Below, in pieces: positions 1 through 64,000 of a DNA stretch of 64,000 nt (positions are counted from its first letter, which is position 1; each line of letters starts with the position of its first letter). Made by a program: the position numbers and the translations under genes. The stretch is from Patescibacteria group bacterium UBA4787 (GTDB taxonomy: Bacteria > Patescibacteriota > Patescibacteriia > UBA2591 > UBA4787), in assembly GCA_002402995.1 (NCBI GenBank), contig DHGX01000003.1:82309-146308 (forward strand). Reading direction: 5' to 3'. The notes under the pieces were generated by a model that was not told where the DNA came from, searched no databases, and was given only the letters and a program-made list of their open reading frames with translations.

Positions 1-426
1 TTTTCCACTACTACCGAGGAAAGATTTTTCTCGCGTGAAACAACCCATCGAACTGGGTGATTATTTTCCGCGAGCTTTTTTTTGATATTTAGGGCTACTT
101 CGGCTAAACGATTAATTTTATTATTTTCAGTATAAACACTGAAACCGAAATAAATTTTACCAGAATATTTTATTAAGTAATTAAGGACCAGTTTTTCTAA
201 TTCTGCCCGATTTTTTATTTTATCTAAAATTATCCCGACCTTAATTACGCCACCCAATTGTTTTATATGTTCGTCTAAATTTAAGATTTGATCGTCCGCA
301 TCAACAATTAAAAAATTTTCATCGGCCGATACCAGATTAAAATTTATTTTGTTTTTGATGAGATAGGCGTCCAGTTCGGCTATTGACAAACTTGGATTAC
401 GGCCTAAAATAAAAAAATATTTCATG
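1..426 (-). CDS. Partial CDS: N-terminal part of a hypothetical protein that runs off the window edge; possibly a THUMP/RNA-methyltransferase-like protein. Start codon is the reverse complement of cat at 424-426.
   Basis: Open minus-strand frame from an ATG at 426 to the window edge, translating as MKYFFILGRNPSLSIAELDAYL... Absent from the ORF track because no stop lies in the window. Product guess is weak. Confidence 0.45.
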
Positions 427-603
427 TCCTTTATTATACCTGAATTTAACATCTTGCTCAAATTCTTAGTTTTTGGTATAATTGGTAGCGAGGAGTTCAA
501 ATAAATCCGCCAGCTGGCGGATTTGATTTGACTCCGAGCGCCCCAATTTCACGAGCGAAGCGAGTTTAATTAAATTCTTAAATTAAAATTACTTAAATTA
601 ATT

Positions 604-1074
604 ATGTACGACCTACTCTATATTATTCCCACGCCTTATACGGAAACAGACCTTCCGGCCATACAAAAAGGAATCGTTGCGGCGATTGAAAATTTGGGCG
701 GCAAAATTGTTAAAGAAGAAAATCTTGGCAGCAAGAAATTGGCTTATCCTATAAAGCTCGTGCGCCGAGGATTTTATATTTTAGTCGTTTTTGAAGTAGC
801 CAAAGATAAATTAGCTGAACTTAATAAGCAATTTATGTTAATGCCGGAAATTTTGCGTTTTCAAATAACCATCAAACTTAAGGAACAATTGAGAAAAAGG
901 AGAACACCCCGTCCAAAAATAAAAATCGACGAAGAGATAATAATTGAAGAGAAACACGAGACCGAAGATAAAAAAGAACCATCAGCTCCCAAAGAACGGA
1001 AAGAGCATATAAAATTAGAGGATCTGGACGACAAAGACTTGGATCAAAAAATCGACGATTTATTAAAAATCTAA
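604..1074 (+). CDS. rpsF: 30S ribosomal protein S6 with an acidic/lysine-rich C-terminal extension.
   Basis: Translation YIIPTPYTETDLPAIQKGIVAAIENLGGKI... is typical S6. It opens the conserved rpsF-ssb-rpsR order. Confidence 0.9.
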   Translation: MYDLLYIIPTPYTETDLPAIQKGIVAAIENLGGKIVKEENLGSKKLAYPIKLVRRGFYILVVFEVAKDKLAELNKQFMLMPEILRFQITIKLKEQLRKRRTPRPKIKIDEEIIIEEKHETEDKKEPSAPKERKEHIKLEDLDDKDLDQKIDDLLKI

Positions 1075-1093
1075 ATTTAATAATTTATTTTTT

Positions 1094-1528
1094 ATGAATA
1101 TAAATAGAGCATTGATTTGCGGGAATACGACAAGAGATCCAGAGGTAAAGACTATCCCCAGCGGACAAAATGTCGCGACTTTTTCCGTGGCCACCAACCG
1201 CACTTGGACTAATAAAAGCGGGCAAAAACAGGAAGAAGTTGATTTTCATAATATCGTTGCGTGGGGAAGGCTCGCGGAAATTGTTGGCCAATATTTAAAA
1301 AAAGGACAGATAGTTTTTGTGGAAGGCCGGATTCATACTCGAAGTTGGGAAGATCAAAGCGGTAACAAAAAATATCGTACAGAAATTATTGCTGAAAAAG
1401 TTCAGCTGGGGCCTCGATCGGGCATGGCAAGAAATGAATCAGCCGAAGAACGTTCCACGGAAATTCACGAAGAGGTTGAACCAAGCAAAACTGAAGAAGA
1501 AATTAACGTTGACGAAATTCCATTCTAA
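1094..1528 (+). CDS. ssb: Single-stranded DNA-binding protein.
   Basis: OB-fold SSB sequence (HNIVAWGRLAEIVGQYLKKGQIVFVEGRIHTRSWED) with an acidic tail ending in the DEIPF motif. Position between rpsF and rpsR fits. Confidence 0.9.
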   Translation: MNINRALICGNTTRDPEVKTIPSGQNVATFSVATNRTWTNKSGQKQEEVDFHNIVAWGRLAEIVGQYLKKGQIVFVEGRIHTRSWEDQSGNKKYRTEIIAEKVQLGPRSGMARNESAEERSTEIHEEVEPSKTEEEINVDEIPF

Positions 1529-1552
1529 AATAAATTAAGATAATAATATTCT

Positions 1553-1825
1553 ATGTTTAATAAAAATAGTCCAACCAGAACTAACAGAACTAATAGAACC
1601 AACAGGAACGTTCAACAGATCCAACAAAAACATTGTTATTTTTGTGTAAACAGCATCAATGATATAGATTATAAAAACATTGAGTTGCTAAGACGTTTTT
1701 TATCTTCTTATTATAAAATATTGCCACGACGCAAAAGAGGCACTTGCGCCAAACATCAGAGAAGATTGGCCGATGCTATAAAAAGAGCAAGATTTATGGC
1801 TTTGGTTCCTTTCATTAAACAATAG
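1553..1825 (+). CDS. rpsR: 30S ribosomal protein S18.
   Basis: Conserved S18 core CYFC...[48 protein letters not shown]. The N-terminus carries a tandem NRT repeat ([10 protein letters not shown]) encoded by 9-nt DNA repeats. Confidence 0.9.
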
Positions 1826-1888
1826 GAACGAATTATGAATTAGGAATATAGAATTAGGAATATGGAAGTTTTTAAATTCTATATTCTA

Positions 1889-1942
1889 CCCCGAACCACG
1901 CCGGGTTCGGGGTAGCCCAGCACCCTACGTGGTGCTGGGCTA
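1889..1942. repeat. REP-like GC-rich double-hairpin element, copy 1 (ccccgaaccacgccgggttcgggg + tagcccagcaccctacgtggtgctgggcta).
   Basis: Two perfect hairpins read directly from the sequence. Near-identical copies lie at 48258-48311 (same orientation) and 60227-60280 (inverted). Confidence 0.8.
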
Positions 1943-1982
1943 AATTCTAGATTCTACTTTCTATTTTCTAACTTCTAATTTC

Positions 1983-2543
1983 ATGTTAGACATTAACGAC
2001 TTAAAAAAAATTGGCACCATTATTCAAATTGAAGATCAGCCATATTCGGTGGTTGAAGCTCAGCATGCGCGAGCCGCTCGAGGGAGGGCGTTTGTCCGCA
2101 CCAAACTTAAAAATTTAATTACCGGATCGACACTGGAGAAAACATTTAACGCTTCGGATAAAGTCAAAGAAGCAGATGTCGAAAGGATAAGGGCTAATTT
2201 TTTATATCGAGACGGAGAAGCCTTTGTTTTTATGGAGAATAAAAACTATGAGCAATTTTTTCTATCACAGCAAATTTTAGGAGGCCAGGAAATTTTTTTA
2301 AAAGATAATACAGAAGTGATGCTGGTTTTATTTAATAAGCAACCGATAAACATCGAATTACCCAAAAAGATAGAGTTAAAAGTTGTTTCCGCGCCGCCCG
2401 GAGTTAAAGGGAACACTGCTTCCGGCGCCAGCAAGGTTGCTACATTAGAAACCGGCCTGGATATTTTGGTTCCGCTTTTTATTAATGAGGGCGATATTGT
2501 AAGAATCAACACCGAAAAAGGCGAATATTTAGAAAGAGTTTAA
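1983..2543 (+). CDS. efp: Translation elongation factor P.
   Basis: Matches EF-P over its full length (KKIGTIIQIEDQPYSVVEAQHARAARGRAFVRTKLKNLITG...). Confidence 0.9.
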   Translation: MLDINDLKKIGTIIQIEDQPYSVVEAQHARAARGRAFVRTKLKNLITGSTLEKTFNASDKVKEADVERIRANFLYRDGEAFVFMENKNYEQFFLSQQILGGQEIFLKDNTEVMLVLFNKQPINIELPKKIELKVVSAPPGVKGNTASGASKVATLETGLDILVPLFINEGDIVRINTEKGEYLERV

Positions 2544-2593
2544 TCTGCTTAACAAAATATTTTTTAATATAATTGAAATGGCAAGTAGTTAGC

Positions 2594-2813
2594 GCCTCTA
2601 TAGCTCAATGGATAGAGCGCCGGTCTCCTGCCCGCCACTGCTATTGCCCCCATAGCTCATTGGATAGAGCACTAGTCTTCGGAACTAGGGATGGCGGTTC
2701 GAATCCGTCTGGGGGCAGTGGCAATGGCAGGCGGGCCTTCGCCTCGCCGAAGTGGCTTCGACCACGCAGGCGGGTCGGAACCGGTGATGGGGGTCCGATT
2801 CCCTCTGGATGCA
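2594..2813 (+). other. Split tRNA-Arg(CCT)-like gene. A 5' half (2594-2630, through the anticodon-loop bases CTCCT) and a 3' half (2779-2813) flank the intact tRNA-Arg(TCG). It is either a disrupted gene or an intron-containing one.
   Basis: The 5' half has acceptor GCCTCTA, TA, D-arm GCTC-AATGGATA-GAGC and anticodon stem CCGGT with loop start CTCCT. The 3' half has AACCGG, TGAT, T-arm GGGGG-TCCGATT-CCCTC, acceptor strand TGGATGC and discriminator A. Joined, they give a perfect anticodon arm CCGGT-CUCCUAA-ACCGG (anticodon CCU, U33, A37) and an acceptor stem with 5 Watson-Crick pairs, 1 GU and 1 mismatch. Confidence 0.4.
2646..2717 (+). tRNA. tRNA-Arg, anticodon TCG.
   Basis: Hand-folded cloverleaf. 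Acceptor GCCCCCA/TGGGGGC; D-arm GCTC-ATTGGATA-GAGC; anticodon stem CTAGT/ACTAG with loop CTTCGGA; T-arm GGCGG-TTCGAAT-CCGTC; discriminator A. No encoded CCA. Confidence 0.85.
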
Positions 2814-2825
2814 TTTTTTAAATTA

Positions 2826-2860
2826 AAAAGCGGTATGATATTTTCATACCGCTTTATTAT
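2826..2860. terminator. Bidirectional intrinsic terminator hairpin (agcggtatga-tatt-ttcataccgct) followed by a T-run.
   Basis: Perfect 10-bp stem plus U-tract, lying between the tRNA region and the 3' end of the minus-strand peptidase gene. Confidence 0.6.
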
Positions 2861-2940
2861 TAAGTGAGCGAGTGAAGTGAAAAATGAAGTTTTTCATTTC
2901 CGAGCGAGTGCTGATAACACAGGGTAACGCCCTTTATTTT

Positions 2941-4197
2941 TCACTCGATTTCGGTTTTTAGGTGTTCGATGGCCTTTTCGACGACTGCATCGCCCTTGTC
3001 CAAATAGTCGTCAATGATCATCTTCACCTCGATGTCCGGTTTTAATCCGACGCCGCTGATATTGACTTTCTTGGGTGTGTACCACAGAAAGGATGTAACC
3101 TTGACCGCAGAGCCATCCCTGAGATCAAAGACACTTTGACCACAGCCCTTGCCGTAGGTCGTTTCGCCGATCAATTTGGCTGAAACAATGTCGCGTAAGA
3201 TGCCGGACAAGATCTCACTGGCTGAAGCAGTGTTCTTGTTTACCAGAACTACGATCGGTAGACCCATTAAGGTCTTTCTCGTATAGGCTGTGGTAAACTT
3301 CATTTTGTTTTTGGAGAGCTGTTCGTAGTAAATATCCAGGCTATCTCCTAAGAATAAACCGCTGATTAAAAGGGTTTGTGTCACCAGCCCGCCACCATTG
3401 TTGCGTAGGTCAAGAATAACGCCTTCGGCTTTGTTGGCGATCAGACTGTCAGCGGCTTCGCGCATTTGGTTGAAAGCCAATTCGTTGAATATTGTTAACT
3501 TGATGTAGCCGAGATTGCGCGCGCCACTCTTGACGATTGACCATTCAACGGCTTTAAAGACGATTTTGGCTCTCTTGACTTTCAGGGTAACGACCTCTGA
3601 AGATCCCTTGCGTCGAATAGTGAGATTGACGGTAGTGCCCTCCGGTCCCTTGATTAGAGAAATGATCTTGTTTGTGGTCAGCCCGCGGCAGTTATGCTCA
3701 TTAACTTTGAGCAGGTAATCGCCTACGTTGATGCCGGCATTTTTCGCTGGACCGTCGTAAAGTTCAATGAAGCGGGGCGTGATCGTATCTTTTTTGCCGT
3801 AACCTATCGCCGCTCCAATGCCGTAGAAGCTTGTTTCTTCTTTCATTTCGAGACGAAATTTTTTAGCTTCTTCGGGTTCGTAGAAGCAGGTATAGCGATC
3901 AAAAAGCTGGGCGACTTTTTCGAGACCGTCATAGATTAGGCTTTCTTGGCTGGCGGGGTTTGTTTTTATTTCCCGACTGACTCTTTGCCAGATTGCCTTT
4001 GCTGAATCATTGGGCGTTGAATCCGGCTTAACATAGTTGGTTCTTAACAGAGCGTAAACGCCCCAATAATAACAGGAATCTATAGCGATGGAATTGGTTT
4101 TGGCAGTAGTATCTTTCGGCGCTGTCTGCGCGATTAAGCTGGGGGCAGCGACCGTCATAAACACGGCCGCTAAAACCAGGTAAACCAACTTCTTCAT
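2941..4197 (-). CDS. ctpA: S41 family C-terminal processing peptidase (Ctp/Prc-like) with a signal peptide and a PDZ domain.
   Basis: N-terminal signal/TM segment MKKLVYLVLAAVFMTVAAPSLIA. PDZ-like segment GINVGDYLLKVNEH. S41 catalytic region VVLVNKNTASASEILSGILRD with a downstream K. Confidence 0.8.
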   Translation of the reverse strand: MKKLVYLVLAAVFMTVAAPSLIAQTAPKDTTAKTNSIAIDSCYYWGVYALLRTNYVKPDSTPNDSAKAIWQRVSREIKTNPASQESLIYDGLEKVAQLFDRYTCFYEPEEAKKFRLEMKEETSFYGIGAAIGYGKKDTITPRFIELYDGPAKNAGINVGDYLLKVNEHNCRGLTTNKIISLIKGPEGTTVNLTIRRKGSSEVVTLKVKRAKIVFKAVEWSIVKSGARNLGYIKLTIFNELAFNQMREAADSLIANKAEGVILDLRNNGGGLVTQTLLISGLFLGDSLDIYYEQLSKNKMKFTTAYTRKTLMGLPIVVLVNKNTASASEILSGILRDIVSAKLIGETTYGKGCGQSVFDLRDGSAVKVTSFLWYTPKKVNISGVGLKPDIEVKMIIDDYLDKGDAVVEKAIEHLKTEIE

Positions 4198-4534
4198 AGG
4201 TCTATCTCCTTTTGTATTTTTTGATTTTTAATGATCTAATAATTTAATTTTAGCAGAAAATTAGCATTTTGTCAACCCCGCCTAAATTTTAAATAACCGT
4301 TTTTAAATAAATTTCATAGCGTGTTTTGTGAATACCAGCCCTTGTTTCTAATAGAAATACTATATTAAAATTTGGGCGGGTAGGGAGGAAAAGTTGCGTG
4401 AATTTTTGACGAAAAGGTTATTTTTAGTAGTATTATTAATACTAATCATAACTATATTCTCTTTGAGTTTTAGGTTTTAGGCTTTAAGTTTTATATTTCA
4501 AGTTTTGACTTCTATTTTCTACTTTCTATTTTCC

Positions 4535-4600
4535 CCCGACGCTTTGGTCGGGATCCTCGATTTCTTTATCAAATCAAAAGATTTGGAAGAAATCGGGATA
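4535..4600 (+). promoter_or_regulatory. Conserved 65-nt two-hairpin leader element, copy 1 (cccgacgctttggtcggg + cgatttctttatcaaatcaaaagatttggaagaaatcg). It ends about 12 nt before the rarA ATG.
   Basis: A near-identical copy sits at 48318-48383, directly upstream of the radical-SAM activase start. Both hairpins are perfect or near-perfect. Confidence 0.6.
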
Positions 4601-4612
4601 AATTCTAAGCGT

Positions 4613-5923
4613 ATGGAAACTTTATTTAATCATAATCAGGAATTAGAGCATCCATTGGCCGATCGGATGAGGCCGAAGGATTTTGATGAATTTTTCGGTC
4701 AAGAAAAATTAGTAGGCGAGGGGCAAATTTTGAAGGAATTGATCAAGAAAGACCAGATTCCTTCTATGGTTTTTTGGGGACCGCCCGGTTCGGGTAAAAC
4801 CACGCTGGCGTATTTAATCGCCGAAAAAACCAAATCGCGCTTTATCAAATATTCAGCCGTTACTAATACCAGCGTGGAGGCGAAGAAAATTATGACCGAG
4901 GCAATTGACGAACAAAAAATGTATGGCCGGCGCACGATTTTATTTATTGATGAAATCCATCGTTTTAACAAAGCGCAACAAGCGGTTTTCTTGCCGTTTG
5001 TGGAAAGTGGAGCAGTTATTTTAATTGGCGCCACCACTGAGAACCCTTCTTTAGAAATTATTTCACCCCTTTTGTCGCGCGTCCGAGTTTTTGCTTTAGG
5101 GGCATTGCCGCCGGAAGCCATTGGAAAGATAATTAAACGCGCTTTAACTGACAAAAAAAACGGATTGGGAAAATATAAAATTAAACTTGATAAAAAAGCC
5201 GTAGAGATTTTAATCCAGAGCTCTAACGGCGATGCTCGCGTTCCTTTGAACGCTTTGGAAATCGCCATCAAAATTGTTAAACCGGACAAACAGCGCGTTT
5301 ATCATCTAAGCGCAGAGTTGATTAAAGAGGCCTTACAGTATCGGAATATCAGTTACGATAAGTTGGGTGATGAACATTACAATGTTGTTTCGGCCTTTAT
5401 TAAATCTATGCGAGGCGGCGATCCAAGCGCCGCGGTTTATTATTTGGCGAGAATGATTGTTGCCGGCGAAAATCCGAGATTTATCGTCCGCCGGATGATT
5501 ATTTTTGCTTCTGAAGATATCGGCGATGCTGATCCCAAGGCTTTGTTGTTGGCGATCAGCGCGGCTCAGGCCGTGGAGTTCGTGGGCCTACCGGAAGTAG
5601 AAATTGTTTTGTCCCATGTAGCTATTTATTTGGCCACAACCGCGAAGAGCAATCGTACTTATCAAGCGCTTTTGGCCGCCAAAGAAGATGTGGAGAAATA
5701 TCTGAATCTACCTGTGCCGCTTCATTTGCGTAACGCCGTGACTCCTTTACTTGAAAAAATAGGCTATGGCAAAGATTATCTCTATCCGCACAATTTCCCC
5801 GACGGAAAAGTTGAACAAGTTTACCTGCCCGCTAGCCTGCGCAACAAAGAATATTACCGACCTGAACATTTATTAAAAAATAATAAAAAAGAAAAGGATA
5901 TTAAGGGTCAAGTGGTAAGCTAG
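4613..5923 (+). CDS. rarA: Replication-associated recombination protein A (RarA/MgsA AAA+ ATPase).
   Basis: Walker A GPPGSGKTTLA and Walker B ILFIDEIHRFNK. C-terminal MgsA helical domain (HYNVVSAFIKSMRGGDPSAAVYYLARM). I moved the start to the in-frame ATG at 4613, because the track start at 4505 would translate repeat elements. Confidence 0.85.
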   Translation: METLFNHNQELEHPLADRMRPKDFDEFFGQEKLVGEGQILKELIKKDQIPSMVFWGPPGSGKTTLAYLIAEKTKSRFIKYSAVTNTSVEAKKIMTEAIDEQKMYGRRTILFIDEIHRFNKAQQAVFLPFVESGAVILIGATTENPSLEIISPLLSRVRVFALGALPPEAIGKIIKRALTDKKNGLGKYKIKLDKKAVEILIQSSNGDARVPLNALEIAIKIVKPDKQRVYHLSAELIKEALQYRNISYDKLGDEHYNVVSAFIKSMRGGDPSAAVYYLARMIVAGENPRFIVRRMIIFASEDIGDADPKALLLAISAAQAVEFVGLPEVEIVLSHVAIYLATTAKSNRTYQALLAAKEDVEKYLNLPVPLHLRNAVTPLLEKIGYGKDYLYPHNFPDGKVEQVYLPASLRNKEYYRPEHLLKNNKKEKDIKGQVVS

Positions 5924-6012
5924 GCAGGCGGGCCTGCCGGATAAATTGCGAGACCGCAAATATTATCAACCCAAAATTAAGAGTTTAAAATCATAAACCA
6001 TATTTTTAATTT

Positions 6013-6666
6013 ATGAGATTGCTTTTACATACGTGTTGCGCCACCTGCGGTTCTTATGTGGCCAAATTATTGCAAAATGACTTTTCGGTTGATGTGTTTT
6101 TCTATAATCCAAATATTTACCCGCGCGAAGAACATGAAAGAAGACTAACAGACGTCAAAAAGTTTTGCGATGCTTACGATATTAAATTAATTGAAGGCGA
6201 ATATAATCATCAAAGCTGGCTTGATTATATTAAGGGCTTTGAGGCTTCGCCTGAACAAGGAGAGCGTTGTTTCCGCTGTTATGAATTTCGTTTAAGAAAA
6301 ACAGCCGAATACGCTAAAAATAATAGTTATGATTTTTTTACCACCACGCTTTCCGTTAGTCCTCATAAAAAAGTCGACATTATTAATAAATTAGGGATTG
6401 ATTTGGCCGTAGAAGCGAATGTAAACCCCGTTAGAGATTCAGCCAAACTTATGTTTTTTGAGAAGTACGGAGGCGAAGCCGCCTTACGGCTACCATTTAA
6501 CTATCATTACGTTCAATCCCAAATCTCTAACGGGGTAAAATTTTACGAGGCGGATTTTAAGAAAAAGGACGGCTTTAAAAAGAGTATTGAACGCGCCAAG
6601 GAATTTGATTTTTATCGTCAAAATTATTGCGGTTGCGAATTTTCCAACCCCCGTGGAAAACAATAA
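6013..6666 (+). CDS. queH: Epoxyqueuosine reductase QueH (DUF208 family).
   Basis: LLLHTCCATCGSY N-terminal cysteine motif and C-terminal YCGCEFS motif, at the length typical of QueH. Confidence 0.65.
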   Translation: MRLLLHTCCATCGSYVAKLLQNDFSVDVFFYNPNIYPREEHERRLTDVKKFCDAYDIKLIEGEYNHQSWLDYIKGFEASPEQGERCFRCYEFRLRKTAEYAKNNSYDFFTTTLSVSPHKKVDIINKLGIDLAVEANVNPVRDSAKLMFFEKYGGEAALRLPFNYHYVQSQISNGVKFYEADFKKKDGFKKSIERAKEFDFYRQNYCGCEFSNPRGKQ

Positions 6667-6755
6667 AAACTTTTCAATTTTTGTTTTTATGATATACTTA
6701 ATCTTTAATTCGTAATTTATTTGTTTTCTAGCTTCTACTTACTATTTTCTAACTC

Positions 6756-7106
6756 ATGAACCCCGAACATTGGGAAGATATAATTGGAAAAATAAAAGAC
6801 AAATTTAACGATGCTGTCCACGTTAAAGAAGATTTTGTGATTGAAGAAAATAATATGGGGGAAAAAATTATGGGCGAGATGGAAAGGATTGAATTTACGT
6901 CGCCTGTCGGTAAAATTCGTCTGGAAAAAATTAAAAAACCAGCGATTTTGGGTAAACGCCTTTTATATTCTAACCGGATAGGCAGTGAGACAAAAGTCGA
7001 CCGCGTTTACTCTAATGAAGACATGGTTGAGCATATAAATATCTATCGTTTGAATGAAACAGAGAACGAGTGGATTAAATTAGACGAGCACAATTTGTCT
7101 CTTTAA
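6756..7106 (+). CDS. Hypothetical protein.
   Basis: 116-aa ORF preceded by the TTCTA-type upstream motif. No recognisable domain. Confidence 0.5.
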   Translation: MNPEHWEDIIGKIKDKFNDAVHVKEDFVIEENNMGEKIMGEMERIEFTSPVGKIRLEKIKKPAILGKRLLYSNRIGSETKVDRVYSNEDMVEHINIYRLNETENEWIKLDEHNLSL

Positions 7107-7150
7107 ATTTTGTTTCTTAGTTCGTAATTCTACTTTCTACTTTCTAACCT

Positions 7151-7891
7151 ATGCTTCGTTGGATAAAAAACCCGCCATTTATTTTTCCGATTGTTATCGG
7201 CTCGATTCTATTTTTGGTTTTCAATATATGGCTTTTTAGCCAGTATTATAAGTATATTTTATTTGTCGGCTTAATTGTTTTATTTGTCTTTTTTATTTTA
7301 ATATTTATTCTTTTTTTAGATAATAAATTAAAAAAATATTGGCCGATATTCCTTCAGCTTATATTATTCGTTTTAATGGCTTATTTTTTCACATTTTTTA
7401 TCTCACGGATACGCGAACATTTAATTTTTTCTATTGTTGTCACTTTTTTATTTTGGATTCTCTTGGAAAATTTGCGCAGATTTTTTTATCAGCCACGGCT
7501 TTATCGTTTTGAGTTTCTTAGAAATTTAACTCCTTGGTTAAATTTTGTTATCGGATTTTGCGGTTTCTCTATTTTAAACGGCCTAGCCTTGCTTTATCGG
7601 ATTCCGCAATTATTTCTTCTACCTTTTGTTTTTTTATTAAGCTTTTGGTTGTATTATTTTTTCATATATCTTGAACGACTGGCTCCAGAAAATGAGCCCA
7701 ACCTAACGATCCCTAAATATGATTGGCAATCGATTCTAGTTTTTTGTCTGGCTATTTCGGAAATATATATTGTTCTGAATTTTTTGCCCACCACTTTTCA
7801 CTTGAACGGTTTAATAGAAATCACATTTTTAAATTTAATCTATTATTTATGGAAAAACCATCAAAAAAAATATCCATCGCCAACGATTTAG
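7151..7891 (+). CDS. Hypothetical polytopic membrane protein.
   Basis: Several hydrophobic F/L/I-rich predicted TM segments. Preceded by the ttctactttctactttcta motif. Confidence 0.55.
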   Translation: MLRWIKNPPFIFPIVIGSILFLVFNIWLFSQYYKYILFVGLIVLFVFFILIFILFLDNKLKKYWPIFLQLILFVLMAYFFTFFISRIREHLIFSIVVTFLFWILLENLRRFFYQPRLYRFEFLRNLTPWLNFVIGFCGFSILNGLALLYRIPQLFLLPFVFLLSFWLYYFFIYLERLAPENEPNLTIPKYDWQSILVFCLAISEIYIVLNFLPTTFHLNGLIEITFLNLIYYLWKNHQKKYPSPTI

Positions 7892-9186
7892 ACAGCGGAG
7901 ATAATTTAGAGATTAAAAAACTTAAAAGGTCAGAAGATAACGCCGAAGAACGGATGAAAATTGATAAAGAAGTGGAAGATTTTTATCAAGAAACAATAAT
8001 TTCTCCGCCTGCTTCGCCTCTGCTAACTGGCGGAACTCGACGAGGCGAGCCCGCTTTTTCTCGAGAATCGAAGCGCTTCGGTTTTGGTTATTTTATTTTA
8101 TTCGTTTTATTAAGTCTTATTTTCGGCGCCATAGGCGCTATTTTCATTCTGACCCGTCAAAGTATTTATTTGCCTTTTGCCGGCGAGATAAGTCTGCAAA
8201 AATATTTTCCCACGCGCGAGGTTAATTTAACCACTGAGAAAAAAGTAACCGTTACTCAAGACGTCAGGATCGCCGAATTAATTAAAAATATTAAATCGCA
8301 GGTTGTCCGTCTTTTCGAATCTAAATCGCAAGCTGGTTCTAAGAATTTAAATTTTTTAGATCAAATTTATACTCCGAACCAGAGTAAGGGTTTAGCCGTT
8401 GTTTTAAGTAATGACGGATGGTTATTAACAAGCAATTCTCTCGACCCCAAGACTACTTTCAGCGTTATTATTAATAGTGAAAATAAAATTTTCCCGCTTG
8501 AAAAAATTATTCAAGACATTCCTTCCGGCTTCGCTTTTTTAAAGATTAAAGCCGACAATTTACCGGTCGCGAAGTTAGTTAATAGAGATGATTTGGCAGT
8601 CGGTCAGCAGATATTAATTTTTGATCAACAGAATAATGTATATCTTGGCCAGATTCGGAGAATAAATTACCGATTGGTTAAAAAGAATGAAGATCTAATA
8701 CGCTCTACGGACTACTTTTCTGATTTTTTATTGGTTGATCGAGACTTGAGCGCTGATTATTTTTCTGGCGCAACCGTTTTCGGTTTAGACGGTTCGTTGA
8801 TAGGTTTGGTTTCCCAAAACAAAATTATTCCCGTTTGGCATTTTCAAGATATTCTACCCAAGGTTTTGCAAGGAAAAAAAATTGTTAGAAATTATTTGGG
8901 CATTGATTATTTAAGAATCGAAGAGGCGCCGGGCTTGATTTCTGAGCGTTTTCGCGATTTAGAGAATGGCGCTATTGTTTACGGCAATCCGTTAAAGGGC
9001 AGCCCGTCGGATTTAGCCGGCATAAAAAACGGCGACGTGATTATTAAGGCAGACGGCCTTCCATTAACATATAGTCAAGATTTGACCTATTTGGTTCAAA
9101 ATAAAAAATCCAGCGACCCCCTTGAATTAGTTATTTTGCGCGACGGCAAAGAACAATCAATTACAACAAGTTTGGTCCAAAAATAG
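7849..9186 (+). CDS. Membrane-anchored trypsin-like/PDZ protein. HtrA/DegP-like architecture, but the catalytic serine motif is not evident, so it may be inactive.
   Basis: TM segment FGYFILFVLLSLIFGAIGAIFIL, then a trypsin-like fold region. C-terminal PDZ (IVYGNPLKGSPSDLAGIKNGDVIIKADGLPLTYSQDLTYLV). No GNSGG around the expected active-site Ser (FGLDGSLIGL instead). Start set to the in-frame ATG at 7849 to avoid overlap with the previous gene. Confidence 0.6.
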   Translation: MEKPSKKISIANDLDSGDNLEIKKLKRSEDNAEERMKIDKEVEDFYQETIISPPASPLLTGGTRRGEPAFSRESKRFGFGYFILFVLLSLIFGAIGAIFILTRQSIYLPFAGEISLQKYFPTREVNLTTEKKVTVTQDVRIAELIKNIKSQVVRLFESKSQAGSKNLNFLDQIYTPNQSKGLAVVLSNDGWLLTSNSLDPKTTFSVIINSENKIFPLEKIIQDIPSGFAFLKIKADNLPVAKLVNRDDLAVGQQILIFDQQNNVYLGQIRRINYRLVKKNEDLIRSTDYFSDFLLVDRDLSADYFSGATVFGLDGSLIGLVSQNKIIPVWHFQDILPKVLQGKKIVRNYLGIDYLRIEEAPGLISERFRDLENGAIVYGNPLKGSPSDLAGIKNGDVIIKADGLPLTYSQDLTYLVQNKKSSDPLELVILRDGKEQSITTSLVQK

Positions 9187-9237
9187 CGTAGTTCCGCGGC
9201 TTGACCAGGTCAGACCTTGTCAACTTGTCTTGTCATT

Positions 9238-9295
9238 TCGCTTTACGCTTTACGCTTTACGCTTTTCGCTTTTCGCTTTACGCTTCGCGCTTCGT
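9238..9295. repeat. Tandem heptamer repeats (CGCTTTA/CGCTTTT/CGCTTCG), about 8 units.
   Basis: Read directly from the sequence. Similar TTTACGCTTT-type tracts recur at 16421-16470, 18320-18360, 50850-50880 and 63481-63540, always in intergenic spacers. Confidence 0.8.
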
Positions 9296-9316
9296 TAAAA
9301 AGTTATCCACCCCCCC

Positions 9317-9345
9317 TTGTCATTGGTTGATATATAAATTATAAT
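9317..9345 (+). promoter_or_regulatory. Sigma70-like promoter for the giant protein gene: TTGTCA, 17-nt spacer, TATAAT.
   Basis: -35 TTGTCA at 9317-9322, 17-nt spacer, -10 TATAAT at 9340-9345. About 120 nt upstream of the ATG at 9465. Confidence 0.55.
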
Positions 9346-9464
9346 ATAATTGAAATTTTAATTTTATTTATTTGAAAACGGAAAACAACACACAAGCGCG
9401 AATTTTTTAGGGGGGATATTTTTTATATTTAAAAAAAACAATTAATTAAGTTTTAAATTTAACT

Positions 9465-12400
9465 ATGTCAAAAACAAAAAAGTTTTTCTCGGTGATTATA
9501 ATGACGACTACTATTTTGTGGTCGATGGGTATGCCATCATTAGTTACTGCTTTGTCGGTAACCAGTGTCGTCGTTTCAACTACTTCGGCGGAAATCGCTT
9601 TTGATGGATCTGTCTTGGAAGAAACTTCTCCGTCTTCGGCCATCGAATTGGGTAGCGCCACTAATTATGCCACCGATTTGCGCAATTATATTTTGAAAAC
9701 AGGGGATTCGTTAACTGCTCGTAATTTGAGCAGGTTCGATCCTTATAATATGACCACTCAATATTTACAGGCTGGTGAGAATGATTATCGCATGCGAATT
9801 TATGGCCTGAAGAATCTACGTTTAACAGAAGGACAGGCTTGGGATACAACAGTTCAAGATATTAAAAATAGCGGCGAAACACAAACTGTTACTACCTATA
9901 ATACCAATAGCACGGTTGCCGCTTCAACCGATCCAATTATTGATTATATAACCAACACTCAAACGGGCGATGATTGCAACGGCTGGCCATGCGGTAATAT
10001 CGGCGACGAGGTTACTATCTCTGGTTCAAATTTTGCCACTTCCACAGACGTGGTTCAAGTTTTATGGAGATACGGAGAGGGCAGTAGCGTCACCTCAACT
10101 GTTTCCTCGGTTGATGCCACTACTTTAGTCACTACGATTCCATCAGGAGTCAACAGCGAAGTCACAGTCAATGTCACTAATCTTACGCCCAACCGTTCTT
10201 CAGATTTCCGTTCGTTTGTCGTTTGGAACTCAAGTACTCAAGCGGTGGTGGTTGGCAGTGTCACTTCAACGACCGCTACAGATATAGACGTGGTTAATGT
10301 CCGCGCTTTTCAGCCGGGGCAAATGGGGGCGCCTCTACAATTCGAAACGCACTCAAACGGTAAATACGCGCTCATTTCTCCCGTAACCAGTAGTTATAAT
10401 ATTGAATTTATCACGCCAACTGGCGCGACCAAATCTGCTCCTGCTAAAGTTTCTGGTCAAGTCGCGACCATCGGTTTGATGACAACCGTCTCCGAACAAT
10501 CTTTCCTGTCCGCTACTTTGGGCGGTACCGTCAAAGATCCCAGCGGCGCGACCTTGATGGAGGGCGTGGAGGTTGTAGCTCATAACGCTGATTGGACTAT
10601 AGCTCAAAGAGCTAAGACTGATTTGAACGGTGTTTGGAAGGTTTATGTTCCAAATACTTCTACTAATCAATGTTATACTATTGAAGCCGAACCAAAACTC
10701 TATCATCAGCAAAAACTAGGTTATCAAAAAGGCGCAAGTAGCAGATGTTTGACCTTAGATGAAACCAGCACTAATAATACTATTAATTTAACAACCGCTA
10801 ATGTTACGGGCACAATTAAAACACCGTCTGCCGCCTCCGAAGCCAATCCTTTTCCCGATACGGTTGTGCCGAATGCGGGCGTTGGTTTGCACACATCGGA
10901 TTGGTCATATCAGCAATGGGCCAATACTGATTCAAGCGGCAATTTCTCTTTTGGCGGCGCTTCTGCTGGCACTAATTATGTTTTAGAAATTGAATCGCCA
11001 TCTTCCGGTAATTTTGCCGGTTATGCGAGAACCACTATCCAGGGTTTAACCGTTAACGCGAGCGGAGTGACCAATCTCAATAATGACGCTAAAGCGGTTA
11101 GCGGAGCTTTACGTTTTTCTTTGCCCAATGTTTTTGGAAGCGTGCAATGCGGCGGCGTTAATGAGGCTAATGCTTGGGTGGAATTGCAAAAAGATGGCGC
11201 TTGGTATGGCTCTAACAGCGACAGCTCCGGTAAATTTAAATTCGGTGGCGTATCAATTGGTACATATACTTTACGTATTCAGCCGGTGGTTGGTTCAAGT
11301 TGCGCCACCACCACTTTCTCGGCTTCTATCACCTCGGCGACCAGCAACGACTTAGGAATCAAATCATTATCAACCCCGAACATAAGCGGATCAATAAAGG
11401 ATCCGACTGGCGCGACCGGTCAGGCGAATGTTTGGCTTGATTTGTGTCCTTATCAAAATCCGGGTCAATGTTATGGTGGTCAGACTCAACAGAATGGCTC
11501 GTTTAGTCTTAATGTTCCGGATGGCACTTGGCGTTTAGAAGTTCATCAAGCCTGGGGTAGTATTTATGCTGCTCCGGCGGGGCTTGTTGTCACGGTGTCA
11601 GGCACAACAATATCTGAATATGCTGATCCGAGTAGCGCTTTGAGCATAGCCAATAATCAATTAACTATTTTAATGTCAGATCCGAGCGTGAATGGTTTGA
11701 CTGGTCGTGTTTGTCTTCCGGGAACTAGTGATGTCAACTGCGCTGACGCAAATGAAGCGGTGGGTGTTTCAAATATAGGTGTTAATTTAAGAATAGCCGG
11801 TCAGATGGGCGGAGGTCAGCAATGGACACAAACCGACCAGAATGGTTATTATGCTCTTGGTAGCGTTGCCGAGGGTTCTTATGAGGTGGAAGCCAATCCG
11901 TATAGCGGCTGCGGCGAAACGCAATGCGCTCGAAAAGTGGCTTCTGTGACTGTCACCAGCTCTCAATCGTCAAGAACAAAAAATATAATTCTAACCAGTC
12001 CTAATATCACCGGCACGGTTTATAGATCAGCTACTGATTTGACGCCGGTTCCCAATGCTTGGATTAATATGCATATTGAAGGTCCAATGCAGGGTCCGGG
12101 CGGTTGGTATGGATCTAATACTAATCAAAATGGTCAATTTTCTTTTGGCGGCGTGGTAGCCGGTAATTATGTTCTGGAAATTGAACCGCCGCGCTGGGGA
12201 TCAGAGGAAGAGCAAGCCGCGTATCGTCAATATGCTACGAGAAAATACACGGGCATTGAAATTACAGAAGCAATAGCCGGAGGAGACGCGCTGGATATCG
12301 GAGCGACTTATGGCGCAGGCGGCAAGCTTTATCTTGGCGTGCCTCAAGTTATAGGTCGGGTAATGAATCCCGGTCCGGATGGCATAGCTGGTAATGCTGA

Positions 12401-15400
12401 TGACGCGGCCGTGGCTTGGTCTTGGATTATGGTTCATGACCAAATGTGGCAAAATCAGGGCGGTGGTTCAACCGATGATCAGGGCTATTTTCGTATCGGC
12501 GGTCTTGAGGTCAATAGCACTGGCTTGTCTATTGAAATTAATCTGCCTTGGGGCGGCACACAAGCTTATGTCCAGCCGTCTGGGTTAACGGTTGATATCG
12601 CTAATAACATAGGCGCAATTAAACAAAACAGCAATACTCTAAATAATAATTTAATTACATTAACTTCACCCACCAAAACCTTAACCGGAACTGTTACCAA
12701 AAAGACTGGTGGCGCCGCGATAGCCAATGCTAAAGTTGAAGCTAATCGCGAAATGGGCGGCGGACACTTCGAAACTACTACCGACGCTAATGGCGCTTAT
12801 ACTTTAAAATTATCCGGCGGCGGTTGGTGGGTAATGGTGCGTCCGGATTGGAATTTAACCCAGCCAGACTGGGTTTATGCCGATTCGCCCAAAAGAGTAA
12901 GTTTCGTTGAAGATGATAGTGTTGAATCTTCATCGCAAAATTTTGAAGTAGAAACTTGCGACGCCATTATCACGGGTTTAGTGAAAGATCCGACTGGCGC
13001 TACCGCTATTGCTAATGCTTGGGTTAACGCTAACCGCGGTATGGGTATGGGTAATGGCGGTAATACTGATTCTAATGGCCGCTTTAACTTTAAGGTGCCG
13101 GCTGGTGTTTATGAGTTGGTGGCTAATCCAAATTGGGGTGAGCAGGGCGCTAATTACGCCGCCGCCACTCCGATTAAAATTAAAGCCATTGCCGAACAAA
13201 CAACAGACGCGGGAACTTTAAATCTTAAGAGTAAAAGTTCTCATATTAAAGGCACCATTACGGATACCGCCGGCAATCCGGTTGGCAACGTAATGATTAA
13301 TGCCTGGCAAATGACCGGCTTCGGTTGGGCTTCGGCTTTAAGTAATTCCAGCACTGGCCGTTTTGATTTACAGGTTAGTTCCGGAAACTGGGGTCTAATG
13401 GCAATGCCAATGTCTTCTCAATATGTTTATCAGGGCGGTCCGCAGCAAATCACTATAGCCGACAGCCAAACTTCAGATAATAACGACTTCTTGCTAAAAT
13501 TAGCAGAAGGTTTGTTAAAAGTTAAGATAAAAGACGCTGCTGGCAATAAGATCAGCGATATCTGGGGCGGTGTTTGGGTGCGTGACACTTCAGTTGGCGG
13601 TGATTTTCTGGATTTTGGCAAACCGGAAATGATGGATGGGATGCAGAGCGCCGGTGGTGGCACTGGCGGCGGTTCTGGCGGTATGGCTGGCGGACCAATG
13701 GGTGGAGGTATGGATAAGGGCGGTTTTGCCGGCGGCGGCTTAATGAATGGTTATACAGAGATTAAAGTTCCTTTGGGTAGCTATGAGTTGGGTATTCATT
13801 CCCCGCCTGGTTCAAAATATACATTAGTTGCGACGCAAACTATAACCCTGGGTTCTTCTGACTCTTGCGGCACAACTACGAAATGTAAGGAGCTTGATTT
13901 GGTGGTGGCCCCTAATAATGCTACAATTAAAGGCAAATTTTATTTAGATATTAACGATAATGATGCTTATGATGCCGGAACAGATACGGTGGTTACGGGT
14001 GTCAGAGCGTTTATTAACGGCACCAAAGATGGCGGCGGCTGGGCCATGACCGAATTTGCTCCGTCGTCTAATAGCGATCAATATGAATTGAAAGTAGCTC
14101 CTGGCAGTTGGTATGTTAATGCTTTTATTGATCCCATGATGTCTTTCAGTTCTAATAAATATAAAGTAGTGGCAGCGGACGTGGAAACATCGCCGGCGGC
14201 TAATGGCATAGAAACGCGTAATTTTAAACTCAAAAAACTTGACAAAACTATTAGCGGAACAGTTAAAGATCCGGATGGTGCCGGTATGGGTGGTGTTTGG
14301 GTGTTCGTTGACTACGGCAATTCCGCGACTATGAATCAATTCAAGGGTCCCGGAGGTTTGGGTGTAGGCACCTTCACTGATTCTAATGGCGCTTATACTT
14401 TGAATGTTACGGCTGGTTCTTATAAAATCGGCGTTGGTATTCCGCCTTGGGATGCCAGAGATTTGATTAATCCCGATATGCAAAGCGTAACCGTTGCTGA
14501 TGTTAATATGACTGGTGTTAATATGCAATTTACTGAATCAGATGCTACGATTACCGGTTCAATTTTGTTGAGCGGTAGCAAGAATAAAGCTATGGTTAAC
14601 GCTTGGAGCGACAGTAAAGGAACTGGCACGTTTTCAACTAATGGAGATTATACTTTAAAAGTTAAGTCTGGTGAGACTTGGCATATTCAAGCTTCGGCTT
14701 CTATTAATAATACTCTATATCAGAGCGTGGTCACCGATTTAGTGACAGTTGCTGGCGCTAATAGCAATAATAATTTAACCTTGTTGTCTACAAGTGTTGT
14801 TGTGCCGAATGCAAAAACCACTACGTTCAGCGCCTCGGACAGCAAAACAATAGAATTAAGTAATGGTCTAAAATTAGAAATACCATCAGGCGCTTTAGCC
14901 TCGAGCGGTACGGTAACAGTTACCATTACCCCCACAGTTGACATAGAAGAAACAAAGGTGAAAGCAGACGCTAAAGACAAACCGATCGGCGTTAGCTATG
15001 ATTTTGTGGCTAAAGATTCCACAGGACAAGAAATTACCAGCTTTAATAATGACGTTAAAATAGTTTTTCCTTACACCGAGTCTTTGATTTCCGCGGCTGG
15101 TTATACCGAAAACGACGTAATGCCGAAATATTTTGACGATACCACTAATACTTGGGAAACTTATAAATCTGCTGTCGTTGATACTGTCAATAATACCATT
15201 ACGACAACCAGCAATCACTTTACGGCTGGCGGTTTAACCGGCGGTCAATTTACTATGAGCGGCACTCCCAGCGGCAGTACCGGGGGCAGTGGCAGCGCCG
15301 GTTTAGTCGGACCAACCAATATTTCTGTTAACATTAACAGCGGAGCCGTGAAAACTTCTACGCGAAGCGTTACTTTGAATTTGGCGGCCAGCGGAGCAAT

Positions 15401-16235
15401 GGAAATGATAATCAGCAACCATTCAGATTTCTCTGGCGCGAATTGGGAGTCCTTTGTTTTCACTAAAACTTGGTTATTAGGTTCTGGCAATGGCGAAAAG
15501 AGTGTTTATGTTAAATTCCGCGATGCTCTTAATAATAGTTCTTCCATTGTTTCAGATATTATTAATCTAGAAGAAGCAAGTAGCCCGACCGAAACTCTAG
15601 AAGTTCTAAAAGAAAAGAGTTTGGTCAAGACTGCTGATTCTCCCGCTCTTTATCTTATCTTAAACGGCAAGAGACATGTCTTCCCGCATAGCGTTGTTTA
15701 TAAGTCTTGGGGCTATCCGTCTAATTTCTCAACGGTTAAGACCGTAGCTAAAGATGTTTTAGAGCAATACGCCGAGGGTGATCCGGTTCCATTCCGCGAC
15801 GGCTCATTATTCCGCGGCACCAAACAGTCTTTATACGGCAAGAGCGCTTCCGCTGTGTATGTTGTTTCGGACGGCAAACTAATGCCCATTAAATCATCCG
15901 CCGTCTACCAGACTTTATTCAAGGATCCAAAATGGAAATTGGTAACTTGGGTTCCGGATGATTTATTGAACAAGTTCGCTTATCCTCTGGGTGAAATAAT
16001 AGAATCAACTAATGTCCATCCTAACGGCGTCTTAGTTAAATATGCCGACTCCGCGACAACTTATTTGATTGTGGGCGGCAAGAAAAGAGGATTCACCTCT
16101 AATAGCGCTTTGGCGACCAATGGTTATAAGGATAGGACGGTTATTACTATTCCTAAAACGGAAATTTACGAGAGCGCGGAAAGTATTAGCGCCTTAGTCG
16201 ATGAATTAACCACTCCGCTCTTAGCTGTGAAATAG
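9465..16235 (+). CDS. Giant secreted/cell-surface protein (2256 aa) with a signal peptide, multiple carboxypeptidase-regulatory-like beta-sandwich repeats, a Gly/Met-rich low-complexity segment, and a C-terminal ~190-aa tandem-duplicated domain shared with the next giant protein.
   Basis: N-terminal TM/signal segment FSVIIMTTTILWSMGMPSLVTA. Recurrent G(T/S)(V/I)KDP(T/S)GAT...A.V repeat units. Glycine-rich segment SAGGGTGGGSGGMAGGPMGGGMDKGG. C-terminus VKTADSPALYLILNGKRHVFPHSVVYKSWGYP...VPFRDGSLFRGT...WVPDDLLNKF is about 55% identical by eye to residues ~35-220 of the 18657 protein. Confidence 0.8.
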   Translation: MSKTKKFFSVIIMTTTILWSMGMPSLVTALSVTSVVVSTTSAEIAFDGSVLEETSPSSAIELGSATNYATDLRNYILKTGDSLTARNLSRFDPYNMTTQYLQAGENDYRMRIYGLKNLRLTEGQAWDTTVQDIKNSGETQTVTTYNTNSTVAASTDPIIDYITNTQTGDDCNGWPCGNIGDEVTISGSNFATSTDVVQVLWRYGEGSSVTSTVSSVDATTLVTTIPSGVNSEVTVNVTNLTPNRSSDFRSFVVWNSSTQAVVVGSVTSTTATDIDVVNVRAFQPGQMGAPLQFETHSNGKYALISPVTSSYNIEFITPTGATKSAPAKVSGQVATIGLMTTVSEQSFLSATLGGTVKDPSGATLMEGVEVVAHNADWTIAQRAKTDLNGVWKVYVPNTSTNQCYTIEAEPKLYHQQKLGYQKGASSRCLTLDETSTNNTINLTTANVTGTIKTPSAASEANPFPDTVVPNAGVGLHTSDWSYQQWANTDSSGNFSFGGASAGTNYVLEIESPSSGNFAGYARTTIQGLTVNASGVTNLNNDAKAVSGALRFSLPNVFGSVQCGGVNEANAWVELQKDGAWYGSNSDSSGKFKFGGVSIGTYTLRIQPVVGSSCATTTFSASITSATSNDLGIKSLSTPNISGSIKDPTGATGQANVWLDLCPYQNPGQCYGGQTQQNGSFSLNVPDGTWRLEVHQAWGSIYAAPAGLVVTVSGTTISEYADPSSALSIANNQLTILMSDPSVNGLTGRVCLPGTSDVNCADANEAVGVSNIGVNLRIAGQMGGGQQWTQTDQNGYYALGSVAEGSYEVEANPYSGCGETQCARKVASVTVTSSQSSRTKNIILTSPNITGTVYRSATDLTPVPNAWINMHIEGPMQGPGGWYGSNTNQNGQFSFGGVVAGNYVLEIEPPRWGSEEEQAAYRQYATRKYTGIEITEAIAGGDALDIGATYGAGGKLYLGVPQVIGRVMNPGPDGIAGNADDAAVAWSWIMVHDQMWQNQGGGSTDDQGYFRIGGLEVNSTGLSIEINLPWGGTQAYVQPSGLTVDIANNIGAIKQNSNTLNNNLITLTSPTKTLTGTVTKKTGGAAIANAKVEANREMGGGHFETTTDANGAYTLKLSGGGWWVMVRPDWNLTQPDWVYADSPKRVSFVEDDSVESSSQNFEVETCDAIITGLVKDPTGATAIANAWVNANRGMGMGNGGNTDSNGRFNFKVPAGVYELVANPNWGEQGANYAAATPIKIKAIAEQTTDAGTLNLKSKSSHIKGTITDTAGNPVGNVMINAWQMTGFGWASALSNSSTGRFDLQVSSGNWGLMAMPMSSQYVYQGGPQQITIADSQTSDNNDFLLKLAEGLLKVKIKDAAGNKISDIWGGVWVRDTSVGGDFLDFGKPEMMDGMQSAGGGTGGGSGGMAGGPMGGGMDKGGFAGGGLMNGYTEIKVPLGSYELGIHSPPGSKYTLVATQTITLGSSDSCGTTTKCKELDLVVAPNNATIKGKFYLDINDNDAYDAGTDTVVTGVRAFINGTKDGGGWAMTEFAPSSNSDQYELKVAPGSWYVNAFIDPMMSFSSNKYKVVAADVETSPAANGIETRNFKLKKLDKTISGTVKDPDGAGMGGVWVFVDYGNSATMNQFKGPGGLGVGTFTDSNGAYTLNVTAGSYKIGVGIPPWDARDLINPDMQSVTVADVNMTGVNMQFTESDATITGSILLSGSKNKAMVNAWSDSKGTGTFSTNGDYTLKVKSGETWHIQASASINNTLYQSVVTDLVTVAGANSNNNLTLLSTSVVVPNAKTTTFSASDSKTIELSNGLKLEIPSGALASSGTVTVTITPTVDIEETKVKADAKDKPIGVSYDFVAKDSTGQEITSFNNDVKIVFPYTESLISAAGYTENDVMPKYFDDTTNTWETYKSAVVDTVNNTITTTSNHFTAGGLTGGQFTMSGTPSGSTGGSGSAGLVGPTNISVNINSGAVKTSTRSVTLNLAASGAMEMIISNHSDFSGANWESFVFTKTWLLGSGNGEKSVYVKFRDALNNSSSIVSDIINLEEASSPTETLEVLKEKSLVKTADSPALYLILNGKRHVFPHSVVYKSWGYPSNFSTVKTVAKDVLEQYAEGDPVPFRDGSLFRGTKQSLYGKSASAVYVVSDGKLMPIKSSAVYQTLFKDPKWKLVTWVPDDLLNKFAYPLGEIIESTNVHPNGVLVKYADSATTYLIVGGKKRGFTSNSALATNGYKDRTVITIPKTEIYESAESISALVDELTTPLLAVK

Positions 16236-16261
16236 GAAACATACTTATTCACCGATATGGT

Positions 16262-16292
16262 AAGGGGGCTCGTCTTTCGGACGAGCCCCCTT
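16262..16292 (+). terminator. Intrinsic terminator hairpin after the giant gene (aagggggctcgtc-tttcg-gacgagccccctt).
   Basis: Perfect 13-bp GC-rich stem immediately after the stop codon. Confidence 0.65.
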
Positions 16293-16535
16293 GAATTAAT
16301 ATCAAAAAGCGAGTATAATTTAAAAATGCAAAACCAATAAGCATAAAACTAAAAGCGAAAAATGCAAAACAATAGTCCAAAACCTAAAATAGAATTAATA
16401 AGGGGAAAGAAAAAGTTTTAAATTTTACGCTGTTATTTTGAGCTTTACGTTTTACGCTTTGCGCTTTCTAATAAATTGTAATTCATACGGTTTTGTTCTG
16501 AAAGTTTTAAGCTCCAAGCTTCATGTTCCAAGTTT

Positions 16536-17084
16536 ATGTTCAAGTTTCAGGAGAAAATTTTATTAAACGAAATTAAAAGAGGCGATCAAGCGGCGTTGGG
16601 GAAATTATATAATGAATATGCTGACAAGATTTATCGCTTTATTTATTTTAACGTTTCCAGTATCGATAACGCGCAAGATTTAACCAGCCAACTTTTTATT
16701 CGTTTATTAAATTATTTGGCGAATAATCAAAAAGCGGAAATAGAAAATCTGCAGGCTTTTTTATTCGCCATGGCGCGCAATCTTCTTACTGATTTTTATC
16801 GTTCCAATTCAAATAGATTAGAAACGCCGATCGATGAATTTATTGAAGAGAATATTTCGGACAGGCATAATTTCGAAGATCTGCTAAATGATAAATTAGA
16901 GATAGAAGCTTTGGACGAGAAATTAAAATTTTTGCCAGACGACTATAGGGAGATTATAGTTTTGCGTTTTATCAATGAGTTTAGTTTTAAAGAAATTGCC
17001 AATATTATTAATTCTTCCGAAGGAAACGCCAGAATTAAGGCCTTTCGCGGTCTTAAAATGCTTAAAAATAGCTTCAAATCATAA
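16536..17084 (+). CDS. ECF-type RNA polymerase sigma factor (sigma-70 family, regions 2 and 4).
   Basis: Region-2-like YNEYADKIYRFIYFNVSS...AQDLTSQLFIRLL. Region-4 HTH LPDDYREIIVLRFINEFSFKEIANIINSSEGNARIKAFRGLKMLK. Confidence 0.8.
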   Translation: MFKFQEKILLNEIKRGDQAALGKLYNEYADKIYRFIYFNVSSIDNAQDLTSQLFIRLLNYLANNQKAEIENLQAFLFAMARNLLTDFYRSNSNRLETPIDEFIEENISDRHNFEDLLNDKLEIEALDEKLKFLPDDYREIIVLRFINEFSFKEIANIINSSEGNARIKAFRGLKMLKNSFKS

Positions 17085-17184
17085 AAAGCCTTTGTCTGTG
17101 CGGATTTTCACTTCTATTCTCTACTTGCTATTTTCTACTTTCTAAATTTCTTGTAACGTTTCTGTTTTTATATCGTCTTAATAT

Positions 17185-17324
17185 ATACCAGGCAGTGAAA
17201 ATTCGATGAGGTTCTGGCGCGACCATAACAACAGGCTAGTTCAATAAAATTGAGCATATAAGTTGTTTAAGTAAGTTCGCCGGAATTATAAATAATTAAT
17301 TATCGAATTTCTACTGCCCGGTAT
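17185..17324 (+). repeat. Inverted-repeat bracket element, copy 1. Left end ATACCAGGCAGTGAAAATTCGAT, right end ATCGAATTTCTACTGCCCGGTAT, about 95 nt of unique sequence between.
   Basis: One of four copies (others at 27783-27925 inverted, about 42885-43217, and 55786-55927) that share about 23-nt termini but differ internally. Each lies directly 5' of a gene, in that gene's orientation. Confidence 0.75.
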
Positions 17325-17356
17325 AGAACTTAAGAAGATTATGAATAAGATCTTTT

Positions 17357-18247
17357 ATGAGTAATCCTCGAACCAGCCTTTCGCAAGGCTTCAAAAAATT
17401 ACAAGCTATCCAGCCGAATTATAACTGGCGGAAGCAATTTGAAGACAACCTTAAAGAGAGGCTGGTTTTTGTTTTTCCTAAACAGGAGGGCGGTTTTATC
17501 CGCCAGTTGGCGGACTTTTTCAAATTTGACTTCGCCCTTAAACAAGGAGTTGTTTCTCTTATGGTTTTAGTTCTATTCTCTTCTTGCGGTTTAATTTACG
17601 CGTCGCAGAATTCTATACCCGGTGGCCGCCTTTATGCTTTAAAGCGGTCGACCGAGAAAGCCAGAATGTCTTTAGTCTTGAATCAAAAGCAAAAAATAGC
17701 ATTGCGCGCCGAAATTATTTCTAATCGTCTTGGTGAAATGAAAGAATTATCTAAGCAGGGTGAGTTGAGTGACGCGCGGGCTAAAAATGACCAGGCTCAA
17801 TATTTGGCTACTGCTCAATCCGACATTAAAAAAGAATTTAAAGCGTTAAAAAAAGATTTGTTAGCCGAGCAATCGGTTGGCTCTTTGGAACCAACGGTAA
17901 TTGATGAAATTTCTTCTCCGATTAATGACGACAAGCAAATCGTGAACGATTCGACCATTTCAGACTTAGAGCAAACCATGAAAGAAACCAAACGATCGCT
18001 CAAAGAAAATGATTTAGTCAGCGCTTTGCAAAAAACATTGGCCGCGGAAAATAAATTGTCTAATGCTTCTCAGGCGACCTCAACCGCGGAGCAAATTAAT
18101 TCTCCCGAGCTCGACAAAACAATGGCGCCGACTAATTTGAATAATCAGAAAAGATACAATAAAGAAATTAAGTCTAATGATTTCCGCATTGATAATTTTC
18201 AGAGGGAATCAGAAATCCAGAGCGGCATAATGATCAGAGAAAAATAA
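17357..18247 (+). CDS. Putative membrane-anchored anti-sigma factor-like protein (DUF5667-like, coiled-coil).
   Basis: Directly downstream of the ECF sigma factor. Single TM segment GVVSLMVLVLFSSCGLIYA, followed by a long charged/coiled-coil periplasmic region. Function inferred from context only. Confidence 0.4.
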   Translation: MSNPRTSLSQGFKKLQAIQPNYNWRKQFEDNLKERLVFVFPKQEGGFIRQLADFFKFDFALKQGVVSLMVLVLFSSCGLIYASQNSIPGGRLYALKRSTEKARMSLVLNQKQKIALRAEIISNRLGEMKELSKQGELSDARAKNDQAQYLATAQSDIKKEFKALKKDLLAEQSVGSLEPTVIDEISSPINDDKQIVNDSTISDLEQTMKETKRSLKENDLVSALQKTLAAENKLSNASQATSTAEQINSPELDKTMAPTNLNNQKRYNKEIKSNDFRIDNFQRESEIQSGIMIREK

Positions 18248-18394
18248 TATTTATCAGAATTAGTAAATATATATAAATAAGTATTTTTGTTCTTTTTAAT
18301 CTTCATGTTTCATGCTTTTCTGTTTTACGCTTTTCGCTTTACGCTTTTCGCTTCATGTGCTAACTAATTAATTAACCCCCGCGGATAAAATTAA

Positions 18395-18515
18395 TGATAG
18401 CGACTGATCATTGCTGCCATTGATAAAGTCCGTTCAACTTAGCCTCGCCGAAGCTTTAGCGGAGGCGGGACAAAAGGTTGAAGTAAAGGTCGAATCAGAA
18501 TTTGAAGGTTTTTAA
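18395..18515 (+). pseudogene. Possible remnant of a ribosomal protein L7/L12 (rplL) C-terminal domain, frameshifted and internally deleted.
   Basis: Two adjacent frames read IAAIDKVRST and SLAEALAEAGQKVEVK. These resemble the L7/L12 C-terminal segments IAVIKAVRxxTGLGLKEAK and LEEAGAKVEVK. No intact ORF. Confidence 0.3.
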
Positions 18516-18656
18516 GCGGGATATCCCTAAAAATCTTTTTAATTTTAAGGTGGGGTTAGAATATATAATATATAATTTCATTTTTCTTTTTTCTGGCTAA
18601 TAATTAATTTAATTAATTTGGTCAGAGAGAAAGATGATTAAGAGGTTTAATTTATT

Positions 18657-21600
18657 ATGTCAGGTTTAAAGAAATTCGTTGTCGTGAGCGTTACTCTCGC
18701 TTTTGTTCTCGTGCCGCTGTTAGGACCTGCCAGTTTCGCTAATGCCGTCACAATCGTGGATGGCGATTTAGTCAAGACTGCCAGTTCTTCAGCTGTTTAT
18801 TTGATTCAGGGAACCACCAAGAGAGTTATGCCTCACGCTAATGTCTATGCTTCTTGGGGTTTTCCGGCTGATTATTCAACCGTGAAAACCGTTTCCGCTT
18901 CTGACTTAGCCGCTTATACTGATGGCAACGCGGTTCCATTCCGCGATGGTTCATTGTTCCGCGGCACAGCCACTAGCTTAGGAGGCAAAGACAAAACCGC
19001 TGTTTTTTATGTTGAAGGTGCAACATTAAAACCGGTCGTTTCAGAAGCTGTTTATCAGGCTTTATTCAAAGATGCGAATTGGGCGAAAGTCACCTGGGTT
19101 CCAGATGATTTATTGACCAAATTCAGCTACCCAATGGGCGCGGATCTTACTTCCGCGACTACGCACCCGAATGGTGTTTTGATTAAATATAGTAATGATC
19201 CGTCAAAGATTTATTTAATCTCCGGCGGTTCAAAAAGATTATTTTCTTCAACCGCTGCTATAACTGCCAATCGATATAGCCTTTCTAGTGTCATTTCTAT
19301 TGACGCTAACGAAGTTTATGCCGACGGCGAACCGATTACTGGCGTCGAAACCGCGCTTTTAACTGCTGGCTGGGCTGGTGTAACCACCCCTGTTACCGGC
19401 GGTTTAACCGTCAGTTTAGATTCCTCTAATCCAGTTGGCGCCACTCTTCCTCCGACTGCGGCCAACGTTGAACTTTTAAAGGTTCGTTTAACCGCCGGTT
19501 CTACGGCTGTTAATGTTACTGGTATGACCTTTAAGAGAAATGGTATGGGCGCGACTGGCGACTGGACTTCTCTGGCCGTTTATGAAGGTGGCACTCGCTT
19601 GGTTTCTACTGGCAGAGCCATCAGCTCCGATAACCACGAAGTTGAGTTCCCGGTTTTGGCTGTTGCCATTCCGGCTAATTCTTCTAAGGTTGTCGTGTTG
19701 CGCGGTACTGTCAGCAATCCGGGCACAACCGGTGGTCGTCACTATTTCTCCGTGAAAGCAGTGGCTACGACCGCTACCGTTGCCGGTTTACCGGTTAATG
19801 GTAATGAATTTGTTATCGGTGTTACCGGTGGCAGCACTGTGACCGTGGCCGCTGGCTCCTCTCCTTCAAACCCAAATATCGGCGCTCAAGCCGCGGAAAT
19901 TGCCAACTTTAAATTAACCGCTGGCACCAATGATATTGAAGCCAAAGAAGTAGTTTTGACCTTAAGCGGTTCTTTGGCCAGGGCTTCTGTTACCAATCTT
20001 AAGTTATATCAAGAGGCGACTTTGTTGGCTTCGGCCGCGAGCGTTAATTCTAATGATACCGCTACCTTTACTTTGGCCGCGCCTTTCACTATTTTAAAGG
20101 GCGCTAACCGTATTTTCACGGTTAAGGCTGATTTAGGTGGACGCGTCGCCGAAACTTTAACCATTAAAATCGACGATGTTGATCATGTCACCGCCGTTGA
20201 TAAAGTTTCTCTTTATGGCGCCGCGATAACCGGCCCGTCTGTTACTTTGGCTACTGTCATTATGCAAGGCGGCACAGTCACTTTGGCTGATAACGGCCCG
20301 TCTGCCGGCACTATCATCAAGAACAGCCAGGATGTTGTTTTAACCAAATTCTCCATAACCTCAGCCAGACAGGTTGAAGTTAAGAAGTTGAATGTTACTT
20401 TGGTTAGCGACGGCACCAATCTCTTGGATATCGCTGGTAACGCCGTATTAGATACTGATACTATCGCGGATTTAAGAATTAAAGATTTGGACACCGGCGC
20501 GACCGTTGCTTCAAAACCTTTAACTCTTTCTAACTGTGTGGCTGCCACTGGTTGTAAAACCGAAGATGACGCGACCGATACCGCTGGCAATAACACTTGG
20601 CAGTTAACCGATTCTTTCTACTTAACTCCTAATGTTACCCGCCACTTGGCTGTGACTGTTGATATCGGCACTGCCACTCTCTTGGCTAACGAGTATCTTC
20701 GCGCTGATGTTAAATCGGTTGTCCATACTGCTGCCACCGATTACGAATATCGCGATGTCGCTACCGGAGATTACATCAAATTAGCCGACGTTATTCCTGT
20801 TAGCATCTCTGGCGATAACCAAACCATTAAAGCTTCGGCTTTAACTATGAGTTTGGCTTCTACTCCGGTTTCTTCAACCGTGGTTAAGGGCGCTACTGGT
20901 GTTGACGCTCTCGGCGTTGTTTTCACCGCCGGCGATTCCTCCGATATTAGATTAACTTCGCTTCAAGCTCGTGTTTATGTTTCTACGGTTGCTGCTCCTC
21001 GCGCTGACGGCGCTACTACCGGCACCGAAGTTACTACTCCAAACGCCAACATCCTTTCAGCTAAATTGTATGATGGCGACATATTGCTTTCTACGAAGAC
21101 CTTGTCTAATACTAGTGGCAATGCCACTATTGCCCATGATTATGGTAAAGTGACCTTCGATGGTTTGAATGTCATTGTTCCTAAATCCTCCAACAAGAAA
21201 TTAACGATTAAGCTTGATACCAATCAAACTCAATCCGCGGAAATTTTTGTGGCGGTTTCTATTTTGGGCGATGAAGAAGTTACCGATCCCGCTACTGCTG
21301 ACGGCAATATTACTGCTTATGATTCCGATTCTAATACTGTTGACGTTACTTCAAACGTTAATATATTGCACGCTACCAATGCCCCGTCAATTTATATTAA
21401 CGTCAAGTCTGTTGGCACCTTGAATATGGCTACTGACGCGGAAACCCCGATTTCCGACATAGTCTTGAGTGGCGCTACTGGCGTTGCTATCTCCAAGATT
21501 AAATTCACCGCGACCAACGAAACTTGGACCGTGAATAAATTGAGAATTAAGTTAAACACCGCTGCTGCTGAAGGTAGTATTAGTAAAGTTATAATTTCAC

Positions 21601-22544
21601 CTGAAGGCGGTACTGCTGTTGACGGCTATCTTACTACGGTTAGCAGTGTTTCTTACGTCCAATTCTCTAATCTTGGCTGGGTGATTCCGGCTGGCACATC
21701 TAAAGTTTTGACTATCAAGGCTGATCTTAAGGCCATTGATCAAAACTACGCTGAAACCGGCCGCGAAATTAAGCTCGGTGTAATTGATGGCACTGGTACT
21801 ACTGACCAATTTGAGGCTGTGGGTACTTCTCAAACCACTTTATCCGAAGCTAGTTCTACCGGCGACAAATACGGCAATCCGATGTATTTAAGAAAGTCAA
21901 AACCCACAGTTACTAGGACCGCTTTAGACAGCGCCATTTTAGCTGAAGGCACGATGACTCTCTTCAAATTCAACGTGGCCGCTGATGCCGCTGGCGCTGT
22001 TACTCTTAAGAAAGTTGCCTTTGATGTCATTCCGAGCGATGCTTCTTCTGACACTTTGCAGGCCACTACTTGGGCTCTTTATGATTCGGTTGATATGAAT
22101 ACCGCCATAGCTGGTGTTTGGTCCAATGGTTCTGCTTCCAGCACTTCCGGCGCTTGTGCAATCACAGCCGCCGCTCCTGGAACAGTGAGTCTTGAGATGA
22201 CTAATGAGAAAGAAATTGCCGCTGGTTCTTCTAAGACTTTTGTCTTAAAGGGCGTAGTTAGCAATTCTGCTCAATATGATTCAATCATCACTAGATTAAG
22301 CTCTACCAATGACACTGCCGCAAACTTTGTCACTGGTGGCTTGGTTCAAGACACTACTGGCCAAGAGTTGGTGAAGCTTGATACTGGCGCAACTACCAAA
22401 TCCGTTTCGTTCTTATGGTCTGATAAGGCCAGAGGCGTCTACCATGCTTATGGTGATGGCACTTATGGCAGCACTTACTTAGACTGGACAAGCGGTTACC
22501 TGGTTAAGACTTTACCGACCGAGTATAGCGCGCTTTCTAGGTAG
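18657..22544 (+). CDS. Giant secreted/cell-surface protein (1295 aa). N-terminal signal peptide, then the shared ~190-aa tandem-duplicated domain, then Thr/Ala/Val-rich Ig-like repeats.
   Basis: Signal FVVVSVTLAFVLVPLLGPASFANA. N-terminal VKTASSSAVYLIQGTTKRVMPHANVYASWGFP...VPFRDGSLFRGT...WVPDDLLTKF matches the C-terminus of the 9465 protein. The remainder is low-complexity beta-rich repeats. Confidence 0.8.
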   Translation: MSGLKKFVVVSVTLAFVLVPLLGPASFANAVTIVDGDLVKTASSSAVYLIQGTTKRVMPHANVYASWGFPADYSTVKTVSASDLAAYTDGNAVPFRDGSLFRGTATSLGGKDKTAVFYVEGATLKPVVSEAVYQALFKDANWAKVTWVPDDLLTKFSYPMGADLTSATTHPNGVLIKYSNDPSKIYLISGGSKRLFSSTAAITANRYSLSSVISIDANEVYADGEPITGVETALLTAGWAGVTTPVTGGLTVSLDSSNPVGATLPPTAANVELLKVRLTAGSTAVNVTGMTFKRNGMGATGDWTSLAVYEGGTRLVSTGRAISSDNHEVEFPVLAVAIPANSSKVVVLRGTVSNPGTTGGRHYFSVKAVATTATVAGLPVNGNEFVIGVTGGSTVTVAAGSSPSNPNIGAQAAEIANFKLTAGTNDIEAKEVVLTLSGSLARASVTNLKLYQEATLLASAASVNSNDTATFTLAAPFTILKGANRIFTVKADLGGRVAETLTIKIDDVDHVTAVDKVSLYGAAITGPSVTLATVIMQGGTVTLADNGPSAGTIIKNSQDVVLTKFSITSARQVEVKKLNVTLVSDGTNLLDIAGNAVLDTDTIADLRIKDLDTGATVASKPLTLSNCVAATGCKTEDDATDTAGNNTWQLTDSFYLTPNVTRHLAVTVDIGTATLLANEYLRADVKSVVHTAATDYEYRDVATGDYIKLADVIPVSISGDNQTIKASALTMSLASTPVSSTVVKGATGVDALGVVFTAGDSSDIRLTSLQARVYVSTVAAPRADGATTGTEVTTPNANILSAKLYDGDILLSTKTLSNTSGNATIAHDYGKVTFDGLNVIVPKSSNKKLTIKLDTNQTQSAEIFVAVSILGDEEVTDPATADGNITAYDSDSNTVDVTSNVNILHATNAPSIYINVKSVGTLNMATDAETPISDIVLSGATGVAISKIKFTATNETWTVNKLRIKLNTAAAEGSISKVIISPEGGTAVDGYLTTVSSVSYVQFSNLGWVIPAGTSKVLTIKADLKAIDQNYAETGREIKLGVIDGTGTTDQFEAVGTSQTTLSEASSTGDKYGNPMYLRKSKPTVTRTALDSAILAEGTMTLFKFNVAADAAGAVTLKKVAFDVIPSDASSDTLQATTWALYDSVDMNTAIAGVWSNGSASSTSGACAITAAAPGTVSLEMTNEKEIAAGSSKTFVLKGVVSNSAQYDSIITRLSSTNDTAANFVTGGLVQDTTGQELVKLDTGATTKSVSFLWSDKARGVYHAYGDGTYGSTYLDWTSGYLVKTLPTEYSALSR

Positions 22545-22637
22545 TTTATTTATAGTTCTTTCAAGGTTCGTCGGATCCTTTTTACCAGTCCGTAGTTCCG
22601 ATTCGTTGGAACGAAGGATGGTCTAAAACCGACACCA

Positions 22638-22665
22638 GAGCCCTCCGATATTTATCGGAGGGCTC
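22638..22665 (+). terminator. Intrinsic terminator (gagccctccgata-ttt-atcggagggctc) followed by ttggttt.
   Basis: Perfect 12-bp stem downstream of the 18657 gene. Confidence 0.6.
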
Positions 22666-22674
22666 TTGGTTTAC

Positions 22675-22801
22675 CCCGTTAGAAGTCTGTTATTTTTTTA
22701 ATCGTCTATCTTCAAAATTTAATCTGGGCATTGCTGGAATACTTTGTTTATTTCATAGCAGAAAAAATTTATTGAAAATTTTTTCTGCCAAAGACTTCTA
22801 A
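22675..22801. repeat. Inverted-repeat element with 15-bp arms ccccgttagaagtct / agacttctaacgggg. It encloses about 97 nt that contain a nested perfect 11-bp inverted repeat (gcagaaaaaat...attttttctgc).
   Basis: Read directly. A partial arm (ccccgttagaa) recurs at 55667. Analogous elements with ccccgtagaa arms lie at 40903-40978 and with cccctcacatgggaa arms at 48073-48204. Confidence 0.7.
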
Positions 22802-22807
22802 CGGGGT

Positions 22808-22835
22808 TTGACTAAATTCTAAAAATATCTAAAAT
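22808..22835 (+). promoter_or_regulatory. Sigma70-like promoter upstream of ileS: TTGACT, 16-nt spacer, TAAAAT.
   Basis: TTGACT at 22808-22813 and TAAAAT at 22830-22835, about 30 nt upstream of the ileS ATG. Confidence 0.5.
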
Positions 22836-22866
22836 TAATTAGTTAAATAAACTAAGAACGTTATTT

Positions 22867-25713
22867 ATGGAAGAGCAGAAAGGAAAATTCGCGGTCATTG
22901 AGGAAAAGATATTATCTTTTTGGAAAGAAAAAGATATTTTCGCCAAATCTTTAGCGAAAGAATCGCCTAAGGGAAATTTTGTTTTTTTTGAAGGACCGCC
23001 AACCGCCAACGGTAAACCGGGGATTCATCATGTTTTAGCCCGTGTTTTTAAGGATTGTGTTTTGCGTTATAAAACGATGCAGGGCTATCATGTTGAGCGC
23101 AAGGCCGGTTGGGATACGCACGGCTTGCCGGTAGAGCTCCAGGTAGAGAAGGAGATAGGTATTTCTTCCAAACCGGAAATTGAAAAATACGGAATTGATA
23201 AGTTCAACCAAAAGTGCAAAGAAAGCGTTTGGCGTTATAAAGAAGATTGGGAAAAAATGACCGAGCGTATCGCTTATTGGTTGGATATGGAACACCCCTA
23301 CATCACTTACGAAAATTATTATATTGAAACGCTCTGGTGGATAATGAAGCGGATATATGATCAAGGATTGTTGTACCAATCCTATAAAGTTGTTCCTTAT
23401 TGTCCGCGTTGCGGCAGCACTCTTTCTTCGCACGAAGTCGCGCAGGGCTATAAAAACATTAAAGAAGAATCGATTTATTTGAAGTTTAAAGTTAAAGGGC
23501 AAGATAATGCTTATTTATTAGTTTGGACTACCACGCCTTGGACTTTGCCGGGTAATTTAGCCGTGGCTGTCGGGAAGAATATTGATTACGCAGAAGTTAA
23601 TATGGGAGGAGAATTTTATATTTTGGCGAAAAATTTATTAAACAAACTAAAAAACGAATTCGAAATTATCAAAGAATTCAAGGGAGACGAATTAGTCGGC
23701 ATGGAATATGAACCGCTTTACAATATTTATCAAGGCGAACAATATTTTAAAATTTATTCGGCTGATTTTGTTTCTGTGGAAGACGGCACTGGCTTGGTGC
23801 ACATTGCTCCGCATTACGGCGAAGATGATTATAATTTATTTATTGAAAATCATTTGGTTATCCCCGAATTTTTAACCGTGGATAGCCAGGGCAATTTAAT
23901 CGTTGACGCGCCGGGCAAGAATAAATTTGTTAAAGACGCGGATAAAGACATCAAAGACGATCTTGAAAAACGCGGTATTTTGTACGCGGTTGAAGAATAC
24001 AGTCACGACTATCCTTTTTGTTGGCGCTGCGATTCGCCGCTTTTATATTATTCCAAGAAGTCTTGGTTCATCAAAATGACCGCTGTCCAAAACGAGCTTT
24101 TGAAAAACGCCGACGAAATTCATTGGATCCCAGGCCACATTAAAGATGGCCGCTTTGGCGAATGGTTAAGAGGCATTAAAGATTGGGCCATTTCCCGCGA
24201 GAGATATTGGGGCACGCCTTTGCCGATTTGGCGCTGTCAGAAATGCAACGCGTTAAAATGCGTCGGTTCGCAACAAGAGTTGGAAGAAGCGGGTTTTAAA
24301 TTAAGTGATTTGCATCGGCCGCATATTGACGAGGTTAAATTTGCGTGCGACTGCGGCGGAGAAATGATCCGCGAATCCGATGTTTTGGATTGTTGGTTTG
24401 ATGCCGGTTCAATGCCTTTTGCGCAATATCATTATCCTTTTGAAAATAAAAATTTGATAGATGAGGGTGTCACTTATCCGGCTGAATATATTTGCGAGGC
24501 GATTGATCAAACGAGAGGCTGGTTTTATACGCTTTTGGCCATATCCACGCTTTTGGATAAAGGAACTTCTTATAAAAATGTTATTTGTTTGGGCCATATT
24601 AATGACGCGCAAGGAATAAAAATGTCTAAACATTTGGGCAATGTTGTTGATCCGTGGCTGAATATTAATAGATACGGAGTTGATGCTTTGCGTTATCATC
24701 TTTTTACTATGAACCAGCCGGGCGAAAGCAAAAGTTTTGACGAGAAAGACGTGAATGAGGTTGTTAAAAAATTATTATTGATTTTGAGCAATGTAGTTTC
24801 GTTTTATAAGCTTTACGAAGATAAAAATATAATTGACAGAGATTTCCAGCCGCGAAATATTTTAGACCAATGGCTTTATAGCCGTGTTTACGAATTAATC
24901 GACAATATAACTTCAGAAATGGATAAATATGAAATTACCAATGCCGCGCGCAAAATTTCCGAATTTGTTAATGATTTGTCAATTTGGTATGTGCGACGTA
25001 GCCGCGAACGCTTCAAGAACCAAAACCAAAAAGAAAAAACAGAAGCTCTGAATACGTTATATTTTGTTTTAAATTCTCTAACTAAATTAATGGCGCCCTT
25101 TATGCCGCTTATGGCTGAATATTATTATAAAGAATTGGGCGGTGAAAAAGAATCAGTCCACTTAGAAGATTGGCCCACCAAAGAAAAAGTTTTCTTTAAT
25201 CAACAAGTATTAGATGTTATGGATTTGGCCAGAAAAATTGTAGAAGCCGGTTTGGCTAAAAGAGCAGAGGCTGGCATTAAAGTCCGCCAGCCGTTGTTAA
25301 GCTATACCACCAATCTGCCGGTCTTAAGGGGCGTGAAGCAGGAGAAATTTATTCCGCAATTAATTGAAGTTATTAAATCAGAATTAAATATTAAAGAATT
25401 AAAATTTGACAAAGACGAGGCGCTGGATATAACCATTAATGAAGATTTGCGCCTCGAGGGCTTAGCCAGAGATCTAAAAAGGCAAATTAATAATCTTCGC
25501 AAGGAATTGGGTTTAACGGTTAACGATAAAGCAGAAATTCAATATTCTAAGGGCGTAGATATCTTAGAAACTTTACTCGGAGAAAAAAGTTTATATCGCG
25601 CGGAAATAACGAAAGGCACCGGCACCGAAATTAAAATCGCGGAAATTTTGGAAAATCAAGAAGAAGTTGAATTGGAAGGACAAAAATATTTTATTTCGAT
25701 TAATAAGATATAA
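22867..25713 (+). CDS. ileS: Isoleucine--tRNA ligase (type 2, no C-terminal zinc finger).
   Basis: Class I aminoacyl-tRNA synthetase HIGH-region PPTANGKPGIHHV and KMSKS motif KMSKHLGN. IleRS-specific WTTTPWTLPGNLA. CP1 editing region present. Confidence 0.9.
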   Translation: MEEQKGKFAVIEEKILSFWKEKDIFAKSLAKESPKGNFVFFEGPPTANGKPGIHHVLARVFKDCVLRYKTMQGYHVERKAGWDTHGLPVELQVEKEIGISSKPEIEKYGIDKFNQKCKESVWRYKEDWEKMTERIAYWLDMEHPYITYENYYIETLWWIMKRIYDQGLLYQSYKVVPYCPRCGSTLSSHEVAQGYKNIKEESIYLKFKVKGQDNAYLLVWTTTPWTLPGNLAVAVGKNIDYAEVNMGGEFYILAKNLLNKLKNEFEIIKEFKGDELVGMEYEPLYNIYQGEQYFKIYSADFVSVEDGTGLVHIAPHYGEDDYNLFIENHLVIPEFLTVDSQGNLIVDAPGKNKFVKDADKDIKDDLEKRGILYAVEEYSHDYPFCWRCDSPLLYYSKKSWFIKMTAVQNELLKNADEIHWIPGHIKDGRFGEWLRGIKDWAISRERYWGTPLPIWRCQKCNALKCVGSQQELEEAGFKLSDLHRPHIDEVKFACDCGGEMIRESDVLDCWFDAGSMPFAQYHYPFENKNLIDEGVTYPAEYICEAIDQTRGWFYTLLAISTLLDKGTSYKNVICLGHINDAQGIKMSKHLGNVVDPWLNINRYGVDALRYHLFTMNQPGESKSFDEKDVNEVVKKLLLILSNVVSFYKLYEDKNIIDRDFQPRNILDQWLYSRVYELIDNITSEMDKYEITNAARKISEFVNDLSIWYVRRSRERFKNQNQKEKTEALNTLYFVLNSLTKLMAPFMPLMAEYYYKELGGEKESVHLEDWPTKEKVFFNQQVLDVMDLARKIVEAGLAKRAEAGIKVRQPLLSYTTNLPVLRGVKQEKFIPQLIEVIKSELNIKELKFDKDEALDITINEDLRLEGLARDLKRQINNLRKELGLTVNDKAEIQYSKGVDILETLLGEKSLYRAEITKGTGTEIKIAEILENQEEVELEGQKYFISINKI

Positions 25714-25740
25714 AATTTATTTTTTAAATTAAAAATGGGG

Positions 25741-25769
25741 TTGACAAAAGACGATTTTTATGCTATATT
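25741..25769 (+). promoter_or_regulatory. Consensus sigma70 promoter: TTGACA, 17-nt spacer, TATATT.
   Basis: Perfect -35 hexamer with ideal spacing, about 50 nt upstream of the 25822 ORF. Confidence 0.6.
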
Positions 25770-25821
25770 TTTAGGTAGAACACAATAGTTCATTAAATAT
25801 TTCATAAAGAAAGGAAATGCC

Positions 25822-26340
25822 ATGAGTGTCAGATTTTGGATAAATCAGATGATCAACAAAGGCGCGAGTATCGCAGAGATCGCTCGCGAATATCCCGGCC
25901 CCATTCATCTCAAAGAAACCGCTTTGGCTCTTGCCATCACGCAGCAGCGCAACAGCGTCGTTAGTGAGGCAGAGAGAATCAAAGAACTGACCATGGGTGA
26001 ATCCGATCCTTGGGCTATTCCAGCCAAACAGGCCAGGATGATTTTAGCCATAGCCAAGGGAAGCGTCCAAAGAATCGTCGCTTTGCTCAAGGAGTTAACA
26101 GTCAGCGGTGACGACGTCGAGGAAGTAGCCCAGCTAATCAGCCTGATAACCGGAGATTGGACGGAACAAGCCGTCTTGATTTACAACTTCACTACAAACG
26201 ACGAGACGCGCAACGCTTTAATCGTTCAGGGCGATGAATCTGATCTCATGAATTTCTTGAGGCGCGAGCACATCAAGAAAATTCTGGCCCAGAATCCCAC
26301 CGAGCAAGTCATCTGCGAATCAGAAATAGCGATCCTATAA
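25822..26340 (+). CDS. Hypothetical protein encoded in a GC-rich island (roughly 50% GC by eye against a roughly 38% background).
   Basis: 172-aa ORF with its own consensus promoter and a downstream hairpin terminator. Composition is visibly G+C-richer than flanking genes. No recognisable domain. Confidence 0.55.
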   Translation: MSVRFWINQMINKGASIAEIAREYPGPIHLKETALALAITQQRNSVVSEAERIKELTMGESDPWAIPAKQARMILAIAKGSVQRIVALLKELTVSGDDVEEVAQLISLITGDWTEQAVLIYNFTTNDETRNALIVQGDESDLMNFLRREHIKKILAQNPTEQVICESEIAIL

Positions 26341-26356
26341 AAAGGAAAAAATTTAA

Positions 26357-26387
26357 ATCCCCGCTTAAAATAAGCGGGGATTTTTTA
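26357..26387. terminator. Bidirectional intrinsic terminator (atccccgctta-aaa-taagcggggat) with U-tracts on both strands.
   Basis: Sits between the convergent 25822 (+) and RuBisCO-like (-) genes. Confidence 0.65.
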
Positions 26388-26410
26388 TTGATTTTTTCTG
26401 TTATTTTATT

Positions 26411-27784
26411 TTATGCGCCAAAAAATTTAATTGCTCTGGCTAATTCTTCGTGATCTTTGGCGTATTCGTTAATATCTATCTTTTTCTGATATGCTTCGCA
26501 GGCCTGCAAAACGGCCATGGCGCCGGCCCTGGTGCCATCTGGATGCGCGTGTACGCCCGCGCCCATCGTGGTTATGAAATCAACCGTGCCCATGATATCA
26601 ATAATCGCTTTTAATTTTGTCGGATTAAGCCCGCCGGAAAGAATAGGTGTAGATTTTTGAATGCCACGCCATAATTCATCGTTTAAATTTAAAGAGTTTG
26701 TTTCGTCCTCGGCTTCTATACGAGCTAAATCTTTATCGGCGTGGGAAATTTTTCCCCATTTTTGGGAAAAGAAATATCCCTCGGACTTGAATTTTAAAAG
26801 CGCGTGCGAGGCGACTAAATCTTCGTCCGGACTGCCAGCCATTTTGCCGATCCCTGACGTCCCTACATGAATACCCGAAGCTCCGGCTAATCTGGCGAAT
26901 TTAGCCAAAACTAAATTAGTGAAACCAATCGGATTTTCTTCTCGGGTGAAAGCGCCGTGCATGGCGCGATGGAAGTGCAGAAACACGTCGGGATAGCGCC
27001 GTCTGATGGTTTGAACTGCCGTCCAACCAGCCGTAATTCCATCAACCAAAAAAGCATAACTGCCCGGCTCAAAAGTGTCTTTAATTAAGTCGGCTCTTTT
27101 AATCATTGCGTCAAAATCAGCAGCCGAGATATTGAAGGAATGTATTTTTTTACGTCCGGTTTCTTGGACTGCTTTATCCATTGCTTGTTTGACGTATTTA
27201 ACCATGTGTTCATAGGGGCAAAAATCTTGATCAGCTTGCGGCTCGTCGTTTTTAACGAAGTCGCCACCACCCGACCAAAAATCATAACAGACTTCCGCGT
27301 ATTGAGAAGCGGTTAAGCCCATTTTGGGTTTAATAATTGCGCCCAAGATCGGTCGATCATAAACATCTAAATATTTTCTTAAATTATCAATATTGCGGGC
27401 TGGGCCGTCGTATTGTTCTAACATTTCCGCAGGAAACCACACGTCTAAAAGTTTTAACGCCTTAGCTTCTTTCATGCCGAAAACATTGCCGACGATAAAA
27501 GTTAAGATGTTTTGAATGTTTCCGCCTCGGTCAAATAAACGCCACGGATAGGCGATCCAAACCAAATTCTTTTGTTCATCAACTTTGTAAACTAAGGCGT
27601 CTAAGGAATGGGAAAAATCAGTGGCCGTGCCTACTTCTATGTTCGAGCCGGTTGATGATTCGGCTGCCACTTCGGTGGCCGCGGATAAAAGATCGCCACT
27701 CTCCGGAACTAAGTGAAAAACGGCTAACATATATTGGCCGTTCTGCGGATTATTTAGATCTAATTTAAGATAAGCTTTTTGCAT
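26411..27784 (-). CDS. rbcL: Ribulose-1,5-bisphosphate carboxylase/oxygenase large subunit, form II/III-like (CPR/archaeal type).
   Basis: RuBisCO large-subunit motifs IKPKMGLTASQYAEVCYDFWSGGGDFVKNDEPQ (carbamylated Lys and Mg ligands present), HFHRAMHGAF, GGLNPTK. Length 457 aa. No small-subunit gene adjacent. Confidence 0.85.
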   Translation of the reverse strand: MQKAYLKLDLNNPQNGQYMLAVFHLVPESGDLLSAATEVAAESSTGSNIEVGTATDFSHSLDALVYKVDEQKNLVWIAYPWRLFDRGGNIQNILTFIVGNVFGMKEAKALKLLDVWFPAEMLEQYDGPARNIDNLRKYLDVYDRPILGAIIKPKMGLTASQYAEVCYDFWSGGGDFVKNDEPQADQDFCPYEHMVKYVKQAMDKAVQETGRKKIHSFNISAADFDAMIKRADLIKDTFEPGSYAFLVDGITAGWTAVQTIRRRYPDVFLHFHRAMHGAFTREENPIGFTNLVLAKFARLAGASGIHVGTSGIGKMAGSPDEDLVASHALLKFKSEGYFFSQKWGKISHADKDLARIEAEDETNSLNLNDELWRGIQKSTPILSGGLNPTKLKAIIDIMGTVDFITTMGAGVHAHPDGTRAGAMAVLQACEAYQKKIDINEYAKDHEELARAIKFFGA

Positions 27785-27925
27785 ACCAGGTAGTAGAAAT
27801 TTGATTAGTTTTATTATTTAATTTCATAACAAAAATAAATATTGGATTATTCATGGTCAGTATAACGTAAATTACACTTCCTTACCAGTAGAAATAAATA
27901 TATCAAATTTTCACTACCTGGCATA
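27783..27925 (-). repeat. Inverted-repeat bracket element, copy 2 (inverted). Its right-end repeat terminates in the RuBisCO start codon (ggtATG).
   Basis: On the minus strand it reads ATGCCAGGTAGTGAAAATTT...ATCAAATTTCTACTACCTGGTATG, followed by caaaaagc. The terminal ATG is the rbcL start at 27782-27784. Confidence 0.7.
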
Positions 27926-28053
27926 AATTTTATTTTTAGATTAATTTTAAGCTAATTACATTATATTATTTTTCTCAATAATATTCAACCTTGTTTTAAG
28001 TTGGCAAAAAGAGATTTCCATTGTTTAGTTTATTAAAAAATACGAAAAAATCA

Positions 28054-28108
28054 AACACCTAGAATCAAAAAAGCCAGCTAAAAGCTGACTTTTTTCTGCA
28101 AAAGGGTC
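28054..28108. repeat. Repeated terminator-like module, copy 1 (aatcaaaaaagccagc-N-gctgacttttttctgcaaaagggtcg). On the minus strand it is a stem-loop plus T-run.
   Basis: Copies also lie at 28992-29040, 29384-29445 and 39140-39208. The last abuts the 3' end of tRNA-His. Confidence 0.7.
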
Positions 28109-28117
28109 GACAAGAGA

Positions 28118-28175
28118 AATTTATTAGAACCTGTTTAAGGGGGTTGGGGGAGTGTTCGGTGGGGGAGATATGCCG
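28118..28175. repeat. About 55-nt repeat (ttattagaacctgtttaagggggttgggggagtgttcggtgggggagatat), copy 1. Copy 2 is at 37926-37978.
   Basis: Read directly. Both copies sit immediately 3' of minus-strand gene stops (doc at 28192; CYTH at 37995). Confidence 0.7.
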
Positions 28176-28191
28176 TTAAAACGCGTCCCTC

Positions 28192-28632
28192 TTAATTTTT
28201 GACCTTCCGGTCCTGCTGAAGATTAATCAGGTGAGATTTTAAAAAACGCTCAATACTCTTGATTGCCTGGTCTTTCACTTCAGATGGGCTTTGCGCTATC
28301 CAAATGGCAAAATTATAAAGCTCCTGATTGTCAACTTTCAGCCATTTTTTATTTTTATAAAGAAAATAGAACAAAGTGGTTATGGCGATTCGCTTATTGC
28401 CATTCTGAAAAGGGTGATTTTTATTTAGTAAATAAAAAAGAATAGCCGCCTTGCCGAGCAGTCCTTTATAAAGCGGCTTCTTTTGAAAGGTTTGAAAAGG
28501 CACGGCAACGCAACTCTCTAAAATATTAGGATAACGAGTCTCAAAATCGGGAATTGGCTCGTTGAAGCTCATTGATTCTCGAGCTAATTGAAAGGCAACT
28601 AATTTTATTTGTACCACATTAACGGTTTTCAT
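28192..28632 (-). CDS. doc: Doc (death-on-curing)/Fic-fold toxin of a type II toxin-antitoxin pair.
   Basis: Fic/Doc active-site motif HPFQNGNKRIA. Gene overlaps the upstream small HTH gene by 1 nt, a typical TA arrangement. Confidence 0.75.
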   Translation of the reverse strand: MKTVNVVQIKLVAFQLARESMSFNEPIPDFETRYPNILESCVAVPFQTFQKKPLYKGLLGKAAILFYLLNKNHPFQNGNKRIAITTLFYFLYKNKKWLKVDNQELYNFAIWIAQSPSEVKDQAIKSIERFLKSHLINLQQDRKVKN

Positions 28633-28889
28633 TATTCTCGGCCTAATAATTTAAGAGCTTCTCCATATTCTTTGACGGTTTTTTTGACCGCTGCGTTAAT
28701 AGTTTTTTTGTTTTCCTCGGTTAAATTTTGTCCTAAAATATGGCCCAAGTCTTTACGGTGGATAACAAAATTTCGGCCAACTTTCATGGCCTTAATTTCA
28801 CCTTTTTTTATTTTTTTAAAAACCGCCACATGGCTAACGCCTAAAATCTTGGCCAGTTCGGTCGCAGAAAAGAAGTTTTTATTTTCCAT
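28632..28889 (-). CDS. Helix-turn-helix (AlpA/excisionase-MerR-like) DNA-binding protein, the putative antitoxin/regulator for Doc.
   Basis: HTH segment SATELAKILGVSHVAVFKKIKKGEIKAMKVGRNFVI. Sits upstream of and overlapping doc. A perfect 20-bp palindrome (aggttaatatatattaacct, 28917-28936) in its promoter region is a likely autoregulatory operator. Confidence 0.65.
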   Translation of the reverse strand: MENKNFFSATELAKILGVSHVAVFKKIKKGEIKAMKVGRNFVIHRKDLGHILGQNLTEENKKTINAAVKKTVKEYGEALKLLGRE

Positions 28890-29106
28890 AAATTTCTATA
28901 TTAACTGACTAAAGATAGGTTAATATATATTAACCTATTAGTCAATGGTTAATATGTGGATAAATAAACGTAAATTCACTATCGACCGCCAATACGTCAA
29001 AATCAAAAAAGCCAGCCATGGGCTGACTCTTCTGTAAAAAAATGGCAAGAAAACTGATATGAAAAAAGACGAGCTTATTATCGCTCGTCTTCAATTTTTG
29101 ACGCAC

Positions 29107-29307
29107 TTACAAGAGGAATTTTTCCAGGTTAACTTTTTCGACTATTTTCCCGTTCTTGTCGATTGTGGCCAGTTTTCCCTGAGAGGCCAGTTGTACGAAA
29201 GCGAGTGCGGTCACGAAAATGGCTTTTTCCGTAAACCCCTTTTTCTTCAGCTCGTTGATGAACTCTTGTGCTCCATCATCGAACGTCATGGTAATGGTGG
29301 GCGGCAT
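29107..29307 (-). CDS. Small hypothetical protein (66 aa).
   Basis: More protein-like than the overlapping 100-aa + strand ORF. Function unknown. Confidence 0.35.
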   Translation of the reverse strand: MPPTITMTFDDGAQEFINELKKKGFTEKAIFVTALAFVQLASQGKLATIDKNGKIVEKVNLEKFLL

Positions 29308-29460
29308 TTGGGAACTCCTTTGTTTTATTTGTTGTTCAATGAACTTAATTCGGTTAAATAAATCTTAATAAAAAAATCGTTTTTTGTCAAGATGATAAAA
29401 TCAAAAAAGCCAGCTATTAGCTGACTCTTCTGTAAAAGGGTCGTATCGCTGCCGAGATGT

Positions 29461-29652
29461 ATGAATTTCACAGATCAAAAAATAAAAGAATTTAATGCGG
29501 CAACAACCGAGGTAGCCCGGCAGAACGACCTCATTTTAGTTGATTTGTATAAAGTGCTTAGTTCAGAAGAAACAAGCGATTATGATTGTCTCCACCCCAA
29601 TATTGCCGGCCAAGAGAAAATAGCGCAAGAATTTATAGAGAATTTGCGATAA
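29461..29652 (+). pseudogene. C-terminal fragment of an SGNH/GDSL-hydrolase (catalytic Asp-x-x-His block DCLHPN).
   Basis: The 63-aa ORF carries only the C-terminal SGNH block V (YDCLHPNIAGQEKIAQEF). No N-terminal GDS(L) block is present, so this is probably a gene remnant in an accessory patch. Confidence 0.45.
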
Positions 29653-29738
29653 AAATACAAAATTTATTTTATTTTTTACTTGATAAATTCTCATTATAGA
29701 CTATAATAATTATTAATTGAAAGAATAAAAATTTAATC

Positions 29739-31403
29739 ATGGAACTCGAAGAGCTAAAAAAATTGTTGAATAAAGAGAAGGGCATTGAAAAGCTTGATTT
29801 TATCGCCATTCAAGAAGAGGCAGAATATAAAGGCGAGAGTATTGAAGATTTACTGATAGAAAAAAATTTAATTTCTTCTAGACAATTAGGAGGGTTAATC
29901 GCTCAAAAATTTAAAGTCCCTTTTGTTGATTTAAAAACCGAACCTATTTCCGAAGAAGTTCTTCGGATTATTCCTGAGGTCGTGGCCAGAAATCGACAAA
30001 TTGTCGCTTTTGCTCGAGATAAAAATGGCTTGAAAGTGGCCATGGCTCATCCGGACGATTTAGAAATGATTCAATGGCTTGAGAAAAAAACTGGCGAGAA
30101 AATTATGCCTTTTTATAGTTATTTGGGTCAGATTAAAGAAGCGCTAGATTATTATAAAAAAGAATTAAAAGTTGCTTTTGAAGAAATTATTAAGAATCAG
30201 ATTGAAGAAGCTAAAGATAAGGCGCCCGAAAGCCCCCCTATCATAAAACTAGTGGATACTTTACTCGAATACGGTTATATAAACCGGGCTTCGGATATTC
30301 ATATTGAACCAGAAGAAACAAAAACAGATGTCCGATTTAGAATAGACGGAGTTTTACATCAAGTGCTTACGTTCGATAAAGATATCCACCGATTAGTAAT
30401 CGCCAGAATAAAAATATTGTCTAATCTCCATACCGACGAACATTTTATCCCCCAAGACGGTAAATTCGGAGTTAAATATGATGGGGAAAAATTTGGAATC
30501 AGAGTTTCTGTTATCCCTGTTACTCATGGAGAAAAAGTAGTTATGCGACTTTTAGCAGAAAGGACTAGGCAATTCAACTTAGGTAACTTAGGACTCTCTC
30601 CGGCAGATTTTAAAATTGTTGAAACTAACATCAAGAAACCCTGGGGCATGATTTTATCAACTGGCCCTACGGGTTGTGGAAAAACCACCACTTTATACAC
30701 TATTTTAAAACTACTTAACAAATCAGGAGTTAACATCACTACCATTGAAGACCCTATAGAATATGATATGGCCGGGATTAATCAAATACAGGTCAACCCT
30801 AAAGCAGGGCTCACTTTCGCTGCCGGTTTGCGTTCTATCGTTCGACAGGATCCGAACATTATCATGGTTGGAGAAATCAGAGACACAGAAACCGCCTCTA
30901 TCGCTGTAAACTCGGCCATGACTGGTCATTTAGTGCTCTCTACCCTCCACACCAATAATGCCGCTACTACTTTGCCCAGGCTTATAGACATGGGAATCGA
31001 ACCATTTTTAGTTGCTTCCTCGACTAATATTATTATCGGCCAGCGATTGGTGCGAAAAATTTGTCCAAAATGCAGCCAAACATATTCTATCAAGCTAACA
31101 GAACTCGGCGAACTCCAGGACATAATGACCCAAAAAGCGAAAGGAAAAACAGAAATCATGCTCTCTCGGGGTCATGGTTGTCCGCTTTGTGGACACACTG
31201 GATATATAGGAAGAATCGGTATTTTCGAAATACTGCAAGTTGAAAAAAATATTCAAAATTTAATTACCAAACAAGCCGACGCAGGAGAAATTCAAGCCGC
31301 AGCTATAAAAAACGGAATGACGACTATGCTTGAAGATGGTATTTCGAAAATGCTCGCAGGCATTACCACGTTAGAAGAAATTTTAAGAGTGATTAGAGAG
31401 TAA
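29739..31403 (+). CDS. pilB: Type IV pilus assembly ATPase PilB (GspE family).
   Basis: N-terminal GSPII_E_N-like domain. Walker A GPTGCGKTTTLY. Asp/His boxes. Tetracysteine motif CPKC...CPLCGHTGYIGRIG. Confidence 0.9.
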   Translation: MELEELKKLLNKEKGIEKLDFIAIQEEAEYKGESIEDLLIEKNLISSRQLGGLIAQKFKVPFVDLKTEPISEEVLRIIPEVVARNRQIVAFARDKNGLKVAMAHPDDLEMIQWLEKKTGEKIMPFYSYLGQIKEALDYYKKELKVAFEEIIKNQIEEAKDKAPESPPIIKLVDTLLEYGYINRASDIHIEPEETKTDVRFRIDGVLHQVLTFDKDIHRLVIARIKILSNLHTDEHFIPQDGKFGVKYDGEKFGIRVSVIPVTHGEKVVMRLLAERTRQFNLGNLGLSPADFKIVETNIKKPWGMILSTGPTGCGKTTTLYTILKLLNKSGVNITTIEDPIEYDMAGINQIQVNPKAGLTFAAGLRSIVRQDPNIIMVGEIRDTETASIAVNSAMTGHLVLSTLHTNNAATTLPRLIDMGIEPFLVASSTNIIIGQRLVRKICPKCSQTYSIKLTELGELQDIMTQKAKGKTEIMLSRGHGCPLCGHTGYIGRIGIFEILQVEKNIQNLITKQADAGEIQAAAIKNGMTTMLEDGISKMLAGITTLEEILRVIRE

Positions 31404-31405
31404 AT

Positions 31406-32455
31406 ATGAATATCTTCAAACGAGTAACTCTTTTAGAGAAAATTATTGCCGTTAAACACCTTTCGCTTATGATTAGGTCCGGGTTAACACTCTCGGCTGG
31501 CTTTAAAATTTTAGAGCAGCAAGCGCGAGGGTATTTTAAAGAAGTGCTTTGGGCAATTATGGCCCGCATGCAAGAAGGACAAACTTTAGCTGAAAGCTTG
31601 GCAAAATTTCCTCATATATTCCAGCCCATTTTTTTAAATTTAATTAAAGTTGGAGAAAAATCAGGTACCTTAGAAAAAACCCTTTCTTATCTATCTGAAT
31701 ATTTAGAGAAAAGTATGGTTTTACGCAGAAAAATACGCGGGGCCATGCTTTACCCAGTCTTTACTTTGATAATAGCCGTTGGAGTCGGATTATCGGTGGC
31801 TATTTTTATCTTACCGAGACTGACCCAAGTTTTTACCAGCTTAAATGTCAAACTTCCTGTTGCTACCAGAATTCTATTGTTTCTAGCCAGATTTTTTGAA
31901 AGTTATGGTCTCTGGGTATTCTTCGGCATTTTAATATTAATTGGAACACTTATCTGGCTTAGTCAACAAAAATTCGCGAAACCATATTTTCATAAATTAA
32001 TCTTACATTTGCCCCTAATAGGACGGATTTCTCGCGATCATAACTTAGCTATTTTTACCAGAATTCTAGGCACGCTTCTTAAAAGTGGATTATCTATAAA
32101 AGAGAGCCTTGAGATTACTTCTGAGAGCACTGATAATTTTGTTTATGGTAGATATGTCAAATCTCTAATCGGTCTGGTTGAGCAGGGAAAAACTTTGTCC
32201 AGCGGTCTTCAAGATAATTTTCTCTTTCCTGGAATAGCAGTTCAAATAATTGAAATTGGCGAAGAAACCGGCAGTTTGGAAGAATCTCTTTTATATTTGA
32301 CTCAATTCTATGAGGAAGAGGTCAGTTATGCCAGCGAAAATTTATCCACTGCTTTAGAGCCGATACTCCTTATTATTATTGGTATAGTTGTCGCCTTTGT
32401 GGCTTTGGCTATTATCACCCCTATTTATCAAATAACCGCTGGTATGAATATCTAG
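31406..32455 (+). CDS. pilC: Type IV pilus platform protein PilC (GspF family).
   Basis: Two GspF-type repeats and three TM segments, immediately downstream of pilB. Confidence 0.85.
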   Translation: MNIFKRVTLLEKIIAVKHLSLMIRSGLTLSAGFKILEQQARGYFKEVLWAIMARMQEGQTLAESLAKFPHIFQPIFLNLIKVGEKSGTLEKTLSYLSEYLEKSMVLRRKIRGAMLYPVFTLIIAVGVGLSVAIFILPRLTQVFTSLNVKLPVATRILLFLARFFESYGLWVFFGILILIGTLIWLSQQKFAKPYFHKLILHLPLIGRISRDHNLAIFTRILGTLLKSGLSIKESLEITSESTDNFVYGRYVKSLIGLVEQGKTLSSGLQDNFLFPGIAVQIIEIGEETGSLEESLLYLTQFYEEEVSYASENLSTALEPILLIIIGIVVAFVALAIITPIYQITAGMNI

Positions 32456-32550
32456 TAGGTGAATAAAGAGTATCAAATTTTGTATTTATTTGCTCGACCG
32501 AAAAAACAAATTTATTCGCTTCTCTTTCGCTTGTTCACAAATAAACAATT

Positions 32551-33012
32551 ATGAAAATTAGAGCTTTTACTTTAATCGAAACCCTTTTGTTCGTTGTCGG
32601 ATTTAGTATTTTAATTGTGATAGCCTTTCCTGTTTTGCGTCTTCTTTTGACGGCGAATTATCTTAACATCGCAACTACGGAAATAGTCCAAAGTTTACGC
32701 CAGGCTCAAACTAGTGCTATAAATGGCGCCGGAGACAGCAGGTGGGGCGTTTTTTTTGATACAAGCAATAATAAATTTATTTTTTTTAAGGGCGATAATT
32801 TTTTGAATCGAATTCAGTCATATGATTTGGCGACAGAATTGCCCAAATCAGTCGTATTTAAAAATATTAATTTGAATGGAGGTGGGAGCGAGATAGTGTT
32901 TGAAAAAATAAGCGGTCAAATTAATCAATATGGATCTCTGTCTATTTCGGGATTAAATCATGAAACAAAAAACATTGTCATTAATGAATATGGATCAATA
33001 GAAATAGAATGA
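32551..33012 (+). CDS. Pseudopilin/minor pilin with a class III signal (AFTLIETLL).
   Basis: N-terminal MKIRAFTLIETLLFVVGFSILI matches the prepilin cleavage/methylation motif (G/A)FTLIE. Confidence 0.7.
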   Translation: MKIRAFTLIETLLFVVGFSILIVIAFPVLRLLLTANYLNIATTEIVQSLRQAQTSAINGAGDSRWGVFFDTSNNKFIFFKGDNFLNRIQSYDLATELPKSVVFKNINLNGGGSEIVFEKISGQINQYGSLSISGLNHETKNIVINEYGSIEIE

Positions 33013-34346
33013 AGATAAACAAAAAAGCGCAAATATTAATAGAAATTTCGATTGGGATGGGGTTGTTCGCCATGATAGCCGCCGCTCTTATAACTTTGAC
33101 TATTGGCTCATACCAATCCAATATTCAAACTGCGAAAGAAACTAAGGCCAGCCATTTGGCTAGCGAAGGAATAGAGGCAGCGCAAGCTATTAAGAATTAT
33201 AATTGGGAAAATTTGGCGAATGGTTCTCATGGATTGACTTATGTCAATGGTTTTTGGGAAATTCAGGACTCTTCTCCCGAAAATATTGGCCCCTACACTA
33301 GAGAAATTATTGTCGAATCTCTGTCTCGCCAGAATAATTTTTGCGGTTCACTTCAAGGGCAAGGTGTAATTGACCCCGACATTAAGAAGGTGATTTCAAA
33401 AATAACCTGGCAATCTGCTCCGTCCAAATCTAGAACCATAGAATTGGTTTCTTATTTTAGTAATTGGGCGAATCCCGAAGAAACTAAATGTTCAAAATGC
33501 GAATTATACGAGATATCTTCTGTCGTGGAGTTTGATGCAAGCGCCGTCCTGGATTGGTCGGGCAAAGATGTCGTTATTAAACTAAACGGACACTTAAAGG
33601 CTGATTCTAAAAATAACCCCATTACTTTAACCATCAATACTGATTGCAGTTTAATTATTGAAGACGGAGGTAAAATAACAGCCGAAGGCAGTTCGTCAAA
33701 TGGTAATGGAGGAGTTATTAATATTACCGCACCCGAGGTAAATATAGCCGGAACAATTTCGACTAATGGTTATTCTTCACAGCCAACAGGATTATTAGCC
33801 AATGGCGGTTTAATTAATATAGAGACAACCGATCTGGGCATATCAATTAGCGGTAAAATGAGATCCTGGGGATATACTTTTTCATCAAATATAAATAGTC
33901 TTGGTGGAACAATTAATGTTAAGACAACAGATTTCAACCATCAAGGCGAAATTTCTGTTAATGCTTTAAATGTGCCAAATGCTAACGACAAACCAGATGC
34001 CGGAACAATTAATATTGAGTGTCAAGACTTCGTGAATAGCGGAGGAATTAGTGCAGATACTTATGGCAAGCAAGGGCACGGTGGCATTATAAATATTAAG
34101 ACTGTGAACAATAGTTCTTCCAGTAATACTAATATCACCGCTGATAGCCGGGGGACTGCCGGATCAGCGCATGGTGGCCAAATTTATTTTACGGCCAATC
34201 AGTTGAATATTTTGAACAGCAATGTTTCTGCCATGGATATAGAAAATAATAGAAAACCAGGAATCACCGCTTTAATTTATTGTCAAAAAAATTTCACCGG
34301 CACTACTTTTAATCCTCAGCCAGGAGAAACAATATTATGTCCTTAA
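33009..34346 (+). CDS. Pilus-associated protein with a pilin-like hydrophobic N-terminus and a parallel beta-helix-like repeat body; putative tip adhesin.
   Basis: N-terminal QILIEISIGMGLFAMIAAALITL. Repeats of the GG(V/L/T)INI...G(T/I)IS type. Translationally coupled to the preceding pseudopilin (4-nt overlap). Confidence 0.55.
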   Translation: MKINKKAQILIEISIGMGLFAMIAAALITLTIGSYQSNIQTAKETKASHLASEGIEAAQAIKNYNWENLANGSHGLTYVNGFWEIQDSSPENIGPYTREIIVESLSRQNNFCGSLQGQGVIDPDIKKVISKITWQSAPSKSRTIELVSYFSNWANPEETKCSKCELYEISSVVEFDASAVLDWSGKDVVIKLNGHLKADSKNNPITLTINTDCSLIIEDGGKITAEGSSSNGNGGVINITAPEVNIAGTISTNGYSSQPTGLLANGGLINIETTDLGISISGKMRSWGYTFSSNINSLGGTINVKTTDFNHQGEISVNALNVPNANDKPDAGTINIECQDFVNSGGISADTYGKQGHGGIINIKTVNNSSSSNTNITADSRGTAGSAHGGQIYFTANQLNILNSNVSAMDIENNRKPGITALIYCQKNFTGTTFNPQPGETILCP

Positions 34347-34375
34347 GCAAAAATCAACTATTCAAAATATAAAAC

Positions 34376-34969
34376 ATGGAAAATAACGATATAATAAAAT
34401 TTAAATCAATCCAAGATTCCGGGTTCAAAGTTCTAAATTTCAATAAAGGATTTACTCTTATAGAATTGATTATTTATACGGCCTTAGTAGGTTTAATAGC
34501 TGTGGCTGTTATTGGTTTTGCCTGGAATATTATCAATGCCCGAATTAAAAATGAGGCTTACCAAGAAGTAGAACAAAATCTGCGTTTTGGGATGGAGAAA
34601 ATCACTCAAGCAATTCGAGAGGCAGATGATATTTCTACTACAGATTCCGTCTTTAATGTTTCGCCGGGCAAACTTACTCTTAAATATCCAAACAAAGATA
34701 TGATTTTTGACGTATCCGCCAAGATTATTAATATCGGTGGGCAGGATGTAGAAATTCATAAACTAAGGATTAAAGACGGGAACAATGATTCTAAAGATTT
34801 AACTTCTAATAAGGTCGATATAATCAATTTCACATTGACTAATTTAACTCGCGGTTCTGAACCCAAAAATATTAAAATTGATTTAACCATAAAACATGTT
34901 AATCCTACCCAAAATCTTAAATGGGCAGCTGAAATTTTTTCCGAAACGGCTGCCTCTATTAGAAAATAG
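34376..34969 (+). CDS. Type IV pilin-like protein (prepilin motif KGFTLIELII) with a long leader.
   Basis: GFTLIELIIYTALVGLIAVAVIG prepilin N-terminal domain. Confidence 0.7.
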   Translation: MENNDIIKFKSIQDSGFKVLNFNKGFTLIELIIYTALVGLIAVAVIGFAWNIINARIKNEAYQEVEQNLRFGMEKITQAIREADDISTTDSVFNVSPGKLTLKYPNKDMIFDVSAKIINIGGQDVEIHKLRIKDGNNDSKDLTSNKVDIINFTLTNLTRGSEPKNIKIDLTIKHVNPTQNLKWAAEIFSETAASIRK

Positions 34970-34970
34970 T

Positions 34971-35375
34971 ATGCGAATAACATGCTACGAATGCGCACCG
35001 GCGAATAATTCTAAAAATAGAGCAGCCACCCTGCTGATAATGATTTTAATTATTAGCGCTATTACTCTGGCTATTACCTTGAGCGTTGCTTTAACGGGCA
35101 TAGGTCAGATGCGGATGGGCGTCGGTTATTTCCAGTCTACGAAAGCGCTGGATTGTGCTAAAGCGTGTATGGATGAGGCATTGCTCCAGCTTATTCGAAG
35201 TTCTGATTACAGTGGCGGGAACTTGATTTTAGACGACGGAGATTGTAATATTAATATAAATAGATCCGGCCCGAATCCAATTATCACCGCAATTGGCAAT
35301 TTTAAAGAATTTACTAAAAAAATAACAGTCGAACTTGATTTGACTAATAAAAAAATTTTAACTTGGCAGGAATAA
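34971..35375 (+). CDS. Minor pilin/pseudopilin-like protein (PilX/GspK-like N-terminus).
   Basis: Hydrophobic N-terminal helix RAATLLIMILIISAITLAITLSVALTGIG. Start set at the ATG at 34971 to avoid overlap. Lies inside the pilus operon. Confidence 0.5.
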   Translation: MRITCYECAPANNSKNRAATLLIMILIISAITLAITLSVALTGIGQMRMGVGYFQSTKALDCAKACMDEALLQLIRSSDYSGGNLILDDGDCNININRSGPNPIITAIGNFKEFTKKITVELDLTNKKILTWQE

Positions 35376-35387
35376 ACCCCGACGATC

Positions 35388-36659
35388 ATGGGACTCTTTA
35401 CCGGACAATCAATCTTTGGCCTAGATATCTCCGACTATTCTGTCGAGTGTCTTTTGCTTGCCAAAAAAATAGGGAAACTCGGCGTTAAATCATATTCCCG
35501 ACTTACATCGGCTGCAAATATCGTCGAAAATGGCGTGATTCTAGACAAAAAATTTTTAGCCGAAAAAATAGTTGAGACTCGGATAAAAGCTAGACCGAGA
35601 AGAATCGCTTCTAAAAAGGTAATCCTTTCTTTGCCTGAATCAAAAACCTTTATTCATCTTTTTAAGTCTACCGAGATTCCCGGTGGTCCCGAAATTAAAA
35701 AAGGGATAATCTCTGAGGCTTCCAGGATCATCCCCTTAGACTTACAAGAAACTTATAATGATTTTGTCGTTTATAAAAATGGCGATGTACTTTTCGCGGC
35801 TGTCAGTAAAAAGATTGTAGATGATTATATAGAAGTTATGAAAGAGGCCAAACTTGAGTTGGTGGCCATAGATCTGGAATCGTTAAGCATAGGAAGAGCC
35901 TTGTTTTTTGAAGGCGGAGATTTAAAGGAAAACGTCATGGTGGTCGATATCGGGAGCAGAACCACCGATATAAGCATTTTTAATAAATTAGGCGAGCTAC
36001 AAATATCAGCCACTATCAATATCGCTGGTAATAAATTTACTCAAGCCATTGCCGAAGAATTGGGAAGTGATTTTGAAGGAGCTGAAAAATTGAAAACAAC
36101 CCATGGTCTTGATGAAAACGGCGACAAACGAGTGTTCGAAGTTCTCAAAAAACAATTTTCACCAATTATAGAAAAGATTAAAGACCTTACGGAATATTAT
36201 CAGGAAAAGATTCCAGTTCAAAACGGATCAACTTCTAACATAGAAAAAATTCTGTTAGTGGGGGGGTCCGCGAAGATGCCAGAAATTGCTTCTCATTTTT
36301 CAAAAAATTTAAACATAAGGACTGAATTAGGAAGATCAAAAGTCGCCGAACAGATTAAAGAATTTGCTCCTTGCGAAAGTATTGTAGGACTGGCCCTAAG
36401 AAGCTTGCAAGATAACCCAGTCAGAGCAGGAATTAATCTCCTGCCGTCAATTTGCCAGAAAAAATCATTTTTTAGAGCATTGCTTGAAAGAAAAATAAAA
36501 CTCTGGGTTGCCCTTACCCTTTTAATCGTAGAGGCTCTTTTCCTTGTGATCGGGTTCATGGTTATAATTGACCGATTTGACAATTTAATACAAGGCATTA
36601 AAATAAGTAAATACAATGGAGTAGTAATGACTCCACAAAAGGTCGTTTTGAATAAATAA
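35388..36659 (+). CDS. pilM: Type IV pilus assembly protein PilM (actin-like ATPase fold) with a C-terminal TM tail that is PilN-like.
   Basis: PilM N-terminus FGLDISDYSVECLLL. Actin-like fold motifs DIGSRTTDISIF and LVGGSAKMPEI. C-terminal TM segment LWVALTLLIVEALFLVIGFMVII. Confidence 0.75.
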   Translation: MGLFTGQSIFGLDISDYSVECLLLAKKIGKLGVKSYSRLTSAANIVENGVILDKKFLAEKIVETRIKARPRRIASKKVILSLPESKTFIHLFKSTEIPGGPEIKKGIISEASRIIPLDLQETYNDFVVYKNGDVLFAAVSKKIVDDYIEVMKEAKLELVAIDLESLSIGRALFFEGGDLKENVMVVDIGSRTTDISIFNKLGELQISATINIAGNKFTQAIAEELGSDFEGAEKLKTTHGLDENGDKRVFEVLKKQFSPIIEKIKDLTEYYQEKIPVQNGSTSNIEKILLVGGSAKMPEIASHFSKNLNIRTELGRSKVAEQIKEFAPCESIVGLALRSLQDNPVRAGINLLPSICQKKSFFRALLERKIKLWVALTLLIVEALFLVIGFMVIIDRFDNLIQGIKISKYNGVVMTPQKVVLNK

Positions 36660-36679
36660 TATAAAAAACATTTATAACT

Positions 36680-37183
36680 ATGAATTTAAAGAAAAATAGA
36701 GCTGGCTTTACCATGGTAGAACTTATTATTGTGATAGCTATTATTGCTATTTTGGCTGGCATTGTTTTTGTGGCTATTAATCCGGCCAAGCGTTTTGGCG
36801 AAGCTCGGGATAGTAGGCGCTGGACAGATGTCTCAAATCTGCTTGACGCAATTCTCAAATATCAGGTGGATAATGGAGGCAATCTTCCCGTTGGTGTACC
36901 AGCCGCTGATGGCCTTAATTATCTAATTGGTAATGGTGACTGTGTTATTGCTGGTGTCACTTGCAACGAAGGAGCTACCATTTTGACTGGTTGTAAGAAT
37001 CTTACTGAAGTCACGGTTCCTCCTACGAGTATCGTTCCTGATTATATTGGTTCGATCCCTACGGACTTAAAAGGTGGAACAGCTGCCCAAACTCTTTATT
37101 ATATTTCTCGGAGTACCGCTGATAGAATCACTATCGGTGCCTGCACTCCAGAATATACCAAACCTATTTCTGTCACCCGTTAA
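36680..37183 (+). CDS. pilA: Type IV pilin; likely the major pilin.
   Basis: Class III signal MNLKKNRAGFTMVELIIVIAIIAILAGI (cleavage G|FTMVE). Size of 167 aa is typical of a major pilin. Confidence 0.75.
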   Translation: MNLKKNRAGFTMVELIIVIAIIAILAGIVFVAINPAKRFGEARDSRRWTDVSNLLDAILKYQVDNGGNLPVGVPAADGLNYLIGNGDCVIAGVTCNEGATILTGCKNLTEVTVPPTSIVPDYIGSIPTDLKGGTAAQTLYYISRSTADRITIGACTPEYTKPISVTR

Positions 37184-37459
37184 TCTTTTTTCGCTCCGTT
37201 ATAAAAATATTCTGCTTAAAAAATAGACAATTTTCTTAAAAAAGTTTAAGGAATATGTTCTAAATTTTGGCAAGATAAAAAAGCGAAACTTTTCCCGCGT
37301 GGGATTAAAAGTTTCGCTTTTTTGATTCGGACAGAAATATCGGACAGAAACAATAGAGACTTTTATTCTTAATAGATTTAGGCGCAATTTTCAAAAAGAC
37401 AATGATTGAAAAATTATGTTTTTGTGTTACAACAGATATAGAATTATATTTGAAATTTT

Positions 37460-37930
37460 ATGTCTCAAATGAGAAAAAATATTATTATCGCAGTTTGTAT
37501 TATCGGGATTTGCATTACCGTGATTTTAATATGCGGAATTACCACCGAGATGTATGACAGAAAGTTAAAAGAGCAAGAAGAACAAATAAGTGAAATATCG
37601 TCTAAAATGATAAAATACAATAAGGCCGACGAATCCTTTTATATAACGGCAAATCAGGTATTGAATCTCGCCCAAAGAGCAGCCGAATTGTTTGAAAGTT
37701 CTGAACCCGAAGAAAAACGCCAACTCTTGAATTTCGCATTTCAGAACTTCCGGTTAAACGGCAAAAACCTTTCATTTAAACTAAAAACACCCCTCGACGG
37801 GGTGCTTATAGGCACTACTACTAACAATTGGGGTCGTATCGTGGAGGACGTTAGAACTATATTTGCACAACAAGATGAATATATCTACATACCGGACTTG
37901 AGATCAGAGGCGACAATAGAAATTTATTAG
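37460..37930 (+). CDS. Hypothetical membrane-anchored protein.
   Basis: N-terminal TM segment IIIAVCIIGICITVILICGI. No identifiable domain. Confidence 0.45.
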   Translation: MSQMRKNIIIAVCIIGICITVILICGITTEMYDRKLKEQEEQISEISSKMIKYNKADESFYITANQVLNLAQRAAELFESSEPEEKRQLLNFAFQNFRLNGKNLSFKLKTPLDGVLIGTTTNNWGRIVEDVRTIFAQQDEYIYIPDLRSEATIEIY

Positions 37931-37994
37931 AACCTGTTTAAGGAGGTTGGGGGAGTGTTTGACGGGGGACGATATTAGGCTCTGCTTGAACGAA

Positions 37995-38582
37995 CTACTT
38001 CTTATTTCTTAAAAATGGATTTTTTTTACCAAAAACAATTTCTGGCGTTTGGTTATTTATTACATCCTTAGAAATATTGTATTTTTTGTCATAAAGAGTG
38101 TCGACGGAACAGAATAATGCATTTGTATAATTAAAGCTTAATTTTTCGGCGATTGCTTTAACCTTTTTCTCCGATTTACCTTCAATCTCAACAAACGGCT
38201 CTAAAAATGGCCATTCATCAATTGTTATCTCTACTCCGCTTAATATCCATAATTCTCTTTTATTTTCCTGATAGGCTTTCTTTCTACAACCAATTTTAAT
38301 AAGGAAATCTTTGGTTTCTTTAAAATTATTTACTTTTAAGCAAATTTCTTTTTGGTCTTTTATCTTTTTGCCATCAACTATTTTTAAACTCATCGTTATT
38401 TTATCGCCCTCATCTCTTGCTCTCACCCATCCACCCGGAACCTCATGACCTTTCGGTAAATTGAAAACTACTCTCTTTTGTAGAAACTCTGGTTTAACTA
38501 ATTTTGCCCCGATTTTCTTTAGTTTCTTGCGGATTTCGTTTTTATCAATATTAGCGAAAGTTGCTTCGTATTCTATTTTCAT
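37995..38582 (-). CDS. CYTH-domain protein (CyaB/thiamine-triphosphatase-like triphosphate tunnel metalloenzyme).
   Basis: N-terminal MKIEYEATF...IRKKL (EXE motif) is typical of CYTH. I moved the start to the internal Met (about 38582), because the track start at 38642 would run through a terminator hairpin. Confidence 0.6.
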   Translation of the reverse strand: MKIEYEATFANIDKNEIRKKLKKIGAKLVKPEFLQKRVVFNLPKGHEVPGGWVRARDEGDKITMSLKIVDGKKIKDQKEICLKVNNFKETKDFLIKIGCRKKAYQENKRELWILSGVEITIDEWPFLEPFVEIEGKSEKKVKAIAEKLSFNYTNALFCSVDTLYDKKYNISKDVINNQTPEIVFGKKNPFLRNKK

Positions 38583-38636
38583 ATATTTTATTCTACTAAA
38601 AAATTTATTTTTGCCAAGATCATGAGAAACAAGAAA

Positions 38637-38667
38637 GGACACAGATTTTTCTCTGTGTCCTTTTTTG
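38637..38667. terminator. Conserved terminator hairpin ggacacag-(loop)-ctgtgtcc plus T-run, copy 1 of 3 (others at 47722-47754 and 53031-53059).
   Basis: The same 8-bp stem sequence appears at all three sites, each immediately 3' of a minus-strand small gene. Confidence 0.7.
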
Positions 38668-38691
38668 AACTTAGCACTTTCTCGCCTTGGT

Positions 38692-39063
38692 TTATAAATT
38701 CAAGTTTTCTAGTTTCACCCAGATGATCGCTCCGGCGGGATGCTGATAGGGTATCGGCTTGGAAAATAAAACAGGATTCTTTAGAGTCCAAGCAAAGGTT
38801 TTTTTGTAGGGCAATCTCTGCTCTAACGCACTAGCCGGTATCTGGTGTTTGTCGACACTTGCCTTCATCTGCGATAGGTCTAACGGTCCCATCACATCCA
38901 CCAGCTCACAGGTACCAATAACAAGCCCTGAACCGCTACGAATCAAAGCGATTCGACCGCGGATATTCGTGCTCGAGCCACGGATCTCCCAGGTTTTGGA
39001 ACCGCTAAAGATTTTATCGATCCATGGCGTGCGAATTAATAAACCGCGCAAAATGTTTGACAT
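38692..39063 (-). CDS. ASCH (PUA-like) domain protein.
   Basis: ASCH signature SGSKTWEIRGSSTNIRGRIALI and a beta-barrel-like remainder. Confidence 0.6.
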   Translation of the reverse strand: MSNILRGLLIRTPWIDKIFSGSKTWEIRGSSTNIRGRIALIRSGSGLVIGTCELVDVMGPLDLSQMKASVDKHQIPASALEQRLPYKKTFAWTLKNPVLFSKPIPYQHPAGAIIWVKLENLNL

Positions 39064-39194
39064 GTTTATCTCCCATTATTAAATTTTATTTCAATGAACT
39101 AGGTTTAGCTATAAATAAAATATATCAAAAAATCATTTTTTGTCAAGATGATAAAATCAAAAAAGCCAGCTTTTGGCTGACTCTTCTGTAAAAG

Positions 39195-39267
39195 GGTGGC
39201 TAACGGGATTTGCACCCGTGCTGAAGGTTCCACAGACCTCCGTGCTAACTATTACACCATAGCCACC
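39195..39267 (-). tRNA. tRNA-His, anticodon GTG, with the extra 5' G(-1).
   Basis: Minus strand reads G-GTGGCTA-TG-GTGT-AATAGTTA-GCAC-G-GAGGT-CTGTGGA-ACCTT-CAGC-ACGGG-TGCAAAT-CCCGT-TAGCCAC-C. G(-1) pairs with the C73 discriminator, as characteristic of tRNA-His. The T-loop is slightly atypical. Confidence 0.7.
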
Positions 39268-39274
39268 ATAAAAA

Positions 39275-39349
39275 TGGTACCCCCAAGAGGAATCGAACCT
39301 CTATTACCAGCTTAGAAGGCTGATGCTCTATCCGTTGAGCTATGGGGGC
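39275..39349 (-). tRNA. tRNA-Arg, anticodon TCT, with encoded CCA.
   Basis: Minus strand reads GCCCCCA-TA-GCTC-AACGGATA-GAGC-A-TCAGC-CTTCTAA-GCTGG-TAAT-AGAGG-TTCGATT-CCTCT-TGGGGGT-A-CCA. Confidence 0.85.
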
Positions 39350-39350
39350 G

Positions 39351-40244
39351 TTACATCATTTTTCGAAGAGCAACAATTCTTTCTTCAATGGGTGGATGCG
39401 TGTTGAATAATTTCATCAAAGAGTTTCGCTTGGAACCGAAAGGATTACTGATATATAAATGAGCGGTCGCGTTTGAAGCTCGTTGCAAAGGCTGATTTTC
39501 CAACTTTATTTTTTCCAGGGCATTGGCTAGGCCAGTAGGGTAACGAGTTAATAGAGTGCCAGAAGCGTCAGCCAAAAATTCTCTTTTGCGGGAAATCGCC
39601 AATTTAATAAGTTGAGCGATTAACGGAGCCAGAATTATTAAAATTAAACCGATAATCATTAATATTCCGTTAACGCCGCCGTCCTTTTGGCTGCGGCTTC
39701 GTCCCCCGCCAAAAAATAATCCGCGAGAAAACCAATTGGACAGCAAGATAGCCGTGCCGACCAAAATAACGACCAATGTCATCAAGCGGATATCAAAATT
39801 TTTAATATGCGATAATTCATGAGCGATCACACCTTCTAATTCTTCGTTTTCCAATTTTTCGATCGCGCCGGTAGTAATAGCGATAGAAGCATGCTTTGGG
39901 TCGCGCCCAGCGGCAAAAGCGTTAATTGCGCCATCGTTTATAAGATAAACTTGGGGCGTGGGCAGGCCGGCAGTAATGCATAAATTTTCAATCATTCTAT
40001 AAACATACGGGTTGTCGTTTTTTTCTATTTTTTTCGCGCCAGCCGTAGTCAAGGCGATTTTATCGCCTGAATAATAACCGACCAACGACATCCCGATAGA
40101 AATAATCACAGCTATAATCAATCCATTATAACCATAATTGGTTAATTTTCCGAACAGCCAGCCCAAAAGCAAGATTATCATCACGAAAACAAAAATCAGA
40201 ATAAAACTTTTTCTTTTATTGCTATCAATTTGCGAATAAAGCAT
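39351..40244 (-). CDS. htpX: Zinc metalloprotease HtpX (M48 family).
   Basis: HEXXH motif IAHELSHIKNFD, N-terminal TM helices, and the typical pairing with lemA. Confidence 0.85.
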   Translation of the reverse strand: MLYSQIDSNKRKSFILIFVFVMIILLLGWLFGKLTNYGYNGLIIAVIISIGMSLVGYYSGDKIALTTAGAKKIEKNDNPYVYRMIENLCITAGLPTPQVYLINDGAINAFAAGRDPKHASIAITTGAIEKLENEELEGVIAHELSHIKNFDIRLMTLVVILVGTAILLSNWFSRGLFFGGGRSRSQKDGGVNGILMIIGLILIILAPLIAQLIKLAISRKREFLADASGTLLTRYPTGLANALEKIKLENQPLQRASNATAHLYISNPFGSKRNSLMKLFNTHPPIEERIVALRKMM

Positions 40245-40285
40245 ATATTAGAAAATAGAAAGTAGAAAGTAGAAAATAGAATAGG

Positions 40286-40903
40286 TTAAAATTTGACTTG
40301 CGGGACGCCTTTTTCTTCTTCTTCGGCTTGAAAGAATTCTTTTTTAACGAAATTAAGCATTTTAGCGAATATATTAGTGGGAAAAACGCTAATTTTTATG
40401 TTTAGATCACGGACATTACTGTTGTAAAATCGTCTGGCTGCTTGAATCTTATTTTCTGTATCAGACAGCTCGTCTTGGAGCTTCAAGAAATTTTGGCTGG
40501 CCTTTAAGTCAGGGTAATTTTCGCTTACAGCGAACAGGGATTTTAAGGTGCTAGTTAAAATATTTTCCGCTTGAGATTTGTCCTGGATTGTTTGCGCTTG
40601 CATAGCTTGGCTGCGAGCCAAGGTCACTTTTTCAAAAACATCTTTTTCGTGTTGGGCATAACCTTTGACTGTTTCAATTAAATTAGGGATTAGATCATAC
40701 CTTCTTTTTAATTGAACATCAATATCGGACCAGGATTCTTCGGTTCTAATTTTTGACCTCACCAGACTATTATAAATGGAAATAACCCACAAAAGAAATA
40801 GAACAATAACACTTAGCACAACATAAAGCACGGTAGACATAGATTTTACAATTAATAAATTAAACACAATTTTAAATTTTATCCCAAAAAACCGATTTGT
40901 CAA
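40286..40903 (-). CDS. lemA: LemA family protein. The start is probably the internal Met near 40840.
   Basis: LemA signature: N-terminal TM helix then SWSDIDVQLKRRYDLIPNLIETVKGYAQHEKDVFEKV. Confidence 0.8.
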   Translation of the reverse strand: MTNRFFGIKFKIVFNLLIVKSMSTVLYVVLSVIVLFLLWVISIYNSLVRSKIRTEESWSDIDVQLKRRYDLIPNLIETVKGYAQHEKDVFEKVTLARSQAMQAQTIQDKSQAENILTSTLKSLFAVSENYPDLKASQNFLKLQDELSDTENKIQAARRFYNSNVRDLNIKISVFPTNIFAKMLNFVKKEFFQAEEEEKGVPQVKF

Positions 40904-40979
40904 CCCCGTAGAATAATTTTGAGTTTAAGGCAAAGCCTTAAAAAGATATTTTCTCAAAATTCTCTACGGGGCTTCGTCC

Positions 40980-41903
40980 CTATTTTCTTTTTTTGTCGTG
41001 AAACTTCCCGTAGATTTCTCTTAAGTGTTGATCGGTAATGTGCGTATAGATCTGGGTAGTGGTGATTGAGGCGTGCCCCAACATACTTTGAACCGATCTC
41101 AGGTCAGCTCCGCCGGCCAGCAAGTCCGTGGCAAAAGTGTGGCGCAAGGTATGCGTGGTGATTTTTTTGGTAATACCGGCGATGCGGCTATATCTTTTTA
41201 CTAGTCTTTGGATGCTACGCGGAGTTAAGCCTTTTTCTTGGTCTTTTTTCCCGGCGCGGTCGTGGCGGACAAAAAGATAGGGACAGGTATCGCTTCGTCC
41301 GTCTAAATATTTTTTAAGCCAATACTTGGCTTGATTAGAAAGAAAAACCACGCGCCACTTACTGCCCTTGCCAAGCACAGCGAATTCGTCTTTTTGTAAA
41401 TTAACGTCGTCAATTTTTAGGCTAGCTATTTCAGAGACGCGCGTACCGGTAGAAAACAGCAATTCAATAAGAGCTTTATCGCGAGTTTTGATAATTTCCG
41501 GCTCCTTGCTGTCCAAAGGAGCTTGGAGGAAATTTTCTAACTCTTTGCCTTCTAAGAAGAAAATTTGTCGTTCGCCGGTTTTGGCTAGTTCAATTTTTTC
41601 CGGCGCGAGAGACGGCACATCGTTTTTTGCCAGCCAACGCAAAAAGGTGCGCATGGCGATAAGGTGGTAATTCTGGGTGGATGGGCTGATAAACCCGCCA
41701 CGCGGATTATTTTGACGCGAAAGCCAAAGGCGAAATTGGCGAATTTTATCCAAAGTAATTTCTTGGGGCTTATCTATTCGCGCCCAAGCAAAAAATCTTT
41801 TCAGATAAAAACTATAATTGCGGCTGGTTAGGGGAGAACGGCCTTTTTCAATTTCTACATACTCAAGAAATTCCGTGAGTAATTGTGATAGATCTTTAGC
41901 CAT
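40980..41903 (-). CDS. xerC: Site-specific tyrosine recombinase XerC/XerD.
   Basis: C-terminal catalytic region TTHTLRHTFATDLLAGGADLRSVQSMLGHASITTTQIYTH (R-H-R-Y residues). N-terminal SAM-like domain. Start set at the internal MAKDLSQ (41903) rather than the track start at 41960. Confidence 0.8.
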   Translation of the reverse strand: MAKDLSQLLTEFLEYVEIEKGRSPLTSRNYSFYLKRFFAWARIDKPQEITLDKIRQFRLWLSRQNNPRGGFISPSTQNYHLIAMRTFLRWLAKNDVPSLAPEKIELAKTGERQIFFLEGKELENFLQAPLDSKEPEIIKTRDKALIELLFSTGTRVSEIASLKIDDVNLQKDEFAVLGKGSKWRVVFLSNQAKYWLKKYLDGRSDTCPYLFVRHDRAGKKDQEKGLTPRSIQRLVKRYSRIAGITKKITTHTLRHTFATDLLAGGADLRSVQSMLGHASITTTQIYTHITDQHLREIYGKFHDKKRK

Positions 41904-42030
41904 AATTATTTCATTATACGACACATAGCTTGAATAGTCAATTAAATTAGATCTTGACAAAACTTCAAAGATCTGCTATAATCTACATAATGATTCAGTT
42001 CTTTAATATAATTTCTATAAGGAAAAAAGA

Positions 42031-42504
42031 ATGATAATCCAGCTAGACCCGACCGCCATACTCTACGACAAGAAATTCCAGCTCATGTGTCGATGCCCAT
42101 ATTATAAGCATCCGCATGGTTGTCCGAATTACGGAAAAAAGGCCGGATGTCCTCCGAATCAGCCGCTGATCAACGAGGTTTTTGATTTCGATCGAAGAAT
42201 CTACGTGATTTACACCGAGTTCGACATTGGCGCGCATGCCGATCGAATGCAGAGGCTTCATCCGCAATGGAGCGATCACCAAACCTACTGCGTGCTTTAT
42301 TGGCAGCCAAGAGCCAGGATTTTCCAGCGGCAAGAGGAAGCGAGGGCGCTCAAAGAGTATAATTTAGATTATATTTGTCGTTCGCCTGAAGCGCACGGTA
42401 TCAACATTACTGCATTGATGGCTCGTCTGGGTGTTGTGTTAGAATGGCCGCCCAGGAAAATCACCCGTCTCGTATCTTTGGGGGGTTGTAAAATACACAA
42501 TTGA
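42031..42504 (+). CDS. Hypothetical Cys/His-rich protein (CRCPYYKHPHGCPNYGKKAGCPP) in a GC-rich island.
   Basis: 157-aa ORF, clearly more G+C-rich than its neighbours. Followed by a hairpin terminator at 42505-42536. Confidence 0.5.
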   Translation: MIIQLDPTAILYDKKFQLMCRCPYYKHPHGCPNYGKKAGCPPNQPLINEVFDFDRRIYVIYTEFDIGAHADRMQRLHPQWSDHQTYCVLYWQPRARIFQRQEEARALKEYNLDYICRSPEAHGINITALMARLGVVLEWPPRKITRLVSLGGCKIHN

Positions 42505-42614
42505 AAGCCGTCACTAAAATAAGTGGCGGCTTTTTATAATTATCCCTTGCTATTATTTTTTATTTATGTTAATATGATTTAATCTTGCTTACAGTAATAA
42601 AATAAAAGTAAATT

Positions 42615-42875
42615 ATGTTGAAGAAGGACGATAAAAATAAAATTTTAAACGAATTTAAAATTCATCCCACTGATACCGGTTCAACCGAAGTCCAAGTCGG
42701 TCTTTTGACTAAAGAAATCAAGGAGCTAACCAAGCATCTGCAAACCCATAAACACGATTTTTCTTCTCGCCGAGGATTGCTAAGGAAAGTGGGGAAACGA
42801 AGACAACTGCTTCGCTATATACAGCAAGTAAATCCCAAAAGGTACGAGAAAGTAGCCAGCAAGCTAAAAGTATAA
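42615..42875 (+). CDS. rpsO: 30S ribosomal protein S15.
   Basis: S15 motifs TGSTEVQVGLLTKEIKELTKHLQTHKHDFSSRRGLLRKVGKRRQLL. Confidence 0.9.
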   Translation: MLKKDDKNKILNEFKIHPTDTGSTEVQVGLLTKEIKELTKHLQTHKHDFSSRRGLLRKVGKRRQLLRYIQQVNPKRYEKVASKLKV

Positions 42876-42884
42876 ATTTATATA

Positions 42885-43217
42885 TGCCGGGTAGTGAAAA
42901 TTCGATAGCTTGACGATTATGTTCTATTATGTTTATGTTTTGCAAAGTTTAAAAAATGATACATTATATATAGGCTTTACTGAAAATCTCAAAAAGAGAT
43001 TTCAAGAACATAATCGTGGCCTTAATTTTTCCACCAAAACGTTCAAGCCATGGAAATTGATTCATTACGAGGCTTATCTCAATGAAAAAGACGCCCGCCG
43101 CAGAGAAAAATATCTAAAAACCAGCCAAGGTTCACGCCTGTTGAAACGCATGCTCAAAGAATATTTTTACAACAATAAATTAAAATATATTTAATCGAAT
43201 TTCTACTACCCGGTATG
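42885..43217 (+). mobile_element. Inverted-repeat bracket element, copy 3. It carries a GIY-YIG nuclease-family ORF, and its right-end repeat supplies the start codon of the downstream NYN gene.
   Basis: Left end TGCCGGGTAGTGAAAATCGAT, right end ATCGAATTTCTACTACCCGGTATG. The GIY-YIG ORF fills the interior exactly. Confidence 0.55.
42910..43194 (+). CDS. GIY-YIG nuclease superfamily protein (small URI-domain protein).
   Basis: YYVYVLQSLKNDTLYIGFTENLKKRFQEHN contains the GIY...YIG motifs plus conserved Arg/Glu. About 91-94 aa. The true start is probably MFYYV, 9 nt inside the track start. Confidence 0.75.
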   Translation: MTIMFYYVYVLQSLKNDTLYIGFTENLKKRFQEHNRGLNFSTKTFKPWKLIHYEAYLNEKDARRREKYLKTSQGSRLLKRMLKEYFYNNKLKYI

Positions 43218-43724
43218 AGTGTTTACCAAAATCAGCGTGTCGGACTCTTCGTAGATGTCCAGAACATGTATCATTCGGCGAAAAATCTTTATCGCGCCAA
43301 TGTCAATTTCAGAAAAATTTTAGAAGAGGCGGTCGGCGATCGCCAACTTATTCGAGCGATTGCTTATGTTATACATTCGCCCAGCGAAGAAGAACAAACT
43401 TTTTTCGAGTCTTTGGAGCGACAAGGTTTTGAATTAAAGATAAAAGATCTGCAAATTTTCTCCGGTGGCATGAAAAAGGCCGATTGGGATGTGGGTTTGG
43501 CGGTTGATGCCATTAAATTGGCTGATAAGCTGGACGCGGTTGTTCTTATCTCCGGCGATGGTGATTATGTGCCCTTGGTCAATTACCTTAAAGAGAATAA
43601 AGGATGTTTTGTTAAGGTAATGGCTTTTGGCAAAACTACTTCGGCTAAGCTTATTGAAGCAGCTGACGATTTTGTTGATCTGGGCCAAGAAAAAAGGAAA
43701 TTTCTATTTATTAGTAGAAAATAA
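43215..43724 (+). CDS. NYN-domain (LabA/DUF88-like) protein.
   Basis: NYN/PIN-like core VGLFVDVQNMYHSAKNL...AVVLISGDGDYVPLV. Confidence 0.7.
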   Translation: MSVYQNQRVGLFVDVQNMYHSAKNLYRANVNFRKILEEAVGDRQLIRAIAYVIHSPSEEEQTFFESLERQGFELKIKDLQIFSGGMKKADWDVGLAVDAIKLADKLDAVVLISGDGDYVPLVNYLKENKGCFVKVMAFGKTTSAKLIEAADDFVDLGQEKRKFLFISRK

Positions 43725-43958
43725 TTATGCCCCGTAATACAACTTCGATGGGGCCGACTCTGGTCGGCCCAGAAAAATCTGGGAAAATTTTGTTGGTTAG
43801 ATTTATAAACATAAATATTTACTAAGATCCAAAAGGTTATTAAAATATCGAAGATGATATACGGGGTATGCCCCGTAATACAACTTCCAGCGCATTTTTA
43901 GAGAGTTATTTTTTCCCCACCACATTTTATCGCTATTCCAGTTTATCTATTTCGTAGG

Positions 43959-44879
43959 TTGCCTTGCTGGGTAAATGCCAAACGCCAAAAACGTTATTTA
44001 AACAATATTAAGGAATACCAATTCCTTGATCTAAACTTCCAAGATACAAATGTCATTAAAAGGCGTTTGGCTCTGGAAGATGATATACGGGGTATGTCCG
44101 AAAAAGAGAAGGTTGTCTTTTCTCCTGAAAAAGAAGGTAAAAAAGAATTAATTTTCGACCAAAAGGAAACAATTCTAAAGAGCGCGGAGATTGACGGCGA
44201 ACCCAGGCGAGTGCAGGGAAGCAACGAAGTTTTTTATATAAAACTGGCTTCGCCGGAAGTGGCCGGCGCTATTTTTAAACCAGCGAGTGGCGAAGTAGAT
44301 TTTCCGGAGCTCGGTTATTGGTACGGCGATTATTATAAAAGAGAGCGCGCCGCTTATTTAGTGGATCGCTTTTTTAGTTTTAATTTAATTCCGCCTACGG
44401 TGATTCGTGAGATTAGCGGCGAAATCGGCTCTTTGCAAGAATATATTCCTATTCACCGAGCTGGGTGGCAGATTGAGAGCTTGTCCGACTTGGTCGCCAT
44501 AAATGAACAAGACTTCACTAAAATGGCAGTTTTAGATTTTATTATCTGGAATACAGGCCGGTCTTTGCCGAATATATTTATAGTGGATCAAAATAAACAA
44601 GAAAGATTAATCTGCATAGATAATAGTTTAAGTTTTCGCAAAGGTACGGTTCTGCGGGCCGAAGGCACAGACAAACTCCTTTCTTTAAAAGAAATACCCG
44701 AAGAAATTATTAATAACATAGAGAAGGCCTTTTCCAACAGAGAAAATTTAGAAATTTTGAGAAATATGTTAAATGAATTGCTCAAGTCGGAAGAAATAGA
44801 TAATTTTTTCGACCGCATAGAACGAGTAATGTATAAAAAAAGAATCACCGACGAAGATATCGCGGATTTTAGTTATTAA
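43959..44879 (+). CDS. PI3/PI4-kinase-family protein (type II PI4-kinase-like atypical kinase fold). The start is possibly the internal Met at about 44094.
   Basis: Lys-containing AIFKP segment. Catalytic-loop-like LDFIIWNTGRSLPN and LICIDNSLSF resemble the DxxxxN / IDNGLAF motifs of type II PI4-kinases. Assignment is from motif memory only. Confidence 0.4.
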   Translation: MPCWVNAKRQKRYLNNIKEYQFLDLNFQDTNVIKRRLALEDDIRGMSEKEKVVFSPEKEGKKELIFDQKETILKSAEIDGEPRRVQGSNEVFYIKLASPEVAGAIFKPASGEVDFPELGYWYGDYYKRERAAYLVDRFFSFNLIPPTVIREISGEIGSLQEYIPIHRAGWQIESLSDLVAINEQDFTKMAVLDFIIWNTGRSLPNIFIVDQNKQERLICIDNSLSFRKGTVLRAEGTDKLLSLKEIPEEIINNIEKAFSNRENLEILRNMLNELLKSEEIDNFFDRIERVMYKKRITDEDIADFSY

Positions 44880-44899
44880 TTAAAATAATTCACGAAAAG

Positions 44900-45157
44900 A
44901 TGTATTTTGTTGAAATTTTCAAATTAGAAAGCAACGCCTCGCAATCATTGCTGGCCAATTGTTTTTTGGAAAACGGGTCGATTAACTTTAAGGGCGATGA
45001 AAAATTTATTGAGTCTTTGAGGCAAAACGGGATTACTGATTATTCTTCAGTTGATAAGAATAAATTATTTCCTATAGATGGTTTAAAATTTTTAGAACAA
45101 TTAAAGTATAATTTTCGTTCGGGCTATTTGAACGCCACGGACATTAAAGAGATATAA
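44900..45157 (+). CDS. Hypothetical small protein.
   Basis: 85-aa ORF between the kinase-like gene and pnp. No identifiable domain. Confidence 0.35.
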   Translation: MYFVEIFKLESNASQSLLANCFLENGSINFKGDEKFIESLRQNGITDYSSVDKNKLFPIDGLKFLEQLKYNFRSGYLNATDIKEI

Positions 45158-45161
45158 ATCT

Positions 45162-47435
45162 ATGTTAAAACAATTTGAGACAGAATTTAATGGCAGGAAG
45201 TTAATCGTTAAAACCGGCGAATGGGTTGGCCAAGCTAATGGCGCTTGCACGGTCCAATACGGCGAAACGGTTGTTTTAGCCACGGCCGTGATGGGGAAAG
45301 AAGATCGCGAAGGCGTAGACTTTCTTCCTTTAACCGTAGAATATGAAGAGCGTTTTTACGCAGCCGGAAAAATAAAAGGTTCAAAGTTTATTAAACGCGA
45401 AACTCGGCCGCCAGACGAAGCTATTTTAGCTGGTCGTTTAATCGACAGGCCTATCCGTCCTTTATTCAATCAAGAAACGCGCCGCGAGATTCAGGTTGTC
45501 AATACCGTTCTTTCTTTGGATCAGGAGAACGATCCTGATATTATTGCTTTATACGCGACGAGTTGCGCTTTAGCGATCTCTGATATCCCTTGGGAAGGGC
45601 CGGTGGTCGGCGTGCGCGTTGGCCGCGTTGACGGGCAATTAATTATTAATCCGACTTATGCCCAGCGCCTTACCAGCGATTTAGATTTGGTGGTGGCCGG
45701 AACCGGCGATAGGATTTTAATGCTTGAAGCCGGCGCCAAGGAAATTCCCGAAGATCAAATGTACGAGGCGATGGACGCAACTAGGAAAGAAATAAAACAA
45801 TTAATGGAATTCTTTAATAAAATACGAAAAGAAATAGGAAAAACTAAAGCCGTGATAGAGAAAAAAACAGATGAATCTTCGCCAACTGACGAGGAATTAA
45901 AAAAGTTGGCGGAAGATTTTGTGGAAGAGCGCGGAGACGATTATTTATTTAAGACATTCTTAAAAGTAAAAGAGCAGCGGACTGGCGCGGCCGAGGCCTT
46001 AAGCCACAAGATAGACGAGATGTTGTTAGAAAAAGGTGTTGGCAAAGATCGCCGCGGCAAAATTTATAACTATGTTCATAGTCTTATTTATAAAGCGGTT
46101 GGCCGGAAAATTCTAGAGAAAGGCCAGCGCATCGACGGCCGCGCCTTAGACGAGATTAGGCCTTTGGCTACAGCGGTTCATGTTTTACCGCGTCCGCACG
46201 GTTCAGCGGTATTTTCCCGCGGCGAAACGCAAGTTCTGGCAACTGTTACCTTGGGCGCGCCCGGTATGGAGCAATATTTAGACACTATGGAAGAAAGCGG
46301 CCGCAAGCGTTTTATGCATCATTATAATTTTCCGCCTTATTGCAGCGGAGAAGTTAAACCATTAAGGCAAACCGGCAGGCGAGAAACAGGCCACGGCGCT
46401 TTGGTGGAAAGGGGTATCGCCGCCATTATTCCGGACCAAGACATTTTTCCTTATACTATTAGAGTCGTATCCGAAGTTTTATCTTCAAACGGTTCGACTT
46501 CAATGGCTTCTTGTTGCGCTTCGATGCTATCTTTGATGGACGCGGGCGTGCCGGTTAAAAATATCGTAGCCGGCGTGGCCATCGGTTTAGCTTCGGAAGA
46601 AGTAGACAAGGAAATGAAGCGTTATAAAGTTTTTACCGACTTGCAAGACCTGGAAGACGGTCCGGGCGGTATGGACTTTAAGGTAATCGGTTCCAATAAA
46701 GGCATTACCGCGATTCAAATGGATACTAAAACTTACGGCCTGACTTTTGATATTATCCGCGACGCGTTATCAGCGGCTAAAAAAGGCAGAGAAGATATTT
46801 TAGGAATTATTACCGCCGAATTAGCGGCTCCGCGAGCGGAACTGTCTACTTATGCGCCGAGAATCATTTCCTTTAAAATTGATATTGAAAAAATTCGCGA
46901 AGTTATCGGTCCGGGCGGTAAGGTTATTAATGGTATTATCGCTAAAACCGGCGCCACGATTGATATTGCTCAAGACGGCACGGTGGCAGTAACTTCTACG
47001 AATGGCGAGGGTATGGAAAAAGCCATTAATATGATTAAAGATATCGTGCGGGAAGTTGAAGTAGGGGAAGAATTTGAAGGCACGGTTACGAGAATACTTG
47101 ATTTCGGCGCTTTTGTGGAATTGATTCCCGGCACCGAAGGTATGGTTCATGTTTCGCAAATGGCCGCTGGCCGCACCGAACACCCGTCAGATGTTATGAA
47201 AATAGGCGACAAGGTCAAAGTCAAAGTTATTGAAAAAGACGAGAAGGGCAGAATCAATCTTTCAATGCGCGCTTTAATGAAAGACGAAAGCGGCAATCCT
47301 TTGCCGGAATTGCCGGCTCGCCCCGCAAGATCAAGTTTCGGCGGCGGGAGACCCCGTTTTGGCAGCCGAGGCGGCGATGATCGTGGCGGTAGTCGTGGCG
47401 GATTTCGGCCGCACCGAAAATCTTTTAATGACTAA
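45162..47435 (+). CDS. pnp: Polyribonucleotide nucleotidyltransferase (PNPase) with KH and S1 domains and an RGG-rich tail.
   Basis: Two RNase PH-like domains, a KH domain (GPGGKVINGI) and an S1 domain. The C-terminal Gly/Arg-rich tail is RPRFGSRGGDDRGGSRGGFRP. Confidence 0.92.
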   Translation: MLKQFETEFNGRKLIVKTGEWVGQANGACTVQYGETVVLATAVMGKEDREGVDFLPLTVEYEERFYAAGKIKGSKFIKRETRPPDEAILAGRLIDRPIRPLFNQETRREIQVVNTVLSLDQENDPDIIALYATSCALAISDIPWEGPVVGVRVGRVDGQLIINPTYAQRLTSDLDLVVAGTGDRILMLEAGAKEIPEDQMYEAMDATRKEIKQLMEFFNKIRKEIGKTKAVIEKKTDESSPTDEELKKLAEDFVEERGDDYLFKTFLKVKEQRTGAAEALSHKIDEMLLEKGVGKDRRGKIYNYVHSLIYKAVGRKILEKGQRIDGRALDEIRPLATAVHVLPRPHGSAVFSRGETQVLATVTLGAPGMEQYLDTMEESGRKRFMHHYNFPPYCSGEVKPLRQTGRRETGHGALVERGIAAIIPDQDIFPYTIRVVSEVLSSNGSTSMASCCASMLSLMDAGVPVKNIVAGVAIGLASEEVDKEMKRYKVFTDLQDLEDGPGGMDFKVIGSNKGITAIQMDTKTYGLTFDIIRDALSAAKKGREDILGIITAELAAPRAELSTYAPRIISFKIDIEKIREVIGPGGKVINGIIAKTGATIDIAQDGTVAVTSTNGEGMEKAINMIKDIVREVEVGEEFEGTVTRILDFGAFVELIPGTEGMVHVSQMAAGRTEHPSDVMKIGDKVKVKVIEKDEKGRINLSMRALMKDESGNPLPELPARPARSSFGGGRPRFGSRGGDDRGGSRGGFRPHRKSFND

Positions 47436-47453
47436 ATCTCGAAGCGAGAAGCA

Positions 47454-47580
47454 TGAATTACGAGAAAATAGTCCCGATTAGTACAAAAACTAAAAGTTTT
47501 TGTTTACTAATCGAGGATCCACGATTTTGGAGCCATCGCAAAGCGATGGACAAAATCGGGAAAAGTAGTAAGTAGAAAGT
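47454..47580 (+). repeat. 127-bp perfect direct repeat, copy 1 (copy 2 at 52793-52919). It contains two perfect hairpins and a 40-codon ORF (MNYEKIVPISTKTKSFCLLIEDPRFWSHRKAMDKIGKSSK).
   Basis: I read the two copies as identical over about 127 nt. They lie 3' of pnp and glmS respectively. The unit begins at an ATG and ends just after an in-frame TAG. Confidence 0.85.
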
Positions 47581-47766
47581 AGAATCCGCTCAGTTTACCC
47601 CGTAGCGACGCGTAGTGTCTGCTATTCGGGGCTGGCGGAGTAGGCGAGTAATTCCAAAATTCCCAGCCCAAGGCTGGTCCGCCTCTGGCGGAAAAAATAA
47701 ATTTTTACTGCAGGGATAGAAAAAGGACACAGATTTTTTCTGTGCCCTTTTTTGTTTTGGCGATTA

Positions 47767-47979
47767 TTAACGACTATTCCGACTCCCGATGATGAAGTAG
47801 ATGATACCGACGATAATACCACCGACAATACCGCCAACAACATTACCGACAATACCGCCAACAACATTACCAACAACACTACAGGCGATGATGCCGATGA
47901 TGCCGAGGATGATGCCGATGATGCCGCCACGGACGATCTGGACGAATAAGACCAGGGTGATGTAGTCGATAAGGTTCAT
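47767..47979 (-). CDS. Small Gly/Ile/Val-rich hydrophobic membrane protein (70 aa) encoded partly by tandem 24-nt repeats.
   Basis: GGAG-type RBS about 8 nt upstream of the ATG, and a conserved terminator immediately downstream. The repeated peptide unit is GNVVGGIV. The overlapping + strand acidic ORF was rejected. Confidence 0.5.
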   Translation of the reverse strand: MNLIDYITLVLFVQIVRGGIIGIILGIIGIIACSVVGNVVGGIVGNVVGGIVGGIIVGIIYFIIGSRNSR

Positions 47980-48257
47980 GGAAGTTTTCTCCGTTTGTTG
48001 TTATTTAAAGAACTGTTAATGCTTGATTTGATTTAAGATAATTGTAATAAATTTTGACGATTTTGTCAACCCCTCACATGGGAATGATTAAGGAATTTAA
48101 TATATTTTTCCTTTGATATATAAAACAAAAACCAAGAATCTATTTAAAATAAAAAGCGTCTTTCTCTACAAAGACAAAACATATCGTTCCCATGTGAGGG
48201 GCTTCGTTCATTTGCCATCGATGATTTTTCTTATTATAATTATTTTTCATTATTCTA

Positions 48258-48311
48258 CTCCGAACCACGTCGGGTTCGGGGTAGCCCAGCACCCTACGTG
48301 GCGCAGGGCTA
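48258..48311. repeat. REP-like double-hairpin element, copy 2.
   Basis: Reads ctccgaaccacgtcgggttcgggg + tagcccagcaccctacgtggcgcagggcta, directly followed by leader-element copy 2. Confidence 0.8.
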
Positions 48312-48317
48312 ACTTCT

Positions 48318-48383
48318 CCCGACGCCTTGGTCGGGATCCTCGATTTCTTTACCAAATCAAAAGATTTGGAAGAAATCGGGATA
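48318..48383 (+). promoter_or_regulatory. Conserved two-hairpin leader element, copy 2, ending about 12 nt before the radical-SAM gene ATG.
   Basis: Near-identical to 4535-4600. Confidence 0.6.
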
Positions 48384-48394
48384 TATTCTATTTT

Positions 48395-49099
48395 ATGTTT
48401 TTCCGCGGTTGGCAAAAACAATCTTTAATTGAATGGCCGGGTAAAATTTCAACGGTTGTTTTTATGGGTGGATGTAATTTTTCATGTCCTTGGTGTTATA
48501 ACCGAGACTTAGTTTTAAACAGCGAATATCTGCCCAAAATTTTCGAAGAAGAAATTTTAGAATATTTGAATAAAAATAAAGATTTTTTGGACGCCTTGGT
48601 GGTGACCGGCGGAGAACCGACGCTTTGCGGCGACAGCGGTGATTTGTGGCTGTTTTTTGAAAAAATTAAAAAAGCGGGATTTTTGGTTGGGTTGGAGACA
48701 AACGGCACTTATCCGAAGATTATTGAAAAATTATTAAAAAATAAATTAATAGATTATTTAGCTATGGATATAAAGGCGCCGTTAAATCATGAAAAATATG
48801 ATCAACTCGCCGGCGCGGAAATTAATTTAGAGGACATTAAGAAATCAATTAGTTTGATCAAAGGATCTGATATTGATTATGAGTTTCGCACGACCGTTGT
48901 CCCCGGACTGTTAACTGTTGACGATATTAAAAAAATAGCGCAGGAAATAAAAGGAGCTAATCGTTATGTTCTGCAAAAATTTCGTTCCGAAAACAGCTTG
49001 TTAGCCGGAGATAGAACACCCGAAAATGCTCAAGAATTAGACCTTAACGCGTTAGCGAAAAAAATTGATCCACTTGTCAAATGTCTAATTCGGGCTTAA
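48395..49099 (+). CDS. Radical SAM activating enzyme, anaerobic ribonucleotide reductase activase (NrdG)-like.
   Basis: Cysteine motif GGCNFSCPWCYN and a glycine-rich SAM-binding segment VVTGGEPTL. Start set to the ATG at 48395, because the upstream part of the track ORF translates repeat elements. Confidence 0.65.
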   Translation: MFFRGWQKQSLIEWPGKISTVVFMGGCNFSCPWCYNRDLVLNSEYLPKIFEEEILEYLNKNKDFLDALVVTGGEPTLCGDSGDLWLFFEKIKKAGFLVGLETNGTYPKIIEKLLKNKLIDYLAMDIKAPLNHEKYDQLAGAEINLEDIKKSISLIKGSDIDYEFRTTVVPGLLTVDDIKKIAQEIKGANRYVLQKFRSENSLLAGDRTPENAQELDLNALAKKIDPLVKCLIRA

Positions 49100-49107
49100 A
49101 ATTATTA

Positions 49108-49160
49108 TCAAGCGAGCGAGCGAAATAAAAATTTTATTTTTATTTCCGAGCAAGCGCAGA
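49108..49160. repeat. GAGCGAG-flanked AT-palindrome element (aagcgagcgagcg-aaataaaaattttatttttattt-ccgagcaagcgc), copy 2 of 3 (others at 2866-2915 and 57885-57940 inverted).
   Basis: Read directly. All copies lie just past the 3' ends of genes. Confidence 0.7.
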
Positions 49161-49229
49161 TATCAAAAGGTTTAATACCTTTTATCTTAAGAGTTCATTA
49201 AAACAATCAACAGAAAGGGGGTGGCGATC

Positions 49230-49658
49230 ATGTCTCGAGGTCTTTATTATCAGACATACGGTAAAAGACTGGATAAGATGGAGCTGTATCGGTGGCTGGC
49301 CAAAATTTTTAAGCTTCTGAGAAGCGGCAAGCTTGTGGTCATTTTCCCTGATCGCCGGACTATCGCTGCCAATGAACGCATACTTCCGGGCAGCAAAAGA
49401 AAGAAGCCGCCACATTTCTTCGGTGATGCCACAGACAAAGAGACGAGCAAGAAAATTATTCGTCTCAATCCTTATCGGCGCGGATTCTTCAATAGCTTGC
49501 TTCACGAATGTCTTCATCTGGTCGCGCCCGACATGCCGCACGCGTTAATTTATCGGCTTCCCGAAATGATGGTTAGGCAAATGACTTCGAGTCATTACGC
49601 CCGTTTACTAAAACTCTTGGCTCGCAATATCCGCTACCAGCCCAAAGTCAAAAAATAA
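49230..49658 (+). CDS. Hypothetical protein with an HExxH motif (HECLHLVAPDMPH), a possible small metallopeptidase-like protein, in a GC-rich island.
   Basis: Strong RBS aaagggggtg about 7 nt upstream of the ATG at 49230. Followed by a strong terminator at 49659-49694. G+C visibly elevated. Confidence 0.55.
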   Translation: MSRGLYYQTYGKRLDKMELYRWLAKIFKLLRSGKLVVIFPDRRTIAANERILPGSKRKKPPHFFGDATDKETSKKIIRLNPYRRGFFNSLLHECLHLVAPDMPHALIYRLPEMMVRQMTSSHYARLLKLLARNIRYQPKVKK

Positions 49659-49762
49659 AAGGCGGTTCAAGGAAATACTTGACCGCCTTTTCATTTATTG
49701 TATTTTTTAAAAAAACTGGCATAATATTATCATAGAGAAAGGAAAAATTAATATTATAAAAA

Positions 49763-50858
49763 ATGCTTAAAGACTTAATCAACAAATTGGAAATTCTAAA
49801 AGAACGTTTTTCCAAGACACAGGGGTTTCTTTGACTTCTCTAAAATCAGAAAAGAAATTATTGATTTAGAAGAAAAGTCGGCCGAAATCAATTTTTGGCA
49901 AAATCCACCCGAAGCAGAGAAAATAATGAAACGACTAGGCGGTCTTAGAGAGAGTCTGGCCAAATGGGAATCATTAGAGAAGAACATCAACGATCTTTTA
50001 GAGGTTGCTCATTTAGATAACGAAGATGCCAGTGTTTCTTTGCGTCCGGAAATAGAAACAAAAATTATTGAATTAGAGAAAGAATTGGTTAAAATGGAGC
50101 TCCTGATTTTTTTGGGAAAGAAATACGATAAAAGCGACGCGATTTTATCAATTCATGCCGGTACCGGCGGGGTGGATGCTCAAGATTGGGCGGAAATGCT
50201 TTTGCGCATGTATCTTAGATTCGCGGAAAAACGAGATTGGCAAGTCAAGATTGTAGAAATCAGCGCTGCTTCGGAAGCAGGCATTAAAAGCGTTACACTT
50301 GAAATATCAGGCGATTACGCTTATGGAAATTTGAAAGGCGAGGCAGGAGTTCACCGCTTAGTGCGCATTTCACCTTTTGACTCGGAAAAGATGCGACACA
50401 CTTCATTCGTCTTAGTGGAAGTGATTCCGGAGATAGAAGACGCGAAAATAGAGATTAAACCGGATGATATAAAAATTGACACATATTTATCTTCCGGCGC
50501 GGGTGGACAAAATGTTCAAAAAGTGGAAACTGCCGTCAGGATTACTCATTTGCCGAGCAGGATTTCGGTAAGTTGCCAAAGCGAACGTTCGCAACATCAA
50601 AATCGTGAACGCGCCATGAAAATTTTGCAGGCCAAACTTTATCAATATTATGAAGCGAAAGTAGAGGCCGAGAGGGAAAGATTGCGCGGCGAATATAAAA
50701 GCGCTTCATGGGGCAATCAGATTCGTTCTTATGTTTTGCAGCCGTATAAAATGGTTAAAGATCATCGGACGAATTACGAAACCAGCGATATTCAAAAAGT
50801 TTTAGACGGATATTTAGATGAATTTATAGAAAGTTATCTTAGGGAGCGTAAAGCGTAA
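49763..50858 (+). CDS. prfB: Peptide chain release factor 2, with a programmed +1 ribosomal frameshift at CTT TGA C (49829-49835).
   Basis: ORF1 MLKDLINKLEILKERFSKTQGFL ends at TGA 49832-49834. It is preceded by the internal SD-like AGGGG and followed by C, the canonical RF2 autoregulatory site. The +1 frame continues into the RF2 body (SPFDSEK..., GGQNVQKVETAV). Confidence 0.9.
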
Positions 50859-50937
50859 AATGCAAAGCGTAAAACAACAGCGTAAAATTTAAAATTTATT
50901 TTTTACTTTTAACCTTTAATTTTTAACTTTTAAAAAT

Positions 50938-52776
50938 ATGTGCGGAATAGTTGGTTATATCGGCAAAGATGATGGCACAGAAATCTGCCTTAAAGGATTA
51001 AAAAGGTTAGAATATCGCGGTTATGATTCGGCTGGTATGGCGGTTGTTGATAATCAAGAAATTAAATCTATAAAGGTTAAGGGCAGGGTGGCGGCTTTAG
51101 AAGAGAAACAAAAAAATAATCCGCTTAAGGGATCGCTTGTTATTGCTCATACGCGTTGGGCAACGCATGGCGTGCCTTCAGAGGAAAACGCGCACCCGCA
51201 TTTCGATTGTCATAAACAGTTCGCGATTGTCCATAACGGCATCATTGAAAATTACGCGAGCTTAAAAAGGTGGTTAGAAGAAAAAGGCCATAAATTTACT
51301 TCTCAAACCGACACAGAAGTTATCCCGCATTTGATCGAAGATTATTACGAAGGGGATTTGGTCGCTACTGTGCAAAAAGTTTTGTCTTTAGTGGAAGGAA
51401 CTTATGGATTGGCGATTATTTCCGCGAAAGAACCCGACAAAATGGTGGCGGCGCGCTGCGGCAGTCCTTTAATTCTCGGCATTTGCGATAACGGCGATTA
51501 TATTGTGGCTTCTGACCCCACAGCCGTGGTTGAATACACGCGCAAGGTCGTTTATTTAAATGACCGCGAAGTGGTTGTTTTAAATCATGGGAGTTATCAA
51601 ATTTTTACTTTAGACAACAAAGAAGTGGAGCGCGAGACAAGTGAGATCGCCTGGGATCTGGCGCAGATTGAAAAAGGCGGTTTTCCTCATTTTATGTTGA
51701 AAGAAATTTTTAATCAGCCGGATACTGTAAGCAACGCGATGCGCGGCAGAATTATTTTAAGCGAGAATAGGGTGAAGCTCGGCGGTTTGATTGATTATCT
51801 GGATTCTCTGGCGAAATCAGAAAGAATAGTTTTTGTGGCTTGCGGCACAAGCTGGCACGCCGGTTTAATCGCAGAATACCTTTTTGAAAATTTAGCCAGT
51901 TTGCCGACCGAAGTAGAATACGCTTCGGAATTTCGTTATAAGGGCTCAATCGTCAACACCGACACGCCCTATTTTGTAATCAGTCAATCAGGCGAGACAG
52001 CCGATACTTTGGAATCTCTACGTAAGGTTAAAAGCGCGGGCGGAAAAGTTTTCGGTATTGTGAACGTGGTGGGTTCAACTATTGCCCGCGAAACCGACGC
52101 AGGCATTTATTTGCACGCCGGACCGGAAATCGGCGTGGCTTCAACTAAGGCCTTTACTTCACAGGTGACGGTTTTATCCTTGCTGGCTTTGTATTTAGCG
52201 AAAGCGCGAGGAAAAATGTCTGATGAAGATATGCAGGCCAGGCTTAATTCGGTTTTAGCTTTGCCTAAAATTATTGAAAAGATTTTGAAAAACGCCGATT
52301 CCATTAAAAATATCGCGGAAAGATACATCAAATATAATAATTTTCTTTATTTGGGACGAGGCTATAATTTCCCGGTGGCTTTAGAGGGCGCCTTGAAGCT
52401 TAAAGAAATTTCCTATATCCACGCCGAAGGCTATCCGGCCGCGGAAATGAAACACGGCCCGATTGCCTTAATTGATCAAAATATGCCGGTTGTGGTTGTC
52501 GCCACGGACACCGAAGATATAATTTATCAGAAAGTGATGAGTAATATTGAAGAGGTCAGGGCGCGCGGCGGAAATATTATCGCCATCGCCACCGAAGGGA
52601 ATGAAGACATTAAAAATTTCGCCACCGAAGTTATTTATGTTCCCAAAACCGCCGGTTTTATTTCGCCGATTGTTAATGTTATCCCGCTTCAACTGTTATC
52701 TTATTATATGGCCGCGGCCAGAGGATGCGACATTGATAAGCCGAGAAATTTGGCCAAATCAGTTACTGTGGAGTAG
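50938..52776 (+). CDS. glmS: Glutamine--fructose-6-phosphate aminotransferase.
   Basis: N-terminal MCGIVGYIG glutaminase nucleophile and two SIS domains. Confidence 0.92.
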   Translation: MCGIVGYIGKDDGTEICLKGLKRLEYRGYDSAGMAVVDNQEIKSIKVKGRVAALEEKQKNNPLKGSLVIAHTRWATHGVPSEENAHPHFDCHKQFAIVHNGIIENYASLKRWLEEKGHKFTSQTDTEVIPHLIEDYYEGDLVATVQKVLSLVEGTYGLAIISAKEPDKMVAARCGSPLILGICDNGDYIVASDPTAVVEYTRKVVYLNDREVVVLNHGSYQIFTLDNKEVERETSEIAWDLAQIEKGGFPHFMLKEIFNQPDTVSNAMRGRIILSENRVKLGGLIDYLDSLAKSERIVFVACGTSWHAGLIAEYLFENLASLPTEVEYASEFRYKGSIVNTDTPYFVISQSGETADTLESLRKVKSAGGKVFGIVNVVGSTIARETDAGIYLHAGPEIGVASTKAFTSQVTVLSLLALYLAKARGKMSDEDMQARLNSVLALPKIIEKILKNADSIKNIAERYIKYNNFLYLGRGYNFPVALEGALKLKEISYIHAEGYPAAEMKHGPIALIDQNMPVVVVATDTEDIIYQKVMSNIEEVRARGGNIIAIATEGNEDIKNFATEVIYVPKTAGFISPIVNVIPLQLLSYYMAAARGCDIDKPRNLAKSVTVE

Positions 52777-52792
52777 GACGGAAGCATGGAGC

Positions 52793-52919
52793 ATGAATTA
52801 CGAGAAAATAGTCCCGATTAGTACAAAAACTAAAAGTTTTTGTTTACTAATCGAGGATCCACGATTTTGGAGCCATCGCAAAGCGATGGACAAAATCGGG
52901 AAAAGTAGTAAGTAGAAAG
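52793..52919 (+). repeat. 127-bp perfect direct repeat, copy 2.
   Basis: Identical to 47454-47580. Confidence 0.85.
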
Positions 52920-53057
52920 TAAAATAAAGCGTGAAGTTTGTTTCTGGGAGGTCGCACTCTCTGAGGGTGCGACCTCTAAAAAATAAATCTTTATATCAAA
53001 TTTTTACTATGGTAATAGAAAAAGGACACAGATTTTTTCTGTGTCCTTTGAGCGATC

Positions 53058-53429
53058 TTACGCTTTCCAGGCCCATTTGAAGGCCCGGCCGATGAATTTG
53101 AGGATGAATTTGAGGATGATCCACGCCATTTTGGCGATTCCGACGATGACCAGTATCGCGGATGCGACCACAGTAGCTGCCAATACGATTGGCCAAAGAG
53201 CCCTGAGGGGCATATTGTCGAAGTCTTTTGTTCCGCCGTTTTTGTAGACGTTTAATTTGACGTTTTCGTAGGTGTTTAAAAATTTCTCGCGATCCCACTC
53301 CAATTTTTCTACTACTTCGGTCGCAGCCAAGAGTAGGGCACCCAGTCTTTTAGCGATGCTGCCCAATATCACATAAAGGAACAGGGCAACTAGACCGAGC
53401 AAGATGTACAGGGCGATCGTGGCGATCAT
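53058..53429 (-). CDS. Hypothetical small membrane protein (123 aa).
   Basis: Two hydrophobic segments. Followed on its own strand by the conserved ggacacag terminator. Confidence 0.45.
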   Translation of the reverse strand: MIATIALYILLGLVALFLYVILGSIAKRLGALLLAATEVVEKLEWDREKFLNTYENVKLNVYKNGGTKDFDNMPLRALWPIVLAATVVASAILVIVGIAKMAWIILKFILKFIGRAFKWAWKA

Positions 53430-53464
53430 AGAGGTATCTCCTTTGATAATTATTAATGTTGATA

Positions 53465-53695
53465 TTACTTTCGAACCGGTTCGATTTTGCGACGAATGGC
53501 GGTAAATATGGATTTTACTTTTCGCGGGATCGCCAGGAAGAGATTAGCTACAATGACGATTCCAACGGCAATGCCACCCATGATATAAATGGAAACCACG
53601 GCGCATATAATCACGAGAACGGCGAACAGTATGAAGAAAAAAACGAGGGTAATAACGCCAATGACAGAAATGAAAGCCGCTATGACATCCAACAT
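53465..53695 (-). CDS. Hypothetical small membrane protein (76 aa).
   Basis: Two predicted TM helices, in tandem with the previous gene. Confidence 0.4.
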   Translation of the reverse strand: MLDVIAAFISVIGVITLVFFFILFAVLVIICAVVSIYIMGGIAVGIVIVANLFLAIPRKVKSIFTAIRRKIEPVRK

Positions 53696-53799
53696 AGAAT
53701 TTCTCCTTTTGTCTTTTTGTTATTAAAGATCAATTTGATATGGTAAACTTTATAGGTTTTTGGTGAAAAAGTCAAGGCTTTAAACTTTTCCACAAGCAA

Positions 53800-53826
53800 T
53801 TAGCACTCGCACTTGACGAGTGCTAA
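53800..53826 (+). promoter_or_regulatory. CIRCE operator (TTAGCACTC-N9-GAGTGCTAA), the HrcA binding site.
   Basis: Exact match to the CIRCE consensus inverted repeat with a 9-nt spacer, upstream of hrcA. Confidence 0.9.
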
Positions 53827-53969
53827 TTATTGTTTTACAATTATATATCGTATGAAGCGCGCGCGTAGCTTGTAGTATTGACGAGGTTTTGGTTTGCGAG
53901 TTTTACGCTTCAAGAATTTAATAACTTTATTCTTAACTCTAAATTTTACTTTCTACTTTCTAAATTCTA

Positions 53970-54674
53970 ATGTTGACTCAACGACAAGAAAAGATTTTAA
54001 ATTTAATTATTGAAGAATATATTCGGACCAGCCAGCCGGTTGGCTCGGAGTTTTTGGCTAAACGCTTAGGCAAGATTTCGCCGGCCACTATTAGAAATGA
54101 AATGACGGCTTTAACTCAAGATAATTTTTTAGTTCAGCCCCATACTTCGGCCGGACGCGTTCCTTCAGAATCGGCCTATCGCTATTATTTAGATCATTTG
54201 AAAATCAAAGAGAGGCCGTCGCCGGAAATTAATTTTTGGAAAAATCTTTTATCAAAAAACAAACACGAATCAAAAGATTTAGTTTTAAAAAAAATAGCCA
54301 AAGAAATGGCGAACGCGACCGAAGAGGCAATTTTGCTCGCTTTTGACAAAAATGATTATTATTATACCGGATTCACCTTTCTTTTCGGCCAGCCGGAATT
54401 CGCCGATCTTAAATTAATCCATCGGTTTTCCGAAGTCATTGATCGAGCTGATGAAGTTTGGGGAGAATTTTTGCCTTCCATAAACCGCAAAGAACTGCAG
54501 ATATTTTTGGGAGAAGCCTGTCCTTTCGGCCGGGCATGCAGTTTAATTACTGTTCCCACGGATTTCATTGGCAATCGGCAGACAGTTATTAGTTTATTAG
54601 GTCCGATGCGAATGAATTACAATAAGAATATTGCCTTGATGAGAAATTTGAAGGAAATGTTAAATAAAATATAA
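53970..54674 (+). CDS. hrcA: Heat-inducible transcription repressor HrcA.
   Basis: N-terminal winged-helix region LTQRQEKILNLIIEEYIRTSQPVGSEFLAKRLGKISPATIRNEM, adjacent to CIRCE and grpE. Confidence 0.85.
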   Translation: MLTQRQEKILNLIIEEYIRTSQPVGSEFLAKRLGKISPATIRNEMTALTQDNFLVQPHTSAGRVPSESAYRYYLDHLKIKERPSPEINFWKNLLSKNKHESKDLVLKKIAKEMANATEEAILLAFDKNDYYYTGFTFLFGQPEFADLKLIHRFSEVIDRADEVWGEFLPSINRKELQIFLGEACPFGRACSLITVPTDFIGNRQTVISLLGPMRMNYNKNIALMRNLKEMLNKI

Positions 54675-54678
54675 ATAA

Positions 54679-55194
54679 ATGCCAGACAAAAAAAATCAAA
54701 ATCAAACAACTTCAAACGATGAAAACGAGAAAGAGCCCCTTGATTTAACAACCGAAGAATTAAAACGCCAAGCCGAAGAATATTTAAACGGATGGAAACG
54801 CGCTAAAGCCGATTATCTTAATTTGCAAAGGGAAATGGCGCGTGAAAAATTGGAATGGATTGAGTTCAGCAATTTTAATTTCGTCCAAAAATTATTGCCG
54901 GTTTTGGACAGTTTTCAAATGTTAATGCCGCACATTGACCAAGAAAGCGAGGCGGGTAAGGGTTTGTTGCTGGTCGGCCAGCAAATAAAAAATTTCTTGA
55001 AAGAAATAGGCTTAGAAAAAATAAAAACCATAGGAGAAAAATTTGATCCATCAAGACACGAGGCAATTGAAAAAAGAGTGAGCGAAGAAGGTGAAACAGA
55101 AGAAAACAACAATTCAATCGTTAAAGAAGAAATAATGGCTGGTTATTTATTGAACGGCAAATTAATCAGGCCGGCAAAAGTAATCATTGAATAA
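54679..55194 (+). CDS. grpE: Nucleotide exchange factor GrpE.
   Basis: GrpE coiled-coil and beta-domain motifs (KRAKADYLNLQREMAREK, FDPSRHEAI). Confidence 0.85.
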   Translation: MPDKKNQNQTTSNDENEKEPLDLTTEELKRQAEEYLNGWKRAKADYLNLQREMAREKLEWIEFSNFNFVQKLLPVLDSFQMLMPHIDQESEAGKGLLLVGQQIKNFLKEIGLEKIKTIGEKFDPSRHEAIEKRVSEEGETEENNNSIVKEEIMAGYLLNGKLIRPAKVIIE

Positions 55195-55216
55195 GTAATT
55201 AAGTAAATATAAAAAT

Positions 55217-55675
55217 ATGAATCCATTAATTCCTTGGCGCGGCGGATATGTTGATCCGTGGGACGAATTCCATCGTCTCATAAAATGGCCAGATATGGAG
55301 AATGAATTTAAAGAATTAAAATCAACGGATCTTATTCCGGCGCTTGATGTTTACGAAGATAAAGACAAATTAGTTATAGAAAGCCCTATTACCGGCATTG
55401 ATCCAGAGAAGGTTGATGTTTCCATCGAAAACGATGTTTTAACAATCAAAGGTGAAAGCGAAAAGAAAACCGAAGTGGACGAAAAGAATTATTATCGCAA
55501 AGAGGCCAGGTACGGCTCTTTCTATCGCGCGATGAAATTGCCGGTGCATGTCATAGGCGATAAGGCAACCGCTTCTTACGCTGATGGGCTTTTGAAGATT
55601 GAAGTTCCGAAAGCGGCTCCAAAAGTTTTACCCAAAATCAAGGTTCAAGTTAAAAAAGGGAATAAACCCCGTTAG
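55217..55675 (+). CDS. Hsp20/alpha-crystallin family small heat-shock protein.
   Basis: Alpha-crystallin domain PALDVYEDKDKLVIESPITGIDPEKVDVSIENDVLTIKGE. Confidence 0.85.
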   Translation: MNPLIPWRGGYVDPWDEFHRLIKWPDMENEFKELKSTDLIPALDVYEDKDKLVIESPITGIDPEKVDVSIENDVLTIKGESEKKTEVDEKNYYRKEARYGSFYRAMKLPVHVIGDKATASYADGLLKIEVPKAAPKVLPKIKVQVKKGNKPR

Positions 55676-55785
55676 AAACTGTTATGTGGTATGTTTATAT
55701 TTTATTTAGTAAAAAGACAACTCATTAGTATATTGGCTCGACCAAAGATTTGAGAAAAAGAATTTAAATAAAACAAAAATATATG

Positions 55786-55927
55786 CCAGGTAGTGAAAAT
55801 TCGATAGTGCTTTTGCTTCATTCCATTGCCCGGTCTCATCATTAATAAAATAACCAATTCTTTGCTTCCAGCGTGTTTCTTAATAATCACACTTTAAGAA
55901 GCATCGAATTTCTACTACCTGGTATGG
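55786..55927 (+). repeat. Inverted-repeat bracket element, copy 4, in the dnaK leader. Its right end reads ggtATGgcaaaataa, which is a 3-codon ORF.
   Basis: Left end ATGCCAGGTAGTGAAAATTCGAT, right end ATCGAATTTCTACTACCTGGTATG. Confidence 0.75.
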
Positions 55928-55991
55928 CAAAATAATAGGTATCAATAGTTTAAAGAACAATGTGTAATTAAATAATTATAATAATAAAAGT

Positions 55992-57869
55992 ATGGCAAAA
56001 ATTATAGGTATTGACCTTGGCACTTCTAATTCAGCCGCGGCTTATATGGAAGCCGGTCGGCCAAAAATGATTCCTTCGGCCGAAGGCACCACGCTTGTCG
56101 GCGGCAAAGCTTTTCCGTCTTACGTGGCTTTTACTTCGGACGGACAACTTTTGGTCGGTGAACCGGCCAGACGCCAGTTAGTGGCTAACCCACAAGGCAC
56201 GGTTTACGCGGCTAAGCGTAAAATGGGCACGGATTACAAATTTCCGGTTCTTGATAAAGAATACACGCCACAGCAAATTTCAGCTTTTATTTTGCAAAAG
56301 ATAAAAAAAGACGCTGAATTATATTTGGGCGACAAGGTTGAGAAAGCGGTTATTACCGTTCCGGCTTATTTTAACGACGCGCAGCGCCAAGCGACTAAAG
56401 ACGCGGGCGCGATTGCCGGTTTGGAAGTTATCCGCATTATCAATGAACCTACGGCCGCGGCTTTAGCTTACGGCTTGGATAAAACCAAAGACAAAGATCA
56501 GCAAGTTTTAGTTTTTGATTTGGGCGGCGGTACTCTGGACGTGACGATTATGAATTTCGGCCAGGGCGTTTTTGAAGTTATATCCACTTCTGGCGATACC
56601 CAACTCGGCGGCACGGATATGGATAATGTTTTAATTGATTATATCGCTGTTGAATTTAAAAATCAGAACGGCATCGATTTAAGAAACGACAAAATGGCTA
56701 TTCAGAGAATTAAAGAAGCCGCGGAAAAAGCCAAAATTGAATTATCATCCACTATGGAAACAGAAATTAATCTTCCTTTTGTCACGGCCGACGCGCAGGG
56801 ACCAAAACATCTTTTATTGAAAATCACCCGCGCTAAATTAGAAGAATTGGTTCAACCGATAGTTAATCGCTGCCGCGGTCCTTTGGATCAAGCTTTAACC
56901 GACGCTAAAATTACGCCAAAGGATATTGAAAAAGCAATTTTAGTCGGCGGTCCGACGCGCATGCCTATAATTCAGAAATTTATTGAAAGTTATTTCGGTC
57001 CAAAAATTGAAAGAGGCATAGATCCGATGGAATGCGTGGCCATGGGCGCGGCCGTTCAAGGTGCGATTTTAGGCGGCGAGAGCGAAGTTAAAGATGTTTT
57101 GCTTTTGGATGTTACGCCTTTGACTTTAGGCATTGAAACTTTAGGCGGAGTAATGACGCCGTTAATTGATCGCAACGCCACTATTCCGACATCTAAATCG
57201 CAGACGTTTTCCACGGCTGCCGACAGCCAGACTTCGGTGGAAATTCATGTTTTACAGGGCGAGCGTCCGATGGCCAGCGACAACCGCACTTTGGGCAGAT
57301 TTCTTTTAGACGGCATTCCGCCGGCGCCGCGCGGCATTCCTCAAGTTGAAGTAATTTTTGACATTGACGCAAACGGCATTTTAAGCGTAACCGCTAAAGA
57401 TAAGGCCACTAACCGTTCGCAGAATATTGTGATTAAGGATTCTACGGCTTTGTCCAAAGAAGAAATTGAACAAATGAAAAAACAAGCAGAACAATTCGCT
57501 AACGAAGATCGCCAAAGACGCGAATTGATTGATTCGCGCAATCAGGCTGATACTTTAATTTATACCTGCGAGAAAACCATAAAAGATTTCGCGGATAAAA
57601 TTAAACCGGAAGATAAAAAAGCGATTGAAGACAAAGTCGCCGAACTCAAAAAATTAAAAGACGGAAACGATGGCGACGCGCTTAAGAAGGGTATGCAGGA
57701 ATTAAGCGATGTGGTTCAAAAAATCGGCGCGGAATTATATAAGGCCGCCGGTCCGACAGCCCAACCCGGACAACCGGGCCAAGCCGGTCCAGCGCAAGAA
57801 CCGCCAAAAGAAGAGAAAAAATCAGATGAAGGTCCGATAGAAGGGGAATATAAAGAAACAGAAAAATAA
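55992..57869 (+). CDS. dnaK: Molecular chaperone DnaK (Hsp70).
   Basis: Full-length Hsp70 with [21 protein letters not shown] and so on. Confidence 0.95.
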
Positions 57870-57976
57870 AGGGTATAACTCCGTGATATCCGCGCTCGCT
57901 CGGAAATAAAAAACAAAGTTTTTTACTTCTCTCGCTCGCTTGATAATAAATTTAATTTTATCGCATTGTTAATGTT

Positions 57977-59071
57977 ATGAACAAAACAGTCAAAGCTCTA
58001 ATTTTGGTCGCGGCGGGCTTAGTTGTAAGTATTTTATTTTGGCGGCAAACATTTTTACTCTTCAGTCCCCAGACCACCAACTTTCTGAATTGTTTAATCG
58101 GTTTCGGCGTTTTATTTATCATTTTCTTGGCGGTGCAAGGGTTAATAATGGTGATAGTTCGTAATCGTTTATTCGTGTATTTAGAATTTTTACTCTCAGG
58201 CGCGTCGGTAATTTTATTTTTTCATTTTTCGTTAATCTATATTTGCGCTTTAGTAATATTTTTTGTTTGTTTCGTTCTTGGTTATGAGCTGGTTAATCTG
58301 GAGGCCAAAAAATATGTCAAAGTGTTTTTTAACCGCATTATGAAAAGAGGGATGTTGTTTATGATTCTTGCTTTATCTTTATCGCTCAGCTTCGTTTTTT
58401 ATTTGAACGATCCTCTAATGAGCTCACAACAAGATCAAAAAATTGTCATACCTGACAACTTCATTAAAATTGTTCCCCCGTCTTTGCTCGGCGGTATTTT
58501 CGGCAAAATGGTTCCTTTGTATCAGCCCGGTATGACCGTGGATGAATTTATTTCCGCTTCTTTGCTTCAGCAAGGCCTTAGTTCGACTGGAAAAAATCAA
58601 ATTAATTCGCAAGCGGTTCCGCCAGAGATATTGAATCAGATTAAAAAAATAACCGGCAATGACAATTTGGACATAAATATCCTTTTGAAGAACGAACAAG
58701 TTAAAAAATTGTTGGAAGGAGAGCTTTCCAAACAACTTCAGGGTCCCGCTTCCGCTATGCTAACCGAACAGAAAAAAGCGCTGAGCAAGCAATTTGGTTT
58801 TGAAATTAACGGCCAAGACAAAATAGAAAACGTTTTGTCTAAATTTGCCGCCGCTAAATTAAACGCCATTTTGTCTCCTTTATTAGGAACGCACCAAAAA
58901 GAGCTCTCTATTCTTTTGGCTGTCATTTTCTTTTTGGTTGTTTTCAGTATTTTTGCCACAATTGCTTTTCTCGGTATTTGGGTGGCGAAGATTTTATTTT
59001 CGTTTTTGCGGTTAATCAGTTTTGTGAAAATCGAAAAAGCCCAAAAAGAAGTAGAAGAATTAAGTTTATAA
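57977..59071 (+). CDS. Hypothetical polytopic membrane protein inserted between dnaK and dnaJ.
   Basis: Multiple TM helices. No recognised domain. Confidence 0.5.
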   Translation: MNKTVKALILVAAGLVVSILFWRQTFLLFSPQTTNFLNCLIGFGVLFIIFLAVQGLIMVIVRNRLFVYLEFLLSGASVILFFHFSLIYICALVIFFVCFVLGYELVNLEAKKYVKVFFNRIMKRGMLFMILALSLSLSFVFYLNDPLMSSQQDQKIVIPDNFIKIVPPSLLGGIFGKMVPLYQPGMTVDEFISASLLQQGLSSTGKNQINSQAVPPEILNQIKKITGNDNLDINILLKNEQVKKLLEGELSKQLQGPASAMLTEQKKALSKQFGFEINGQDKIENVLSKFAAAKLNAILSPLLGTHQKELSILLAVIFFLVVFSIFATIAFLGIWVAKILFSFLRLISFVKIEKAQKEVEELSL

Positions 59072-59074
59072 TAA

Positions 59075-60211
59075 ATGGCCAAAGATTATTACCAAAGTTT
59101 GGGTGTTGATAAAAAAGCTTCCGCTGATGAAATCAAGCGGGTTTTTCGCGATTTAGCGCAAAAATATCATCCGGATAAACCTGGCGGAGACGCGCGAAAA
59201 TTTAAGGAAATTAATGAGGCCTATCAAATTCTTTCTGATCCTGCCAAGCGCGCCCAATACGATCAATACGGCAACGCTTTTGAACAAGCGCGATCGCAAG
59301 GACAATCGGGTTTTGATAATTTCAACGAATGGATGAACTATCGTTCAGCCGGAGGTTTCGGCGGCGATCAAGGATTTTCTTTTAACTTCGGCGGGGACGA
59401 ATTTGATCTCGGTGATATTTTTGGCGATATTTTCGGTTTCGGAGGCGGAGCCGCATCCAGAACCGGCAAATCTTCAAGGCGAAGAAAGGGCAGCGACTTG
59501 GAGATCGTTTTAAATTTAGAATTTAAAGAAGCAATTTTCGGCGCGGAAAAAGAAATAAGCGTTGAGCGTTATGAAAAATGCAGAAATTGCGACGGGAGCG
59601 GCGCTGATCCGCACGGTAAAATTATTACTTGCCCGACCTGTAAAGGCGCCGGCCAAGTAATGACCATTAAAAGAACTTTCTTGGGACAAATGCAAAGCGT
59701 GGCTACTTGCCCTGACTGCCATGGCGAGGGCAAAAAAGCGGAAAAGTCCTGCAAAGAGTGCCGCGGCGACGGACGGATTAAAACAAAAGAAAAATTAACG
59801 GTTAAAATTCCGGCCGGCATCGACGATAAGCAGGCGATTCGTTTAAGCGGCAAGGGCAATGTCGGTCAAAAAGGAGGCGTGAGCGGTGATTTATATGTTA
59901 TTGTGCGCGTGGCGCAAGATAAATATTTTACCCGCGAAGAAAATAATTTATATTCCGAACAAGAAATTTCTATCAGCCAGGCGGTTTTAGGCGATCAAAT
60001 TAAAGTTAAAACCATTGATGGCGAGGTCGTTTTAAAAATTCCAGCTGGCACGACATCAGGCTCAGTTTTTAAGTTGCGCGAAAAAGGCGTGCCGTATTTG
60101 GACAGCCGCGAGCGAGGCGATCATTTGGTGACCGTTAACATTAATATTCCCAAACATCTTAATCACAAACAAAAAGAATTATTGGAAGAGCTCAAGAAAA
60201 TAGGGATGTAG
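59075..60211 (+). CDS. dnaJ: Molecular chaperone DnaJ.
   Basis: J domain with HPD (KYHPDK), a G/F-rich region, and four CxxCxGxG zinc-finger repeats. Confidence 0.92.
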   Translation: MAKDYYQSLGVDKKASADEIKRVFRDLAQKYHPDKPGGDARKFKEINEAYQILSDPAKRAQYDQYGNAFEQARSQGQSGFDNFNEWMNYRSAGGFGGDQGFSFNFGGDEFDLGDIFGDIFGFGGGAASRTGKSSRRRKGSDLEIVLNLEFKEAIFGAEKEISVERYEKCRNCDGSGADPHGKIITCPTCKGAGQVMTIKRTFLGQMQSVATCPDCHGEGKKAEKSCKECRGDGRIKTKEKLTVKIPAGIDDKQAIRLSGKGNVGQKGGVSGDLYVIVRVAQDKYFTREENNLYSEQEISISQAVLGDQIKVKTIDGEVVLKIPAGTTSGSVFKLREKGVPYLDSRERGDHLVTVNINIPKHLNHKQKELLEELKKIGM

Positions 60212-60226
60212 ATTAAATATAGAATT

Positions 60227-60280
60227 TAGCCCTGCACCACGTGGGGTGCTGGGCTACCCCGAACCCGGCGTGGTTCGGGG
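60227..60280. repeat. REP-like double-hairpin element, copy 3 (inverted), acting as the dnaJ 3' hairpin region.
   Basis: Reads tagccctgcaccacgtggggtgctgggcta + ccccgaacccggcgtggttcgggg. Confidence 0.8.
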
Positions 60281-60424
60281 TAGAAAATAGAATTTTTTGA
60301 TTTGACATTTTCGTTAAAATCTATTACCGTTTAACATAGATCATTACAATTCCTGTTTAATTCTTCGCAAACAGCGAAGGATTATTTAACAGGACAAATA
60401 ACAAACCAAAAGGAGGAACTGCTC

Positions 60425-61168
60425 ATGAAAAATCATGAGACTGTCCTTATCCCGAGCGTTGGTCAGTTGCTCGAGCTTTCGGCCGCTGTGTTAAAACAGC
60501 TGCCGAAAGATTTACTCCCCGAGGAAGCGCAATACTGGATTGGCCATCAGAGCAGGTTAGGCGAAGTTTTACGGCAGGCGCTAAAAATCAGCTCGCAGGA
60601 TGATCTTTACTGGGGTGGTCTTGGTCTCTCGAACCATCGGTGGTTCCTTACCCGTGAAGTCCAGCTCTCCCGTTTAATCCAGCTCGGGTATCCCGAAGCC
60701 GCTGGCATGACCAAAGAAGCGTTCACCAAACTCATTCCGATTCCCGAGGACAAGGAGGGCGCGCTCTTGGTCGTCCCAGCCAATATCATTTCCATCGACA
60801 AGCAGATGAAACTGATCGGTGGCAGGAATAACCTTAATCTCAACAGCCTCAAGGACACCGTGTTAACACACGATACGCCTTACTGGATTTACGGCGTGGA
60901 AAACGGCAAGAAGATGTTGGGCAAATCACCCGACACCTGCGTTCAGGACTTCGCCAAACAACGTCGCGGTTTAACCGCGGTCGAAGGATCCAATCTCATC
61001 GCTCAATACCCAGACGTCTTGAAAGATCACTATATTGATCTTCCGGGCTCTCGGTCTGGTGCGGACCGCGTGCCTTGCCTCTTCCTCTACTTTGGCAGGC
61101 CCAGGCTGTGCTGCAATTTATCCGGCTATGCCAACTCCAACTATGGTTCTGCTTCCTGCCTACGCTAA
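60425..61168 (+). CDS. Hypothetical protein in a GC-rich island, possibly horizontally acquired.
   Basis: Strong RBS aaaggaggaa. Coding region visibly about 50% GC or higher. Its 3' end overlaps a 33-nt tandem repeat. A strong terminator follows at 61264-61301. Confidence 0.55.
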   Translation: MKNHETVLIPSVGQLLELSAAVLKQLPKDLLPEEAQYWIGHQSRLGEVLRQALKISSQDDLYWGGLGLSNHRWFLTREVQLSRLIQLGYPEAAGMTKEAFTKLIPIPEDKEGALLVVPANIISIDKQMKLIGGRNNLNLNSLKDTVLTHDTPYWIYGVENGKKMLGKSPDTCVQDFAKQRRGLTAVEGSNLIAQYPDVLKDHYIDLPGSRSGADRVPCLFLYFGRPRLCCNLSGYANSNYGSASCLR

Positions 61169-61651
61169 AGCTTCGGCAAGGCAAGCCTGCCTACGCTAAA
61201 GCTTCGGCAAGGCAGGCTTGTGGGAGTTAAGGAAATTTGGTTTTTGGCCTTTGGAAAATTGGAAAAGCCCCAACACAAAAAGTGTTGGGGCTTCTTTTTT
61301 TCTGAATTCGGCGTATTATGAAAATTAGGTTAATGCATCCTAAATCATAGTTTAGCCATAATTTATGAGCGAGGACGTCAAACAAAAGTCTTCTTTTGAT
61401 TTGACTCCGAACGAAGAAATTTCAAGCTTCGCTTATAATTTTGAACATGATTTGGCCTTGTTTTGAATTAAAGGTTTGCTATAATTGGTGAGCGGAGGAA
61501 CAGGCAAAAAGAATTTTTGTCTGATTCCGTAGCGAGCCAATTTCACTCGCGAAGCGAGTATAATAAAAACACCAATCTACGCTTTTATTTTTTTGTTTAT
61601 TTTTATTCGCAATTCTACATTCTATCTTCTAATTTCTAATTTCTACATGGT

Positions 61652-62206
61652 ATGCCCATTGATACTAATCTGGTAAACGAGGCTTTAAACAAGGGAACCG
61701 AGGGCATTAACACGGTTTCCCAACAGGTCAATAAAATCAATTGGTCAGCACCCACCTGGGATTTGTTTATTTTTGTTTTTTTTGTCGCCTTAGTTTTCCT
61801 TTTTATTTTTTCCCTTAATCGCGATAAAATTTTTATCACTATTTTAGGCGTTTATATTATCATCGGCTTATTGAATTTGGTGCCGATTTTGCGAGATTGG
61901 TATTTCAAAGAGGACAATGTATTTTTCGTCTGGAAAATTGTTTTATTTTTAGCATTGACCGCTTCTTTCAGCGCGCTTTTAGGCCGAGTGGTTAGTTTGC
62001 AGCTAAGAGGCGGAGTGGTGTTCTTTGTTATTCTAAGTATTCTTCAGGCGGGATTGCTTCTTAGTTTAATATTATCTTTTGTGCCCTTGGATATTGTAAA
62101 ATATTTAAGCAAATTTACTCAAAACGTATTTTTATCGGATTTCGGCAAATTAGGTTGGGATATTTTGCCGATCCTCGGTGTTTTATTTATTCGGAAAAAG
62201 ATTTAA
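61652..62206 (+). CDS. Hypothetical membrane protein.
   Basis: Four or five hydrophobic helices. Preceded by the TTCTA-type upstream motif. Confidence 0.5.
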   Translation: MPIDTNLVNEALNKGTEGINTVSQQVNKINWSAPTWDLFIFVFFVALVFLFIFSLNRDKIFITILGVYIIIGLLNLVPILRDWYFKEDNVFFVWKIVLFLALTASFSALLGRVVSLQLRGGVVFFVILSILQAGLLLSLILSFVPLDIVKYLSKFTQNVFLSDFGKLGWDILPILGVLFIRKKI

Positions 62207-62250
62207 CCAATAATTTTGATTTTTACATTTTGATTTTTTAATTTATTTTA

Positions 62251-63480
62251 ATGTCGCCTTTTAATATCAGTATTAATTTATCCGCTGTTTCCGATTTTTT
62301 TTCTACCTTATTCAACTTAAACCCCATACAGGTTGTTTTATTATTTTTGGTTTACGGCGGCTGGATAATTGTTTTGATTTTTCTGTGGCATCCACTGGAA
62401 GAATTTTGGCTTAAATATATTCAAGGAAAGTTTTCCGAGAAACAAAGATTTATCTTATTGTCTATTTCCGTGCCAAAAAATAACGAACAAGGACCGGAGG
62501 CAGTAGAAAGATTATTTTCTAATATGTCGGGAATCGGTTCCAAGCCTAATTGGTATGACAAATATGTTGAGGGGAAATTTCAGCTATCGATGTCTTTTGA
62601 ATTGATCAGCGTGGGTGGACAGATTCAATATTTGATTCATACGCCGGTTCAATGGCGGAGCATGATTGAATCAGCCATTTACGCTTCTTATCCGGACGCG
62701 GAAGTGAAAGAAATAGACGATTATACAAAAAATGGGCCAGAAGAATTTCCTTCTACCGAATGGCGGATGAAAGGCGCGGATTTAATTTTATACGCGCCTA
62801 ATCCTTATCCGATTAGGACTTATCCGGCTTTTGAACATCCTTTAACCGGCGAAATTAAAGATCCCTTGGCGCATTTATTAGAATTTTTAACCACCCTAAC
62901 CACTGGAGAGCAGTTTTGGCTTCAGATTATTGCTAAGCCAACCGGTTCTTCTTGGAAAAAAGAAGGCGAAGCGTTGGTAACCGAATTAATGGCCAAAAAA
63001 CAGGCCAAGAAAGTGACGAGCGAGGACGAAGGAGCCACTTTTATTCAGATGTCTCCTGGTCAACGCCGGATTGTTGATTCCATTGAAATGAAGATCGCCA
63101 AAACTGGTTTCGATGTCAAAATCAGATTTATTTATTTAGCCAAGGCAGAAGTTTTTAATCCGGGTAAAGGCGTAGCGGGTTTTCTGGGCGCGCTTAATCA
63201 GTTTAATACATTAGATATGAATGGGTTTAAAACGCACAATAGCTTTAAGGTAGGAACGTATTATATTTTTAAAAAACACAGGACTAATAAAATCAGTAAT
63301 AGAATTTTGAGCGCCTATCGAGAACGAAGCAGTTGGCAGGGCGGTCCAACCTGCGTTTTAAACATTGAAGAGCTGGCCAGTATTTACCATTTTCCGGTTA
63401 TCACCGTCGGAGCGCCTTTAATTAAGAAGACGAGCAGCAAAAAAGCCGAACCCCCGTTTAATTTACCGAGAGCCAGTTAA
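62251..63480 (+). CDS. Hypothetical protein with an N-terminal TM anchor.
   Basis: 409-aa ORF. No P-loop or other recognisable motif. Confidence 0.5.
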   Translation: MSPFNISINLSAVSDFFSTLFNLNPIQVVLLFLVYGGWIIVLIFLWHPLEEFWLKYIQGKFSEKQRFILLSISVPKNNEQGPEAVERLFSNMSGIGSKPNWYDKYVEGKFQLSMSFELISVGGQIQYLIHTPVQWRSMIESAIYASYPDAEVKEIDDYTKNGPEEFPSTEWRMKGADLILYAPNPYPIRTYPAFEHPLTGEIKDPLAHLLEFLTTLTTGEQFWLQIIAKPTGSSWKKEGEALVTELMAKKQAKKVTSEDEGATFIQMSPGQRRIVDSIEMKIAKTGFDVKIRFIYLAKAEVFNPGKGVAGFLGALNQFNTLDMNGFKTHNSFKVGTYYIFKKHRTNKISNRILSAYRERSSWQGGPTCVLNIEELASIYHFPVITVGAPLIKKTSSKKAEPPFNLPRAS

Positions 63481-63600
63481 AATCTTGAAACTTGAAGCGC
63501 GAAGCGCAAAGTGAAAAGTGCAAAGCGAAAACCGTAAAACTCAAAAGTTCAGGTCAATTTTCAATTTCCAATTATCAATTTGAGCTTTAAATTATTATCC

Positions 63601-64000
63601 ATGCTTTTAAATAAGCGTTTCAAAAACGGAATTAAATTATTAGCGATACCAACCAAAGGCACGGAAGCCGTCAGTGTTTTAGTTTTGGCGCGCGTTGGTT
63701 CGCGCTACGAAAAACAATCTTTAAACGGCGCTTCGCATTTCATAGAACACATGTTTTTTAAGGGCACCAAAAAGAGACCCGACAATTTATCAATCGCCCG
63801 TGTTTTAGATGGAGTCGGCGCCGAATATAACGCTTTTACCGCCAAAGATCACACGGGTTATTGGATTAAGGTTGACAAAAATAAATTAGAAATAGCCCTT
63901 GATGTTTTATCGGATATAATTTTTAATTCTGTTTTCGAAAAAAAATCTTTTGAAAAAGAGCGGAGAGTGATAATGGAAGAAATAAAAATGTACGAGGATA
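63601..64000 (+). CDS. M16 family (insulinase/pitrilysin-like) zinc peptidase, partial; the 3' end lies beyond the window.
   Basis: Inverted zinc-binding motif HFIEHMFFKGT (HxxEH), and a downstream EE(I/L) region beginning RRVIMEEI. Confidence 0.7.
   Translation, partial: MLLNKRFKNGIKLLAIPTKGTEAVSVLVLARVGSRYEKQSLNGASHFIEHMFFKGTKKRPDNLSIARVLDGVGAEYNAFTAKDHTGYWIKVDKNKLEIALDVLSDIIFNSVFEKKSFEKERRVIMEEIKMYED

Follow-up and report, generated by a model that had tools for sequence, protein, structure and literature searches.

Among described systems, the REP/BIME/REPIN sequences are short extragenic imperfect palindromes, often arranged as inverted doublets, which exist in many gene-less copies beside a rare single gene bracketed by the same palindromes and may be located in 3′ UTRs. 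The element described here, represented by a repeat behind pnp and glmS in the window (the whole 64-kb stretch of DNA that was analysed), resembles them in all of these respects. It differs in its associated protein, a GIY-YIG nuclease instead of the IS200/IS605-like tyrosine (Y1 HUH) transposase RAYT, in lacking the GTAG/CGTC head, its foot being (G)TCCCGA, and in having a core conserved across phyla, whereas REPs are species-specific; moreover, the stems of its copies within one genome differ by compensatory changes, unlike those of REPs. Assignment to REP/REPIN with RAYT was rejected, as no repeat-flanked Y1 (HUH) gene was found and GIY-YIG was the sole enriched family among the matches listed.

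The repeat is also reminiscent of MITEs in being short and gene-less, with inverted termini GTCCCGATT / AATCGGGAC (terminal inverted repeats GTCCCGATT..AATCGGGA(C)) and no coding capacity, its one ORF being judged spurious, in sharing its ends with larger ORF-bearing relatives, and in a presence that varies between close relatives. Unlike MITEs, it has no DDE transposase, and instead of a pair of terminal repeats around unrelated DNA, the element is built throughout as a palindrome made of palindromes; no target-site duplication was seen for the unit, whose empty sites lie in heptamer arrays. Like the present element, the Rickettsia palindromic elements (RPE) are small palindromic selfish DNA that can land in genes for RNAs as well as at or within protein-coding ones; they are lineage-restricted, their sequences are unrelated to this element, and we know of no nuclease associated with them. 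Integron attC sites are comparable in conserving structure while sequence varies, in their extrahelical bases and in their DNA-level function; this candidate was rejected because neither the unit nor its surroundings contain the R''/L''..L'/R' boxes with the GTTRRRY core. Attc-like spaced repeats do enclose the element in some Ignavibacteriota (L069), where it is nested inside them and is not itself such a site.

GIY-YIG homing endonucleases (Seg proteins, I-TevI) share with the element a GIY-YIG catalytic domain and a selfish lifestyle, and one of them, T4 SegB, has its gene within a cluster of tRNA genes that it also targets (PMC2330249). These enzymes have DNA-binding domains and long recognition sequences, whereas the protein found here is a ~80-aa catalytic domain only, its gene is embedded in a hairpin, and many ORF-less copies accompany it; a classical GIY-YIG homing endonuclease gene was rejected since PF01541 alone, and no sequence-specific DNA-binding domain, was found. 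The associated nuclease belongs to the prokaryotic stand-alone Slx1-like/UPF0213 (COG2827) proteins, a family so far viewed as probable repair enzymes of unknown role (PMC1564403). Full-text searching of a collection of papers returned no link of Slx1-like/UPF0213 proteins to hairpin repeats, gene-bracketing inverted repeats, or tRNA-gene insertions. The reading preferred here, to which a probability of roughly 0.7 is given, is that the repeat is a non-autonomous, MITE-like, gene-less copy of a GIY-YIG-associated selfish hairpin element.

The repeat behind pnp and glmS

Exact-match extension confirmed the identity of the two copies and lengthened it from the 127 bp of the first-pass annotation to 132 bp, with 47450-47581 in the pnp 3′ region equal letter for letter to 52790-52921, which lies 5340 positions further on in the 3′ region of glmS. 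Weaker similarity reaches 47441-47585 around copy 1 (repeat family D2). The pnp ORF (Pfam: RNase_PH/KH/S1) ends at 47435 and the glmS ORF (GATase/SIS) at 52776, so that the block begins 13-14 nt past each stop and not about 20 nt after it, as had been read. In copy 1, 22 nt of heptamer array precede the 90-nt double hairpin and 20 nt of AAAGTAG heptamers follow it, and the identity of the two copies runs ~20 nt past the hairpins into the heptamer arrays. TAGAAAGTAGAA is located at 47573-47584, the counterpart at copy 2 being TAGAAAGTAAAA, and AAAAGTAG stands 3′ of the 132-bp unit.

The ggacacag terminator noticed near both copies is present downstream of copy 1 at 47725..47744 and again at 53024..53043 (terminator scan and comparison with L216) and is bidirectional, but it lies outside the mobile unit as a pre-existing orthologous feature, because the orthologous L216 sites carry the terminator without the unit. 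The unit was rejected as an intrinsic terminator of its own (GC-rich hairpin plus T-run), the scan placing the terminator at 47728-47744, outside it.

L216 and L218 are syntenic relatives of 89-90% nucleotide identity. The unit is absent after pnp in both and after glmS in L216, where a heptamer array and a solo mini-hairpin, TGTCCCGACGAGTCGGGAT, are found. The unit is thus a polymorphic insertion, and the absence from these relatives, together with the identity of the copies, bears out the original proposal that duplication or gene conversion took place very recently. At neither insertion of the unit can a target-site duplication be seen; as the flanks are heptamer arrays, the empty sites of L216 and L218 do not allow a base-by-base alignment. 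The extension of identity into the arrays fits gene conversion as well as transposition.

Two abutting hairpins and their family

The two "perfect hairpins" first recognised exist, in copy 1 as CAAAAACT-AAA-AGTTTTTG at 47484-47502 and CCATCGC-AAA-GCGATGG at 47533-47549, but they are the tips of two longer adjacent hairpins of 44-46 nt. A module scan and folds place hairpin A, TCCCGATTAGTAC..GTTTACTAATCG(A)GGA, at 47472..47517 (copy 2, 52812-52857), with a one-base bulge 3 bp from its foot, and hairpin B, TCC(A)CGATTTTGG..ACAAAATCGGGA, at 47518..47561 (copy 2, 52858-52901), the first and second of these tips being their apical stems. The hairpin feet meet in a central near-palindrome, AATCGAGGATCCACGATT (47509..47526; copy 2, 52849-52866), which is conserved family-wide with the consensus AATCGAGGATCCTCGATT.

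Folding of the unit as DNA gave -29.3 kcal/mol (z = -8.5), and folding as RNA gave -44.5 kcal/mol for the + strand (z = -7.7) and -43.4 for the - strand. The core is dyad-symmetric, with TCCCGA..TCG(A)GGA abutting TCC(N)CGA..TCGGGA, and the element as a whole consists of four feet, one 8-9-nt motif in alternating orientation: TCCCGAtt..aaTCG(A)GGA followed directly by TCC(T)CGAtt..aaTCGGGA. Owing to this alternation, each strand by itself can form both hairpins, and a cruciform or four-way junction could be extruded from the duplex. Both copies have the four alternating feet (47472-47561 and 52812-52901), with A replacing T at one bulge, and they follow the family pattern of two hairpins that directly adjoin, are bulged by a single base 3 bp above the foot and fold equally on both strands.

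The family was delineated here by scanning species-representative reference genomes for part of the core, GGATCCTCGATT-N15-45-AATCGGGA. This yielded at least 120 loci, against a back-of-envelope chance expectation of ~34 matches; among the matches listed, most are from Patescibacteria of many classes, with further ones from WOR-3/Stahlbacteria, Ignavibacteriota and Bacteroidota, and L031, L035, L039, L079 and L124 are likely to be chance matches. Outside the search pattern, the first hairpin of the matches listed has a TCCCGA(T) foot in 37/62 and TCGAGGA in 43/62. Stem positions in these matches are 60-94% Watson-Crick with 3-4 pair types, compared with 32-52% when partners are shuffled, and the lower stems are ~98% Watson-Crick; the 850 pairs examined there include 7 G·T and 8 A·C, with no G·T excess on either strand. 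Taken with the equal folding of the two strands, this pattern points to a constraint that acts on the element at the DNA level.

The stems covary between members, and this includes the unit itself: L021, an element in another genome and a different gene context, matches it with 95% identity across 102 nt, and of the four positions at which it differs, two make up a compensatory pair in a stem. Members occur in either orientation, upstream of genes, within tRNA genes and at ORF ends, frequently in loop-coding parts of tRNA genes, where they adjoin partial tRNA duplications.

GIY-YIG genes nested in the hairpins

Clustering of the ORFs over the core-scan loci revealed small GIY-YIG proteins as the sole enriched family (15/120 among the matches listed). 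A GIY-YIG coding sequence lies directly upstream in 6 of the 140 listed matches, and the ORF sits physically within the hairpin loop in L015, L078, L042 and L055. The protein is a stand-alone Slx1/UPF0213-like GIY-YIG nuclease of ~80 aa with PF01541 only, a TIGR01453 match being below cut-off; the catalytic-motif residues are invariant throughout the alignment, and among solved structures, those of UPF0213 proteins and SLX1 come closest. When the analysis was begun from the protein, core-encoding C-terminal read-through peptides were found in 9 of the best 19 homologues, and 5/5 loci of four homologous proteins, in differing gene contexts, had the same architecture, TCCCGA-arm/ATG..ORF..arm-TCGAGGA abutting (T/C)CCTCGA..TCGGG. 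Among small GIY-YIG loci selected by protein, a significant inverted repeat brackets the ORF in 36/77.

The ORF-bearing partners that share the ends of the unit (L015, L078, L126, L127, L206, L208, L213 and L215) are all from other genomes. In the last four, the arms, the ORF and the second hairpin co-occur as a set at differing gene contexts, and the 3′ arm of the hairpin is the conserved C-terminal coding sequence of the ORF itself, pairing with sequence just 5′ of its ATG. Both observations argue against an alternative in which the element would be mobile or recombinogenic without GIY-YIG, through host recombination at palindromes, an unseen transposase or slippage and conversion of heptamer arrays, and the GIY-YIG genes would be independent loop-homing parasites. 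The enrichment of GIY-YIG, and of no other family, near elements among the matches listed also speaks against this alternative, which we consider unlikely, although the ORF can occupy either hairpin loop (L054 vs L015), other GIY-YIG subtypes have quite different flanking repeats, and the identity of the copies continues into the heptamer arrays. It is also in keeping with this alternative that the nuclease gene of the TCCCGA-associated subtype was not found in the 64-kb window plus ~17 kb of flanks from the same genome (~80 kb); the two GIY-YIG genes present there are of another subtype with different terminal repeats. The preferred reading draws support, on the other side, from a GIY-YIG gene of another subtype in the window (42919-43194): compared with L216 it has been cleanly inserted, it is accompanied by 20-bp inverted repeats and a duplicated TATG, and a gene-less 137-bp derivative at 55786-55922 shares both its ends and the TATG duplication. 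The GIY-YIG gene might instead be a secondary parasite with a mere preference for hairpin loops.

In the preferred reading, that of a gene-less copy of a GIY-YIG-associated element, complete family members carry the gene for the ~80-aa stand-alone (Slx1/UPF0213-like) nuclease within the loop of one hairpin. Acting in trans, this structure-specific nuclease would nick hairpin or cruciform DNA, and host repair or replication would then copy the element to new sites, typically the loops of other DNA hairpins, for example those of further elements or of the D, anticodon and T arms of tRNAs. The unit of the present genome would have been inserted into heptamer-repeat arrays behind the stop codons of pnp and glmS, with one copy arising from the other very recently, either by fresh insertion or by gene conversion via the similar arrays. 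Against this explanation count the negative search for a cognate nuclease gene in the ~80 kb, the lack of a visible target-site duplication and the integration step, for which it has no account: GIY-YIG enzymes are hydrolytic nucleases, and we know of no strand-transfer activity among them.

To our knowledge, stand-alone Slx1/UPF0213-type nucleases are among the most widespread bacterial families without known function. A wider proposal, to which we give slightly less than even odds, is that they drive an unrecognised class of mobile element whose gene lies in a hairpin loop and which spreads together with gene-less swarms and attacks other hairpin loops, including those of tRNA D, anticodon and T arms, where repair would leave partial tRNA duplications; the repeat behind pnp and glmS would then belong to the gene-less derivatives. 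If true, this would provide a concrete, testable role for the small genes annotated as "GIY-YIG nuclease family protein" in Patescibacteria, Bacteroidota and numerous further phyla, would account for a class of hairpin repeats between genes, as well as for pseudo-tRNA fragments and breaks in assemblies, in the highly reduced genomes of Patescibacteria, and would add a nuclease-only, structure-guided element to the bacterial mobile DNA repertoire. Its conservation across phyla also makes the motif a simple marker by which such elements can be found.

RNA, peptide and artefact readings

The location of the unit between stop codon and terminator at both genes makes it probable that it is co-transcribed with pnp and glmS, and REP-like hairpins are known to protect upstream mRNA. 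These points and the high stability of the RNA fold favour a functional RNA, either a 3′UTR-derived sRNA, as suggested in the first-pass annotation, or a structure that stabilises or processes the two mRNAs, its identity being kept by selection. Such a role is nevertheless improbable, given that the same loci lack the unit in relatives of ~90% identity (L216, L218), that the family occurs in either orientation, upstream of genes, in tRNA genes and at ORF ends, and that the element combines dyad symmetry and equal folding of the strands with the balance of G·U-type and A·C pairs described above. The Rfam 15 covariance models gave no match over the unit at E<=10 and none in six element loci at E<=1, and the sRNA suggestion is left unsupported. 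An exapted secondary effect of the unit on mRNA decay is possible, and in the pnp and glmS 3′ UTRs it may act as an exonuclease block. As a selfish copy, the unit would be a large passenger structure in the 3′ UTRs of the pnp and glmS mRNAs of this strain, missing in close relatives.

The 40-codon ORF (47453..47575; copy 2, 52793-52915; + strand) reads as first described, save that the ATG of the first copy is at 47453 and not at 47454, and its ATG..TAG frame, encoding the 40-aa peptide MNYEKIVPISTKTKSFCLLIEDPRFWSHRKAMDKIGKSSK, is intact in both copies. That it is a small-protein gene is nonetheless highly improbable: the start codon belongs to the flanking heptamer array and not to the conserved element, L021 has no ATG, and its substitutions, including the compensatory stem pair, are not of coding type. 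The stem sequences of other family members are unrelated, so that unrelated peptides would be encoded, and the public assembly has no gene call at the site. IEDPRF and KIG are the translated DNA core, which is read in several contexts and recurs as the read-through tails of GIY-YIG proteins, and the ORF is judged a spurious by-product of palindrome translation. If the preferred reading is right, the locus cautions against annotating this ORF or proposing an sRNA.

Despite perfect identity in metagenome-derived sequence, an assembly or binning artefact duplicating one segment is practically excluded, as both full copies with differing flanks are also present in the independent ENA assembly L001, homologous elements are found in many genomes, and contigs of five other assemblies break within the unit (those of four other samples stop 30 or 87 nt into it, and JGI contig L221 begins within copy 2), as is expected of a true repeat.

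Repeat families and the module scan further revealed a shorter related element, D5, in two copies on the + strand. The second (48309..48390; module 48337-48381) lies upstream of a radical-SAM gene, where D5/D6 is absent in the close relative L216, and is 93% identical to the first. The first (4526..4607) combines a short first hairpin, CCCGACGCTTTGGTCGGG, with a second one of canonical form, TCCTCGATT..AATCGGGA, at 4554-4598; it lies within a TTCTAnn heptamer array immediately 5′ of a rarA-like (MgsA) start codon and is 88% identical to L093.

The exact repeat and its insertion behind pnp and glmS

Match extension established an exact identity of 132 bp between positions 47450-47581 and 52790-52921 (offset 5340), the unit starting 13-14 nt past the stop codons of the ORFs at 45162-47435 and 50938-52776, which are assigned to PNPase and GlmS on the basis of the RNase_PH/KH/S1 and GATase/SIS domains of their products. 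Looser similarity within the repeat family that contains the unit (D2) spans 47441-47585, and the 132-bp block opens with ~20 nt of GAAGCNN-like heptamers and closes with a similar length of AAAGTAG heptamers. The first-pass annotation had described an identical repeat of 127 bp; the identity was borne out over this longer block, with the start of the first copy off by one (its ATG lies at 47453), and the 40-codon frame, the TAGAAAGTAGAA tail and the ggacacag terminators downstream were all recovered. The two perfect hairpins noticed at that stage exist, but merely as the tips of two longer, adjacent hairpins, which occupy 47472-47517 and 47518-47561 in copy 1.

The predicted fold of the unit in single-stranded DNA has an energy of -29.3 kcal/mol (z = -8.5), with a one-base bulge 3 bp above the foot of each hairpin. 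The feet represent one motif in alternating orientation, TCCCGATT..AATCG(A)GGA followed by TCC(A)CGATT..AATCGGGA, so that the unit centre, AATCGAGGATCCACGATT, is a near-palindrome. Since the outermost feet are also mutually complementary, the unit would be capable of an alternative four-way, cruciform-like pairing.

Two syntenic relatives retrieved via the pnp protein cluster, L216 and L218 (L numbers denote comparison loci), share ~89-90% nucleotide identity with the window in the surrounding genes and reveal an insertion polymorphism among close relatives; relatives of this lineage stem from the Hainich groundwater samples H41/H43. In L216 the ggacacag terminator lies ~25 nt past the pnp stop and behind glmS come a heptamer array and one isolated hairpin of 16 nt (TCCCGACGAGTCGGGA), while in L218 pnp is followed by heptamers and AT-rich sequence; the unit is absent from all three places. 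On this comparison the unit is evidently an insertion, and the ggacacag terminator at both window sites is orthologous, pre-existing and outside the repeat. No target duplication is visible at the unit sites relative to L216 and L218, and the 132-bp identity reaches into the heptamer arrays; window copy 2 may be either an insertion or the product of gene conversion between similar arrays.

The window holds further elements of this kind. A shorter relative of the unit, D5 (4526-4607 and 48309-48390, + strand), lies inside TTCTAnn arrays directly upstream of start codons and shares GGATCCTCGATT-N28-AATCGGGA with the unit, its upper stem differing in a compensating manner. A second double-hairpin repeat, D6, is present in three copies of 90-95% identity (1877-1948, 48246-48317 and, on the minus strand, 60216-60295) and reads CCCCGAACC..GGTTCGGGG plus TAGCCCAGCACC..GGTGCTGGGCTA with TTCTA heptamers on its flanks. 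Upstream of the radical-SAM gene of L216, D5 and D6 are both missing. The D6 foot, CCCGA/TCGGG, resembles that of the main family, whose double hairpins have the feet TCCCGA..TCG(N)GGA|TCC(N)CGA..TCGGGA. Between unit copy 1 and the terminator, ~115 nt of additional hairpins were noted at 47586-47700 (CCCCGTAGC..GCTATTCGGGG, CCAGCCCAAGGCTGG and CCGCCTCTGGCGG), and these are likewise missing in L216 and L218.

More generally, the intergenic regions of the window are rich in 7-nt tandem arrays into which hairpin elements are inserted (examples at 1940-1982, 4510-4533, 7128-7146, 40249-40281, 53929-53970 and 61611-61648, and also at 9239-9292, 18306-18353, 50845-50931 and 63502-63531). TTCTAnn arrays reach up to many start codons and arrays of the GAAGCGN or TTTACGC type come after stop codons; comparable arrays (CAAATTC and similar) stand beside hairpin elements in WOR-3 genomes.

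Nuclease genes nested in the hairpins

The reading that we prefer, with a probability of roughly two in three, is that the 132-bp repeat belongs, as a non-autonomous copy, to a mobile double-hairpin family associated with GIY-YIG nucleases and was copied not long ago from one of the heptamer arrays that follow pnp and glmS to the other. When all ORFs of 80 aa or more from the 120 listed loci were clustered, a single family recurred in many loci (15 of the 120), its proteins being mostly 80-100 aa long and matching Pfam GIY-YIG only. Among solved structures, UPF0213 proteins (BH0048 and EF2693) and SLX1 come closest to them; they belong to the stand-alone Slx1-like group of Dunin-Horkawicz et al. 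(PMC1564403), and the GIY, YIG, Arg, His and Glu motif residues are invariant in the alignment.

Physical linkage of gene and hairpin was found for the subtype ..HNSGKVxSTK..QIKxWKSR..IEKL. In L015 and L078 the order is TCCCGA, arm, ATG..ORF..arm' and TCGAGGA, followed by TCCTCGATT..AATCGGGA, which places the gene in the loop of the first hairpin and leaves the second intact; in L054 a frameshifted GIY-YIG copy occupies the position of the first hairpin and the gene in the other loop is intact, and in L042 and L055 a C-terminus of the L015/L078 subtype continues into the core. GIY-YIG coding sequence lies directly upstream in 6 of 140 pattern hits among the matches listed, which implies that gene-less copies outnumber gene-bearing ones by ~20:1. 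With L078 protein as the query, a test free of DNA-pattern ascertainment, core-encoding C-terminal extensions were present in 9 of the 19 closest homologues (..KSRILDF, ..KIEDPRF..EIGT and ..SRGSSIS..EIGT). All five loci fetched for four of these homologues, in several different gene contexts, read TCCCGATTTTATAAATTTTAATTTTTCT-ATG..ORF..AGAAAAATTAAAATTT.ATAAAATCGAGGA and then the second hairpin. The conserved end of the ORF, which codes for the C-terminus (IEKLKFK), itself serves as the 3' arm of the hairpin and pairs with the sequence immediately 5' of the ATG; the nuclease gene is thus nested in the hairpin, and gene and hairpins move together as one unit.

In a wider protein-selected set of 80 metagenome loci the exact core occurred in the two closest only (L126 and L127), so the TCCCGA core marks one nuclease subclade rather than small GIY-YIG genes as a whole. 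In 36 of 77 protein-selected loci the ORF nonetheless stood between the arms of a significant inverted repeat, the types including ATTCCCGCGAAAGCGGGAAT, GTCATCCTGAGC..GAAGG and ACCCCGTTAGATA, which argues that the arrangement of a nuclease gene in a hairpin loop is general.

A mobile hairpin that spreads independently of GIY-YIG nucleases is a real alternative, although we consider it rather unlikely. In its favour, the ~80 kb of source genome covered by the window and its flanks contain GIY-YIG genes of other subtypes and none of the TCCCGA-associated one. On the other side stands the nesting of that subtype within the hairpin itself. Under the preferred, nuclease-associated reading, the nuclease would mobilise the element, acting in trans on gene-less copies. 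SLX1 is a structure-specific nuclease, and by analogy the substrate may be hairpin or cruciform DNA, with hairpin loops as the probable preferred targets.

Comparable elements of other subtypes are active in this genome. A 91-aa GIY-YIG gene at 42919-43194 (hmmsearch E = 1e-30) is enclosed by 20-bp inverted repeats at 42887-42906 (CCGGGTAGTGAAAATTCGAT) and 43194-43213 (ATCGAATTTCTACTACCCGG), with TATG on either side (region 42883-43217). L216 retains the uninterrupted junction rpsO-TAAATTATATATGAGCG-NYN (~5245-5262), an empty site at which the window reads ATATATG|CCGGGTAGTG..ORF..CACTACCCGG|TATGAGTG; to judge from this comparison, the gene-bearing element inserted cleanly and duplicated 3-4 bp (TATG). 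A gene-less 137-bp derivative with the same ends and TATG duplication lies at 55786-55922, just downstream of a GIY-YIG pseudogene with an in-frame stop (55684-55765), and a solo terminal repeat of the element lies at 27902-27921. A further GIY-YIG gene directly follows hisS, ~6.5 kb past the 3' end of the window (L221, 16990-17223). Two contigs, one from JGI and one from Logan, are interrupted at this gene or inside it, a sign that the family may have several copies in the source genome.

The many short palindromic copies and the rare copy bracketing a nuclease gene recall REP/REPIN-RAYT systems and MITEs. However, the GTAG/CGTC head and Y1 transposase of the former are missing here, as is the DDE transposase of the latter, and no target duplication is visible for the unit. 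Phage Seg homing endonucleases (PMC2330249) have the catalytic domain and the liking for tRNA genes in common with this family, which lacks their DNA-binding domains. The 2006 survey regarded stand-alone Slx1-like proteins as probable repair enzymes and left open whether further GIY-YIG members are 'molecular parasites' (PMC1564403). In a search of full-text papers of incomplete coverage, no description of the element turned up, nor any link between GIY-YIG genes and hairpins or mobile-element role for stand-alone GIY-YIG/UPF0213 proteins, and the motif string occurred in cloning primers only. We class the element among small palindromic mobile elements; its partner, a nuclease only, is unusual, and its core is conserved in several phyla.

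Conservation across genomes and constraint on DNA

Scanning one genome per species for GGATCCTCGATT-N{15,45}-AATCGGGA returned at least 120 stretches, against ~34 chance matches expected by our own estimate for such a pattern and database. Among the matches listed, the great majority are from numerous classes of Patescibacteria (Yanofsky-, Sung-, Azam-, Jorgensen-, Adler-, Buchanan-, Magasanik- and Dojkabacteria, Saccharibacteria and Paceibacterota), the others being from WOR-3/Stahlbacteria, Ignavibacteriota, Bacteroidota and a few Pseudomonadota; about five, in coding DNA, look fortuitous, and ~88% of the elements lie outside long ORFs. Features that the pattern does not fix recur among these listed matches, namely the upstream-hairpin foot TCCCGA(T) in 37 of 62 and TCGAGGA in 43 of 62, and in many genomes the pattern matches on both strands, a perfect dyad. 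A generic foot-plus-stem descriptor found 243 modules, six of them in the window, in 0.92 Mb of fetched loci and window, compared with 2 in shuffled sequence. Elements at the extreme 3' ends of genes provide the final codons and stop in L206, L078 and L213, and elements are nested in one another's loops in L213, L215, L013 and L036.

The stems covary. In the second hairpin, 75-92% of the pairs at stem positions 3-6 are Watson-Crick, of three or four types (shuffled-partner mean 0.52); in the first hairpin the share is 60-94% over the initial six positions, all of them left free by the pattern (shuffled-partner mean 0.32). By direct count the lower stems of the family are ~98% Watson-Crick, with 7 G·T and 8 A·C in 850 pairs. 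An RNA structure read off one strand tolerates G·U and not A·C, and such symmetry therefore suggests that the DNA, or each of the two strands, is under constraint. An apparent G·U strand bias (172 vs 56) in an MFE-based count was dropped as an artefact of differing MFE structures, the direct count of lower stems being without bias.

A dedicated small RNA, one of the readings that the first-pass annotation had proposed, or a cis-acting RNA is consequently disfavoured and appears improbable. The unit does fold as RNA, at -44.5 kcal/mol on the + strand and a similar -43.4 on the - strand; its stems, however, have the DNA-type symmetry, it is missing from relatives of ~90% identity, and Rfam contains no family matching the unit or six other element-bearing loci. 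REP elements influence 3' exonucleolytic decay, and one may speculate that the unit, as a mobile element resident in the pnp and glmS 3' UTRs, has a comparable effect.

The small-protein gene suggested from the 40-codon frame is very improbable. Another MAG (L021) carries, in a different neighbourhood (Lon protease and a coiled-coil hydrolase-like gene), an element 95% identical to the unit over 102 nt, which lacks the ATG for this ORF and of whose four substitutions two form a compensatory pair in the apical stem. An assembly artefact can be dismissed, as both complete copies are present in the independent ENA assembly L001, short-read contigs of four other samples end 30 or 87 nt inside the unit, and the JGI contig begins within unit copy 2.

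Two longer arrangements were observed in other genomes. L069 (Ignavibacteriota) carries six element copies at 740-1040 bp spacing (1738-6324), each the terminal structure of a longer conserved repeat ending in GTTAGGY, which resembles integron attC sites; such repeats are also seen in L007, L037 and L119. In the close relative L093, consecutive CCCGAC..GTCGGG hairpins run in frame through parts of tsaD and tsaE (~5340-5420 and 6218-6838) and encode peptides of the type ..SGQESRGSDR.., which suggests that hairpin elements are tolerated within coding sequence.

Elements at tRNA genes and further repeats of the window

Many elements lie in or beside tRNA genes at loop-coding positions, namely in the D-arm (L068, L060, L050, L108 and L077), in the anticodon arm after TTG (L068, L117, L073 and L127) and in the T-arm (L097). 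The usual order is a 5' tRNA fragment, the element with or without its ORF, and an intact tRNA, the ORF stop overlapping the start of the intact tRNA in L016, L074 and L097. A reading as tRNA introns or bulge-helix-bulge structures was rejected, since in silico excision (16 boundary variants per site) restored an ARAGORN tRNA once only (L096). Inspection revealed truncated 5' tRNA copies beside intact genes, and these elements look like insertions with partial target duplication.

Such truncated copies precede intact tRNA-Ala, -Ser, -Val and others (L068 1-440, L060 3700-4100, L127, L117, L073, L050 and L108). In these copies the D-loop is split precisely between G18 and G19 by a double-hairpin element, and the tRNA sequence breaks off behind TTG in the anticodon loop, at which point a further element starts that may or may not contain a GIY-YIG ORF; some of the 5' halves are no copies of the adjacent tRNA. 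In L077 (Bacteroidota, hit 5188-5249) an otherwise complete tRNA-Met(CAT)-like gene is interrupted by the double hairpin in the D-loop and by two mini-hairpins in the T-loop; no intact tRNA-Met copy is visible within 160 nt, and the gene may be either a pseudogene or one that is processed in some way. Pseudo-tRNA copies also occur downstream of small GIY-YIG genes adjoining tRNA-Leu or tRNA-Val in metagenome loci (L128, L129, L132-L134, L144 and L201), their anticodon or T stems swapped for (T)CCCGAT..ATCGGG(A) hairpins and their loops kept. As an idea only, the core might derive from a tRNA-Phe anticodon arm (TCCCGATTGAAAATCGGGA in L113).

Two other repeats were noted in the window. A motif ending in TTTTGTCAACCCC recurs at 4240-4279, 29355-29394, 40868-40907 and 48034-48073; its opposite strand reads GGGGTTGACAAAA-N-TACAAT, and 48069-48041 scores 11/12 as a putative sigma-70-like promoter for the minus-strand gene. 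A 74-nt segment in four copies of 65-95% identity (28032-28105, 28970-29043, 29368-29441 and 39124-39197) contains AAAAAAGCCAGC-loop-GCTGAC, a terminator-like hairpin.
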